64,000 nucleotides of DNA, from contig NC_134033.1 of the NCBI RefSeq assembly GCF_964204645.1, forward strand, positions 4,178,231 to 4,242,230. The letters are read 5' to 3'. Shown piece after piece: positions 1 through 64,000 of this stretch (its first letter is position 1; each line of letters opens with the position of its first letter). The notes under the pieces were generated by a model. It was given only the letters and a program-made list of their open reading frames with translations. It made no database searches and was not told the DNA's origin. The DNA comes from Tubulanus polymorphus (taxonomy: Eukaryota; Animalia; Nemertea). Both the position numbers and the translations under genes were made by a program.

Positions 1-58
1 AAATATACACGATCGCTTGGCAGCGAGAGGTGCAGGATACACCACTGTTCTCCACCAA

Positions 59-623
59 TGTTGTGGGGTTGCTTTCGGTTCTCCAACAATGTTGTGGAGT
101 TGAGTTTCTCAACCAATTGTTGTGGGGGCCACGTTGCGTTCTCCCCTCGTGTTGTCGTTGTTGGTTCCGATTAATCCGATAAGTGATATCCCTCTGACTC
201 CGGAATAATAACAACTCTTCTCGTGGGTCTACGTTCTTTCTTTATTTTCCCGCTCAATTCTTATTCCTTCCTACAGCTCGTATTTTTAGGCTTCTCCGCC
301 ACTCTAGCATCTCTCTCCCCCTTACTGTGCTGACCCTCCCTTTTTATCTTATTTCATGTTATTCGTGACGTATACTTCTACATATGTTATACCGTCACGA
401 GTTAATTATACTTGTTTACTTCCTAGCCATACCAGAGCTCAAGGCTGCCGCTATAACCAGCAACCCTACGCAGATAGTCACGTCACTTTCACCTATCTTC
501 TATTCAGTGTCTTGTGTGCGACGTAAGCATCTACGTAGGTTGTTTACTAACTTCAGCCACTGCCCTGAACTCTGGCTTCCCTCCCTCTATGCAAACTACT
601 AATTTATCACCCCAATAGAAACA
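59..623 (-). mobile_element. Probable 5' LTR of an LTR (Gypsy-like) retrotransposon inserted into the Polinton-like element
   Basis: On the minus strand it starts TGTTTC at 623 and ends ...CCCCACAACA at 59. After 1 nt comes TGGTGGAGAA (48-57), matching the 3' end of tRNA-Ala (PBS). Minus-strand AATAAA at 241-246 and an ATAAAAAGGG/purine-rich segment near 310-350. The HNH reading frame begins abruptly at 624. Confidence 0.6.
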
Positions 624-971
624 CATTCAGAAACACTATCTAATTTGTTGGGTTGTTCGGATGAATTCTTCAAATCATGGATAATATATCAATTCGATGA
701 TAAAATGAATATAGATAATTATGGTGAATACTTTCATATTGATCACGTGTTGCCGATTTCTAAATTTGATATGAGTGATGATTATAATAAGAAGCTAATC
801 TGGAACTGGAGAAATTTAAGGCCTTTAGAAAAGAAGGAAAACATTATTAAATCCAATAAACTAGATTTACAGTTATATTTAGATCAACTGGATAAAGCAA
901 AGACATTTGTTGAATTATGGAATAGTATTTCACAGAATCAACCGCATTCTGAGGTTTTGATCAGTGGTTAG
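624..971 (+). pseudogene. HNH endonuclease of the type common in NCLDVs and Polinton-like viruses, 5'-truncated by the LTR
   Basis: LLGCSDEFFKSWIIYQF...NYGEYFHIDHVLP...NWRNLRPL...ENIIKSNK. The frame is open back to 624 (HSETLSNLLGC) with no ATG before the LTR junction. Confidence 0.75.
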
Positions 972-1319
972 AAAGCTGGCAATTCTATTTGAGCTTTGTA
1001 TGTATATAATACATAGCTTTTGCTTACTACTAAAACATATGTTGCCAAATATATCTTGTTTTCAATTCTAAAGAATTAATTAACTTCATCATAAAGAACA
1101 TCTGTGCAGAAGTAATTAGTTTGGTCGAACGTGCGCCACGTTAGCAGTTAGAAATCAACTTTCACATACATGGTACGTATTGGATATTCTCTCTCAAAAC
1201 ACAGTTTACAGTTCTAAATCTAAATGTAAGTACCGTTTTTTGTAGTTATTATGAAGTAGGGAAACCTTTAAACATATTTAAGTATAGTAATTCATTTTCA
1301 CGATATCTTTTAGATTAAA

Positions 1320-2048
1320 ATGGAACACAAAGATCAACCAGAAATTCTAAGCCAACCAACGGATGAGGAACGATTGCTACTGGATAGTGAAACTCAGGAA
1401 TCAATAGAAATGGAGGATGAAACTCTCATAATTGACGAACAAACTTCACAAAAATTACAAGAACATTTGGACTATCATCAAGAAATGGTGAAAATTCTGA
1501 GTGATGTAATACATAATAAACAATTACCGCGCGAACTACAATTACCAAAATTACCAGCAACGCGACTTAAATTGCTGTTGGGACTCAAAGAATCGAAAAC
1601 TAAGAAAATGAGTGGAGAAGAGTTGAACGAGTTTTTAAAATCTAAATTAATCATTGACACAGGACATTTAAACTTTCCGGAAATACAAAGTGTAGAAGTT
1701 ATTTCATTTGCTGAAATTACTGATATCTTAAAAAAAAGTTATAAAACCATATTAAATAGAAAAGCAAATCACCTATGGGACCACATCATTTTCGGGGGTT
1801 ATCTAAATATAGGGTTTTCAATGTTTGATAAAGAAACTGAGGGGATTTCTTGGGGACTGTGGGTTAAAAAGAACATAGATATCAGTGCTGGTTTTGAAAG
1901 AAAACTGAGAAGAGTAGGTAGATTAATGAAATATGAAAAATTCAAAATATTAGGATTAGCATTTAGTGAAGTAGTAAGACATTTACCAGAAATTGAAGAA
2001 ATGATTGGAAACAATCCAGTAATTAAAGAATTATGGACAAAATTATAA
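1320..2048 (+). CDS. Hypothetical viral accessory protein (acidic N-terminus; C-terminal helical domain resembling DUF3102-type HTH)
   Basis: 242-aa ORF with the pattern IFGGYL...SWGLWVKKNIDISAGFERKLRRVGRL. Candidate 5'-UTR intron at 1226-1313 (GTAAGT...CTTTTAG). Confidence 0.6.
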   Translation: MEHKDQPEILSQPTDEERLLLDSETQESIEMEDETLIIDEQTSQKLQEHLDYHQEMVKILSDVIHNKQLPRELQLPKLPATRLKLLLGLKESKTKKMSGEELNEFLKSKLIIDTGHLNFPEIQSVEVISFAEITDILKKSYKTILNRKANHLWDHIIFGGYLNIGFSMFDKETEGISWGLWVKKNIDISAGFERKLRRVGRLMKYEKFKILGLAFSEVVRHLPEIEEMIGNNPVIKELWTKL

Positions 2049-2116
2049 ATTATAATACTGAAGGTCTTAGATATCAAAAATGTAATCTCGATTGTATATA
2101 TCTGTTTTAATATTGT

Positions 2117-2469
2117 ATTGTTTACTGTTAACTGTGTATTGCGTAATAACCGGTCCGATTGAACCGCTTTTCTATTGTTCTCCATTGTTCTACTATTGAT
2201 CGTTGTTAATGGCGGCGGTTGTTCTGTATTGATTGTTTACTGTTAACTAAGTGTTGCGCAATAACCGGTCCGATTGGACCGCATTTCTATTGTTCTCCAT
2301 TGTTCTACTATTGATCGTTGTTGACTGAAACAGCTGCTCAATATTGATTGGTTACATTTCTATGTTTGAATGTTGTAGTTTACAGAATAAAAATATAACT
2401 GTGTATTGCGCAATAACCGGTCCGATTGGACCGCATTTCTATTGTTCTCCATTGTTCTATTATCGATCG
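2117..2469. repeat. Three ~75-90 bp direct repeats with palindromic cores
   Basis: Copies at ~2117-2207, 2232-2322 and 2396-2469. Each carries TTGCG(C/T)AAT and CGGTCC-GATT-G(G/A)ACCG. Confidence 0.9.
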
Positions 2470-2855
2470 CTAAAATTTACATAATAAATATATGTGTTTA
2501 TGAAATAGTAATTCCACCAGTCGTTTCTTTGAATTTATTTTCAGTTGAGGATTTGATATCGAGGATCCAAAATGACTTATCTGGACAGTTATAATTACTG
2601 CTCCTATAGATAGACAATAGTAGTGAGATAATCTAAATCCTAATTTAAATAAAATATAATAAAAATTACATACCTTCAACTATCTATTATTTCTATTATA
2701 TTTTTGATATTTTCTTTTCAAAAGAGAATACTTTATATCACAAATAAAAAATACTTAAAAAACAATAACTAATACTAGAATTCTTTAACTTTAACTATCT
2801 AGTATCATTTGAAGAATACTTATAATACTATTCTTATTAAATTTCTCTAATATAA

Positions 2856-3461
2856 ATGTCTAAGAAATCGAATAAGAATAATATTAAAGTTGAAAAAACT
2901 TTGGAAGATTTAGGTCTAACAGATGATAATGATAATGTGGCAACTAAATGTGATAATAAAATTGATAGTAATATTGATTACGAGTACTATTTATATTGTA
3001 AACATCATCTAGAACTATTGATTGCTGGCGGGAAATCTAAGGACTTCTTAGGAAAAATAATAACTTTTCAAGAACTAGACTCTATGAAACCCGATAAAGT
3101 AATAAAATATTTTAAGATTTATGAAGAGTCAAGATTAGCTAGAATAAACGACTCTATAAGTGATGGTATTGTCAAATGTTATTCAAAATTATGTAACCAG
3201 TTAATACCAATTGATGATGAAAATAAATTATATAATGATTTGAAAAATGACTATTTAGTTATGACTGAATTACAAAAATGGGTTGGATACGCTTCATTTC
3301 AATTAGGATCGGTTATGACGTTGATTTCTACTGGAGTTATAACATTTTCGAACATCAAACCTATGGAATATAAATCAGGTAAGAACGAAACAGATGTACT
3401 ACAACAAAACATCGAAACAGAAAATGAATCAGAACAAAAATTAACTAAAATAAATGAGTGA
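2856..3461 (+). CDS. Conserved Polinton-type hypothetical protein with hydrophobic C-terminal segment
   Basis: 201-aa ORF with TAAATG start. GKSKDFLGK...YFKIYE...LYNDLKND...GSVMTLISTGVIT pattern recalled from related invertebrate elements. Confidence 0.7.
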   Translation: MSKKSNKNNIKVEKTLEDLGLTDDNDNVATKCDNKIDSNIDYEYYLYCKHHLELLIAGGKSKDFLGKIITFQELDSMKPDKVIKYFKIYEESRLARINDSISDGIVKCYSKLCNQLIPIDDENKLYNDLKNDYLVMTELQKWVGYASFQLGSVMTLISTGVITFSNIKPMEYKSGKNETDVLQQNIETENESEQKLTKINE

Positions 3462-3801
3462 TGGCGTTAAGAAAAAGGTTAGATCCGAGAAACAAATTAT
3501 ATGGGCAAGAGAATTAGGTAAAAGATCTTCAGAATTAAAAAAAGCTAAGAAAAAGAAATTAACCGATATAAATGAATCACCTGGTATTGATTCAAATAAT
3601 AATCCATCTAATTCTTCTAATAGTGGAAGAAATAATTACTTATATATTACAATTGGGTTAATCACAATTATTATATTATCCGGTGTAATATATAAATCAA
3701 AATTCAAATCCGATGATAAAGATGATTCTAATGATAATAAACCCATCATACCAGAAAATAAATCAAATGAAAATAAATCTAAAATATTATTAATGGATTA
3801 A
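3454..3801 (+). CDS. Small single-pass membrane protein with basic N-terminus
   Basis: 115 aa with TM segment YLYITIGLITIIILSGVIY. TAAATG start overlaps the upstream ORF. Confidence 0.7.
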   Translation: MSDGVKKKVRSEKQIIWARELGKRSSELKKAKKKKLTDINESPGIDSNNNPSNSSNSGRNNYLYITIGLITIIILSGVIYKSKFKSDDKDDSNDNKPIIPENKSNENKSKILLMD

Positions 3802-3804
3802 AAT

Positions 3805-4893
3805 ATGATGAAAAAAGAACAATATTTAAGAGAGTTATATTATAACCCAGAAAGTGAAGTATCATATTCTAACGTTTCAGAATTATGGAATAAAATTAAA
3901 TCTGATAATAGCAATATAAAATATAGTGAATTAAAATCATGGTTACAAAATCAACCCACATATCAAATTCATAAAAAGATGGATAAAAAATATTTAACAA
4001 GAAAAGTAATGGTTTCATATATTGATCAACAATGGCAAGCTGATTTAATTGACATGAAAAACTTAGAAGAATATAACAAAGGATATTTCTGGATACTAAA
4101 TGTTATAGATATATTCAGTAGATACGCATGGAGTATCCCGATTAAAAATAAAACTGGTATAGAAGTGACAAATGCTTTTAAATCTATATTTAAAGAAGCT
4201 ATTCCAGATAAGATACAATTTGATGAAGGTAAGGAATTCTATAACAAACATTTCAAAAAACTATTATCTGATAACGATGTAGAATATTTTTCAACACATT
4301 CAGATAAAAAAGCATCTGTTATAGAAAGATTTAATAAAACATTGAAAACTAGAATGTGGAAATATTTCACCGCTAATGAAACATATAAATATATCGATGT
4401 GTTAGATGATTTAGTGAAAGGTTATAATAATTCTAAACATGGTTCTATAAATATGAAACCTATACAAGCTAGAAAAGAAGAAAATTCAGAAATAGTTTGG
4501 AATAATTTATATGGAGCATTTGTTACACATGATTTTGGAGAACCTAAATTTAAAATAGGACAACATGTTAGAATTTCTAAATATCGAAAAACATTTTATA
4601 AAGGTTATACCCCTAATTTTACTGAAGAAATATTTAAAATTAAAAAGATAATATTAACTAAACCATTTGTTTATAAATTGTTTGATTTAAAAGATGAAGA
4701 AATATTAGGTTATTCTTATGAACAAGAATTATCATTAGTACCAAATCCAGATGAAATAGAATACAAAATAGAAAAAGTATTGAAAACAAAAACTCTTAAA
4801 GGAAAAAAGTATTCTTTGGTGAAATATAAAGGATACGATGATAAATTTAATGAATGGATTTTATCTAGTAAAATTAAAAGAATAAATGAATAA
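3805..4893 (+). CDS. int: Retroviral-like (rve) integrase with C-terminal chromodomain
   Basis: DDE motifs WQADLIDM, IQFDEGKEF and KASVIERFNKTLK. Chromodomain YKIEKVLK...LVKYKGYDDKFNEWI. ORF intact. Confidence 0.95.
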   Translation: MMKKEQYLRELYYNPESEVSYSNVSELWNKIKSDNSNIKYSELKSWLQNQPTYQIHKKMDKKYLTRKVMVSYIDQQWQADLIDMKNLEEYNKGYFWILNVIDIFSRYAWSIPIKNKTGIEVTNAFKSIFKEAIPDKIQFDEGKEFYNKHFKKLLSDNDVEYFSTHSDKKASVIERFNKTLKTRMWKYFTANETYKYIDVLDDLVKGYNNSKHGSINMKPIQARKEENSEIVWNNLYGAFVTHDFGEPKFKIGQHVRISKYRKTFYKGYTPNFTEEIFKIKKIILTKPFVYKLFDLKDEEILGYSYEQELSLVPNPDEIEYKIEKVLKTKTLKGKKYSLVKYKGYDDKFNEWILSSKIKRINE

Positions 4894-5497
4894 AGATTTA
4901 TTTATATTTGAACCGCATAATATGTTAGTTACTGGAGTTACGAATTGTGGTAAAACACATTTCATATTAGACTTGTTAGAAACTATTTATAAAAATCATT
5001 TTGATAATATAATATTATTCTGCCCAACTTATGAAATGAATGAAACGTATAATAGAGATATAGTTAAGATAAAAAAGTTTATTATATTAGACCCCAAAAC
5101 AGTAAAAGAAAATTTAGATAATTGTATAAAAATTGCATTAGATATTTATAAAGGATCTAATACATTATTTATTATCGATGATTGCGCAAATTTACATGAT
5201 TCTAAAATTAGAGAAAGCGAGTTATGTTATTTAGCTTTCTCTGGTAGACATTTTGGGATAACAACATGGGTTTTAAATCAAAAATATAATTCAATTGTTA
5301 AAGATTTTAGAGAGAATATAAGATTTCTAGTTTTATTTTATAACAAAGATAGAAAATCTATGCAACAATCATTGGAAGAAAATCAAATTATACCTACTGA
5401 ATTACATGATGAATATATGAATAAATTAAAGAATAATAAAGGTTCAAAATTATTACTGAGATTACAATTTCCATATGAATATAAATTTATAAAATAA
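4886..5497 (+). CDS. A32/FtsK-HerA family DNA packaging ATPase
   Basis: Walker A GVTNCGKT, Walker B LFIIDD, arginine finger SGRH and conserved Q (LNQ). ORF intact. Confidence 0.93.
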   Translation: MNKDLFIFEPHNMLVTGVTNCGKTHFILDLLETIYKNHFDNIILFCPTYEMNETYNRDIVKIKKFIILDPKTVKENLDNCIKIALDIYKGSNTLFIIDDCANLHDSKIRESELCYLAFSGRHFGITTWVLNQKYNSIVKDFRENIRFLVLFYNKDRKSMQQSLEENQIIPTELHDEYMNKLKNNKGSKLLLRLQFPYEYKFIK

Positions 5498-5520
5498 CTA
5501 TTTGTATACCTATGTATTAG

Positions 5521-5606
5521 ATACCCTAATACCTAATACCCTAATACCTGATACCCTAATACCTGATACCCTAATACCCCAATACCTGATACCCTATTAG
5601 ATACCT
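5521..5606. repeat. Short tandem repeat (ATACCCTA/ATACCTG units) between convergent genes
   Basis: ataccctaatacctaataccctaatacctgataccctaatacctgataccctaatacccc... Confidence 0.85.
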
Positions 5607-5664
5607 TAAATAATTAAAAACCCCTTTTTTATTTACTATTATTTTATACAATTTTCAACCTTTA

Positions 5665-6612
5665 TTATTCGAGTTTTATATAATCAATTTCTGAATCACT
5701 TTCACTATCAGACGCTAACATCATATTTAAATGCTCTACCGAATCTACATCAACATCTTTATAATTTTTTTTCACCTTTTTCACCTTTTTTACCACACCA
5801 CCAATAGTTGTTTCATTGTTGCGCTTCCTTATCCTTTCTATCATATCATCAAAAGTTTCTTCTTTATGTTTCATAGAATCTTTAATATCATTATGTTTAA
5901 CTGTAACTATATCATCATGTGGGCGTATGGCACCATTTTCATTATCATCTTTATTAGTGTTTGCTCCTAATATTTCATTTACAGTGTTTGATCCTAATAT
6001 TTCATTAGCATCGGTTAAATCTAATTCATCTTTATTAGGTGTTGCTAATAATAAATCTTCATATATTTTTTCACCATTTACTTTTTTATTTGAAACAAAT
6101 TTTGTAACATATCTAAATGGGTGTTCTATAAATTCTCTTAAACCAACACGTTCTATAACATTAGTAATATGTGAATTTGTATTTATATGTTTATTCCAAT
6201 TTGATGGAGCGTTTGAAAATTCACCTTTACAATAATCACAATAATTTCTATTTTTACTAACATTTAATATTATTGCCTTATTATATGTAGAAGGTATTAT
6301 ATTATTTGATGTAGAGGGTATTACAGATGTAGAAGGTATTATGTTATTAGATGTAGAAGGTATCACATTATTAGATGTAGAAGGTATCACATTATTAGAT
6401 GTAGAAGGTATTACATTATTATCAATTACATTACTTAAATTATCAACAACACCACTTTTATTATTATCGATTTCTATCAGTTTAGTTTTATAATTTTTAA
6501 AAATAGGATCAAATATCAAAGCTATATTACAAGGTATTACATAATATAAACCATCATTATTTTCATGTGTATCGATGTATGGAATATGTTTATATACTTT
6601 ACCTCCTTCCAT
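5665..6612 (-). CDS. Hypothetical protein with VIPSTSNN tandem repeats and a C2H2-type zinc finger
   Basis: 315 aa with ~6 copies of an 8-aa (24-bp) repeat at ~6285-6420, and CDYC...NKHINTNSH. TAAATG start. Confidence 0.75.
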   Translation of the reverse strand: MEGGKVYKHIPYIDTHENNDGLYYVIPCNIALIFDPIFKNYKTKLIEIDNNKSGVVDNLSNVIDNNVIPSTSNNVIPSTSNNVIPSTSNNIIPSTSVIPSTSNNIIPSTYNKAIILNVSKNRNYCDYCKGEFSNAPSNWNKHINTNSHITNVIERVGLREFIEHPFRYVTKFVSNKKVNGEKIYEDLLLATPNKDELDLTDANEILGSNTVNEILGANTNKDDNENGAIRPHDDIVTVKHNDIKDSMKHKEETFDDMIERIRKRNNETTIGGVVKKVKKVKKNYKDVDVDSVEHLNMMLASDSESDSEIDYIKLE

Positions 6613-6644
6613 TTATTATATATATTTTTATTAAAGTTAAAATT

Positions 6645-7887
6645 TTAATACATAACACTATCTAATTGTGAATTTACAATATTTAATTGCGCATCAGATA
6701 ATATATAAATATGCATTTTAAAATTTTTGATTCCTTTTTTCTTTGTCATGAATAATTGTATTCCATCTTTTGTATTTTGTAGTTTTTTTCCAGAACCATG
6801 TAATGAATTATCCTCTGTTGTTCTAAAATCTAACCATAATGCATATTTATTGCCGGTATAATAATCAATTTGATTAATATTACAATTTTCAAATGATTTT
6901 ACTTTTTCATTCATAAAATGTTTTTAAATTTCTACCCATTGATCTATCATTCTCATTCCTTGACAAAATATTTTATTTGCTATTCCTTCGATAGTTATTT
7001 CTACTTTTGTTATTTCAGGATTATAATAATTATCAACATTTATTGCGCCATTAGTATACGTTCCAATGGTAAAAAATATTAATATACCTTTAATAGATCT
7101 TCTAGGGAAGTTAATATTCTCATTTATTATTTCATCATTTGCATTAATAGTTACAGTTTTAAATTTATCAATATAATCATATAATAATGAAAATCCTTGA
7201 TTGTATTTAGTTTGAATTATACTTGAAATATTTTCATCAGTTACTGTATCATATTCTAAACATATATTCGATAATTTATAACTCATATCTTTAACAACGC
7301 TAGATATTACAATTTCATTTACAGGAGCAAATGTTATTTCGAATATAATATCTTCTTGAATTGCGTATTTATATAAAGGTGCATTATTATTTATCAATTC
7401 AAAGTCTAATGGAATTTTATATTTGCTTCCATATATACTTTTTATCAATTTATCTACATCATTTGTTAATATTGCGCTATTAGCTTCTGATCTTAATTTA
7501 TTTTGGTTTTCTGATTGGATGCCTTGAAATATCATATTATTTCTATTTTCTTAACCATAAATCTTTATAGTGCATAAATAAATTATAATCATCTAATGAG
7601 AAAACTGTTTCTGGACCAATCTTTATTGTTAACTTTTTAATCAAATATCTTCCAACATTATCAACAACATAATTATTATTATTACCGATTACTTTTATAT
7701 CAGCTGATAAATAAATACTATTTGGAACATAAAAAGTATTTTGTGTTAATCTCGGAATTCTAACATATAAAGTTTCATCGGGATTAATATTTGAAGGGTT
7801 ATGAATAATTATATGATGTGATCTTTCTGCTTTAATAGCATTAGATATTCTATGATTCTTAGAAGGATTGATATAACTCCCACTCAT
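6645..7887 (-). pseudogene. Major capsid protein (double jelly-roll), disrupted
   Basis: Three ORFs join into one MCP (NPSNINPDETLYVRIP...YKDLW; FQGIQS...IPLDFEL...ISLEYD-like NICLEYD...YNPEITKVEITIEG; KYALWLDFRTTEDNSLHGSG...DAQLNI). Frameshift near 7545-7550 and in-frame TAA at 6924-6926 (WVEI*KHF). Confidence 0.85.
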
Positions 7888-7941
7888 TTATTTAACAAAA
7901 AAATTAATTATTTATTTTTTGATATTTTTTGATATCATGGT

Positions 7942-9516
7942 TTACTTGATATTTTTTGATATCATATTCACTAACCCAAAAATAATTGCACTTACAACTG
8001 TAATTAAAAATAAAATAATATGTTCAGCAGCAAAGTTAATAATGTTTCCTGCAGATTTCAATATAAAACCAACAATTGAAGCAATAACTCCTGGTAATGC
8101 TGCAGCAGATTTTTTAGATAGTTCCCATAAATATTTTGCTAATTTCTTTAAACCATCTTTAACTTTATCTTGTATAGAATTATTACTTGGAGGTTTATCT
8201 GGTTTATTAGGAGTGGGAGTAGGAGTAGATTTTAAAGCATTTGATATAGCTAAACCTATTGTTGTAAATAACATAGTAACAGCTGTTAGAATTGAAAGAA
8301 TTGTTATTCCTTCTAATTTAAATAACAATTTTATTCTATCTTTTAATGATATTTCAGAATTTGGTTTAATCAACAAATCTTTAAAAATAACTTTTAATCT
8401 ATTTATATTATAATCATATGATTTTAATAATAATTTAATTTCTTCTTTTTGTAATTCTATGTTATATTCTAAATCATCAATTTCTTTTTCTAAATATGCA
8501 TTTCTTTTTTTAAATTCAATTTCTTCAATAACTTTATTATCTCTATCTAATTTTAGTTGTTCTATTTCTTTATTTTTATCAGTTCTATCTTTTTCTAAAA
8601 ATCTAATTTTAATATCTCTTATACTTTTATCATGTGTAATTTTATCAGATGCAAGTCTTATACTAATAATTTCTTTAATTGCTTTATCAGAAAATATATC
8701 TAAATCTTCTAATTCTTGATCTGTTGCATCAAGTAACCCATTCGGTAAAAGTTTTTCAATTGGAACTTTATTTGATTTAAGTTTACTAGTTTTGGAAGTT
8801 TTATTCCGTAAGTTATCAAAACGTTTTTCTAATTGTGATTGACTTAAATCATTATCAATTTGTTGAGTGTCTCTTCTCGATGTTTCGGGTGTTGAAGATC
8901 TTAATTTATCTCTATTCTCTTCCATTTCTGTTTCTAAATTATTATCAATTGTTTCAAATAATTCATTGATTCTTTGTTTAAATACTCTTTCATTTTTAAT
9001 AATTTCTTCTTGTGTTACATCTTCTATTTCATTACTATTTCTTATTCTTTTAATTCTAGATAGTAATGAGTCAGACTTAAGCAAAGTTGATTCTGCTAAT
9101 ATTTTGTTTTGTTTTTTATAAGAGATATCAATATAATAATCATCTTTCAAACGATAATAATATTCACCATCTAAAAACTTTAATTCTTTTACTAAAAGTC
9201 TGGCACCTCTATCATTTATATTATATCCAGAATTTTCAAATACATGTTTGAAATTATAAATATATTCATTATATTCTAAATTTTGTTTTACTAAATCTGG
9301 ATTTTCATTTTCAGTAGGTATTCTCGATCTAGTTCTTCTATCAAATTCATCTGTTGATTGACCTTTAGAACCACTATCTGCTAAATTAGAATTATATGCT
9401 GATTCATCATCATTATCAATTTTAGCACCTGCATCATTATAATCATCATCAATATATCCTTCATTATCATTTCCCATGTCATCCAATGGAATATTTTCTA
9501 CACCTTCTACATCCAT
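7942..9516 (-). CDS. Coiled-coil protein with C-terminal hydrophobic/amphipathic helices (putative membrane-active virion protein)
   Basis: 524 aa with an acidic N-terminus and long heptad region. Hydrophobic segments GITILSILTAVTMLFTTIGLAI, ALPGVIASIVGFIL and IILFLITVVSAIIFGLV. Confidence 0.75.
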   Translation of the reverse strand: MDVEGVENIPLDDMGNDNEGYIDDDYNDAGAKIDNDDESAYNSNLADSGSKGQSTDEFDRRTRSRIPTENENPDLVKQNLEYNEYIYNFKHVFENSGYNINDRGARLLVKELKFLDGEYYYRLKDDYYIDISYKKQNKILAESTLLKSDSLLSRIKRIRNSNEIEDVTQEEIIKNERVFKQRINELFETIDNNLETEMEENRDKLRSSTPETSRRDTQQIDNDLSQSQLEKRFDNLRNKTSKTSKLKSNKVPIEKLLPNGLLDATDQELEDLDIFSDKAIKEIISIRLASDKITHDKSIRDIKIRFLEKDRTDKNKEIEQLKLDRDNKVIEEIEFKKRNAYLEKEIDDLEYNIELQKEEIKLLLKSYDYNINRLKVIFKDLLIKPNSEISLKDRIKLLFKLEGITILSILTAVTMLFTTIGLAISNALKSTPTPTPNKPDKPPSNNSIQDKVKDGLKKLAKYLWELSKKSAAALPGVIASIVGFILKSAGNIINFAAEHIILFLITVVSAIIFGLVNMISKNIK

Positions 9517-9532
9517 TTACATAATAAAAAAA

Positions 9533-10922
9533 TTAAAATTTAAAATATAATATTCCTCCGATTACAATTCCTATACAAGTTATAGCTAATTTAGTATTTT
9601 CATGTGATTTATTATCATCATTTAGTTTAATTATATCATGTTGAATTTTATCAGTTTTTATATCTTCTGATGTATTGTAATCTTTTATTTTAGAATCATT
9701 ATCAAATTTAATATTCTTAGTTTTAGTTTCTGTTGATTGAATGTGTTTTTTATTTTTTTCACCTTCCATTAATTTTGGAGCAGTAATAATCTTTTTATTT
9801 ATATCATTTAATCCAAATGAATTATTTATTGTTGCAGTTTTAATTAGATTATTATAACCAATTATGTTTCCCATCTTTAATAATAAATCATTAGAAATAA
9901 TTAATAGATTAGGACCTATACAATAATTAAGTCTTACATGAGATTTATCTAAATAATTTTGATATCTTATAATGTTTTCTGGAATCGATCTATTTTTATC
10001 ATTATGTATGGAATCTTCAAATAAAACTTTAAATTGTTTTTGTGTATCAAATGATGTATTTAAATTTCCTATTATTGGGGATCTTGTTTCAACTTGTGAT
10101 CCTAGAATACAAATCAAATAAGTTCTAATAGATTGATTTATTCTTTCTATACCTGATTTAGTAAAACCTTCACTATTTTCTAAAATAAAATAAACCCAAC
10201 CATTATTGTTTTCTTGTTTTAAATTATCATAAAATTTTGGTAATTTATTGAAATTTAATGTTTCTAAATCCTTTGTTTCTATTTTACCATAACCTAATTT
10301 TTTATTATAGATATTATAAAAACTATTAGATGGTATGGGAAGTGCACAATATTCTGCAATCTTTTTAGGGCAAGGAAGTGATCTTATTGTTCCAATTTTT
10401 GTTCTAAAATCAGAATTATTTATATCTATATTAAATTCATTACAAATTTTATAAAACTTAGATAGATTAATATTATTATCTAATTCTTTGAAATACCTAG
10501 ATCCTGGTAAAGCGCACTCTAATTCATTTAATATTATTCTGATTTGAAAGTATGTATGAAATCTAAATAAACTTTGAATTAATTTATATTTAGAATTATT
10601 CAAATGATCATTCCAACTAATTCCACATCCTGTTGTTGCACAATAAACAGCAAAATTTAATTGGTTCTGCCAATACTTCATATTAGATTTTAATAACCAT
10701 TGTTTTTCATCTTTCAATTTTTTAAAATTAATCAAATATACATGAAATATATTTTCCATCTTTGCATTAAAATTATTAGTTTCAGTAACATAAATTTCTA
10801 AATTAGTTAATGAATCTAAAACTTCATTTCTATATGTAATATCTTTATTAAAATCTATTGCTGGAATATTATATTTAATTGATTTATTATATCGGAAAGT
10901 TTTTTGGAAAACTATCTACCAT
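9533..10922 (-). pseudogene. Conserved Polinton-type protein with C-terminal TM anchor; +1 frameshift near the start
   Basis: YWQNQLNFAVYCATTGCGIS...FRFHTYFQIRIIL...ILGSQVETRS. The true start is TAAATG at 10922 (MVDSFPK). One extra A in the run at 10900-10905 separates it from the frame of the 408-aa ORF. C-terminal LAITCIGIVIGGILYF. Confidence 0.75.
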
Positions 10923-10939
10923 TTATATAACTAAAAAAA

Positions 10940-11374
10940 TTAATAATTTATTAATTCTTTTAATAATTTATCTTGTTCTTCAACTGTTATATGACCATTC
11001 AAACTTATTATATAATCTAGTGTGTTCTTTAATTTATTTATTTCTTTTATATTAGTTTTAATTTTTTCTTTATTACTTTTTATATTTAATTTTGAACTTA
11101 TACCAGTTAAAACACTTGAACTTAATCCTAATACACCAATTGATATAGCTAAAGGTGTTATTGGGCTGAATATTGCTAAAAATGTTATTACAGAACTAAT
11201 TGTAACCGAACCACTTATAATCAAATAATATATAATTTTACTTTTTAAATATTTTTTCTTTTTTATCTTTAAGTCACTTTCAAATTCTAATATTTGTTTT
11301 TCTAAATATGTTTTTAATTTAGTTTTATTTATATCATGAGGAATAATATCAATACTATCAACTTTATCTTCCAT
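10940..11374 (-). CDS. Two-TM membrane protein with flanking coiled coils
   Basis: 144 aa containing IIYYLIISGSVTISSVITFLAIFSPITPLAISIGVLGLSSSVLTGI. TAAATG start. Confidence 0.75.
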   Translation of the reverse strand: MEDKVDSIDIIPHDINKTKLKTYLEKQILEFESDLKIKKKKYLKSKIIYYLIISGSVTISSVITFLAIFSPITPLAISIGVLGLSSSVLTGISSKLNIKSNKEKIKTNIKEINKLKNTLDYIISLNGHITVEEQDKLLKELINY

Positions 11375-11393
11375 TTATTTAGAATAAAAATTA

Positions 11394-11811
11394 CTAATTA
11401 GTAAACTTATAAGCAACAAATATAACAATAACAGTTCCACCTAAAATCCATATTATTTCATATTTCTGTTGTTCTTTACTTGGGGTATAATAATCTGATA
11501 ATTTAGGTTTGTATAGATGTAATTTTTCTTTATTGGTTACCGCGTTATATAAACTCATTGCATCATCAACTGATTGAAAATATCTGTGTGAAATCTTCTG
11601 ATCATATAATTCTTTATTGATGTAATCCATATAGTCTTGTCTCTTTTCTCTATATTCTTCTGCAGCTTTATTGTATTTCTCTAACGCTATGTCTTCTTTG
11701 TTCTCCTAATGAACTATTTTTATCAATATGTTTAAATAAATAACCACCACCAGTAAATGCTAAAGCGTTAACAATTGCTGATCCTATAATAGTTATAATT
11801 GCAGAAGCCAT
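11394..11811 (-). pseudogene. Small membrane/coiled-coil virion protein, frameshifted
   Basis: TAAATG start at 11811 gives MASAIITIIGSAIVNALAFTGGGYLF...EQRRH. A frameshift near 11690 leads into IALEKYNKAAEEYREKRQDYMDYIN...IIWILGGTVIVIFVAYKF. Confidence 0.75.
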
Positions 11812-11836
11812 TTATTTAGCAAAAAAAATTATGCAT

Positions 11837-12058
11837 TTATATGGGAGGAATATATTTTTGTTTTTCCAAATAATCAATAGTTAAATTAGATAAAGTAACT
11901 GCTAATGTTAATTTTAGAATATCATTGATATCAAATCTATCAACATTAACACTTCCCATTTTGAATACTTTTTTTAATACCATTGAATAACCAACAGTTC
12001 CAACTGATAGTAATGCGCCATTATATAATCCAGTTATTATCCACTTATTATCACTCAT
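11837..12058 (-). CDS. Small hydrophobic protein
   Basis: 73 aa with two hydrophobic helices, ending DYLEKQKYIP. TAAATG start. Confidence 0.7.
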   Translation of the reverse strand: MSDNKWIITGLYNGALLSVGTVGYSMVLKKVFKMGSVNVDRFDINDILKLTLAVTLSNLTIDYLEKQKYIPPI

Positions 12059-12418
12059 TTATTTATCAAAAAAATTACTATCATCAAAATATTTAGTTAA
12101 CTTATTTATGATTATTTCAACATTTATTTCATTACTAGTTTTATGATTATCATATATTTCAATTATTATTTTTTTAATATCATCGATGATAAAATCTTCA
12201 TCTAATTCATAAAATCTTAAAGATTCTCTAATTAAATTAGTAATCTTTTCTACATTTAAAGTTTCTTTATCTATTGTTGTTTCATACTCAAATGTTGTTT
12301 CATTAGAAAATACAATATTTTTGATATGTGTTATTACATCATTAATATTAAATTTCATCTCTTTCTCACGTTTAAAATCAAATCCAAAACATATACTCGG
12401 TCCAACAGTTATATTCAT
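12059..12418 (-). CDS. Hypothetical protein
   Basis: 119-aa ORF packed in the gene array, TAAATG start. Confidence 0.6.
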   Translation of the reverse strand: MNITVGPSICFGFDFKREKEMKFNINDVITHIKNIVFSNETTFEYETTIDKETLNVEKITNLIRESLRFYELDEDFIIDDIKKIIIEIYDNHKTSNEINVEIIINKLTKYFDDSNFFDK

Positions 12419-12434
12419 TTATATATCAAAAAAA

Positions 12435-13190
12435 TTACTCTCTACATCTTATAACTAATTCATATATCACAGGAAAGTTATTTAAATCAATTAAGTATCC
12501 ATTATGATTTCTTATTTCTAATTTAAAATTATTAAATTTAGGAATGCAAGGTTTAAAATCACATTCTGTTAAATTATAATTTATTTGAGTTCCAAATTGT
12601 TTAACATTTTTTAGCGGTAAAATATTTAGTATACTAGAACTACAAATTGTTTCTTTAGTTGCTTCGAAAGTTTTTGTAGGCTCGATTAAATTGCAATAAA
12701 TATAAAAGTGTGTAAAAGGTATTATATTTGAGCTGCCTTCTGCGTTTCCAGTAACTGTAAGTGGTTTAATTCCTAACATTTTAGCCAGTGGTTTGTTTAC
12801 CATAAATTTATGTTGTTCATTAGATATCTTTATTCTTATTTTATTAGTACTATCAATTTTATTAAATTTAATTTCAAATACAGAACTACCCCCGATTTTC
12901 AACCGAGCTCTTCTATTAATTTCCTGCGCTAATGATTCTAAATTATATAATCCTGGTTTTAAAAATATATGAAACCATTTATCTTTATTTCTCATATAAA
13001 TCATAAACCCTCTATGTTCAAAAGTTTTATCCGATACATTGTAAAAAGAATTACATAAACTTATATTAACTAATTTTAAATCTACACAATTCTTAAATTC
13101 TCTATCTAATTGTACTAGTAAATTATGAGATTTATAATTTGTAAGCCTTCTAGAATCAACAAATATTCTGTATTCTTTTAATTCCGCCAT
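12435..13190 (-). CDS. Minor capsid protein (penton, single jelly-roll)
   Basis: IFVDSR...NSFYNV...PGLYNLESL...LAKMLG...FYIYCNLIE...LEIRNHNGYLIDLNNFPVIYELVIR pattern typical of Polinton mCP. Confidence 0.8.
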   Translation of the reverse strand: MAELKEYRIFVDSRRLTNYKSHNLLVQLDREFKNCVDLKLVNISLCNSFYNVSDKTFEHRGFMIYMRNKDKWFHIFLKPGLYNLESLAQEINRRARLKIGGSSVFEIKFNKIDSTNKIRIKISNEQHKFMVNKPLAKMLGIKPLTVTGNAEGSSNIIPFTHFYIYCNLIEPTKTFEATKETICSSSILNILPLKNVKQFGTQINYNLTECDFKPCIPKFNNFKLEIRNHNGYLIDLNNFPVIYELVIRCRE

Positions 13191-13207
13191 TTATTTTACA
13201 TATTTTC

Positions 13208-13549
13208 TTATTCGAAATCTATTTCATGGTGCCCTTTTTCATTCTTACCTTTGTATATGAAATAGAAATCTCCAGAACATAATTCTTCTAGATCTTCACT
13301 TGATAATCTATGAAATCTATCTGGTAAATAAGTTCTGAATTTATGTGTATTTCCTTTTAATCCTTCATATTCTAAATGAATTACTAATTTATCTCCATAT
13401 TTATTAGTAATTGTTTCAATGTTAGTAATTAAATATTTCTTGTGAATTGTTAACTCAGTTAGTTTTTTAAATTTATAATCTACAGATTTGACGCTTGAAG
13501 TATCTTTAATTCTATCTAAGAATTCATTGTGTACTTGTTTACTCTCCAT
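13208..13549 (-). CDS. Small beta-rich protein next to PolB, possible OB-fold ssDNA-binding protein
   Basis: FKKLTEL...KYLITNIETITNKYGDKLVIHLE...RTYLPDRF. The function is inferred from position and pattern only. Confidence 0.55.
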   Translation of the reverse strand: MESKQVHNEFLDRIKDTSSVKSVDYKFKKLTELTIHKKYLITNIETITNKYGDKLVIHLEYEGLKGNTHKFRTYLPDRFHRLSSEDLEELCSGDFYFIYKGKNEKGHHEIDFE

Positions 13550-13577
13550 TTATTATATAAATTTTTATTGAAATTGA

Positions 13578-16500
13578 TTAACACGTTAGAATCCTTTTCA
13601 TAATTTCATTTTCTTTTGTTTCTTCTCTTTTGAATTTTATATATTCATCTAAATTGCAACCATAGGCGACTGTGTGGATTCCATCATCTAAAATATATCT
13701 TTTATCATCAAATGGATTTAGACTTATCTTCTCTATCTCTTCAATATACATTTCATGATCTTCAGATCTTAAACATTTCATCTTATGTTTTCTAACTTCT
13801 TCATTAAATATACAATTGATGTAATCTTTGAAATGAATATTCTTTTCTACTACACTTTTGGTTATTCCTTTTAACTTTTTAGCTTCATGTTCTTTAGTTT
13901 TATATGAATACATTTTAGATCTAATACCTATGAACTCTATCATTTCTTCACCACCTAATTCATCTTTGAATTTACCGGGAACTTTTTTATTATCATTGCT
14001 AAACAATTCATGATCTTTAGGATAGTTACTGAAATCAAAATGGTGTTTTAATATTTTTAAGTCTTTTGTTATGTTATCACTTTTTATCTTTAATATATAA
14101 CTGTCAGTATCTAGATATAATATTTCTATATTTTTTTCTCCAAAATTGGGTTGCAATACATTATAATAGAATTCATACATCAATAGCTTTGAAATTTCTA
14201 AAACTGCAGCTCCAACATAAATAGGTTTATTGAACTTCATAGAAGTTCTTTTTAATTTAACTGCAGCTAAATTTTCATCGAATATTCTGTTACCTTTGAA
14301 TTTCGGATACGATTGTAAATGTCTAATTCTTTTACCATTACTAACTAACTCAATATCATTTCTATTTCTTATGTTTTCACATGTTTTTCCATAGAACGCA
14401 TTATTCATCAGTTTAAAGTAATCCTTCTCAAAATCAGTTTTAGATTTAGTTCTCTGTGTAGTATTAAAATCTATATATTTTTCTAACCACTTAGATTGAT
14501 TAAATGAAATATATCTATGTACTTTTTTTAATATCATTCCTTGATTCAAATAAAACTTCAACATTCTATAATGTACTACATAATTATATTTATCTTCTTG
14601 AGTTACCATTAACTTTTCAGTATGAATATGATTATCGGGTTTAATTCTTTTTTGATAATTTGATAATTCTTCATGTTTAACAGTTTTATGTTCGGGACAA
14701 TATGCTAGATTTCTAGATTTGAATTTAATATTTTCAGGGTATTCTAAATCTACAACGAAGAAGTAACCAGTATCTGAATCATCTGCAATATCTAGGATTC
14801 TTTTCTTCCAATCAAATTTATCAATTTGTAAAACTTCAGTTATTTCAAACATCCCATAAGGTTGTGGTTCCATCATTGCCCAACCATAAAGGTTATTTGC
14901 ATCTATATATAATAATTTATATCCAGGATTATCATTTACATTGAAATATCTATCACCCAATACACCTGAAACACCTCCTCTTATAGATTTTTCAAATAAT
15001 AGTAATTGATCTATATTTGTTAACAAATCCATTTTTATATTTGTAAATTTTAATCCACAATCCCATGTTAATCCTGGTGATGAATAACAATGACAAGGAT
15101 CAATGTTAAAATATTTTAGGTTTACATCTCTAAACCTTTCGAATATATCGGTTAATAATAATACATCTGATTTTAAATATAAATCTACTAATTGTCCATG
15201 ATTTTCTATTTCAAAATGATTCCAAATATTCAATGTTCTATTATATACTTCATCTTTAACATATTCATTTTTTAATTCATCATAGAATTGTTCTTTCAAT
15301 AATTCAGTTATTTTAAAATCATTATGATTTTTATAGAAAGAATATGGAATTGCACCTTTATATCTCATTAATTTAAAATCATCATAATTTGGGTAATATT
15401 CTTTTAATATCTTTAATTCATCATCAACTAATGATTTTGATAAGTTATCTAATGAACTATTTAAAAATCTATATGAATCTATAAATCTTAGACAACCAAA
15501 TTGGAATGATATATAATTCTCAGATGTTTTAGCTAACATTCTAAATTTATAAGTTGGTATTTTATCTTTTGATTTATTTGAATTTAATATTTCTATTTCA
15601 TTATTAATTTCTTCTATTTTATGACACAGTTGTTTGATAAATAAATGTGCATCATATCCTGATAGATTATGAAATATAACTGGTACAAAGTTAATTTTCT
15701 TAGCTTGTAAGTTACAATTCTCATGTGCAGCGCCTCTAAACTTTCCATTCAAATGATCATGGTCTCTTACTTTTTTATCTTTATAATTAAATATCTTTTC
15801 ACAATAATAACATTTATCTGCAAACGCAAATACTTCGTTATCTTCTTCTATCATTATAATTTCTATATTTGTATTCAATAATTTACTAAATCTTATTTCA
15901 TATTCAATTAATAAGTCACAAAAATGATTGATAACATTTTCATTTCTATAATGATAATATTCACTTTCAATTAGTTCTGGATAATCAGATTTTATATATA
16001 ACCCGAAAGCAGCAGCTGATTGATGAATCTTTTTAATAGTATTTGTTTTTGGTGGTTCTTCTGAATAATCACTTTCATTAGAATTTAATTTCTTTCTTTT
16101 ATAATATATATCTTTTCTATCTTTATCTGTTAATTCTTTATTTAATGATTCAAAATCTCCATATATTACAAATGGTACTTTATTTTTGTAATCATATTTT
16201 TTGAATTCTAATATTTTATCTTTTTCATTTGGTAAAACTAATTTACAATAATCATGATTATCACATAGTTGTTTATGATTTAATAATGCACCTTCAGTTC
16301 TGAATTTATGTAAACATTTTCTACATAGATATATTTTATTATCAAAATCATTTTCTGATTTAAAAAATAAATCGATTTGTTTAATCCACATGTAATGATT
16401 CTCATAATATAGTATATCTATAACATCATTTGAATCATAATCTTTTGATAGGTATAAAGGTTCTAATGTATAATGTTAAATATTATTTCCTTTTGTATTT

Positions 16501-17609
16501 GGTAATTTAATTAAATCAAATACATTTATCTTTAAATTATTATCTCTTTCTATTTTTGGAATATTTTTAATTCTAACAGGATACTTATCTATCTTATAAT
16601 TATTTTCAAATTGTTTATAATGAGTTAATCTAAAACTATGTGTAATATCTTCTGTTGGATGTAAACAACTTATTATAGCCCATATAAAACATTTATTATC
16701 AAAATTTTGTATATTTATTACACCATTAGTTTTAAATGGTAATTTAATATAACTTGTTCCATTTATACTATCATCTTTATAATATGATAAATTATTTTCA
16801 TCAATTGGTTTTGATTTAGTTAACTTATTATATTTTGTGTTATAAACATGTAAAGTTATAAATATTATCTCATCAAATATTAAACCAGATCCTTCAAAAT
16901 ATTTCTCTTCTATTTTAGTTTTTACTTCATTATAACATTTATTTAATTTATCATCTATATGTTGTTTAGATATAATATGTTGTGAATGAGAATTTATATT
17001 ATATATTGGTTTATCTTCAGATTTTATAAACTTTACTTTAACTGATATACTAATTTTAGGATATTCAACATCTGTAATTATTTTTATTATTTCTTTCATA
17101 TTTTCTAAATGTTTTTTATTTTCTTCTAATGTTTTTCCTTTATGAAATTTAAACTCGATAGCTGCTGGACCAATATCACTTTTAAATGCTTCGGTTATCT
17201 CTATATCTTTTTTATTATCTAATGAATTAATATAATTTCTTACATCTTCCATGTATGGTCTTTTATTGTTTAATTTATTTTTTATTCTTTTAATTGTCTT
17301 CTGTTTCTTATCATTATCTTTATCAAAATAATCTTCACCTAAAATATCATTATTCTTATTTCTAATATGACTTATAGATTTTAAATGTTCTTTATAATAT
17401 CTTTTATCACTGAATGATTGATTACATGTATCACATTTATATGTTTCTTTTTCATTCTTTAATTCTTCTAATTTAGTTTCTAATATATCATCCTTATATT
17501 CTAGTTTCAATTTATTCTCTAAATGTGTTATAGTTTTATTGTGTCTTGCTTTTTGAGACTTGTCTATATCGATATTACATGTTGGGCAGTAGTATTTATT
17601 TGCTTCCTT
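13578..17609 (-). pseudogene. polB: Protein-primed family B DNA polymerase polyprotein (ZnF - terminal-protein region - vOTU-like - exonuclease with EndoVII-like insert - polymerase), with one nonsense codon and a probable lost start codon
   Basis: Exo YGDFES, FHNLSGYD, YLKSDV; Pol YIDANNLYGWAM, KLMNNAFYGK, YLDTDS. EndoVII-like CYYC...VRDHDHLNGKFRGAAHENCNL. ORFs 16476-17510 and 13578-16391 are in the same frame, separated only by TAA at 16476-16478. The frame is open to AAG at 17607-17609, which aligns with the ATG at 30638 of the related element. Confidence 0.93.
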
Positions 17610-17689
17610 TTTAATACTATATTTTTTATTAAAATTGATTTTAGAAGTTCAATGATTTAAATGTTATTCATATATGTGAATATTTTAAG

Positions 17690-18096
17690 AGTAATAGGGG
17701 TTTAGTTGTTTCATATCAAAGGTTTAATGATCGAGTTCATTAATAACAAAATATTAAAAGTAATTAAAAAACTATAATATATTTTCATAACCGTGTGTAT
17801 TTCAGTTGAACAATAGAATAATTATTATCATTTGAATATATTTGATTATATAAATTTGTGTATTGTAATTAAATCAATTGGTCGCGGAGCGGAGCGGTAG
17901 CGAAGCGGAGCGACCAATTGATTTAATACAATATGCTTTTTATATTATTAATATCTTAGAATAAATATTTAGTTTTAATATAAAATACACACGGTTATGA
18001 AAATGTATTATAGTTTTTTAATTACTTTTAATATTTTGTTTTTTAATGGGCTCGACCGTTCGACCTTTGGTATGAAACAACTAAACCCCTATTACT
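17690..18096. repeat. Terminal ~407-bp imperfect palindrome (fold-back) of the Polinton-like element
   Basis: 17690-~17800 is the reverse complement of ~17985-18096. Inner stem TTAAATCAATTGGTCGC / GCGACCAATTGATTTAA surrounds a GC-rich apex. Confidence 0.95.
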
Positions 18097-18604
18097 TATA
18101 TCAACAGCTGAAATTATGTTCTAATTCAAAGGTCTATCAACTAACTATTCTAACCTAACCTATTTATTCGGCCTACCCATTCAGGCTAGGGTTTGGGGGT
18201 AGGGAGGGGGATACTGAAATAGAGAGACATGTTATACAGGTCACACCGGAATTCTTCAGTCACTCTGTCATCATCATTCAACTTCAGGTTCAATCTTCTG
18301 TGACTAGGGGGTCTTGTTCTTCTCACTGAAGTAGAACATACAGGCCGTACCTGAATCGGGCCACTCTGTTGTGTGCTGGGGGTGAAGACACGTACTTTTC
18401 TCAGCGATGACCCTGAAATGGTCATGTTTATTTCAAGTTAAATATTTACATAATAGGCGTTGTCTTATAAAACAATAAATTTGAAAGAAACGGAAATTCT
18501 GAAAAAAGTAAAAAACCTGAAAATAGAGAGAAACCCATGAATAAAAGAAGCATGAAATACAGGATCCTGAAATAAAGATATTAGACATAAGTAATAAACA
18601 ACCT

Positions 18605-18733
18605 GGGGCCAGTTGCTCAAAAGTTGGTTAAAGATAACCGGCCGTTAAATACCATAGTAACAATGAAATTTCAATTGTCACCATATCAACCAACCACTGG
18701 TTAACTCCAACCAACTTTTGAGCAACCGGCCCC
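18605..18733. mobile_element. Short MITE
   Basis: TIRs GGGGCCAGTTGCTCAAAAGTTGGTT / AACCAACTTTTGAGCAACCGGCCCC. Confidence 0.75.
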
Positions 18734-19794
18734 TGATCTGTAGACCCAGAGACCCGCTGGACCCTGACGTAAATAACAACCTATTTTCTAATTAACGCAT
18801 TTTATTTAAATCTGTATTAATATTCATGCATTTCTATAACTTACTAACTCACCGAGTAAGTTCCTAGACTAAACTTATGAAACATAATTTCAGCTGTTAA
18901 TGTCCTCTAACTTACAGTTTATCCAATCCTGTGCGTGTAATGTCTGAATTCCAATGATAATCATTGAGTCAATTTGAATCCTTGTGTTTTTGATAACAGT
19001 TCAGTGTTTTTTCACAGTTTATATCAATCCGGAATTACATTCCATTCCAAATATATCCTGAACAAGAAGCCAATTCAAATTCCATTTAATTTCCAGTAAC
19101 AGCTCAGCTTTTGAGAACAGTTAATCTTGGATTTCGTTTCAGCGCCATTCCGTTCATTCAGAATAAATCCTAGTATGTTCACAAGAGGTGTCTACTTTTT
19201 TACGGGACTCAGTTTGAGCACCTCTGTCCAGACTGGTAAACCATACCATCGCGACAACCTCTAGGTGTAAACATACACGGACAACCAAATGTAATAATCT
19301 GTGCGATCGAGAAGAATTGTCGAACACAATTAAGCTTCATATTTGATATTATCTTACTATCGGGGTCACTGGTCATAATCCATCTTCGCTCTATAAACTG
19401 CGCGGCTCTACAGAAATCAATAAATACATAATAGTTTCCATATTCATTTTCTGTTTCCACTTTCTGTGGAAAAGACAATGAATTCCTCTCAGACCTAAAT
19501 TCGAACCATACAAATCATGAGAATTATAGCGCAGACTCGACACAATTTCAACCGAAGTCTTCGATGCAAGCTGGTGATGTTACCTTGGATTTTATATTTC
19601 CCTTAGCATTATTTCAAAGTGAAATTAGGGTGATTTAGTGATTTAAAAGCAACTGTCAGCTGGTCATTTTACAATAAACGGGCAATATGTAACAATCCGT
19701 AGTTTTCGTTTCGACTCCATTTACTTAGCCATTCAAAAATACGCTAGTGCTCGGTCATGCACGACCGTTGCATTTCAACACTACATACCAAATA

Positions 19795-20390
19795 ACCAAG
19801 TATTACCAACTCTATTATTTGGTTGTGAAATTTGGGGTTACGAAAATCTCCGAGTTCTTGAGTGCGTGCAGCTGAAATTTTTTAAATATTTACTCAAGTT
19901 AAAGAAATCTACTAATAGCTCATTTGTCTATGGAGAACTGGGTCGTTTTCCTCTCGAAGTTTACGTACAGCTTAGAATTGTAAATTTTTGGGCAAAATTA
20001 ATAACTGATGATAAATTATCGTCAAAGGTTTACAGCTGTGTTTATAATTGCTATATTGATGGTCAAGCTAACTCTTGGATGGATTCTGTGAAGAACATTT
20101 TGCTCCGAAATGGGCTCGGATATATTTGGGAAAATCAAAATATTCCAAACGTGAATTACTTGATTCTGATTCTTAAACAGAGATTGCAGGATCAGTTTAT
20201 GCAAGTCTGGCATGCAAAACTTACTGATTCCACTATGGCTGTTACGTATTTAACAATCAAATGCCGTTTCGAAATGGAAAAGTATCTAACTGAATTAACC
20301 CCTAGGGACCGGTTAACTTTATGTAGATTTAGATGCTCAGCTCACAGGCTACCGGTGGAAGTTGGGCGGTGGCGAGGAATTGCCCGTGTC
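19795..20390 (+). mobile_element. Non-LTR retrotransposon (RTEX-like) ORF2 3' fragment
   Basis: LLFGCEIWGYENL...KFFKYLLKLKKST...VYGELGRFPL...RFRCSAHRLPVEVGRW. Confidence 0.85.
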
Positions 20391-20949
20391 AATTTCACTC
20401 GACGCATTTACAATGCATTCAGTTAGATCTAGTATAAAATAAGAACAAATCTACTCACCACTGTATATTTAATTTGAAGGTGAGCATATTTTTTTCAAAA
20501 AGTGTAACTTAATATGCTTGTGCTTGTGTATATATTGTGTATGTGTATTCTGCGATTGTAGTGTACGTTAATTGTTTGATAGTTATTTGCGTTTTGTAAA
20601 CTTTGAAATCCACAACTAGATATCAATCATTATTTTATAAAGGTATCAATCATGATGAAAGAAGAAATGAGAACACGCGGCATCGAAGTGTTATTAGGTT
20701 CGACGGAAAAAAAACTTCAATGAGCTGTGTTTATGGACGGGTTAGAACTGGACGCGCCAGTCAGACACGTAGCTGATTTCAGCAGAGACGATCAGTTTAA
20801 TTGTGTTATATAGAATGTTACTTACGGGTGATACTATTGTCTTTAAACACCAATTATCACCCGATGCTAAAACTCTGTAAGTTTTCTGTTCAAGTCACCT
20901 GTCATATAAGTTAATTCTGAGCTCTACCGTACAAAACAATTGATAGTTT

Positions 20950-21230
20950 ATTCACACTGACGATTTATATTTGTTCGTTTCTGATGAAACTCGCATAAAA
21001 AAAAACAACAAAGAAATTGGAAAAGAAATTAAAACAAGCGATGATCCAGATGAAAGCCGTGAGAACAGTGTTCTCATTGAGGTCAGAACAGGATAATAAT
21101 TGATCAGGATCCTGGAGACACCGGTCAATATTCGGTGCAATACAACATAATTCATACGCGTCCGAAGCGAGGACATATAAAGACGTCAGATTATCAAAGA
21201 TATTATTTTCCACAGAAATTATTCGAGATT
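20950..21230 (-). pseudogene. Degraded fragment of the GRL101-like receptor (LRR hinge to TM1)
   Basis: ENNIFDNLTSLYVLASDAYELCCIAPNIDRC... is near-identical to ~40960-41240, with frameshifts. Confidence 0.85.
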
Positions 21231-22005
21231 TGTCAGAAAAGAGACTTTACGACAGAAAAGGGATGTTTGGTGACAAAGTAGTCGAGAAACTGGACAGACA
21301 GTTCTGTGTACGCCGTAGCTGACCGGGTAACTGGTGCCGATGCGGGAAATATTTTCTAAAGAAACGGCTCGATTCAGTCGTGATACCTGCTGGAACCGGC
21401 CAGCTCAGGCGACGAGACAGTTTGATAAGTTTCGATTTAGATAAATCACACGAGCAATGGAGTATTGGGCATCGATTTCATACATTAGTAGAACTTTATT
21501 TTTTGTTTTCGTTTAAAATATGCGCACGCTTCCAAACGTAGTTGACTTGAAGCAAAATTGTTGGTAAAAGAAGTAAAATTTCACCCCGATTCTAGAATAA
21601 ATTGCTTCTCAATTTGCATCTAATATAAAAGAATTGTTTACCCTAGATTTTACGCGAGAACCACGTGCCAAATGATTCCTCTTTCATAGGAATAAAAGTT
21701 GAATCACTTCCATGAAAATCGACCCCCGCAGACACCGACTGACTATAAGCCCGGAAATGTTGCGGCAATATCGTTCTTGACTCCTCGAAAGGAATTGTCG
21801 TCCATGCGTCTGATAGGATCAGCTTACGGAGGTCAGACAATTTTATTCATCTAACGATTTTCACTTTTTGCTTGCTTCCTCTGTTTGCTTATCCAGCGCG
21901 CATTATCAATCATCCAAACGTTCTGTTAAACTTCCTCAATCAGATAGATTATAGTTCTAGATATGTATACGGTATATGTGAATCAATCCTTTCAATGTAA
22001 CAATA

Positions 22006-25000
22006 ATGAAGACGCGTTTGTTCTCAATCATCTGCACAGTTTTTTTACTGCTGGGAAATTGTTACATTACAGAAATATCTGGAACTAATACGGATACAAT
22101 AAGTAAGTAACTGACCGCCGTTACTCGACTTTGTGATGATATTTTTGCCTGATTTGCAAATCTTTGGTCGATGGCGCCAGAGTCAATGATGTAGATAATA
22201 TAATTGCTACGGGCCCTATAAAATGTATCTGACGAATAAGAACAAACTATTATCAGGAGATTTACAAACTATGAGATCCTGTCTGACACGTGACTCGTTT
22301 ATTTGACCGCACACATACGTATTCCTCCTCCTCATCCGATTGACTTTATTTTTCGTGAAGTTTGAATCTTCATGGCTGGTTGATAAAGACGAGTCCCTTA
22401 TAATCACCTCAAAAACCAGGGGAAAAGCAGAATATTGAGCAAAGGGGGAAGGCAGTGTATTACCAGGTAAATAATGTTTTATGCGTTCATAAAAATGTGC
22501 GCATTGCCTACAGTAGTTTCTGGCAGGCGCTACAAATAGCAATCTATGTAGATTTTAATTGTGGTTAGTTTCATCATTAATATGATTGATCTCACTATCA
22601 GAAATTATCTTTACACGAGGCATGGGACGGGTTCGATACCCTCTAATCCCCCCCCCCTCCTTGGATTTTCTCCTGATAAGTTATTCGAAGTTTGACCGAG
22701 TGCTGTCAATTCATTCGTTTCAGTATTTCTTTCAAAGCCAGATCTCGGAGGAAACCCCGACAGTAAAACACAAGGAGAAATTGTAAATTACACTTGTAAA
22801 ATTGTCGGAAATTTTAATGTAATATTCCAAGAGAAGAGAAGAGCTTCAGAACAATGGGAAACAATTCCAGACGACAAGCTTCACAGAGCTAGCGTAAAGA
22901 ATGTCCATTCCGTTGAGCTAATACTCCAAGCAGATTTCAAACTACACAATGGAACGTCATTTAGATGTCTTGTAAAGGAAAGCCCAACAGATCCCGAACC
23001 TATTCAGTTTGATCTAATCGTACTAGTTAATCGAACTGGTAAGTAACAGTTTGTGTAGCTAATTGAAATAGTTAAAAGATTTTAGAACATTAAAACTTGC
23101 TTTCTTGGTTTCCTACAAATATCAAAGAGTCAAATTGTGCCGATAAAATGTCCAATGTCTGGTGTTTTTAGTTTCATCCGTAGTTTCATTTTCTATTAAA
23201 AATGTCCCTGGTCAAGTGCTGAACACATGTGGAGAATGGACGACCAATTTTTTGAAAGTGTTCATTTAAAATAATCTCATGTAAATATCATCTGTTTCGA
23301 CATCGAATTTACTTTTGTTTTCACGCATTATTTTCGTTGAACCGCGGTTTGTTGCCTCCTCGTTGATGTATTTATTCCGTCCGTTCATCTCCGTACAAGA
23401 ATAAATTTTGTGTCAACCATTTTACGGCTCTCAGATTTAAGAATTAGATCGTTGATTTCACAGTCTGAAGCACTGTTTTCTGACTGGCCACGCAGGAAGT
23501 ATTCTTTATTAGGCGCCGCATTCATAACGGATCTCATTTTCGTGTTTGTTGTTCATTTTATGCGAAAAGGCACATTGATTTACAAATCAGCTATTTTGCG
23601 TTCCGGGTACTGTACTTAGTTTACGCAAAGATCCAGCATAAGGTTTTCTAGAATTTTTGCACAGTCAAAAGAGTGAAAAAATTGCCTAACATCATTAACT
23701 TCATCAGGTGACGGGGGAAACCAATGGCATTTACTGAAAAATGGCTAAAAGCTGGGTGGGTCTAGGAGGAGGTATGACATCATGTGACCAGTGATAGTTA
23801 ATTACTATTAGGCGTTACTACGGTGTTGAATGCATATTGTTCATTACGGAAAACACTTTTTTCCAGGCTACTTTGAAAGCAAAACCGCACGCAGTGAAAG
23901 TTACTTTCAAAATGTAGTTTTTTTTCTCTCATTTCAGATGATTCAAGTTCCACTCAAATCCCGATGACTGAAACCACTACATTCGGGTCAGTATTCATTT
24001 CGAGCTAAAAATGTCCGACGGAAAAAGTTCCTAGACGATGTACGGGTTCCTGTTGTTTCGTAACAACGGCTGATACTAGACTACGTATCACACTCTGCTT
24101 TGCGGTCTATGTGTTTTGTGAAATAGCTTGATTCGATATCTCGCTTGTCTCTGGTTTCCGAATAAGAATCACGTGCTGGTTGGTGTATTCATAATGCTGA
24201 TGTTTAGATCTGTTGGGGTCAATGAAACTGGAATTGTAATAAAAACTGGGACATTCACTAATTATTCATGTCGTTTTCTACCATCAGCTGAAAATTTGGG
24301 AATAAAGGCAATCGAAAAATATGTGACATCGATGCCGCTACCACCAGCCCTGCTTTTGTTCAATTCTTCGCTGGTAATTTGTTTTTTGATTGTAAATTTC
24401 GTCCTTTTCATTCAGAGTTCGCCTGGTTACTACTGAAGAAAAGTTTCGCTCGAAAAACAAGGTCATTATAAATTTAACTTATAAAGGCAAACTTTCATAT
24501 AACTTCCATGCGTTTTTTACGTAAAAGTCCCCGGATCCAACACGCATTAATACCCACTTAACGTAGGGTAAAACAAAACAAACTTTGGAATAATTATATA
24601 CATAAAATATAATTTTCATCACCTTAATATTTATTGATATATTCATTTTTTTTTCTTAGACTGACCCAACCGTCCAGCCTAAACTGGGCCACACTGTCCG
24701 GACCACACATGACTGGACCATGTCGATAGTTTACATCATTAGTGGAGTTATCGGTTTCCTCCTCATCATCGTTATTATCGTAGTCATCGTTTGCAGGTAT
24801 TTACTAAACAAACACGGTAGATTTCTGAAGAGATTATAACTGTGTCTGATTGGACCGAAGTTCAATATCAAGGTCGATTGTAGAGCTCTATAACTAATGA
24901 TAAGCGGTTGTCGTTAGTTCCAAGTCGAGTTTGTCGGTGACGTCATGTATAAATGATAACGTAACCGCGCGCGTGTCTACTTGTCACTTCGTATCGAACA

Positions 25001-25901
25001 TACACGACAAATGTTGCTATTATATTGTGGGCTTTCCTGAAAAAAATGGCTGATAACCAAAAAAACTAGTCACAGTGGCTTTATGTCACAACAAATAGCC
25101 GAACGTGACGAACGTGATAAAGCATTTTGATTTTTTAATTGATCGGAAAACAGGTTTTCGTAAGGTAGGCCTACTGGCAGTACATTAATTGTTCAAATTC
25201 CAATAAAAAATGTCGAAGTTCCAATTTTCTCTAATTATTCTTCAAAGTAATGACGACTTTGATAAACTCATAGGAATTGCAGATACGGACCAATACACGA
25301 GCTTTTTATGCGGAGTTAACTCTTCTTTTCAAGAAGTTTTTCTAGATGCGGGCTTTGCAGTAAATGATCTGAACAGTATGATCTCTGATCAAAATCTTAC
25401 ATTATTTCAACATTTCTTTCTCGCTCGATTTCTTCAGCGCAAAACTACCCATTTTTCAGACGCAGGCGACTTTCCAGTGGAGATCGTGTGGACACTACAC
25501 CCGAGTCTACAACACCGCAGCAACAAGTCGAGATGGTGTATGGAGTCAACGAGGAGTTGAATGATGTCATAGATTCGGGTAACGAAACTGACATACCACA
25601 CACCAGCAATCAGAAAGTTACTACAGATCCGTGCGTGGATACTGAGGCCACAAACAACAAATATACGACTCCTTATATGGATATGGGAGCAGGGGGAGAC
25701 ACGCATAGAGATCAGTTCTCGAATCCCGAACCTTTCGTGACGTATCATCAGTTAACGGAAGATACTGGTGAACCTGTGAAAGATGATATTCAACATTATT
25801 CTTACGCTTCTGTTGAATATACTCATGATCAATTTCCCTTAAGGGCTGCCGCTGGACAAACAGTAACTGATTGTACATACACAAAACATACTAGGTTTTA
25901 A
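22006..25901 (+). CDS. Multi-exon type I membrane receptor: signal peptide, one Ig domain, TM, tyrosine-motif (ITIM/YxxM) tail
   Basis: Exons 22006-22102 (MKTRLFSIICTVFLLLG), 22724-23038 (VNYTCKIVG...W...SFRCLV), stalk exon(s) near 23938-23990 and/or 24288-24373, 24660-24796 (TM IVYIISGVIGFLLIIVIIVVIVC) and 25460-25901 (YMDM, VTYHQL, YSYASV). Compatible GT-AG phases; stalk exon use unresolved. Confidence 0.7.
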
Positions 25902-27828
25902 TATATCGTTTCAATGGTTACAACATCTGCTAAATGAAATCGACTAAAACTACTTTATCGAAACAATAATTGATTTCACATTTAGCATATGATAATCAAC
26001 CAGGTGTCTAGTTTGGTTTGAGTCTCTGACTTGTGCAGCAGACGGATGGGGTGTCAGATCCGTCCACATCACTGCACCACGCAACTGATGAACTGGGTTG
26101 TCCATAACATTCTCCCTTTAAAAAGGACATCACCGAGAAATATCGTGAATCTTTAGCAAATGTTTACTTTGGTCGAATTATATTCAAACTGTAAATTGAA
26201 ATTCCAATGATTAATCTTCAAAAATTAATCTTAAAATCGTTACCTTAAATAGAGTAAGCATGAAGTCAAATAGTCATTTGTAGCTTAACTAGATTATTTT
26301 TTAGCAAGTATGAGCTTTGTCGAAAATTTGGTAATGTTTATGAGACAAGGAATGCTTTACGTAGATAAAAAGGATTTTCAACAAGGATAGACACAAAATA
26401 GATATAATTGTCGAACGGATATGTAAATAGATATAATATAGTATTATGTACAATCAGACTTTGTGCTGAAAAACCATCGTGAAAATTACAGCTGGCATCA
26501 ACTGTGTGTAACGAATCCCAAAAGAAGAGAAAGATAAAGTTAGAAAAGTCACTTTTTATGTTAATAGTTCATTGGTTATCTCGCTTGCCGCAAACTCTTA
26601 ACGTTTTTGTAATCGTTTGACAACTATGACGTCATGCCAATGCTAGTTAAATTGTTCGAAAGTCGTAGTAAAAATAACGCCGACGCTTCTCTTTTTCGTA
26701 GTAACTACAAATTGAAACTCCGTTTACGTTAAATATTAGACACAGCTGAAAATGACTTAACATAATGTTTCGATTATCCCCATCAACAAAGCGTCGCCAG
26801 ATTTATGATTTAATGGTCCACAAAAGTTATTTCATCACATATTTGCTCGTTAATTGCTACCAACATGCATGTATAACTGGCTTAGATCCAGAAATCTAAA
26901 AATGAAACTTCTGGGTATAACGAGGTCATGCGCCAGAATGTCAGTAGATGGCGCCACGTAAATGTAAATATAGTCGTTCTGGGAAACCCAGAAATAATTT
27001 TGAAAAAATAAACGGCAACCCGAATTCGATTTTATGCTATCACGCCGTAACTCGTAAGTTTAAACACGGTTCACAACTCGAAAGTGAAACGGATCATGAT
27101 AGCGACACGAATACGAATACGCTCCAAACATTTCCATGGTAAGAGGATGGAAAAAACGGTACTTAAAAATAATTACATAAACGTTAATTAATTAAAGCAT
27201 TTAAAACATCATAAACTGGACTCACATTCTACCGCAGAGGTCTCGACATCTACCGCAGAGATTCAGAATTACGATTTAGACCGGACCTGGTACCAATTTC
27301 TGTCCACACAGATTCAGACTGGTCTAAAATTTGGACCGAACCTGGTTCGCTCTTTTAGAACCAAATTTAGACCGGTCTAAATTTCGTCTTTTGAACGCGC
27401 CCTTAGAATAAACCGAATTAGTCTTGGGTCAAACGACAACCTTTCCTGGTTATACTCCCAAGTAGGCATTTGGTCGGGAGCACTCGGAGATCTTCAGTGA
27501 CGATGAAGAAATGCTTCGAAAATATTAACAGTAAGAAACGATATTTATTATTTCCACAGAAAATCCGTGGACACACATTTCATGGGGTCGTGGGTGGTCG
27601 TGTACGTACGGAAGTGGATACGTAATGTCCTATCTATATGAGGTACAACCAAAAATTATCACGATTGATCAGGATTCGCAATTGAGATTCACTTGGGGTA
27701 AATTGATGAATATGTACGAACAAACTACGTTTTAACAATAGACTTTACCACTATATATTTGACTACAAGCAACGTATGAATATATCTATATCAGACTATT
27801 TTACACTACTAGGCTACTATATCTGTTA

Positions 27829-28386
27829 GGCCACACAAAGAATAACCCTAGTTTCTCATCAGATTTTTATCTGGAAAGTGACGAAGGCGGGCGAATTTTA
27901 TCTTTATTATTTTTTCGAATGAAAAAGTTGAAATAAAAAGCTAAACCTGAGACTTATAGAACAAACGCGGGAGGGAAGTTTTTTTTCCAATGCCAAACAA
28001 ATACCATTAATGCAAGTAGAACATATGCCCAAAAAAAAACTTTATTTAGAATTAAGTAGCTCCCAAAAACCTATAAAATCAAACTATATCGACTCATTTA
28101 ATGGAAACTAATTTTCGCAGGTTTCACGCTTCCTCGTAATATGGAAAATGAAACGAACCTGGCGCTGTTTTTGTCACCGTAAATGTTGATTACATGTACG
28201 TCGAGGATGAGCATATTAACGCCCGCAGATAAAAATACCACTGTCGTGGACACTATACAGCTACGCAGGCGAGCGGGTTTTAATTTTTTATCAAAAAACG
28301 CATTTGTCTTTTTAGTTTTTATTAGGGATTTTTTCATGGTGTGGGTGGCATTTGACTTTCTTGAGAAACTAGTTTGTCGTGTGGTC
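27829..28386. mobile_element. PIF/Harbinger-type MITE
   Basis: GGCCACAC...CTAGTTTCTC / GAGAAACTAG...GTGTGGTC termini with TTA target duplication. Same family as 36048-36641. Confidence 0.7.
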
Positions 28387-28996
28387 TTAGACTACCAACC
28401 GATGACTACTACGATCAACGTTCGTTATAACGCCAACATACTTAATGTGGTCGCTCACTTAACGCCATCGTGTTTCAGAGAACAAATCTGCCAAATCCAA
28501 CACAAACGAAAATGCTATTCTGTATGAGATGTCAATTTTGTTATAATGCGGTGTGTTCAATTGGTCCCAATAGTGGCATTTAAAAGGACTTCTACTGTAT
28601 ATCCATACGACACTACTTTACGTATTTGACTACATCTATATTATGAACATAACTATAATGAATCACATTTGACTAATGCCCTACCGTAGCAATTTGTTTC
28701 GAAGTTCGACGATAAGTAGATACTGTTTCTTTTTTATTTTGTGTCTATATTTTCCCGTGGACTCTAAAACGAATTTCGTTTTAGAGTCCATGATTTTCCG
28801 AAGCAAGCTTTCTATGAGTACATTTAAACGACTGTAAGACATCTCTAGAGAATGCTGAGCAGCAGGTTTGACTAGTTCGCCATCTAGAGGTAATACAAGT
28901 TTTGAATCTGTCTTCAGTCTGGTAACCACGCCCATACCTATTAGATTACATCGTCCCGGGTATGACACCATCGGTTGAAGAGTTCTTTAAATCTAC

Positions 28997-30154
28997 TCAA
29001 TATTTGGTGGCTGGACTAAAATTTAATTTCGCTCGACACATATAAAACACTCGTTTGTTGACGATGAAAGCCAAGAAAACCAGAAAACATTGACACGAAT
29101 TCAACAAATTGAAGAACTACCAGAGATAATCGTTATTTACGAACGACGCTACGAACCCGACCACCCACGTGACCCCGGTCACTAAAGCCATCCGGTAGAA
29201 AATGAATGTGGTCGTTCTCTTCTGTTTGGCGTTAGATGAAGAAGTGGACATCGCGGTGAATGACCGGTGAATGCGGTAAACTGTAGCTACGAATAGAATC
29301 ATACTGACCAGATCGATAATACCGATCGGTAGAACGAACGCCATCAATTGGGCAAAACTGGAACTAAACCAACAAGTAACGGGGCTACCGTAAACCGCAC
29401 CGGAGTAGTGAGTGGTATCGGTGTTGTGTAGGACGATACAGGGTCCGACAATGAGGAGTGGAGAAAGCCAAACTGATAGTAGATAGTACAGTAACATCTT
29501 AGGAGAATCGACCGGTTTACGAATAGCAGAAAATTTAGTGAACATATGAACAGAAACAGAGGCCATAGAAGCGAAAACAACCATCCAAATATAGTGTTTA
29601 ACAGCGGCCATCGACACGCATAGTAATCGATTATCAATGCCGATCAGGCTGGAAATATGAAGAGTTTGAGCCACGGCGAGAGTTATACAGAGATTGACGA
29701 TGAGTTTACCGGGAAGAGTTCGCAGATCGGGAATATTCAAATAGATTACGACCGTTATCACGAGACTGACGACGGACAGACAGCTACAGGTGAAGGTTAT
29801 CAGAAAATCGCGATCGGAAAATAACGAACTGACCGTTATTTTGAATTTTGAATTGTTTTGTCGTCTGCAAACCATGGCTCCTGTACTAGAATACACTCGC
29901 ACGCAGTCGATGATTTTAGTGGAACATTTACTCGATTTTATTATCTGCGTTTTTCCGTCGTCTCTGATGAATTGGAAAATTCTGTAGTATTTGAAAGACG
30001 GGTTGGACTGGGCTAGAAAAAAGTTACTTCCGGTTTGGGTCATATTATTTTCTACGTCTGCCTCTGTATCGATGATGTCACGGCCAGTATTCTTAGTCAA
30101 ACTCGTAGTCGACAACTCGTAACTGGAAATGGTCACCAGACTGCCATCATTACC
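28997..30154 (-). pseudogene. Adhesion/secretin-class (methuselah-like) GPCR 7TM exon with a nonsense codon, cut by the mini-element
   Basis: LRTLPGKLIVNLCITL, HYIWMVVF, YGSPVTCWF, GVTWVVGF. In-frame TAG at 29117-29119 (DYLW*FFNLLNSCQCFLVFLAFIVNKRV). The frame runs up to the element junction at 30154. Confidence 0.85.
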
Positions 30155-30485
30155 AGTAATAGGGATAATAGGCTTTCAAGCCAAAGGTCGAACGGTCGAG
30201 CTCATAAAAAATGAAAATTATGAAAATAATAACAATTTCTACTTGAATTAGTCACGAAACTCATAAAAAATGAAAAATAATTCTCACACACTCGAATTTA
30301 TTTTTCATTTTTACTCGCTAGAAAAAAGTGTGAGTGAAATAAATTCGAGCGCGCGAGAATTATTTTTCATTTTCTATGAGTTTCACTCCTAATTCAAGTA
30401 GAAATTGTTATTATTTTCATGTTTTTCATTTTTAATGAACTCGACCATTCAACCTTTGATATGAAAGCCCATTACCCCTATTACT
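30155..30485. repeat. Terminal ~331-bp imperfect palindrome of the mini-element
   Basis: 30155-~30302 is the reverse complement of ~30337-30485. Confidence 0.95.
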
Positions 30486-31078
30486 CTTAAAATATTCATA
30501 TACATGAATAAAATATATATATGAATAACATATAAATTGATAGATTATTCAATATAAAAGTCTGAGTGAAATAATTCATATTTAAAAAATTGAATATTTA
30601 TATTTGAATGAGTTTTAATAAAAATTTTGTTATAAAAATGAAGAAAGAAGAAGAAGAACCCAACTTTGAAATCGAAATCAATGAAAACAATAAATCATTT
30701 TCACAGTTTTACATTAAAAATTATATTTCAGTCACAAATTTAGTGTCCGCCAGACATTATAAAATTGAAAACATTACTATGATTAATCAACTCTTTTATT
30801 AATGATAAGTGTAAATACATAATTGAATATGATTTATAATTTTCCAAATATTTATGATAAATCTGTTAGATAAATAGATATTGAAACAGAAATATATATG
30901 ATAAAACTATTTATATTACTTTCTTGGCAAGAATCTTGGATTCTTACTCGTACGTCTAGTACATAGATATATAAATTAGTTTTATAATAATAAAAAACAT
31001 AACATTATTAATCTAGATATAGAAATAGTTATAATATTATCTATTTTTATATTTTCAACCAATTTAACAATCTATTGC

Positions 31079-31381
31079 TTAATTTGAATTATACAGTTTA
31101 TCATCTAATTCATGAATATATTTATGATTTCTCAAACTCTTTTTATTTTTATATCTTTTATTACATATTTCACAGCATTTAATATTATTTATTCGATCTG
31201 ATAGATAATTTATATTTTCTTTCAATTCTGTATATCTAATTTTACAAGAATCATAAAATTCTAACAACTGTTTTATACTATGAATTGAAAAAGAAAATAA
31301 ACCTGTAAGCATAATAATTGATTTAATATTCTGTTGATTTTTATATATTAGATGTAATAAGTTTAATATATTTTCACTCAT
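31079..31381 (-). CDS. Small protein with hydrophobic segment and C2H2 zinc finger
   Basis: CEICNKRYKNKKSLRNHKYIH; IIMLTGLFSFSI. Confidence 0.55.
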   Translation of the reverse strand: MSENILNLLHLIYKNQQNIKSIIMLTGLFSFSIHSIKQLLEFYDSCKIRYTELKENINYLSDRINNIKCCEICNKRYKNKKSLRNHKYIHELDDKLYNSN

Positions 31382-31419
31382 TTTTATAGTCAAAATATAT
31401 GAAATTAAAAGATGCTGTT

Positions 31420-31605
31420 TTAATCCTCTAAATCATTTTCTAAATTAACTTTTTTATTCTTTTTATTTCTGTGATTGTTTCCATTTAACTTCTTTAATTT
31501 TTTACTCAATTTATTATTTTCATTCATCAAATCTTTTGAAATATTCTCATAGTAAAAATATAATGCTGCTAATATTAAACCTCCAGCAACTAAATAATGT
31601 TTCAA
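31420..31605 (-). CDS. Small signal-anchor protein, possibly 5'-degraded
   Basis: YLVAGGLILAALYFYY followed by a basic tail. Non-ATG start in the ORF track. Confidence 0.4.
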   Translation of the reverse strand: MKHYLVAGGLILAALYFYYENISKDLMNENNKLSKKLKKLNGNNHRNKKNKKVNLENDLED

Positions 31606-31763
31606 ATCACTTTTCCCCGTTGGGATGAAACCATCAGTTTATTTAAGAGAAAAATTAAACAGTTCATAAAATATTTGCTAGTTTTTAATTAAATATTTTA
31701 TAATCATTTTAAAAATATTAAACTTTTAAATGATTAAATCAAATAACAATTAAATTTACAACC

Positions 31764-32072
31764 AAACAATTTAACATTTCAACAGTCTAACAATTTAACA
31801 TTTCAACTGTCAAACAATTTATCATTTCAACTGTCAAACAATTTAACATTTCAACTGTCAAACAATTTATCATTTCAACAGTCGAACAATTTATCATTTC
31901 AACTGTCAAACAATTTATCATTTCAACTGTCAAACAATTTATCATTTCAGCTGTCTTATCATTTCAACTGTCAAACAATTTATCATTTCAACTGTCAAAC
32001 AATTTATCATTTCAACTGTCAAACAATTTATCATTTCAACTGTCAAACAATTTATCATTTCAACTGTCAAAC
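31764..32072. repeat. 24-bp tandem minisatellite (~13 copies)
   Basis: Unit AAACAATTTATCATTTCAACTGTC. Confidence 0.95.
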
Positions 32073-33459
32073 GATATCACAGAGATAGATTTCTGTTTTC
32101 AATTATTTTTTCTGGCGGACACTAAATTTGTTGCTGAAATATAATTTTTAATGTAAAACTGTGAAAATGATTTATTGGTTTCATTGATTTCGATTTTAAA
32201 GTTGGGTTCTTCTTCCTCTTTCTTCATTTTTATAACAAAATTTTTATTAAAACGAATTTTTATTTGAACGAATTTGCCAAATCTTACTTAACCCTGGGAT
32301 ACCCACACATACTTCTGACAGTAGGGCATACCCCATATTTATTTTTTTCAGTTCATTTGGGTCCCTTATGACCAATCAATATCAGTTTTGGGTATATTTT
32401 CACATCAACATGCTTTTTGCGAGGGGTCACATATGACCCCCAACTGCTTCATTATTAGTTAAGAGTACCTAAATATTTTCAGAGAAACTTCATAATATGA
32501 AAAAGTGCATCCTTTGCCCAGTGTTCCATATATGACCCCAATTCGTTGATTGAAAACGTACAAGCTACGTTTTGGCTATGGGTCATATAGGGTGGTAAAT
32601 TTAATTTATGGAGCGCCACCATTTCTACCCGTTCAGACATGTCGATACAATATCGTAATTTCTAAGTGAAAAACGTTTTCTTTAAGAATAATTAAAATCT
32701 GACTAACAGATCCGCTCGAAAATTTAGAACCGAATCGGTCTTTTGGTTCGTCTAAATTGGTCAGTAATCTAAAATACTCAACAAATTCAGAACAGATCTG
32801 GATCAGTTTCGTATGGTGGCTGATTCGAGCTATTCTAAAAAAAAATTCGACCGATGAAACGATTAAACAATTTTCATATTCGTTTTTTTTCTATTTAACG
32901 CGCGGGAATTCAAAAAGTTTGGTTTGTCTCGCGCGATTGAACGAAAAATATTGAATTCACGCGCGGGAAAACCGCCAATGTGAAAAATTTTTTATCGTTG
33001 CTCCAGCCGTGCAGAAAATATATTAGTATGGCCCGAATCAGCCACCATAGCTTTTGGTTGGTCTAAATACGTCAGTGTTGAAAAAGAATGGGCCAATTTA
33101 GAACGAGCCATTCGCAAGTTGTGCACCCTCGGTCCGTTCTAAATTCGAACGGACTAAATTTACACGGACTACATTTTTACGGACTAAATTAAGTAACACA
33201 GTGTGAACACGGCTGATAAATGCTAATCTCTTAATCGTAAACTTTCCCCGCAAGAAACTAACGAAATAGTTTTTGACCTACCGGTGCAGATGATCAGAAG
33301 AAAAAATCGATCCGCGAAGGATTGGCGCGACATCTTAAACACAACTCGATTGGCAACTCGTAAATGAGATCGAGTAGAACGACTTTTGCCATCTTATACG
33401 GTAAGATATCGTAACCTGTTATTATCTTCACCAGATATCACAGGCTGTTCGCGAGGCGT

Positions 33460-33770
33460 AATAATAATAATATCATTGATCATAATGATAATGATTATAT
33501 GTGTCTTATATAGCGCTAAAGCTGCTCAGAGTGTTTTAGATTTTACGGTATTAATACCCCAACCATTTTGATACCCTCACATGTATCAGTCATCTCTACC
33601 TGGGGAGAAATAAATAACCGGAGTCATCTATCAGGCCAGATACCCATTTCTCCTGGGTGGAGAGAGGCAATGAGGATAAGTGTCTTGCCCGAGTACACTA
33701 CGGTAATGTTCGAACCTACGACCTGGCTTCCCTAATCAGCCGAACGCTCTAACCGCTCCGCGCTCCACAC
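33460..33770 (-). mobile_element. tRNA-derived SINE with CORE/Meta-like central domain
   Basis: Minus strand: A-box-like GCGGAGCGGTTAGAGCG, B-box GGTTCGAAC, GGGCAAGACACTT...CTCTCTCCACCCAGGAGAAATGGGTA, and tail GCGCTATATAA plus (TAT)n. Confidence 0.7.
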
Positions 33771-33897
33771 CGAGGCGTGGATACAGAAGTCCATCATATC
33801 GAGTGCCCATACTTTAATTTTCGAACACCATCGAGCTAGGGTTCTGGATCCGCCCCTGATAGTAACTATAGGAGTTATGCTCCGTTGCGGGAGATCT

Positions 33898-34872
33898 CTA
33901 TTTCGCCGCGCAACAAGCTGAAGCGCAAACACCGCCACACATAACAAGAAATTGTCTCCGAATTTCGCGTCCGAAATAAATATACAGATAAAAATTCATG
34001 GAGTAATTCAGTGACTCTATTAGCGCGCTTAACTGATAGGGGAAATCTAGAGTCGGATTTACACCGGGTATTAGATAAATCAGGACCAGTATGACGCATA
34101 GTGGGATTGAAGTCACGATGAAGAACACTCAGACCGAAGCCACCATTATCGTGGCTTGATTCGCGCTCGAGTTCGATTTACTGTTCTCGACCTTTTTCTT
34201 CATCTGATTCATACTATAGAAAACACAAGCCGCGATGAAAATAAGGCTTAAAGTCGGGTTGAAACCTTGTATCGTGACGATGAATAGATAGGTGACCGTC
34301 ATTAGAGTGGGATCGCTGAGGTAACAACCGACGTGTATATCGTCGTAACTGTTAACGGTCAATAGAAACAGACTTATACCGGCGCAGATGACGAACGTTA
34401 GAAACGCCGTTAATGAAGTCTTAGTCGGTGTCCAAAAACTGGGACCCGAAAACGGAAATCGGATGATACAAATTCGCTCGACCCCGATCATAATCAGGAG
34501 ACTGGGTCCGTAGCAAGAGGTGGTGTTGTTGTAGAACTGTTGACCCGCGCAGAGGAACCAGGAGTTCACGGGTATACAAATCGAGCCGTTGATATGGAAA
34601 CACAACGTGTTCACTAACGCCCACATGTGAGTCGTCAGAAATATAAAATCGGAGATAGCGAGCGCGATGAAAAAACGACTGTACGATAGACGGCGTAATT
34701 TACGCGTGGACATTACGAAAATGATCAACAAGTTGCCGACCGAACCCAGAGAGAGAACTGTAAACTGATAGGCGTAATAGAACCATCTGTAGATCGGATA
34801 TTTGGAGACGATGGCCGGGTGCAGGATCGTCTTCGTGTAACCGATAGGATGCGGGTAAACGGTAGCATTCAT
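33898..34872 (-). pseudogene. Intronless rhodopsin-class peptide-receptor-like GPCR with one in-frame TGA in TM6
   Basis: GSVGNLL, LAISD, VERI, NFYLY. ORFs 34129-34872 and 33898-34128 are in frame (ASV*VFFIVTSIP). Confidence 0.85.
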
Positions 34873-36047
34873 CCGATGACCGATCTTTATCTAGAGATGA
34901 CGGCTTGGTCAGACGGCTATTGTCGATGTTTCGTGTCCCATTCTTGTCAATATTCGATCTAAAGTTCGGAGTTCGGAATTCCAATTTTCTCGGCAATTTC
35001 GTATCGGCGATGCTATTTTTTCGAACTAAATCGGGCAATTTGCGAATGATTTTTGTGTCGTCGACTCGCGGCTAATCCGCCGCAATGTTACTTCGACTCA
35101 TTCTTGATTTGAATTCATTGACTTTTTAGGAAAAAGAAAACAATTCAAACGTTCGTGCAGTAATCTTCTCCACGGACTGTGTGTTAATATGTTGAGGTAG
35201 TTATCGATTTGTATTTATCAAATGATTAATTATACGAAATTCGGTTAATATGATTTTTATTTTATTTTCTATCAAATGGTTAATACGAAATTCGGTTAGT
35301 GTACGGTGATTTTTTCATTTTCCCGAAAGGACATCCATCCTTCCCCGGCAAAGATTCGAACCTGATGGCATCGATATTTTGTGGCCGATAGGGGTCTAAG
35401 ACAGGGCGAAAATCTCTCACCCATTCTATTTTCTTTATTCTTAAACGATATCGAGGATTTTTTTATCACTCGTGGAAAACTAACTCTGTCATTTATTGAA
35501 AGTCTGGATTCGAAACGTAATCAGGAGCTTGATACTTTATTGAATTTGTTTATCATTCTCTATGCGGATGAAACAGTTATTCTTGCTGAAGATGAGAAAG
35601 CACTACAATCACAGTTAGATACTTTATTTGATCATTGCGCTGTTAACGGCCTCACTGTGAATGCCGAAAAAACCAAAATGTTAGTCTTTGCCAGAAGTAA
35701 AATCAGGATAAAACAGATTTCGAAATTCATGTTTGGCGATCAAGAGCTAGAGGTAGTTGAGGATTATGTATATCTTGGAGTGAAATTTAATTGGATTGGT
35801 AGCTTTGCTAAAACAAGAAAATACCTTTATGATAAAGCAATGAGAGCTATGTTTTCGATCATTCAAAAAGGTAGGTGTTTGAAACTTCCAGTAGATGTTA
35901 TGTTATGTTCAAGCTATTTGATATGTGTGTCGCTCCTATCACTATGTATGGATGCGAGATTTGGGGTTATGAAAATCTTGATTTATTAGAGAATCTCCAC
36001 TCATTGTACTGCAAAATTTTAGTGAAAGTGACAAAATATTCTCGTAA

Positions 36048-36641
36048 GGCCACACCAAAAGAAAACCCTGTTTCTCGGGCCCGACCGACCCGATATTTCG
36101 TCATTTCAAATAATTAATAAGATAACATTGCCTACCGACCCTATTTCAAAATTGTGGATGAAATAACTATTTTCAAAAATGTAGCCGATCGACTACAAAG
36201 CTCTCCATTCTCGTAAATATTTTTTCTTTTTCGTGAAATCGTGATGCCGGCACCGAGACGACATGATAAAAATATCTTATTACATCGTATTTACCAATTT
36301 TATTCTGGATATGGTACTTGTGTACTCAGACAACGTTGCTAATCAGATATTGATGGCGACCTTGGATTGTAAAATTCCAGGAATTCCAAGATTTTGATGT
36401 TTTTCGTTTTATAAACAGTTTCCAAGTGTGAAAAATAATACAAAAACATCAACTTACCTTTATTGTAGTCGTCTAGCTGCTAATCATATTTTCAACCGTA
36501 AAAATTATTTACGGCGAACTACCCACTGTCAGAAGAATACCCGAAATTTTTTTTTCTATAAAAAGAAAAAAAAATTCCCTACCGACCCACCCATTTTGGT
36601 GATTGCCACGCCCGAGAAATAGGATTTTTTTTGGTGTGGCC
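36048..36641. mobile_element. PIF/Harbinger-type MITE nested in the LINE
   Basis: TIR GGCCACACCAAAA / TTTTGGTGTGGCC with TAA duplicated on both sides. Confidence 0.85.
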
Positions 36642-36687
36642 TAATTTGCAAGTATTATCAGAACTAGGACGTTTTCCGGCTCAAGTA

Positions 36688-37853
36688 GGGTATTGCATAG
36701 TATAGTTCCTTCGCATATGCTTACTGCGTTGTTCGGTTTATGTGTATCCCAAAGAAAGTTGTCATGTCGACATATTCACATCGCCAGCCATTAACATTTA
36801 ATGTGTCAACGTGTCGACATATCTAACAACCAACAAATTAACTATAAACGATCTATTAACCTCATACACCAAACACATCACGTGACCAAACACATGATAA
36901 ACCCCATGACACCGCCAGCCATTAACACTCCGGCCAACATTGCATGTGTCAACGTGTCGACGTGTCTACCCACACACAAATATAAATTAATTATGAACGA
37001 TCCATTAACACCATACACCAAACACAACACGTGACCAAACACATGATAAACCCGTGACAATCATACACTTCATCCAATCGTGCATGCCATACCATACTAT
37101 AGCCATGGCCACTTCTAGGGAACAAGCTCCTGGGATTGTTCAGTTCGTCACAGAAGCACTTGAAACTGAAGAAAAAACGGCAATTGCCTATGCGGGAAAA
37201 TGGATTTTTAGCAAGTTCCAAATATTGTCAGGTGAATATGTTAAAATACAAATTGCATTTCTATTTTTCTTTAGTCAATTCCAGTTCTCTGATATTAGTT
37301 TCAACACGGTTAAGCCTTCAAAATCACAGGAGATTCATTATTTTTTTCAGCACTGTCAACGTGAGATGCGCCTCCAAAGAAAACAAATGTGGGGACGGTG
37401 AAATAAGGCATTGTTCACATTGCTACAGAACGACGTCGATACGTGACGGCTCTTTTTTTCAAAATCAAAAATGAAACTTACGCAGCTGATGCTTATAGTT
37501 TACTGTTTCGGTTTAGATTTACTTCTCTTGTTTGTTTGTGTTTTGTGGTCACCCGTCAACCAGTCAACCCACGATCCTTGTACATACATTGGCGACAACA
37601 TTGCGACGTGTCGTCCGTCGACCGTCAACCAGCGGGTGAGATATGCACTCTGTCATCTCTCCATTGGGCCACCCAACAAACAACTAACAGTAGTCAACTG
37701 TCACTAGTCGTCGGTCAACCTGTACATGAACTGTTCCTTTGCCGCGCATTAACACCCAATTATCAATGTATTCATGCGCCAATGTATTAATGCGCTGATA
37801 CATTAACCGCACAACTTATAAACTCTACGCCAAGGCACTATACTATGCTATAT
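36688..37853. mobile_element. TIR-bounded non-autonomous DNA element with an internal tandem duplication
   Basis: GGGTATTGCATAGTATAGTTCCTT versus AAGGCACTATACTATGCTATATCC. Duplicated block within ~36783-37055. Confidence 0.6.
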
Positions 37854-39289
37854 CCGACCTGGGCCCGTTATCCTTTATGTATAGAAGTCAAACGTAGAAT
37901 GATTATTTTTGGATAAAGACAGTATCGGGAAAGGAAACTAAACTAAACTCAATCCTTTACAAAATATCTTATAATCTGTATCTAAACGATATATAAGAGC
38001 CCTTGGTTATTAGAATGAATCCTTTGATGATTGCAGTTTATCTCATATTTGGACACAACAATTTATGGCGAACAGTAGGACCTTCTCAAGGCGAATAAAA
38101 CAGATTCTTTGTGACGTACATCTTCAAAATACCGTTTCCACAATAGATGCTAGCCCGACATACATTAATTATAGACAATATAAAATGATATTTAATTAGA
38201 AAGATATATTTGTGAACTTGATGAAGATTTAGTGATAAGTTTATTCGAATTTAGAATTGGGTCTTATCTCTTGCCTGTATATAAATTATCAAATCTTCCG
38301 TTGGATAGAAATGATAGATTATGTTCGGCTTGTAATGTTTTAGGTGATGAATTGCATTTTATTTTTAACTGCAACCTACTGAAGTTTTGAAATCCGTGAA
38401 AATATTTTGAATCTGAACTCTTTTGGCAATCTTCATATTCTAAAAAATCCTACAATCCACCTTGCAAAATTCATTAATAAAGGCTTAGATGTATATACAT
38501 CCCTCCAATAATTAGTATGTTGTAAATCGTGTATGTATATATATATTGTTAATTACTTTGTTATATTTTATGTTAATTGTAAATACTGTATACTTTGTAT
38601 AAGTCTCCCTCCATGTACCAAAGAAATGGTTGGAGTGTAAATAAAATCCTAATCCTAAATCCTAATCCTAATCCTTACCGAGCTGCGAATTTATTTTTCA
38701 CAAGTGACCCGCTCATGCGCAGTAATAAACACCAAGACTATTTAATGATCCCAAACTTGATCGTCAGTAGAAAACGGCAGCGTTTTTAAAAAGAAGATTA
38801 TTTAAAAATTGTAGTCATTCGAAACGTCGTGTTCTTATATTCTACATTGTATCAATGAATACATTTTCGATTTTAGAATTCTTTTAATTTGTAAATAGTG
38901 GGTTTTTATCTTATCATCTGTTCACAACGTTTGAGTGTGGTTATCGTAATATTCTAGTTATTATATCTATAGATAGTCCAGAGCGTAAGGATCACAAGGC
39001 TCAATAGTTAGGTAAGGGTTAGAGTGGGCTTAAGTTAAGGGTTAATGTTTTAAAGGGTGAAATAATAGGTACAAATGTAATAAATGTAAATATAGTTAAA
39101 AGTTGCTAAGCCGGCGCTCGAGCTTGTGTGTTAGAATCCCATTTTGAAATGTCAACTTCGAATTTTCTAAGAGAACTAAACATACTGAAATACTGATAAA
39201 GATAATTATCTAAGAACTATTTTATTATGTTAATGTGATGATATCTTAACTGCTGGGAAAAGTGAACTATCTGCAATGAACTACTTTCC

Positions 39290-39850
39290 AGTTGCAGCCG
39301 CCATTTTGTTTGGATACTTTTACCCTGTATTGTTGGGTCATTTTCTTCTCTTTTTTAAAATCCATTTGCGATGCGTGTTTTATCGTGTTTTATTGTTCCA
39401 TTTAAGGAATTTGACCGTTTCAACAACATTTAAACCGTACGAATCTCTAGTTTTCCAGTGATGCAAAACTCGAATCTCAAATTTGCAACAATTCGACATG
39501 AAAGCGATATAAAAATCGGTGGTCAGTTTTATACGCGCGCATTAAAAACCAGGGTGCTCAACTTTGAATTACGTTATTTTCAGAAATCATTTTCAAAAAA
39601 TTTCATTTCAGGAACTGTGCGCATAAACGCCCCATTTCAAATGAGAATGACACCCATATAATGGAATATACGCATAGGAAAAAGAGCTCCGAAACTAAGA
39701 ATGACAAGAGATGAGCATGAGAGATGTTTTTTGCATCACTGAAAACTAGAGATTCATACGGTTTAAATGTTGTTAAAACTGTCAAATTCCACCAATGGAC
39801 CTAAGAAACGTGATACAGGACAAAAGTACCCTAACAAAATTGCGGCTATA
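39290..39850. mobile_element. Degenerate fold-back/MITE
   Basis: ~39406-39468 is an inverted copy of ~39730-39790, with weaker outer symmetry. Confidence 0.6.
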
Positions 39851-40171
39851 GTTATTTTAAGTTATTGGAACCTTGTTATAACGAGTTTGGATATTAAGAT
39901 TTATCAGTCATTACGAACCGAGAATTTCATCCCAAATCGCATGATTCAAATGATTTTAAACTGGATAAGCCGGGTGGCGATGGTCTGCAATCTCGGGGTA
40001 CGTGTCAAAAAAGCCTCGTTTGGTAGGCGCTGTCTTTACTGTGGTTCATCGTAATATTTCTAAATATCGTATTATGTGTAATGTCTGATCGTGATTTTTG
40101 TAAAGTGAAGCGGTTATCACTAAAACTGCGCTGTAGAGGAAATAAGTTATGATATTTCATCAATACTATCA

Positions 40172-43100
40172 TCATTTTATTGGTTGTCGTTTTCTGCGTT
40201 TATTTCGAGCTCGTATGGATTTCATATCGATAGTTAGTATGGTATAAAGAAGCGGATTCAGAGACGAGTTGATCGGTAAAAATAGAACGGCTAGCCAAGC
40301 GGCCACCTGGTTCGGTATCTCGACCGAAAATACGGCGCAAAACTGAACGATTATTATCGGTAACCAGCAAAATAAATTACACAAATTGATGACTAAACTG
40401 CGTCGAGCTAGAACGAGTTCTATAGGATCGGCTCTACCCGAACCGGACCTGCTTCCGGATACATACTTGTACATCTGCGCGTACGACATCATTATCAGAG
40501 TGAGAATGATCGCGTTTAATACAGCGAATATAGCGAACGAATATTGCCAACCATTGACATCTATAGATATTAGATTCATAGGTAAACAGATACCCGTACT
40601 ACCGTAAAAATTATCACCGAAATAAGACGACCGAGACAGCGGCAGAAAGGTGATTAAACTCAGAAATACCCAGCAAAAACAAGACAGAATCATAATAATA
40701 TTTGAGGATAAAACCGGGTTACCTGAAAATGGGTCGATGATATTCGAATATCTGAAACGCGTGAGGAGCAGGAGAAATGTTAAAGATCCTTCGCAAGATA
40801 TCGTCACCACAATTCCGGCAACACCGCATAATGAACTACGAGTCCAGGTTTCAGAATTCAGAAAATAAACACCTTTATAAACGTGATCAGTTGCAGCGAT
40901 CAAAAACAGATAAACAGACATCAGGAAATCACAAAGCGCGATATTAATGATGAGGATATCCGACGATTTATTTTGTGTTTCTGACGAAACTCGAATCGAC
41001 CGAAAACGCAATAAAATAACGGTAATATTGGAAACGAAAGTAAGACAAGCGATGATCCAGATAACAGCTGTGAGGACAGTGTTCTCAATGAGGTCTGAAC
41101 ACGATGAGAATTGATCAGGATCCGGGAGACATCGGTCAATATTCGGCGCCATACAACAGAATTTATACGCGTCCGAAGCGAGAAAATATAAAGACGTCAG
41201 ATTATCAAAGATATTATTTTCCGTAGAAATTAACCGAGAATTGTTGGTGAAATCTAGAACTCCCAGTGAACTCAACCCAGTAAACGCGTATCTGGATATT
41301 GATTCGATTACGTTACTGCTGATATTCAAATATTTCAGCGCTGGTAAACCTTGGAATACGTTACGAGTAAGAAAAAAAATAGAGAGTTCACGGAGATCCA
41401 TAACCGGAAGTGACGTCAAACCATTGAAGCTTCCATCGTTCAAATATCTAAGCGGATTTCCAGCGAGTAAAAGTTGTTTCAAACTGTTTAAACCAGTGAA
41501 TGTATCAGCACGTAGTGATACTAGCCGATTATGCGACAGATCTAATGCATTGAGATTGCGTAGATTAGAAAACGCGTTGGAGACAATGTCAGATAAATCA
41601 TTACGGGAAATATTGAGTAAGAACAGGTACAGAAAAGTGTAAAATGTCGATTCATTGAATCTAACTCGATTATTCGATAAAATCAAAACTCGAGTCGACG
41701 CGGCAAAAATTCGGGAAATATCCGATAATATAGTATTTTCACAATCGATGAAACGACCTTGACATTTACAATAGTTAGAACACGTGACGTCGCAGTAAGC
41801 CTCGTCATCCGAGTTATGTTTACAATTAACGACGCCATCGCAAACTTCCGACTGAGGAATACATCGATGTTCGTCACCGCATTTAAACATTCCCGGACAC
41901 GAAAACGTTTCGCAATTGAATTCATCTTCTGAATCGGGACAATCTGATCGACCATCGCACACGTGTCTAATCGGTATACAGTAAGACGATGGACATTTCA
42001 CTGTACCAGCTGCACATTCAAACTCATTACAATTCAGTAAATGTTCGAGTCTTCTACAAACAGGAAAACCTGTCGACATTCTTTCTAAAATGCATCTATC
42101 TCTTCTCGCGTAACAATGAGGAGAATCGAATGAACAAATTTGTTTACCCGATTCTGCACACAGTGAAGTGAAATTGGTCGTGCAGTAGTTCTCTGTAGTG
42201 CAGTGAATTTGTGGTTTGATTGTTATATCGGTCGTTACTATTTCATCTTCTTCGAGGTCCCCGCCACAATCTACAACACCATCCCGATACAACAGAGAAC
42301 TGATACATTCGCCATTTACGCACAAAAACCCATTACATTCGTCCGAAGAGCAGCCGATCTCATCGGATTTATCTCGACAATCAACCAGTCCATCACATCG
42401 TTTATATTTACCCACACATTGTCCGTCGTTACACTTAAACTGATCAGAGGAACATGAAATATGATAGCACGAGTTCTCATCCGAGCCATCGACGCAATCT
42501 CTCATAAAGTCACAGAAACCGCTAATCGATATAACCTGTCCATCGTTACAGCGGAACTGACTGTGTAAATTGATATCCGTACAATTTAGTTCATCTTCAC
42601 CGTGTTGACAGTCTTGTCTGGTATCACATACGCGATGGTCGCTGATACATTTTTGATCGTTACATTCAAACTGCCACGATTTACAACCGCTTACAGAAGC
42701 TAACTCTTCAACAGTTACATCGTAGGAACATAGCGCGGTATGCGCTTCATCTGTGACATTATCGAAGGCAGTCACTGACCATTTCACTGTTTGAAAATAT
42801 GTTATCCAATCTCTAATTACAACTGGTTTTATTGCCACAATTCTGCCGCTTGTATGATTAGTCAGTATAGCGCCATATTGATGCTGATAGTGGAAAACAT
42901 TCATCAAATACTGTATTTCAATATTAGGTGTTATTATACCTATGTCTCCGCCGATTGTAAGACACATTTCTCTGGCTGTTTGGATTGTTAAACTTTCAGT
43001 ATGGAGCGTTTGCCAGGCTGTAAGTATCTGATAGCAATGCGCTTCTATATGAATCCATCCTCTTAGACACGTGGAGTTAAATCGTTCAATGTTTTCCCAC

Positions 43101-46100
43101 TTTATTCCAGTTGTATCGTTTTGTGAAGATGCATTAAAATCGTTTCTTTCTGATTCACAAATGAATGTCGTGTGCGTCTCCTCGATTTGACACGGGAATC
43201 GAACCCAGTTCGCCGATCCTCGTGGATTATTCACTATCATCGCCGTACACGGCATATTGACGTCATTTATCGGTTGTTTTCTTAGCGGAGATATCAATCC
43301 TCGAATAACTTCTGGTATCGTTTCATTAACAGCAGCAGGATTAAACCAGTCAGTGTAACTTAACGGTTTCCCATCAGACCACGAGTAATAACCTTTGGAC
43401 TCCTTTAATTTAAAAAAAAAACTTGTTATTACAGAAAACTATTTTTGGGTTATTTTCTGTGTTCTAGTCATTTTTGGAACAACTTCTTATCTTTAAACAT
43501 GACAAGAACATATATCATAATCATCAAAGCTCAATTAGATGATTGATATTTGATATGTATTTTACCTGCCATCTCAATCCAATCATCACGATAAGCGCCA
43601 CCTGTGAATATGCCTCATAAAGAAGTTTTGTAGCGAAAAGCTTTTTTACGGCCATCATTTCACGTTGAGAGTTGATACTGAGAAGATGTCCTCCATATTT
43701 CTGTTGACAGTAAATTTCAGCGTTCTCCCAATTCAGACGTTCATGTTTGATGTATCTAATACACGAAACACCCGAATCTAGAAAATCTGATCGGCAGCCA
43801 TTGATTCGATGTTTCAGTAAAGGCGATTGTTCTAAAGTGTATTGAATTCGAAATATTGGCATGAACTTTGACAGCTCAAAATACAAGTCATACCCGATTA
43901 GACTGTACAATACAAGTCCTGATACTGCTTTATCTTCACATATTTTTATTATATGACGGGTTTCTGTAAAAATGGAAAAAAAATTGCTTGGGTCATCAAA
44001 TATTTTGATGATTTGTCTTAGTAATATCGATCCCCTTGTGCGGGTACCAACAGATTCGGAGCATGATGTTTGTCCGATAAATTTAAACAGGAATCTGATG
44101 TAATGATTTATATTTTTGTCAGTAGGAAAAGAAAAACTGAAGAATATAGCTGAGGAGGTTGATGGTCCAGGGAAGTTCGGTGACTGCACGAGTCCACAAT
44201 CTATAGCGTTCCTTGTGTCCCCGCCAATAGACACTGGATAGGGTAGACTTTGTTTTAATTTCTGACATTTACGTCGTAATACAATCATTAGTGGTGCCCT
44301 CCAGAATTCATATTTAGTGCGCAATATTTTCACATGGTTGAATACGAGACTGGTATTAAACACGTGACTATTGAGACTTATCGCTGAACAGGGAGTCGTG
44401 GCTCCACGATAACATCTGTCAATTTGATATTCGTGTTCTGATAATACATCTATGTTTTCTATCGGTAGGCGTCGATTTCCAGGTGTAATCATGAGACAAT
44501 ATGACCTCATAGAGAACTGACGTTCTCCCTCCTGTAGAACATACCCGTCACAATCAGTAGGAACTAATCTTAGTCCACCAGTTATTAGTAGATCATGCCA
44601 GTTGTAAGCGTACGCTACTACAGTAACCGGTCCACCTGATGTAATCAGGCTGACGACAGATCGACCGTAGCGCTGACCAGGACAATACGGACCATAGGGT
44701 CTAGCTATGAAATTACCACCATCAAATATATAAAAACCAGCTCGATCACAGTTCTCTGATAAAACTGTTAATTTTAATCTAAAAGTTGATCTATCCTCAT
44801 GGATGTCGATTTTTGAGCTGAGCGCAAATCTACTGATACGATATTGTAACCTCTGTTTCGGATAACGGGGGAACAGACTCGAATGTTGCACTAAATGAGT
44901 ATTTCTAACCTACAATAGATGCAAACATAGAGTAAATCATCGGTATTCAATTATTGTTCAGCCTTATTTTCCTTTGCCAATTTAACCAAAACATATTGCG
45001 ACTCTGTCGTTAAAGGGTTAATGACTTGTGTTCGATCAGGTTTGATTTACGAAAATTTACGATTCATGTGAATTCTACACATTATTTCATCGTAAATAAA
45101 ACAAATTCAAATGAATACAATAAATTGACGGTATATATTCATGCTGTTTTAACTCACTCTTTTATCTTCCACTTTGACATCTGTTTCTTTCAATGATTCT
45201 ATTTTGTATTCGATCGATGTTGAATTCGTCAACGATTTTCCGGAAAGATTCTCTGATAACAGTAAACACAATATCACGAGAAATCCATCAGATTTTACGC
45301 CTAACGATTCCAGGTAGTTTTCGCCGAGTAAAATATCCGTTCCGACAACCGTTAAACCTTCCAGTTTATAAACACCGATGACGTCACCGGAAGTGACGAG
45401 ATCACGTGACCAGTTGAAGACGACGTACTGCAGTATTTCAGCTGTGATAGACCAGCAGTATAAGCGTTTAGACTGAGTTATTACGTGCGGCCTATCACCA
45501 GGAATGAGCACTCCGGATTTGTTTTTACAGATCGGAATCGATGGATTCGAAATATTCCAATCTGATATTCTATACAGTTTTACAAATAGATTAGTTTTGA
45601 GAGATACTTGGAACTGTTTCATTGAAAAAGTGGTGACAGCTCTGTTAGTTTTACTGTAAATAGAGATGGGTGGATGTCCGGTTTGTTCCCGTATATTCAT
45701 TATAGGTTCACTTGTGTTCCATCCGTCATAAATATGAACGGTCAGATTTAAACCTGGTTGTTTTATTCTGAAATCAACTTTCTCAAAAGTCAAATTCATA
45801 CCGAAACCCTCTGGTAACCCGGACCACTCGAGCTGCAGGAAATTACATAATATTCCATACATGTCGATTGCAAATTTATAACCAGTTTTTAAAGTTTGTA
45901 ATTGTTTTAGTTTGTTTGACGAACAGTGGTGAACAGTTTTTAGATGATTTTCCTCCAAACGATAAAATACATAAACTCGACTTCCTTTCACAACATCATT
46001 TACATCACTCTTAAACATCAACGTTAATGAATTACTGCGGTAAATATCTAATTGTTTTCCATCACCGCACAGTAAGTTATCAGAATCGCTGATGCGAAGA

Positions 46101-46387
46101 TAGTTATCTCTACAGAATATAGACGGCTCGATGTCGTAGTAAACTTGGACGCGAAAGGTTCCCGGTAAAGAGCTGTTGACGAACCAACGACATTCAACAC
46201 CGCGCGTAAACGACGGATAGTTCGGTGAAACGATGTAACCGGACGTAGAATCGAGTGAAAACCACGTATTGTTACAATGTGAACTGACAGTTACAGACGG
46301 TTGATAGGTAGAGATCCGATCAGTCGTCTGAACCGACGACAGTTTCATTAGTAGAATGAGTAATAACGTTAAGAGACTGCGCATCAT
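40172..46387 (-). CDS. GRL101: GRL101-like LGR-type GPCR (~1934 aa): signal peptide, CUB, C-type lectin, LDLa repeats, LRRs, 7TM
   Basis: Three phase-0 exons: 45158-46387, 43566-44909 and 40172-43402. CUB GYIVSPNYP; CTL WENAEIYC...WSDG...FICE; multiple LDLa CDG..DC.D.SDE; LRRs; hinge FSSCSDL; TM7 PINSSLNPLLYT. Confidence 0.9.
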
Positions 46388-47669
46388 GTTGACATTCTCC
46401 TCGATCAGTTTAAGTCTAACCACAGCGAATTGATTTTAATCCAATTAATGTTGGGCGTTTCCGAGTGAGTGAGAGAGAGCGGTAGGGAGGATGAGTCAGA
46501 CTACACGGCGCTCATTAAAAATTAAATTCGATAATCTACGAAACCGAATTAATGAGTAACGAGATTCAAATGAAATGTAAAAATGTTATTCGATATTTTG
46601 TGCCGAGTCAGTTTTATATACGTACATACAATTTCAAAACTCTAAATTCAAAACGTCCTTTTTCGAATACTACCTCTAGCTCGCTGTAAGGTGCTGCTCT
46701 CCTCATCGTTAGCGGATTTTCTAGATACTAACTTGAGTCGACTGGCCATCAATTTGTTGATTGCCAGACTCGATTCATATCTTTTTATCTTAAAATAGGG
46801 ATTGATTCTGCTATTCGTTTGATTTTTATGATTTGGTGTCCCTTATAAACACACCACACCTGCCGGTAGCGAAACAGGGGTTTTGATTTTGAAATCGGAA
46901 ATCGAAGTATAGATAAAGTCGTGTGATCGGCGGTCAAAATTACAGAATTTTTTGTTTAAATCGATGTAATTAATTTTTAGAATGAAAATCCCGCTTAAAA
47001 GAGCATAGTGGCAGCAACTTGCGATACAGCTAGCGGTAGTATTTCGCCGTATCCAGAAATTCCACTGTATCCACAGTGGCTCGGTGGATCAAGCTGTTTC
47101 ATTCAGGACATAATGCTTTTCTGTCAGGACATAATCAGCGTCCGATTACTCACAGATCTAACAAATCCTTTTGTCATAGAATACTCGCGGATGCCGGAGT
47201 ATCTGTACGGATGGATGAGCTGGACATTCAAAAAGGAACCACAAAAAAAGCTCATTGGAACAAAGCCTGATGCTATCAGCGCTGTGCGACAATTATACCT
47301 GTTCAAGAGTTTGAGTCCTGCTGAATGCAGTTCGGGCAACACTTTAGAGGCTGTTATCCAGTTATGAGGTTTGCTCGATCCAGTAGTAGGGTTGCAAAAT
47401 ATTTCCGACGTATCTTTGTTTTCGACCAATGCTGATGCCGATAAAATCCATATGGAACTCGTCGAAGAAGGTAAACTACCCAATGCTGTACTTAGAAGGA
47501 TATTTCAAAACATGGATGATATATAGATAAGACTCGCCATAGAATCATCGCACAACACAATATATTATGAGTTTATGTCGTGCTCCTGTCTTATGTCTGT
47601 AATCAACTTTTTTCCCCTTCTCATCCTGCCTCACCCGATGGGAATACTGTACATTACGAAGTTAGGAAG

Positions 47670-48590
47670 CAGGGGCGGATCCAGGGGCATATTTTAATTG
47701 CCTTCTAAAAGAAATGAGGGCACCCAAAGGGGGAGCGCGGGGTAACCCCCAGGGGCGGATCCAGGGGGATGGGTAGACAGTATTGGAAGGAAATTTAAGG
47801 GCTCCTTTCTGATCTTAGTGCACACCCAGTATCCAGGTCAATGCGAGCGCCGAAGGCGCGAAGTCCTTAGAGGGGGGTTTGGGGCCTTCACCCAGAAAAT
47901 TTTGAAGGCTTTTAGAGGGCTTCTAGAGGCTAGCAGAGCAATCCAGAATAAACGAATTCGAGACAAGATTTCAACAGATGCGGATAAAAAATGAAGCTGG
48001 CGAACCCATGAAAGAATGGTTGTCGCCAACTTCGCCTAGTGCCCCTATAATCTTTAAAAGTGCCCCTTAACAATTATACAGAATATGTCTAAGTGCCCCT
48101 TCATTGTTAACAATCGGCAAAAATTGCCTCGTCTTCACATTTATCCTTATGTCGTGTGCCATCTTCCAAACCAAAAGTGCCCCTAAAATTTTAAAAATTA
48201 GGCAAAAAAGTGCCCTTTTCTTCAACATTTTTCCGCGTATAGTGCCCTCTTCTAAAGTACGAGTGCCCCTTTAGCCCTCCCTGAAAAGGCAAGGACAAGG
48301 TGCCCTCATCTAAAGTATGAGTGCCCCTTGCAAAAGGAAAGTGCCCTTTTTAATTTATCATGATTAAAGGCTTTACAAATATGATTATCTCTCCTCACTT
48401 TTTCGGCAGCGGTATATACCGATTAATTTTATAATTATGCCCGGATTCCGGACACGGAATTAGCGGTTGCTGAAATAATGCCGTCAAAAATATTGCCGGT
48501 GAAATTTCGAAGGGCACTTAAAAATTCGAGACCTCGGGATTTTTTGACTGCCTTCCGGAAGGCATGGAAGGCACCCTGGATCCGCCCCTG
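47670..48590. mobile_element. Non-autonomous DNA transposon (CAGGGGCGGATCCAG TIR) with a nested second left end
   Basis: TIRs at 47670 and 48590 flanked by GGAAG direct repeats. Second CAGGGGCGGATCCAG at 47750 and many GTGCCC motifs. Confidence 0.75.
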
Positions 48591-50739
48591 GGAAGGTAAT
48601 TTCTATTCACTCGATTTCTTATTAAAACCATCGGAACAGTGGAAATCGGATATGTCGTAGTAGATGTGACGATAATTATGTTTATAACTAGTCGACATGA
48701 CGTTGTTTGATTTTCATTTCATTTATTGTTCATGAAGCTAATTTTGACCGTTATAAAGCGACCAGTTAATGCGCGCAGTCGAATTGTTTCATCTCACTGG
48801 ATTCCATTGGTTAACTTTGAAAGGCACAGATTGAGGACGGGTCAATTTGTACCAAATTACCCGTAACGTTCTTAGCGTTCAAAAACGACGATCGTAAAGT
48901 TTCTGAGTCTTTGAGCTGTGAACAAAAAATCAGAAAAACTCGAGTTCAATTACGTCACGTACGTGAATAATTCATTGAGAGTCCACGTATAAACAACCCC
49001 CCTTTTGCTATGATTTCTAAGAACTAAATCATTTATAATTTTTAACAACTCTTTCGGGCGGGCTTTCGTCGGACGAAAGCAGCCTCGGCGTGGGCTACAA
49101 TATCGGGGCGCTGGGTATTTTTGAAGTAATCCACCAGAAAAGATACGATTTCAAATGATGAGCGTAAAATTGTTAAGTTTTAGCAATCTCCAACAGTCCT
49201 GGTAAGAAGGCGAACTCGACTGGAAAGCAGGGGTCCCATGAGATTAACCCCTATAAATAGCCCTGCAAACCGACGATGATCATTGCATCGTCACGAACCG
49301 ATATGCGTGTATTTCATCGATAGAAAAACACTGAAAATGTGTTTGGTTTGAAACGATTAGATAATTTTACGGAAGAATAATTTGAACTAGAAAAATCGAG
49401 TTTTGAAAAAGATGTTTATTGATCATTTTGCGACCGTCGAATATCTTCCAGCAAAATATGAATAATGAATGTGTTGTGTTGAAAGTGATATAATATTATG
49501 CCGAACTTACTGATACCGCGAGCGATCACGATAACGATCGCTAATACGATGGATGAGAGCGACTTGTTCCTCATTTTCCGACGTATAAACTCCACCTCAC
49601 AACTTTAACAGAACTGAATGATGATTCCCCAAAATTTCTGGCTTGTTGTAGTCGAGTATTTCACAGAACCGATAGAAGAAGAACCGATATCGCTACTGGA
49701 AACTGTTTATTATTTATACAGTATTTGGTTACACATTCTCTACCCATTTCGACGAGAGTTTAACGTTCAACGCCGAAACCATGGCTGGTTCTTCAGTATC
49801 GGAATAATAGAAAATATTTCAACGACTTGCTGGCGACATTTTGTTGATTTTCTATTTTCATACTTTGCAGCCCTATTCGTCTGCGCGTTTTGAGAGGCTT
49901 TAACGGTGATCGAGCATTAAATAAATTCTCTGCTCTCGCGCAGCGAAACGATCCCGAAAAGATTAGTAACGTTTTATTGTTGACGTTTCGCCTCGTATCC
50001 TAATAGACATCTCCAGGAATACTGAACGTCGGAATTAAATCATTAGCCGTGATAGTGCTCAACAATGTTGAGGTGATATGAATTATTTTGAAGCAAAATT
50101 TTTACGGAATTAATGAATCAGCAAGTAAATTAAAATTGTAATAATATTAAATGAAGGACGGCTTTGAAACGATAGTTAGAAGCTTATAAAATAAATGCAG
50201 CGATAGAAAATATGACTTTGATGAAACCAGGATTGATCATTACAGATTAGGGAAGGTTAACAGAGCAATTCTAAGTTCTAAAATAAATTCAGTATAATCT
50301 CACCAGTGTCTAATTATTGATAATTGAAAAAAGATTCAAAATGGGAAAAGAATACATTTTCTCAGAGGTAGGCGAAGTCGGGTGGACGATGGTTTACAAT
50401 CACGGGTTAGGAGATAATCAGAAGCCTCGAGAAATCTCGAGGGACCGCCACAAAATTGCGCTTAGAAACTGGAAACTTCTTTACTGGCTCCGCGGTAGGC
50501 GCAGTCTTTACTGTGGGTCGACGAAATGTATTCATATTTTCAAATATCGTTTTATGTGTAATTTCTTATCGTAACTTTCGTATTAAGTAGAGTGATTATC
50601 CTTAACGCTGCACTATACAGGAAATAAATAATTATTATTTATCATTATTGTCATCATAGTATAGAGATTATCCTAAAATGATGTAGAGATTATCCTAAAA
50701 AGGAAATACCCGGTAGTGATTATCATATCAGTATTATCA

Positions 50740-53700
50740 TCATTTTATTGGTTGTCGTTTTCTTCGTTTATTTCGAGCTCGTATGGATTTCATATCGATA
50801 GTTAGAATAGTGTAAAGAAGCGGGTTCAGAGTTGAGTTTATCGGCAAGAAAAGAACGGCAAGCCAAGCGGCCACCTGGTTCGGTATCTCGACCGAAAATA
50901 CGGCGCAAAACTGAACGATTATTAACGGTAACCAGCAAAATAAATTACACAGATTGATGACTAAACTGCGTCGAGCTAGAACGAGTTCTGTAGGATCAGC
51001 TCGACCCGAACCGGACCTGCTTCCGGATACATACTTGTACATCTGCGCGTACGACATCATTATCAGAGTGAGAATGATCGCGTTTAATACAGCGAATATA
51101 GCGAACGAATATTGCCAACCATTGACATCTATAGATATTAGATTCATAGGTAAACAGATACCCGTACTACCGTAAAAATTATCACCGAAATAAGACGACC
51201 GAGACAGCGGCAGAAAGGCGATTAAACTCAGAAATATCCAGCATAAACAAGACAGAATCATAATGATATTTGAGGATAAAACCGGGTTACCGGAAAATGG
51301 GTCGATGATATTCGAATATCTAAAACGCGTGAGGAGAAGGAGAAATGTTAAAGAGCCTTCGCAAGATATCGTCACCACAATTCCGGCAACACTGCATAAT
51401 GAACTACGAGCCCGAGTTTCAGTATTCAGAAAATAAACACCTTTATAAACGTGATCAGTAGCAGCGATCAGAAACAGATAAACAGACATCAGGAAATCAC
51501 AAAGCGCGATATTAATGATGAGGATATCCGACGATTTATTTTGCGTTTCTGACGAAACTCGAATCGACCTAAAACGAAATAAGATAACGGTAATATTGGA
51601 AACGAATGTAAAACAAGCGATGATCCAGATAACAGCTGTGAGGACAGTGTTCTCAATGAGATCTGAACACGATGAGAATTGATCAGGATCCGGGAGACAC
51701 CGGTCAATATTCGGCGCCATACAACAGAATTTATACGCGTCCGAAGCGAGAAAATATAAAGACGTCAGATTATCAAAGATATTATTTTCCGTAGAAATGA
51801 TCCGAGAATTGTTGGTGAAATCTAGAACTCCCAGTGAAATCAACCCCGTAAACGCGTATCTGGATATTGATTCGATTACGTTACTGCTGATATTCAAATA
51901 TTTCAGCGCTGGTAAACCTCGAAATACATTACGAGTAAGAATCGATATTGAGAGTTCACGGAGATCCATAACCGGAAGTAACGTCAAACCGTTGAAGCTT
52001 CCATCGGTCAAATATCTCAGCGGATTTCCGGCGAGTAAAAGTTGTTTCAAACTGTTTAAACCAGTGAATGTATTAGTATCTAGTGATACTAGGCGATTAT
52101 ACGACAGATCTAATGTATTTAGATTGCGTAAATTAGAAAACGCGTTGGAGACAATGTCAGATAAATCATTACGAGAAATATTGAGTAAGAAAAGGTACAG
52201 AAAAGACGAAAATGTCGATTCATTGAATCTAACTCGGTTATTCGGTAAAATCAAAACTCGAGTCGACGCCGCAAAAATTCCAGAAATATCCGATAAAAAA
52301 GTATTTTCACAAACGATGAAACGACCTTGACATTTACAATAGTTAGGACACGTGACGTCGCAGTAAGCCTCGTCATCCGAGTTATGTTTACAATTAACGA
52401 CGCCATCGCAAACTTCCGACTGAGGATTACATCGATGTTCGTCAGCGCATTTAAACATTCCCGGACACGAAAACGTTTCGCAATTGAATTCATCTTCTGA
52501 ATTAGGACAATCTGATCGACCATCGCACACGTGTCTAATCGGTATACAGTAAGACGATGGACATTTCACTGTACCAGCTGCACATTCAAACTCATTACAA
52601 TTCAGTAAATGTTCGAGTCTTCTACAAACAGGAAAACCTGTCGACATTCTTTCTAAAATACATCTATCTCTTCTCGCGTAACAATGAGGAGAATCGAATG
52701 AACATCTTTGTTTATCCGATTCGGTACAGAGTGAAGTGAAATTGGTCGTGCAGTAGTTCTCTGTAGTGCAGTGAATTTGTGGTTTAATCGTTATGTTGGT
52801 CATTACTATTTCGTCTTCTTCGAGGTCACCACCACAATCTACAACACCATCCCGATACAACAGAGAACTGATACATTCGCCATTTACGCACAAAAACCCG
52901 TTACATTCGTCCGAAGAGCAGCCGATCTCATCGGATTTATCTTGACAGTCAACCAGTCCATCGCATCGTTTATATTTATCCACACATTGTCCGTCGTTAC
53001 ACTTAAATTGATCAGAGGAACATAAAATATGATAGCACGAGTTCTCATCCGAGCCATCGACGCAATCTCTCATAAAGTCACAGAAACCGCTAATCGATAT
53101 AACCTGTCCATCGTTACAGCGGAACTGACTGTGTAAATTGATATCCGTACAATCGAGTTCATCTTCACCGTGTTGACAGTCGTTTGTGGTATCGCATACG
53201 CGATGGTCGCTGATACATCTTTGATCGTTACATTCAAACTGCCACGATTTACAACCGCTTATAGAAGCTAACTCTTCACCAGTTGCATTATAGGAACATA
53301 GCACGGAATGGGCTACATCTGTGAGATTATCGAAGGCAGTCACTGACCATTTCACTGTTTGAAAATATGTTATCCAATCTCTAATTACAACTGGTTTCAT
53401 TGCCATAATTCTTCCGCTTGTATGATTAGTCAGTATAGCGCCATATTGATGCCGATAGTGGAAAACATTTATCAAATACTGAATTTCGATTCTAGATGTC
53501 ATTACACCTATGTCTCCATCGATTGTAAGACACATTTCTCTAGCTTTGTGGATTGTTAAACTTTCAGATTGGTGCGTTTGCCAGTCTGTAAGTATCTGAT
53601 AGCAATGCGCTTCTATACGAATCCATCCTCTTAGACACGTGGAGTTAAATCGTTCAAAGTTGTTCCGCTTTATGCCAGTGGTATCGTTTTGTGAAGATGC

Positions 53701-54397
53701 ATTAAAATCGTTTCTTTCTGTTTCACAAATGAATGTCGTGTGCGTCTCCTCGATTTGACACGGGAATCGAACCCAGTTCGCCGATCCTCGTGGATTATTC
53801 AGTATCATCGCCGTACACCTCATATTGACGTCATTAATCGGTTGTTTTCTTAGCGGAGATATCAATCCTCGAATAACTTCTGGTATCGTTTCATTAACGG
53901 CAGCAGGTTCAAACCATTCTGTGTAACTGAACGGTTTCCCATCAGACCACGAGTAATGACCACTGGACTCCTTTAAAAACTAACAAACAAATATTTGTTA
54001 TACGTACAATGCAGAAAACTCTTTTTGGATTGTTTTGTGTGTTCTAATCATTAGATAACTTAATATCTTCAAACATGACAAGAACATAGATCATAATCAT
54101 CAATGCTCAATTAAATGATTAATATTCGATATTATTTTACCTGCCATCTCAATCCTTTCATCACAATAAGCGCCGCCTGTGAATATGCCTCATGAAGCAG
54201 TTTTGTAGCAAACAGCTTTTTCACGGCCATCATTTCTTGTTTAGAGTTGATACTGAGAAGATGTCCTCCATGTTTCTGTTGACAGTAAATTTCAGCGTTC
54301 TCCCAATTCAGACGTTCACGTTTGATGTATCTAATACACGAAACACCTGAATCTAGAAAATCTGATCGGCAGCCATTGATTCGGTGTTTCAGTAAAG
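50740..54397 (-). pseudogene. GRL101: 5'-truncated tandem duplicate of the GRL101-like gene
   Basis: The last exon 50740-53970 is open and highly similar to copy 1. Only 54141-54397 of exon 2 remains. No signal/CUB exon in the window; ECL1 W>R change (ETRARSSLC). Confidence 0.75.
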
Positions 54398-54589
54398 AAG
54401 GCCTTCCCAAATAAAAAGGGAATTTCTTTTTAGTTCCCTTTTTAGTCCTAATTCCTGCAATATGAATATAAACACAGAATACACTTCTCCATAGCCCAAA
54501 ACAACTGAATCGCGTCGACTATAGAGTAAAAATGTCATTTATTAGTTCACATAAAACAGAATCTTACATACAAAATCAAGAGCTTTGAG

Positions 54590-55400
54590 TCCTGAGACTC
54601 AATCAATCGGGTTACATGATACCAGTTTTGTAGTTAAAACAAGAAATTGAGTCTCAGGACGCATTTTCAAAAATCAGTTTGAGGTATTATTTGTATCGGG
54701 TCTTAAAACATGCATTTTAGGAATTGCAATATTGATATGATAAGAAATTAGAACCGAGTCTTGAGACTCATTTTTGTACCTACTTTTCTAAATTGCGTCC
54801 TAGGACTCATTCATCATTAGATTCGAGTCTTGAGACTCCTTTTACTAAATTGCGTCCTAGGACTCATTCTAAAACGTTCACTGGTTTGAATCGTTAGATT
54901 CGAGTCTTGAGACTCATTTTAGTATCTGCTGTGCTAAATTGCGTCCTAGGACTCATTCATCGTTAGATGCGAGTCTTGAGACTCATTTTACTAAATTGCG
55001 TCCTAGGACTTATTCTAAAACTTTCACTGTTTTGAATCGTTAGATTCGAGTCTTGAGACTCATTTTAGTATCTGCTTTGCTAAATTGCGTCCTAGGACTC
55101 ATTCGTCGTTAGATGCGAGTCTTGAGACCCATTTTACTAAATTGCGTCCTAGGACTCATTCTAAAACTTTCACTGTTTTGAATCGTTAGATTCGAGTCTT
55201 GAGACTCATTTTAGTATCTGCTGTGCTAAATTGCGTCCTAGGACTCTAACGTTCTAAAACGATCACTTAATGAATCATTCGATTCCAGTATTGAAACTAA
55301 TTTTAGTATTTGCTTTACCAGATTTCAGGACGCATTTTAAAACGTTCATTCAAGATTAGTAATTTTGATAGGAGGATTTGAGTCCTCAGCTCACTTGAGC
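54590..55400. repeat. Palindrome-rich satellite with a 57+89 bp (146 bp) higher-order unit
   Basis: AAATTGCGTCCTAGGACTC at 54790, 54847, 54936, 54993, 55082, 55139 and 55228, alternating with GAGTCTTGAGACTC. Confidence 0.9.
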
Positions 55401-56122
55401 CGCGGATGAAAAACCAGTTGAAAAAGCCACCATGATTTATGGAATACATGTATGATAGATAATCAGGCTTAATAGATACTTTTAAAACTGAGAATTGGAT
55501 ATCCAAAAACAGGAGATCTTCTGGTGAAAGTATTTTACAAACGTTCATACGACATTAATGCTAAACGCTAAGTCTATCATAAGCTAGGCCACAAAGGAAA
55601 CCATCATGCATCGTTATCGGAAAAAGACAATATTCACACACACACACAAAATTGCAATCTACAATCAAAAATCCATAAGTGATTAAAATTAAAGAAAAAC
55701 ATTACGGACAAGCCCATTGTAAGTAAACTACCCCAAATCCAAATATTGAAAATACGGTGTACGGATTTACTCTAGAAGTTTCAAAGAATTAAAACCGATC
55801 ACGAAATCTTAGCTCATTACAGCAGCTTTCGTTTTTCCGATACGTTTCGACGACAATTTAGTTAATTTGGCTTACTGGGACCAAATTAATCATGCAGTGA
55901 TATGTTATATAAGATACGGTCTATTCGATGATTTCGCGAAGGTTTGATAGACGGAAAATTCAGGAGTAAAAATAAAACGTTTAAATGAGCTAACACCGAC
56001 AGCTGTTGTGTGGTAGTTAGCAGTAAGAAAGCCTTCATAATATAGTTTACCGAGACATGTAATATAAGCAAAACAATACGACAATGTAAATTAATTTAGA
56101 AATCGAAAATCAAAAATCGAGT

Positions 56123-59100
56123 CTAGTAATAAGTGAGGGCAGCCACTATCCACGAACTATTGACTCCGTTTATTTTCTTTCCGTCAACGACACTGGCGCC
56201 GGGAACCACGAAAAGGACTTGTTTCAGTTCCTGCCGATCGTGAACGTCTAAATTTGATAACGAGTCATCATCGAGTACGATAGATCCTGATACTTTCCTG
56301 ACCGGCCTTCTACAACTAATTAATTGCTTTTTGGATACCGCGGCCACGTAAATTCCGTAATTTTTCCAATCAACGAGAACTACGTCTCCGTCGACGACCT
56401 GGATGTTCTTAGCTCCCTCGCCTGCAATATAACATACATAAACGGGTTTTAGTGTAGAACACATTCATTTATGTTTTCATTCTAGATGAGTAAAAAACCG
56501 CAGTCGAAACGCTCTGCGCACAAAACATTACGAGGTTTATCCCTAGTTTGTCAAAAGTTAGCAGTTAAAAGTGACTTCGAATCGGGATAAACCTGGATTT
56601 GTTGTTATGTGTGCGCAGGACGCTTTCGTAGAATGAGCGTATTGTATCCAATGTATTCACTCTAGTGTTAACACGATGACATACCCGGTTTGACGAGAAG
56701 ATTTTCACCAACGTCTGGGCAAACGACGTTAATATCCAAGCCAGGAACAGCTAAAACGAGCGGGAAAATAGAAACGATTTTAATATCCTTATCTTAATTC
56801 TATCGACTGATAAGTAGACATATTTTATAGCAACAACGTTACTTACTGTAGTTTGTCGATAACGTCTTATTTACGTCCTGCCCAACCTGAATTGAAGAGA
56901 CCAAGAACACATTGCCAATGATCGGTTTTCACTAACACTACAACAACACGATTGAAACCCTTTGACGACGGAAATTTCATTATTTGAAATCGCTTACCTT
57001 CTGTCTTTTCGGTCGCCTTTCATAGGTAGCGCCTGTGGTTACTGCTGGTCGCTTCTAAAAATAAATATTCATAATTAACACTGAATTGCGTGTACCGGTG
57101 TATTATTCTTCATTGGGTTCATTTGTAGCGGTTCAATAAACCACTGGAAGATATTCAGTACAGAGACTTTGATCTTAGCCAATAGGCCGAGAAGCGACTA
57201 CGATTACGATTACGATTACGATTACGATTTATTTACACTCCAACCATTTCCATGGTATATGAAGGAAAACTATTACACATGTATATACAAATATTTACAA
57301 AACAACACTGAAGTGATTAAAATTTAGAGAATGAAAACGTAACGAAATATATATATATATATACATCAACTATTTACAATACTATATATACTATTATATA
57401 CATCAACTATTTACAATACTATATATACTATTATATACATCAACTATTTACAATACTATATATACTATTGGAGGGATCTATATACATCTAAGCCGGTCTT
57501 AATGAATTCAGCTAAGTTGACCGTTGGGTTTTTCAGAATATCAAGGGTATTTAAGGTGTTCAAATTCAAAAAGTTTTGCGTTGTTTGTTAAGTAAGGTAC
57601 AGTCAAACAGAAAATGGGATTCGTCACCTAAAGTATTACAAGTGGGGCATATTCTATCGGCTCTGTCTGCGACTCAAACCGGTACGTAGCGCCGCCTGGA
57701 TATTCTGCGTTAAACTAAAGCGTATTCTGTTTCGCACATAAACCATGCTATACCGGGTAATGTGAATATAACAAAAAGATGAATAATTTACCTGCAGCTG
57801 GGTTTCTAGTTCGTTTATTTTAGCCTCGAGGCACTCCTTTTCTTTCTGAATAAAAATGAAATGATTGTTTTTAGTTCCATGTAGTTCAAATATATCAGAT
57901 AACTAAGCCTACACATTCGGTTTAAATGCCTACCTCCAATACTGATATTGTATGGTCACTGTTCTTGAGTTTGAACAGCGTCTCTGAATTCACATCCTAC
58001 AATTGAACGACGAATGCACACATTAACAGCATAATCGTATATTCTATTTAACGGAATATCAACTCGGGATAAATGTACCTTCTGTTGTTTGAGTTTTGCC
58101 TTCAGATCACTGACCGCCGATCTTAGTTCGTTGTTTTTCTCCTGGAATATAAAGAAATGAAATCTCCTTAACTACATAATAGATATACAGGCTCTAATAG
58201 GCTGATGCTAAATTATATAATTTAGTCTAAAATTATAACATTTCCGACTCTAAAAATTCTATACCTTTATTTTGTCAAGATTTTCATTTAATACAACATT
58301 TCTTTCTGTGTTCGTGACCTATAATTAGAAATATTATCATGTTATCATAATCAACGACCTAACAGTGGGTATTAAATGGAAAAACTGTTGGAATATGCGA
58401 CAATTACCTTTTCAGTCAAAGCTCGATGATTGGATGGTGCTGTCGTTTCATCATCTTTTTGTTGGTTTTCATTGATGTTCTAGAGCAAACAAACACTAGA
58501 TTTAATTAATCGAATTTGACGCATGAAAGATATGAATAGGACGGTCACTCGGTGTTGCATGTTAAGGTAGCGTTATTTTTGTCATAATTACCTGATTTTC
58601 GTTAACACTTTCCTCCTCCGTCTCATCTACTGACATATTGTTTTTTCCCAATATTTCGTTCCTATCGATATCGGATTAAGAGAGTAGAAAAACATCAATT
58701 TTTGCACGTGCATTAAGGAAAATCATAAAATGATTTCGAGTGACAATTTTATTCACCGAATATCATTCTTTTACTTACGCGCAAATTTCCAAGGCAGTGG
58801 ATAAATCCATCGCCCCCCTTGCCATATCGACTAACACAGCCCGTAACTTGTTGCCTGATTTGACACGGAAAAATTTCCGTGCCACATGTCGAGTAAGCGG
58901 TCCTTTATTGTTTTTAACATTCGCCCAGTTCTGGTTTAGATTAGTCCAAGCGTGAAATGTTGGTTTGTCCAATTGGGCGAAAAATATCGCGATATTCATT
59001 TTGTTGTTTAGTGCTTTTCTCTGAAATAATCATCAACATTTATGTGCAGATATTTCATTTCTGAAACTGGAAGAACAACAGCAAAGAGAAAACAACTCAC

Positions 59101-60092
59101 ATTCAACTGATACACTGTTTCGAGCCCTTTATTCCATCGTTTAACGATTTCGGGATCGTTCGGAGTGTCACCCTCCAGGTCAGTCCTGCCAGCGTGGTGA
59201 TACAGGCATCGCCGACAGGTTAACACCTGATCCGCGAATGTAGCTGGCAGGTATTTCTCGTGCACGGCGTTGTGTTGAATAGCTAGCATCCTCGCCATGT
59301 CGTCCGGGAGGTCCGACGAATAGGTGTGTACCATCGCTGAACCATAATGATTCGGATCAGCACCTGCAAAGATTCGGATCAATTCTAATTGATCAATGCT
59401 AATGTCGGGCTTGTTTTAAAGTAAATGAATGACTTAATTTCAAATCGCGTGTAATGCAACACGAAGTTAGACAATATTGGTTCCTAGGAATGCTGCATTT
59501 GTTCTTTTAAACAAATGTAGTACAATTCTGTGACGCACCTTCAATCAAAAGCTCCTGTAGCGCGATTCTGGTGTGGTTTCCACCCAATATTTCGATAACA
59601 TTTTTTTCTAACGGAGAGATAATGGGCCCTGTAGCACGACCTACGAGGGACATAAATTTGATGCAGGGCGTGCCAGCATCTCAGATTTCAAACTGTCCAC
59701 GTGTTTCCAATCCACACATCGCACCTGGAGTGGCCACGACGGAGCTTTTAGCTTTTCGGTCGCTATTCTGTATGTACCTACGGAAAGAAAAATAGTTATC
59801 ATTTCACATGTTTTTCACTCTTTCTTTTCATTTTTTGGATGTTTAAAAACTCGATATGAAAGTTTTACAAATTTGTCAGATTGAACTGTGACCCATGGGT
59901 GATTGTAAACATTATGCACGACTGATTCTTTTGGGATGACCATAGTCTCATTTTCTTTATGGTAGCTAGCCTTATCTATTAAAGCCAGGGTGATGCATGA
60001 TGCATCGGAAATTAGACACTGATAACGAAAACGATTTGAAAATCAGCTCACCTTGTCTGAAGCGTATGACCTGTTTTTGAAGCATATCTATA
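56123..60092 (-). pseudogene. Multi-exon gene with N-terminal ParB/Sulfiredoxin-like domain and coiled-coil exons, frameshifted
   Basis: Exon 59539-59777 (QVRCVDWKHVDSLKSEMLARP.../...IEILGGNHTRIALQEL, frameshift ~59648) splices in phase to 59101-59363 (MARMLAIQHN). Several small GT-AG exons lie down to the 56123 ORF; the overall model is approximate. Confidence 0.5.
57200..57665 (-). mobile_element. 3' end of an RTEX-like LINE in an intron
   Basis: RICPTCNTLGDESHFLFDC. The 3' UTR GAAATGGTTGGAGTGTAAATAAA matches ~38624-38646, with an (ATCGTA)n tail and an internal 37-bp triplication. Confidence 0.8.
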
Positions 60093-63000
60093 CAGGAAAG
60101 AAAGGGGATAAATTAAATTGATATAATTGAATAATCTGTTCGAAGCGATTATGAAATGCAAGATGTAATCTGGTCGACTTACCTGAACAAACCGATGAAG
60201 ATCTGTTTTCAGTACATGTATTTTCAATTTGTTGTACATGCATTTCTGTAAATATACCACGAATGGAAATATCTAATTATAGTTCTCTAAGTGTCACCAT
60301 AACTTAACTCATTAATGTTGAATCTAATTCGATTCTTACTTGATAATCAAATTTTTTCTTCCAATTTTGTATTACTTCAGAAATGAGGAAATTGACGTAA
60401 TATGTTTTCAGCAAATTATATGGCATGTTGTTTTTGTCTGTGAATTTCTTTATTTCCCGAAAGTAATTAAGTGAAAGTAACACATGAAGACCTACCATCA
60501 CGACATTTTAACAATTCCGATGGTTCAAGGGATTTTACTTCATCACAACCTACAAGAGATGAGATTTGTAAATTGTTAAGTCTCAATGAATTCTGATAGC
60601 AACTCGTAGTGTCCGGAGTTGTTGTAACATTGAATTAAATACGTTCCTGTTTGATTGATGGATGATTAACACTTTGTTTTAAAAAGAGGGAGATTATCGA
60701 TCGATATGATCTCGAAAAGTCGCTCGAAAATATAGAACAAAACAAGAATGGAATTTGATAAAAATGTAACACTTCACTCAATTCAGATATGATCAACTCG
60801 GATATCTTATCACATCTCAATTTGACTTCACTCAAGTTGGACACATGTCTACCACCACTTAAGGTCGGAAAGTATAATCAACTACTAGAGAGCATTCTAC
60901 TGTATTCTAAGTCATATAATGAACTCAAACACTCGAATCACTCTTGGAGAATAACAAACATATCACCAGGGGAGGTGTGAAAGAGACCTCACTTATTTCA
61001 CAAAGGCAAAATTGGTGTTATTTTTACACTCTAATACAGCTCGGAATAATGATATCTTAAACAATACATACCATTAGTTGAATCACCGAGGGCAGTGTTT
61101 AAGTGGAGTCCATGGAAAGGATCTTGTTCTAAATAGAAATAATACATTTCAAATTAAGAATTTATTTCAATGATTATATTAATAATGACATTTTTTATAA
61201 TTTGTATAATAATTCAAGTCGCGGCATGTAATTCCATGCGATTATTGACCTATGTAATTTCAGCATTTATTTCGACATAGAACAACCCGGGGCTGATGTT
61301 ATGGGCGGATTCATTTTAAAAAAGGGCCTTGCGAAAATTAAAGCAATAGGGTATGGGCGGCCATCCCCGCCAAACAGAAGTTTAGGTCATCACGTGAAGG
61401 ATAAACTCAAAAATTGAAGTATAATGTAGTAACGTGGGGGATAAACTCATAACGTGAAGGATCAACTCAGCTACCTTCCCTTTGAGCCAAAATGTAATGT
61501 GATGGCCGATCCAGTACGAAGTAACATTTCAAAACATCTACTGTTAACGAAAAATTCCCCGAACTCTTGAGTCGGTATTCGATAGAATTAGAACAGAGAA
61601 TAGGCGGAGTCTACTGTAGGCAATGACGTGCATTCTGAGCGTACTTTTGCAATGTAATATAGACAAATAATTCGCAATCAAAATTCATGGATCCAGCAAA
61701 CTACTTGTTATAAATGTTTATAATAAGTAGCTTGAAAAATTCCACCCCTTTCATGTTTTCATTAAATGCTTACTCGGAGAGTTCTTCTGGGTGTCAATAA
61801 TGAAACCTTACCATTGAATGTATAGATGTCGTTCGTTTCAAAAGTGTCATCAGAAGTACTTTTTTCATGGCGTATTGGACTTTTATTACCTGTAAAAATT
61901 TAAAATCAATCTCATGTTGAATATACAATCGATATAAACATTATCTCACGTTAGTTATTGCCGCGTAGTTGGATTGGATTTTGTCGTTGCGGTTTATTTT
62001 TCGACCTTAGTGTATTGCATTTTCTTAAACCGAGATTAGAGTGAAAACGTGTATCTATTTACACGTCTATAATTGCGAATCGTAACTAAAACGCTGCATC
62101 TATAAAAGGCTACGCTGAGCCTGTTATCTGCTTTAGTAATGTTTGATTACTTGATAAACAGCAAGACATCATTGATTAACAAAATGATGTAATAATAGCC
62201 TTTACTTGGGAATTTGACGCCAACGTCGGATGGCAACGGCGGATCTTGGCTCTGATTCAGTGAGGAATGCCCCCCCCCCCCCAAGAATAGGGCATATCGT
62301 GATAAAAAGGGGACCCCGAAAAAAAACCAATAGACAAAAATTAACAGTTTTCTTTAGAAATACTTATGAATTTAAACTTCTTTTGGTATCAATATTTCTC
62401 GTTTACTCGTAAATTTTCAGCGCAACTTGATAATAATGTCTAGAAGGGGACCCCCGGCCTGCACTCTCTCATTGGAATCACGCCTGGAGAGAGGGTTACA
62501 GGGCGAGAGAGGTGATCAGTATATTTGAGAGTTTCTAATGAGCGTCTGTTATGATAACGGCTGAAGGTTTTAGGTCACACGTGGCCTGTGTTGACCACTA
62601 GACTGGATAAACTAAAAATAGAAAATTCGCGCTTTGGAAAAGTTCGTTAGCTTTTAATTTTAAGTCTTCTAGTTACACCCACACGATTTCCGTCGAGAGT
62701 TCGAGCACAAATATTACAATGAAGTGATTTCATCAAATACAAATTTAGTGACTCAAGGGAAGGCTCAAAACTTCTGGAATCAGTCCCACACGTGGTATCT
62801 TATTTATCTAAACGTTTTGTTTATGTTAATCATATATTTGTAGCTTTGTAAACCAGGCCATTTCACGCCTTTTTGATAATGTTAGCTATTAGTAGTTACT
62901 ATGTAGCACGTGTATCTTTGTGTGCACTAGCAAAGAACCCATCCCGGTGGAGGCCACTGGTGGCGGTATGATACTATCAGTGAGCCTAAAAATAAACGAC

Positions 63001-64000
63001 TGCGACTATGCCGTATAATGTTATAAGACATTGAAGCAGTGGTGATATGTTTTCCGTGTTTATCGCAGTTCCCGCATTTCTTTGGACTGACAAAATTGGC
63101 GTTGGATATATCAAACAGATAGCTATATGCAAAAAGTCGCTAAGATAAATCACGGACTCTAAAACGAATAAATACATTATCTCCACTAACATGAGGCAGA
63201 TGAAGCGGGTTCAGGTCACACGCGTATCTGCCGGCAAGCACACGATGGTTCGACCACACAACTTTTTGAAGCTCGATTTCTCAATTATTGTTGACCGGGT
63301 TGGCAAAATAAATAAAATTTGTGTCTTAATTTTTGTTCACACACACACACAACACCAGCTGAGCGTAGATGCAGCAGTGCATTGACCCATACATGGATGA
63401 ACAAGAAATCATAATCAAAAATATGATTGTCGATAAACGAAATCAGTCATCAAGTACTACGGATATCAATTTTAAAAGAGGAAATGAGTATCATTATATC
63501 AACTATGTGAGAGTCACTGAAGTTGATTCGATACGATTTTTATCAAAGGTTTAGTCTTTTTATTGTAGAAATATATTGCCTTCTCTTACCAGAAAGGAAG
63601 ACTATTAAAAATGCGCCAGATTGGCTAGATTTTTCTCTAGCCAATATAGAAGTATTTCTCTCGACTAGTCGAGACGAGAGTTGTGTCGAGGAAAATCGGG
63701 CGTAACAAAGTCGAGGAGTCGAGAGTAATCTAACCAATCAACATACAGCATAGTCGCGCGCATTTTGACACAACTTTGTTTATTTTTCTATCAGAAGTTG
63801 AGAAATCGAGAATTTGAGACAACTCAATTTCTCTTCAAAAAGTCGAGTGTGTGATGCTAGGTTTACACACACACACGTGTACATTCTAAACTGATCTACG
63901 TAATCAAATATGAAATTTTTCTGTTATTATCTAAATTGTGGATACTTTTCCAAAACTAAAAGAGATCATTTTTCGACTTTCTGGCATATTTTTCTAACCT

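Follow-up and report, generated by a model that had tools for sequence, protein, structure and literature searches.

Start-codon signals resembling poxvirus late promoters in a Polinton-like provirus of Tubulanus polymorphus

Almost all genes of a decayed, multi-copy Polinton-like provirus in an animal genome begin in TAAATG. We propose that a T-run centred at position -14, followed by TAAAT overlapping the start codon, would act as a late promoter. This promoter reading is well supported by the two-part composition of the signal, its fixed spacing, its match to poxvirus promoters, its independence of GC content and gene arrangement, and its conservation among relatives. We further consider it probable that a poxvirus-type helper reads these promoters in trans.

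The element and its genes

The element lies in a window of 64,000 nt from Tubulanus polymorphus (NC_134033.1:4178231-4242230), has a GC content of ~22%, and carries the following features.

642..971, + strand: HNH-endonuclease-like remnant (tblastn to the HNH-like protein of relative L005, 48%, E 3e-26; Pfam HNH match only E 0.0055)
1320..2048, + strand: 242-aa ORF, start context TTTTAGATTAAAATG, for which no Pfam family was found
2117..2498: three imperfect 115-nt direct repeats
2856..3461, + strand: F1, family-conserved gene, TAAATG start, T at -14/-13
3454..3801, + strand: short gene whose product has a single hydrophobic segment; begins in TAAATG, overlapping the end of F1
3805..4893, + strand: integrase of the rve type, C-terminal chromodomain, ATG directly preceded by TAAAAT (Pfam rve PF00665, E 1.8e-9; Chromo, E 7e-5)
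4886..5497, + strand: A32-like packaging ATPase, whose TAAATG overlaps the end of the integrase gene (Pox_A32, E 7e-12; 314 homologues)
5665..6612, - strand: protein of 315 aa that weakly matches a zinc finger; its gene contains a 24-nt repeat and starts in TAAATG behind an A-rich tract
6645..7887, - strand: double-jelly-roll MCP gene, broken in the window copy (73-77% to the intact MCP of relative L001; no Pfam match except a weak Capsid_N)
7942..9516, - strand: F4, conserved, 524 aa, three C-terminal hydrophobic segments, T-run and TAAATG
9533..10922, - strand: F2, conserved, C-terminal hydrophobic segment, with a frameshift close to its start in the window copy, T-run and TAAATG (model of the L001 homologue, pLDDT 62: no Foldseek match at E<=0.001, best Z 3.6)
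10940..11374, - strand: two-TM protein, weakly SLATT-like (Pfam SLATT_fungal, E 0.0035), T-run and TAAATG
11394..11811, - strand: F8, conserved, hydrophobic, frameshifted in the window copy, T-run and TAAATG
11837..12058, - strand: F6, conserved, 73 aa, T-run and TAAATG
12059..12418, - strand: 119-aa protein, T-run and TAAATG
12435..13190, - strand: probable minor capsid gene (alignment with five relatives), a putative penton gene by motif resemblance, TAAATG with A-rich tract
13208..13549, - strand: 113-aa protein, possibly single-stranded-DNA binding by resemblance, TAAATG with A-rich tract
13578..17609, - strand: protein-primed DNA polymerase B (pPolB) region, interrupted in the window copy, its 5' end damaged (Pfam DNA_pol_B_2 PF03175, E 2.5e-15; 36% to the pPolB of relative L058)
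17690..18096: 407-nt imperfect palindrome at the element's right end, predicted to fold into one long hairpin (-122.6 kcal/mol, z -24)

Other copies diverge before ~617, a position with 450 loose read ends, and the element's left end therefore lies outside the window.

A two-part signal at the gene starts

TAA precedes all 13 ATGs for which the sequence-only reading had reported the motif, namely those at 2856, 3454 and 4886 on the + strand and at 6612, 7887, 9516, 10922, 11374, 11811, 12058, 12418, 13190 and 13549 on the - strand. Elsewhere in the element, TAA stands before only 37 of 591 non-start ATGs (6.3%), and against this background the binomial probability of finding it at 13 or more of 15 starts is 2e-14. 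The rest of the window has TAA before 59 of 1618 ATGs. Three of the starts (7887, 10922 and 11811) belong to genes that are broken in the window copy, and they are true starts as judged by homology to the intact L001 genes.

The upstream tract distinguishes starts from other occurrences of the hexamer. TTTT is present within -18..-10 at 7 of the 13 starts compared to 1 of 37 non-start TAAATG sites (Fisher p=1.2e-4), and the combined pattern AATTTTT-N4-9-TAAATG has seven matches in the 64 kb, all of them at gene starts, where 0.35 are expected and none of 100 shuffles gives seven. The T-run contexts quoted earlier for 7887, 11811 and 12418, as well as the ORF endings ...INE* and ...NFFDK*, read exactly as reported.

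Two genes, those for the integrase and PolB, had been set apart as exceptions. The integrase indeed lacks TAAATG, but TAAAAT abuts its ATG. PolB is an unfair exception because its 5' end is damaged in the window copy, and the pPolB gene of relative L032 starts in TAAATG. The ORF at 1320, absent from the earlier list, begins TAAAATG. The motif is not confined to morphogenesis genes: non-structural genes carry TAAATG too.

At 6612, 13190 and 13549 the upstream tract is A-rich rather than T-rich. This class is only loosely like vaccinia intermediate promoters.

Conservation among relatives

Scoring of 77 relatives separates 58 that carry TAAATG at 200 of 212 homologous starts from 19 that have it at 1 of 101, and the 33 loci with at least four scored genes fall into 23 with a TAAATG fraction >=0.71 and 10 with a fraction <=0.12. 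Judged from these homologous starts, TAAATG is a family trait that is conserved lineage-wide. The polymerase and integrase genes of relatives also bear the late-type signal, and no clear early class is apparent, which counts against the poxvirus-type reading.

An element of ~22% GC might be expected to yield such a pattern as a by-product of its AT richness. This explanation, whose probability we regard as practically nil, is refuted by the 6% background within the same element, by the excess of AATTTTT-N4-9-TAAATG, by the distribution of TAA-type loci across GC bands (8/10, 19/26, 29/32 and 2/9), and by the contrast between relative L017, which has 20% GC and TAAATG at none of four starts, and relative L037, which has 39% GC and the motif at seven of seven.

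It is very improbable that the motif acts in translation, be it through stop-start reinitiation, an in-frame guard stop, or a host-specific Kozak context. Genes are tightly packed, and at 21 of 217 starts, 12058 in the window among them, the TAA doubles as the preceding gene's stop codon. However, the remaining 196 of 217 are uncoupled, and divergent gene pairs keep TAAATG at 68 of 71 starts (with T at -14 in 63 of 71), which speaks against stop-start coupling. Furthermore, the triplet preceding the ATG at the 212 starts is TAA 200 times, TAG once and TGA never, and 10 of the 12 exceptions, where the ATG has shifted by a few bases, still have TAAA <=12 nt from it. A translational role is also at odds with a second element at a fixed -14, where T occurs at 180 of 209 starts compared to 84 of 250 non-start TAAATG sites (p 1e-31).

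Sister lineages carry a T-core plus TATA in place of TAAATG, and three of these also have a VLTF3-like gene, which indicates that the promoter type switched repeatedly. Relatives L065-L068 have neither motif and no VLTF3.

Comparison with poxvirus and giant-virus promoters

In vaccinia late promoters, TAAAT+G overlaps the start codon, and the 10th nucleotide upstream is a conserved T (PMC11980589). The element's family likewise has TAAAT+G over the start codon and a T ~10 nt upstream of TAAAT. For a quantitative comparison, a poxvirus profile was derived from 28 loci and 10 gene families of related chordopoxviruses, with no entomopoxvirus among them. The percentages of T at -14/-13/-12 are 62/77/58 in this profile versus 85/70/73 in the element's family, and the two profiles correlate best at offset 0 (r=0.71 for T, 0.54 for all bases). 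The family's T peak at -14 (11th nucleotide) is 1 nt further upstream than the poxvirus peak at -13. As described in PMC11980589 and PMC5294985, vaccinia late and intermediate promoters share with the element the TAAAT+G over the start codon, the T peak ~10 nt upstream, and a smaller class of promoters whose upstream tract is A-rich. They differ in that the element's T peak is shifted by that single nucleotide, its signal is used by almost all genes, and its function is predicted.

A motif scan of IMG/VR that returned 120 loci found the most TAAATG starts in a poxvirus (11/16), and the top poxvirus locus has TAAATG at 9 of 13 starts when those forced by the search pattern are left aside. A strict single-motif scan (90 loci, TAAATG at 38 of 416 starts) yielded no helper candidate, and the closest IMG/VR match to the dNK of L001, at 37% identity, points to no helper.

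These promoters could also be read in trans by an RNA-polymerase-encoding helper other than a poxvirus, such as an iridovirus- or pithovirus-like or an asfarvirus- or ego-like giant virus that uses a TAAAT initiator, or a pGKL2-type cytoplasmic linear element. We regard this as unlikely, although several observations favor it. In 23 loci from mixed giant-virus bins, TAAATG is present at 15 of 132 unforced starts, 13 of those 15 have T at -13, and one locus has TAAATG at five of nine starts; the architecture T(-13)...TAAATG is thus not exclusive to poxviruses. TAAATG also occurs at 21% of iridovirus-like starts (201/939), in yeast virus-like elements a TAAAN initiator goes together with poly(A) leaders (PMC6211774), and a literature search for invertebrate poxviruses gave no title on a mollusc or annelid poxvirus. 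However, iridovirus-like loci fit worse (profile r 0.14): their capsid genes use TCTTG...ATAAAA at variable spacing with no sharp T peak (TAAATG at 4 of 78 MCP starts). The late promoters of ASFV use TATA (PMC5294985, PMC7163114). Promoters of the pGKL type need an ATNTGA box, and none stands out in the family profile over -30..-1; the yeast box sits 20-40 nt before the start codon.

Probable dependence on a helper

Profile scans detected neither an RNA polymerase nor a transcription factor in the part of the element that lies in the window; its left end, outside the window, may encode a factor. As a point against a poxvirus-type helper, no poxvirus-derived gene was found among the window ORFs or the 63 relatives' proteins scanned. 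The sequence-only reading had assigned transcription to the RNA polymerase of a helper. The promoter pattern behind this claim stands in the sequence, and helper dependence can reasonably be inferred from the absence of a polymerase.

We consider it improbable that host RNA polymerase II transcribes the element in the nucleus, with the motif recognised by an element-encoded or host factor. In favor of this explanation, the TATA-type sisters encode a VLTF3-like protein, showing that some family members have factors of their own; a number of conserved genes lack an assigned function, and the left end lies beyond the window; and nuclear integration is required for the high copy number. In contrast, a three-sequence VLTF3 profile detected nothing in the window or in any TAA-type locus, contigs of 11-12 kb included (best E 3.5), and AATAAA is as frequent in the coding strands as expected (62 observed versus 62.2). 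In addition, given the established TATA-to-start spacing of Pol II, transcription directed by a TATA-like box only 3 nt before the ATG would begin inside the ORF.

Three further observations on transcription were set aside. TTTTTNT, the early terminator of poxviruses, is scarce in the coding strands (3 versus 8.4 expected), but was rejected as evidence for poxvirus-type transcription because non-TAAATG loci are equally poor in it (10 versus 21.7) and A-runs are scarce too. The density of AATAAA (1 per 229 nt in the element versus 1 per 1000 nt in host ORFs) is confounded by GC content. A possible RNA run has almost no reads on the element, and none on a stretch of host gene either. A point against helper dependence is that polintoviruses have been reported as expressed in coral RNA-seq, from elements not matched to the present family (PMC11131425).

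If a poxvirus-type helper is indeed responsible, a co-infecting poxvirus, or a virus closely related to one, would supply the RNA polymerase and late factors that read the signal. The element would remain silent in the host nucleus until helper infection, whereupon transcription would initiate inside TAAAT and slippage would add a 5' poly(A) leader, rendering an otherwise leaderless mRNA translatable. Replication by the element's own pPolB would follow, particles containing several membrane-type proteins might be assembled within or close to the cytoplasmic factory of the helper, and re-integration would proceed via the rve integrase. The replacement of TAAAT by a TATA initiator in the sisters, three of them with a VLTF3-like factor, would then reflect a change of helper.

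More tentatively, and with somewhat more doubt than confidence, we suggest that this little-described, widespread family of integrating Polinton-like viruses, rich in membrane proteins, comprises virophages of poxviruses whose promoters record the helper, with TAAAT corresponding to poxviruses, TATA (in some lineages alongside a VLTF3 of their own) to asfar- or irido-like viruses, and at least four switches between them.

Relationship to known systems

Animal Polintons may be autonomous viruses, transposons or parasites of larger viruses, and there has been almost no handle for telling these apart. A 20-nt signal would provide a cheap, decisive handle on their helper dependence, and the all-or-none TAAAT/TATA switch within one family would make helper specificity readable from sequence. 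The signal predicts poxvirus-type viruses in invertebrate groups where such viruses are barely known; if the more tentative reading is true, every TAAATG element in an animal genome would flag an undiscovered poxvirus of that host group.

Mimicry of helper promoters is itself already known from protist virophages, with precedents in mavirus/EMALEs and Gezel-14T (bioRxiv 10.1101/2025.10.09.676808, 10.1101/2022.07.28.501842). As these sources describe them, mavirus/EMALE of Cafeteria, Gezel-14T and the Tetraselmis PLVs resemble the present element in being small integrated dsDNA viruses that carry pPolB/rve or comparable modules but no RNA polymerase, with a helper-type promoter before most genes and a promoter type that varies between clades. 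They differ in their protist or algal hosts, their mimivirus-order helpers, their experimental proof, and their motifs (TCTA late or AAAATTGA early rather than TAAAT(G)), whereas the present element resides in an animal and its helper is predicted from sequence alone. The open-access literature searched yielded no description of poxvirus-type promoters in Polintons or PLVs.

PLVs from entomopoxvirus occlusion bodies (Barth et al. 2024, PMC11296320) are similarly proposed to be parasites of invertebrate poxviruses, but encode a protease of the adenain type and, in most cases, a phospholipase; an rve integrase was not detected in them. That paper contains no promoter analysis and no mention of promoter, motif or TAAAT. 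The yeast elements pGKL1/2 are likewise AT-rich, linear and pPolB-encoding, and their TAAAN initiator is recognised by a poxvirus-related polymerase that a partner element provides, but their promoters include an upstream ATNTGA box, and both capsid and integrase are absent (PMC6211774).

Mavericks/Polintons, or adintoviruses (Polintoviricetes), share with the element pPolB, A32 ATPase, double-jelly-roll capsid, rve-chromodomain integrase, and integration in animal genomes (PMC8502044; bioRxiv 10.64898/2026.06.19.733378). The Polintoviricetes combination of A32-like ATPase and double-jelly-roll MCP is present, as are a protein-primed PolB and an rve integrase; the MCP fold is predicted from a model of the L001 homologue (pLDDT 81.5; Foldseek to SGIV and PBCV-1 MCP, E ~1e-15). 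The element differs in its several membrane-type genes, its terminal hairpin palindrome, and an MCP whose only Pfam match is the weak one to Capsid_N. An adenain-type cysteine protease is described as core in Polintoviricetes group 1, and virophages (Virophaviricetes) combine a cysteine protease with a virophage-type MCP; no protease was found in the 20 window ORFs or the 63 relatives' proteins, the left end being outside the window. Polintoviricetes also have terminal inverted repeats with a target-site duplication; no repeat joining the two ends of the element was found, the left one being interrupted at ~617. For two proteins, the ESM Atlas gave no usable match.

Under the patterns used, IMG/VR contained no relative of the element's ATPase or MCP, and a phage collection contained no relative. 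GTDB yielded one related contig, in an archaeal bin, which is probably mis-binned. The element may belong to an Octocorallia/Hydrozoa/Bivalvia group placed near Aquintoviruses (bioRxiv 10.64898/2026.06.19.733378). In the Foldseek search with the L001 MCP, those of SGIV and PBCV-1 rank above those of Sputnik and mavirus, which is a ranking and not a clade test.

TAAATG at Gene Starts

TAA directly precedes the ATG at all 13 gene starts listed for the element, a decayed Polinton-like provirus at window positions ~620-18100, compared to 37 of the 591 other ATGs in the same AT-rich element (6.3%; P ~2e-14). The sequence-only reading had described these genes as starting in TAAATG, and this description is borne out. 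It had also set apart the integrase and polymerase genes. Although neither has TAAATG in this copy, their status as exceptions is soft because the integrase has TAAAAT immediately upstream of its ATG, the polymerase gene has a damaged 5′ end, and the protein-primed DNA polymerase B (pPolB) frame of a metagenome relative, L032, begins with TAAATG. The reported T-run is present in part: it is added upstream at seven TAAATG starts, and AATTTTT-N4-9-TAAATG has seven matches in 64 kb (0.35 expected), all at gene starts, but an A-rich tract takes its place at 6612, 13190, and 13549.

TAAATG starts are a real, family-wide, and testable trait. Eighty metagenome loci were drawn with an ATPase alignment, 77 of which have a scorable start; genes were set by protein clustering, the start was taken as the first ATG, and fragments were excluded. 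TAAATG is found at 200 of 212 starts in 58 loci (TAA-type) compared to 1 of 101 in 19 loci, counts that contain near-duplicates (12 were removed for base profiles and the gene-arrangement count). This split is not an artefact of the 50% threshold, because among 33 loci with at least four genes, the TAAATG fraction is ≥0.71 in 23 and ≤0.12 in 10. Nor does GC content explain it, since TAA-type loci number 8/10, 19/26, 29/32, and 2/9 by rising GC band.

It might be proposed that the motif acts as a translation signal, in keeping with which TAA doubles as the stop codon of the upstream ORF, but it does so at just 21 of 217 starts. Furthermore, the triplet before the ATG is TAA 200 times, TAG once, and TGA never among 212 starts, TAAA is retained within 12 nt of the ATG in 10 of the 12 exceptions, and back-to-back genes lacking a same-strand neighbor have TAAATG in 68 of 71 cases. 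There is also a second element at a fixed position, with T at -14 in 180/209 starts compared to 84/250 non-start TAAATG sequences, and this T is present in divergent pairs as well (63/71). Because of these patterns, translation-level explanations appear to fail, and we consider such a role very improbable.

Resemblance to Poxvirus Late Promoters

Vaccinia late promoters place TAAAT plus G across the start codon, with a conserved T ten bases upstream (excerpt of PMC11980589). In 28 poxvirus loci, TAAATG opens at least 60% of the members in 10 of the 24 gene families, where T occurs at -14/-13/-12 in 62/77/58%, compared to 57/85/70/73% at -15 to -12 in the element's PLV family. The correlation between the two profiles is highest with no shift between them (T, 0.71; all bases, 0.54), the poxvirus side being drawn from related chordopoxviruses. 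Likewise, a paired-motif scan of 9 of the 64 parts of IMG/VR gave a poxvirus as the locus with the most TAAATG starts among 120. Transcription of the element by host Pol II seems distinctly unlikely.

The fit is worse for 79 iridovirus-like loci (TAAATG, 201/939; major capsid protein [MCP], 4/78; r 0.14). Environmental iridovirus-like capsid genes (L321-L402) have in common the signal ATCTTG-N5-7-ATA(T)AAAA upstream of the ATG. In 23 mixed giant-virus-bin loci, T is at -13 in 13 of 15 unforced TAAATG starts, which counts against poxvirus exclusivity. We regard a polymerase-bearing helper other than a poxvirus type as rather unlikely.

The Provirus and Its Predicted Helper

The element has a GC content of ~22% compared to 35-40% in the surrounding window, and its flanks are animal DNA (GPCR genes and retroelement debris). 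Its features are as follows.

~620-18100: rve-chromodomain integrase, A32 ATPase, pPolB, probable penton, and five hydrophobic-segment genes
5506-5596: 15-nt tandem repeat separating converging ATPase and zinc-finger genes
17690-18096: right end, a 407-nt hairpin palindrome, AT-rich except for a GC-rich branched tip

MCP, pPolB, and two conserved family genes (F2 and F8) are broken in this copy, and another repeat interrupts the left end at ~617. The part within the window yielded neither a protease nor an RNA polymerase or transcription factor. The predicted fold of an intact MCP homologue from a relative is a double jelly roll, with the MCPs of iridoviruses and chloroviruses as its nearest matches. 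In a genomic run bearing the same species label as the best-matching one, read depth is 114-1127 on the element, whereas the least-covered of the listed host positions have 12-17, and most reads are 90-99% alike; thus, the element is present as at least tens of diverged copies. No RNA run was among the data sets listed as containing it. Hairpin ends are at odds with the expectation for protein-primed replication. The relative L001 has an internal palindrome at ~9080-9360.

The sequence-only reading had assigned transcription to a helper's polymerase. The motif, its spacing and conservation, the poxvirus match, and the lack of an RNA polymerase in the window part of the element are direct observations, and from them we infer the helper and all transcription steps: the signals are probably late promoters read in trans by a poxvirus-type helper. 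The helper's polymerase and late factors would initiate inside TAAAT, and slippage would add a poly(A) leader, for which vaccinia and yeast VLEs offer a precedent (excerpt of PMC6211774). Activation would occur upon co-infection by the helper, and the element would replicate by pPolB and then re-integrate. In the close relative L001, a T-run and TAAATG also precede a gene for deoxynucleoside kinase (10343-10981; Pfam dNK, E 2e-31), as would fit an element that must be supplied with nucleotides outside the nucleus.

Helper-promoter mimicry is already known from mavirus/EMALEs, Gezel-14T, and a pacmanvirus transpoviron (from excerpts), and from Loki's Castle virophages; new here are the animal host and the poxvirus type, with the helper predicted. 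Occlusion bodies of entomopoxviruses are a known source of PLVs, described in a paper whose excerpted text contains no promoter analysis (PMC11296320). Promoter data are likewise absent from excerpts of the coral, adintovirus, and egovirus papers and of two classification papers from 2026.

Promoter Switching in Sister Lineages

In three sister loci without TAAATG, TATA lies no more than 22 nt from the ATG at most starts (L021, 9/11; L023, 8/12; L058, 8/8; background 4-14%). In L021 and L023, there is a T core 12-15 nt upstream, and A(A)TTTTCTG-N7-8-TATA precedes most genes (9/11 and 8/12) at 47-49% GC. This signal resembles the ASFV late promoter TATTT...TATATA (excerpt of PMC5294985) and also the iridovirus-like capsid signal. 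Each of these three loci has a gene for a VLTF3-like late transcription factor (Pfam PF04947); neither the window nor any TAAATG locus gave a match to this factor.

L021:5082-5576: VLTF3-like, below cut-off
L023:6543-7049: VLTF3-like, below cut-off
L058:5749-6387: VLTF3-like, E 1e-16

A GC-rich branch of the family (L065-L068) has neither start motif and carries an SF1-helicase-type replication gene. Along an ATPase tree of 35 of 62 rows, in which several deep branches are weakly supported, the TAAATG label changes four times, and the AU test rejects grouping the TAAATG loci as a single clade (p 2.7e-5). Such changes could also result from gene swapping.

Other Features of the Window

30150-32258: second AT-rich piece, with a 340-nt palindrome
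40172-53979: tandem host genes of LDLa-LRR-7TM type, with CUB and lectin-like parts

In its outer arms, the 340-nt palindrome is 76-82% similar to the hairpin at the right end of the element. It is followed by a unit of 1.65 kb whose inverted repeats, 156 nt long, each open with an A-rich TTTTAATAAAAA...TATAAAAATG signal. This piece is possibly a non-autonomous satellite. The host genes, which we take to be GRL101-like and which point to a mollusc, annelid, or comparable invertebrate, belong to a much expanded family, as judged from their high read depth.

Follow-up and report, generated by a model that had tools for sequence, protein, structure and literature searches.

Terminal fold-backs with a wobble-marked, arm-specific block in two related Polinton-type elements of an animal genome: a candidate self-priming end

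The stretch of DNA analysed here (the window, 64 kb) contains an AT-rich region from approximately 620 to 18096 that constitutes a Polinton/Maverick element, E1, whose other end lies outside the window. Its visible gene set comprises an rve integrase with a chromodomain (3805-4893, plus strand; PF00665, E 1.8e-9), an A32-type packaging ATPase (4886-5497, plus strand; PF04665, E 7.3e-12), a probable major capsid gene present in this copy as three ORF pieces (6645-7887, minus strand), only the first of which shows a weak match to Capsid_N (E 0.005), and a polymerase of family PF03175 that also carries an endonuclease VII-like domain. The polymerase (pPolB) gene is split over two frames of the minus strand: the N-terminal piece (16476-17510) encodes zinc fingers, the terminal-protein (D1) domain with S208, and the start of the vOTU domain with D271 and C274, while the main piece (13578-16391; PF03175, E 2.5e-15) carries the endonuclease VII/HNH domain, which scores just below the family cut-off (PF02945, 23.2 compared to 23.6 bits). 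Behind pPolB lies a 113-aa ORF (13208-13549, minus strand), for which phi29-type single-strand binding proteins are a weak lead (score 0.84, family on 44% of members). The first visible part of E1 (620-971), which has no Pfam match, is presumably a fragment of an HNH endonuclease, judging by its HIDH motif; it matches positions 4458-4762 of the related locus L001, where it is located downstream of pPolB, the gene order differing between E1 and L001. Among the 18 E1 ORFs scanned from this incomplete copy, the left part of which lies outside the window, there was no Pfam match to an adenain-type protease, to the HUH Rep/NS1 nickase family, or to a Vsr domain. Vsr, a T:G nickase, occurs in some mollusc pPolB2 proteins according to the accessible part of one report (10.1101/2023.08.22.554363).

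S208, D271, and C274 are invariant in 46 aligned polymerases. In a structure model, S208 is located between the second helix (182-205) and the last strand (211-223) of a beta-sheet/two-helix domain. The eight structures most similar to this domain are all Y-family polymerases (Z 8.3, rmsd 2.8, 103 aligned), and the available text of PMC11071308 gives the same arrangement for the terminal-protein domain of pPolB. Since this domain is retained, protein priming was not lost, and the fold-back described below is no substitute for a missing primer.

The second element, E2 (30155 to approximately 32260), is a short derivative, related to E1, in which no Polinton core genes were recognised. Both elements contain 24-bp tandem arrays (31723-32080 in E2; 6271-6439 in E1, inside a 315-aa ORF). 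The left TIR of E2, approximately 620 bp in all, consists of a fold-back and a remaining part at 30486-30773, of which 30612-30773 matches the remnant of the right TIR (32094-32253) at 94%; read depth falls past approximately 30781, and the outer part of the right TIR, with any second fold-back, is absent here. Shortly past this truncated TIR, TTAACCCT at 32279-32290 resembles a piggyBac-type end. For E1, the probable full TIR of approximately 600 bp spans 17496-18096, with the fold-back forming its outer two thirds; we infer its inner boundary from a depth step in bin 17494-17547 and from the loose ends that contigs of X2 and X3, both from one sample, have at 17496. The raw reads used were approximately 12% of run X6, and contigs of X1-X3, which also cover the E1 fold-back, came from another study. 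Depth and contig ends suggest that full E1 copies probably carry the fold-back at both ends.

The first-pass annotation described both elements as ending in a long fold-back bounded by AGTAATAGGG...CCCTATTACT, and this was borne out for each of them. The E1 fold-back (407 bp, 17690-18096) begins with its inner arm at 17690 and ends with its outer arm at the terminus, 18096, and its G.T strand, the one whose 3' end is the terminus, is the plus strand; the E2 fold-back (331 bp, 30155-30485) has its terminus at 30155 and the minus strand as its G.T strand. Within the window, the boundary motif occurs only at 17690 and 30155 and its reverse complement only at 18096 and 30485. The approximately 35 bases beyond the opposite boundaries are shared by the elements (17655-17689 matching 30486-30520), and 17690 and 30485 are therefore the inner sides of the fold-backs. 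Folding with RNA parameters gave -202.6 kcal/mol for E1 and -204.8 kcal/mol for E2, corresponding to z-scores of -26 and -21 (20 mononucleotide shuffles each). The predicted fold reaches the terminus exactly in both elements, with the last base paired and the first ten bases perfectly paired. An apical segment of the E1 fold-back (17886-17912) consists of G+C-rich GCGGA-like repeats within the AT-rich stem and has no counterpart in E2, whose loop varies in length among the X6 reads.

The reads confirm AGT...ACT termini, which are of the AG...CT type known from Polintons. Run X6 contains 560 loose-ended reads at 18096, which continue into unrelated sequence (agreement 0.35), and 1500 such reads at 30155 plus 540 at 30154 (agreement 0.35 and 0.34). 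Positions 18096 and 30155 are thus the true termini of many copies. A closed telomere of the poxvirus type, proposed earlier as one analogy, finds no support in the copies seen, all of which are integrated.

The most informative part of the stem is a block of 21 bases at stem positions 27-47. As the first-pass annotation had noticed, differences between the arms are shared by the two elements; we find exactly four, at stem positions 27, 35, 39, and 47, where the outer arm has C and the inner arm T in both E1 (outer block 18050-18070, minus strand; inner block 17716-17736, plus strand) and E2 (outer block 30181-30201, plus strand; inner block 30439-30459, minus strand). It is only on the strand whose 3' end is free that these C/T differences can still pair. 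Between E1 and E2, the outer blocks are identical at 21 of 21 positions and the inner blocks at 19 of 21, and at both differing inner-arm positions (17725 and 17730) the window copy is in the minority, 73% of reads having another base. GGTCGA occurs twice in the outer block (positions 32 and 40), one occurrence being retained in the E2 inner block, and the block may be a protein-binding site.

The stem around the block behaves differently. At stem positions 53-112, E1 and E2 are identical at 36 of 62 and 36 of 68 positions, which is chance level (shuffles 52 +/- 4%), whereas the arms within each element match at 58 of 61 and 53 of 60 positions, in agreement with the earlier remark that much of the stem differs between the elements yet pairs within each; at stem positions 13-19, six positions have changed jointly in both arms. 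The claim that selection acts on a folded single strand is supported, mainly by the block, but the covariation elsewhere is no independent proof because arm-to-arm copying explains it equally well. Such copying is central to an explanation that we consider unlikely, in which the fold-back is a by-product: the end was duplicated long ago in a single template switch, the arms were subsequently copied onto each other, and strand-biased mutation (C-to-T and A-to-G on the exposed strand) or chance produced the wobbles. Arm copying would account for the covariation without any selection; however, having tracked divergence at positions 13-19 and 53-112, it should also have erased the four differences lying between, and both lineages keep them, the other positions of the block being unaltered. 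That copying has kept up with full divergence around the block and yet left the block intact is the best evidence for selection.

The by-product explanation also bears on the wobbles counted over whole stems, since both types of deamination yield G.T on the same strand. On the 3'-end strand, the G.T:A.C ratio is 9:2 in E1 and 12:3 in E2; the direction of the bias is as first described, the original manual counts having been approximately 6:1 and 11:2. The pooled bias of 21:5 (p=0.0025) becomes 17:5 when shared sites are counted once (p=0.017), and p rises to 0.041 after two E1 wobbles missing from most reads are also removed, with a private A.C at 17730 and the private or polymorphic E2 sites retained. 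At 17725, 17730, 18005, and 18049, the window copy has a base that most reads lack, so that two G.T and one A.C of E1 are private to the window copy, and several E2 wobbles are likewise private or polymorphic (30254, 30352, 30374, 30286, 30290, 30165, and 30170). Taken alone, the four shared sites give p = 0.125. CpG decay is strand-symmetric, and it does not by itself account for the bias, a possibility raised at the outset, as two of the four shared sites and 13 of the 21 G.T pairs lie outside CpG. The remaining 8 of 21 lie in CpG and the ratio outside CpG is 13:5 (two-sided p approximately 0.1), which favours the by-product explanation, as does a nearby, unrelated 129-bp palindromic MITE-like element (18605-18733) with ten A.C to one G.T on the plus strand (its G.T strand being the minus strand), mostly outside CpG. 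This palindrome suggests that small palindromic elements may commonly show a wobble bias. Two other fold-back or inverted-repeat elements in host DNA (39381-39815 and 32812-33049) have G.T:A.C ratios of 3:3 and 7:3 on the plus strand. The whole-stem bias is thus real, but modest and not unique to the fold-backs. Strand-biased mutation is opposed by two further considerations: strand displacement would leave the 5'-terminal part exposed for the longest time, so that the bias would be expected on the opposite strand, and read differences in X6 (A>G 44, T>C 33, C>T 37, G>A 34) are without strong strand bias.

The fold could also act as RNA. In this improbable alternative, transcription outward and antisense to pPolB would produce a long hairpin rich in G.U pairs, which would either be a source of small RNAs or regulate the element. 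Tolerance of G.U is typical of RNA helices, and the energy difference between the strands is greater with RNA parameters (26 kcal/mol for E1 and 33 kcal/mol for E2) than with DNA parameters (6.5 and 16 kcal/mol). The 3'-end strand is the more stable one with DNA parameters as well (-122.6 compared to -116.1 in E1, -125.7 compared to -109.9 in E2), although the gain over the first 52 pairs of E1 is small (-42.7 compared to -40.1, more with RNA parameters). Against a transcript, the end of the fold coincides exactly with the DNA terminus, although nothing would oblige a transcript to end there; the distance of the block from the tip (27-47 bp) is that of the auxiliary origin sites of adenoviruses; and no Rfam family was matched at the gathering score, two weak miRNA matches falling far below it.

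Read counts at the block bear on the polarity of the ends. On the E2 inner arm, the outer-type base is found in 1063 of 2448 reads at 30451 and in 720 of 1572 at 30439 (X6), some outer arms probably having been mapped there because the E2 outer arm itself has further differences. Outer arms outnumber inner flanks approximately two- to threefold, deletion joints are frequent (X6), and opposite-strand joints (13-42 reads) occur at 17749-17772. Position 17690 is absent from the six X6 loose-end piles listed, the smallest of which has 372 reads, compared with 560 at 18096. Among the counts listed, the reads, which are unphased, fit one fixed polarity, and they are most simply explained if outer-type arms lie next to host DNA and inner-type arms next to the element. 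Resolution of the AAV type inverts the hairpin and gives flip and flop, as described in the accessible section of PMC1131931; such inversion was not seen in the unphased X6 reads, among the counts listed, and a frequent flip/flop is disfavoured.

Some of the same reads could come from another source. At 30485, depth drops by approximately 1100 (from 2680 to 1577), and 681 reads run there into random, unrelated sequence, which also fits a fixed polarity; these read ends could instead be the ends of short MITE-like units. Their presence, an outer-type arm depth of approximately 3200-3400 compared to 1577 at the inner flank, and joints such as 30312 to 30439 (93 reads), which would represent shortened units, are the basis for regarding the fold-back as a MITE-like family derivative inserted at, or fused to, the element tip. 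We consider this very improbable: neither copy has a TSD (TTTAAG/TATATC and ATTACC/CTTAAA), the inner flank is common to E1 and E2, the depth of the E1 fold-back (approximately 1180-1620) is not above that of the adjoining TIR (approximately 1540-1660), and there is no older AGTAAT terminus inside. An independent MITE with its own TSDs, against which the first-pass annotation had cautioned, is thus not found at either copy, the flanks being different and the inner flank shared, but short MITE-like derivatives may be present elsewhere in the genome. The many internally deleted hairpin variants (joints of 30-152 reads, among those listed) fit the by-product explanation.

Related polymerase loci were compared with E1 in a set of 109, consisting of the best 80 of the 579 that were confirmed in the part of the metagenomes scanned, together with 29 of 127 viral candidates. 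None of the 109, mostly fragments in which both TIRs are visible only in L018 and L107, has a terminal fold-back, which is also as the by-product explanation would have it. As far as these two controls show, the fold-back is lineage-specific: L018 and L107 have related polymerases, and unlike in E1 and E2, where the outer 330-410 bp of the TIR are self-folding, their TIRs end without a fold-back. L018 is a complete 15-kb Polinton with AGTAGT termini, TTAGGG-like runs in its TIRs (segments 1-720 and 14611-15051), and an internal palindrome at 250-415. The closest locus among those listed, L001 (79%), starts inside pPolB, and a 56%-identical polymerase filed under Sulfurimonas (P0013) is probably eukaryotic contamination of a bacterial assembly. 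Of 120 homologues, 107 have the endonuclease VII motif, as do 63 of the 109 loci, L018 and L107 among them; the idea that this domain is a dedicated partner of the fold-back was therefore rejected. The block pattern had no matches in viral contigs, and a single-protein locus search yielded five candidates, none of which was confirmed. A looser tip pattern occurs in at least 111 loci, and in two of these 111 its reverse complement is also present, in the opposite order.

We tentatively propose, at a probability that we place a little short of even, that the fold-back has been selected on the 3' single strand, where it probably self-primes, and that the block likely marks the true end. Protein-primed strand displacement, as expected from pPolB biology, would release a full-length single strand, the 3' end of which would fold onto the inner arm to give a recessed 3'-OH on a long template; a B-family polymerase could extend this end without awaiting the far TIR. 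Copying through the turn would yield a dimer junction whose two arms are of different type, one C and the other T. If the C-type arm were cut at its tip, with the integrase, the HNH/EndoVII domain of the polymerase, and the small HNH protein as candidate enzymes, a unit genome of unchanged polarity would be released; the remaining piece could rebuild its end from the TIR sequence (200-290 bp) that extends past the fold-back. No change other than C-to-T would alter the duplex site of the inner arm and yet still pair (as T.G) in the folded 3' strand, for which reason both versions of the block would be conserved; an asymmetric cut at the C-type arm that keeps polarity would explain this conservation. 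Repeated copying through the fold-back would also account for the joint changes of the two arms in the rest of the stem. The proposal is favoured by the block, by the parallel divergence of the arms at positions 13-19 and 53-112, by the end of the fold at the exact terminus, by the greater stability of the 3'-end strand, and by read counts that fit a fixed polarity.

The fold-back could alternatively have been selected on single-stranded DNA without priming the genome, either capping the 3' end, serving the repair of nibbled ends with the inner arm as template, or forming a local duplex origin in place of the panhandle. We regard this as rather unlikely, even though the terminal-protein domain is intact and the apparent fixed polarity would follow without any resolvase. 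Precedents are found in Streptomyces telomeres, which are repaired by fold-back extension (accessible part of PMC5449611), and in adenovirus, where displaced strands rebuild the origin by forming a panhandle (available excerpt of PMC12116113). In phi29, however, recessed 3' ends are good primers and are extended, whereas 5' overhangs markedly weaken protein-primed origins (PMC4150772), and this behaviour favours self-priming over a local panhandle; with the first ten bases perfectly paired, extension would also be hard to avoid. Self-priming itself has points against it. With the terminal-protein domain and vOTU residues kept, no second primer is needed; the occurrence of the endonuclease VII motif in the fold-back-less L018 and L107 leaves the proposal without a special partner; the wobble bias comes from two copies and partly from private changes; and the terminal palindromes of a recent preprint, discussed below, prefer genes other than pPolB.

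Among known systems, E1 resembles Polintons/Mavericks with a PF03175-type pPolB of the alpha class, sharing with them, as far as the accessible parts of the sources describe (PMC8502044; PMC11071308), the TP (D1) and vOTU (D2) domains, the rve integrase, the ATPase, and a probable capsid gene. Its AG...CT termini and a TIR within 100-1500 bp are likewise Polinton features according to the consulted part of 10.1101/2023.08.22.554363. The first-pass annotation overstated the contrast with the standard Polinton model: the element keeps TIRs of approximately 600 bp and a terminal-protein domain, and a 2026 preprint on related viruses (bioRxiv 10.64898/2026.07.28.741278) has already described terminal palindromes and proposed hairpin priming for them. 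In the portion of that preprint available, terminal palindromes are described for endogenous virophages (subtypes 1, 2, 5, and 6) and for PLV subtype 4 of Halocafeteria seosinensis, preferentially with non-pPolB genes, and hairpin priming is proposed. As in E1 and E2, the palindrome there is located at the TIR tip next to host DNA, and an rve integrase is present; it measures 52 nt in the figured subtype and belongs to virophages and PLVs of a protist, compared to 331-407 nt here in an animal element with a terminal-protein-bearing pPolB, and the same portion describes neither a strand-biased wobble nor an arm-specific block.

Hairpin telomeres of parvoviruses offer a second parallel. At the left end of MVM, a small conserved mismatch between the arms makes one arm active and keeps one orientation, through asymmetric resolution of the junction. 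The predicted 3' fold-back of E1 would be able to prime like the AAV ITR, as far as the accessible text of PMC1131931 describes it, but E1, unlike parvoviruses, is double-stranded, integrates, and keeps protein priming. Streptomyces telomeres similarly combine a terminal protein with a folded 3' strand of approximately 250-330 nt and repair the end by fold-back extension; in the parts of PMC5449611 and PMC13685816 available, they have several short palindromes with G:A loops, an internal origin, and Tap, whereas here there is a single long stem with T.G wobbles and a B polymerase.

A literature search of openly accessible main texts found no report of a terminal fold-back with strand-biased wobbles in a Polinton of an animal. 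Terminal palindromes and the hairpin-priming idea are already known, and the wobble-marked fold-back in an animal pPolB element is new as far as searched. More specifically, and with more doubt than attaches to self-priming as such, we suggest a hybrid cycle in an animal Polinton family, combining protein priming at open ends with parvovirus-like self-priming on displaced strands, in which the four T.G wobbles might form a strand-specific code: the single strand could still fold, but in the duplex an end would be read in the outer arm alone. If true, one element would link protein-primed and rolling-hairpin replication, and the palindromic ends of protist virophages would be extended to animal elements with a full pPolB. 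The start of the second strand in Polintons is not shown in the literature searched, the racket model resting on TIR pairing and protein priming. The sequence specifies which strand must fold and contains a 21-base site by which the true and the internal end are distinguished, and hairpin priming and end recognition are therefore testable with short DNAs.

Elsewhere in the window, GPCR, lectin, and CUB ORFs point to an animal as the host, and a duplication with a spacing of 10.57 kb (40159-43822 and 50727-54397) carries in each copy a stop-free 1041-aa ORF for an LDLa-LRR-7TM receptor.
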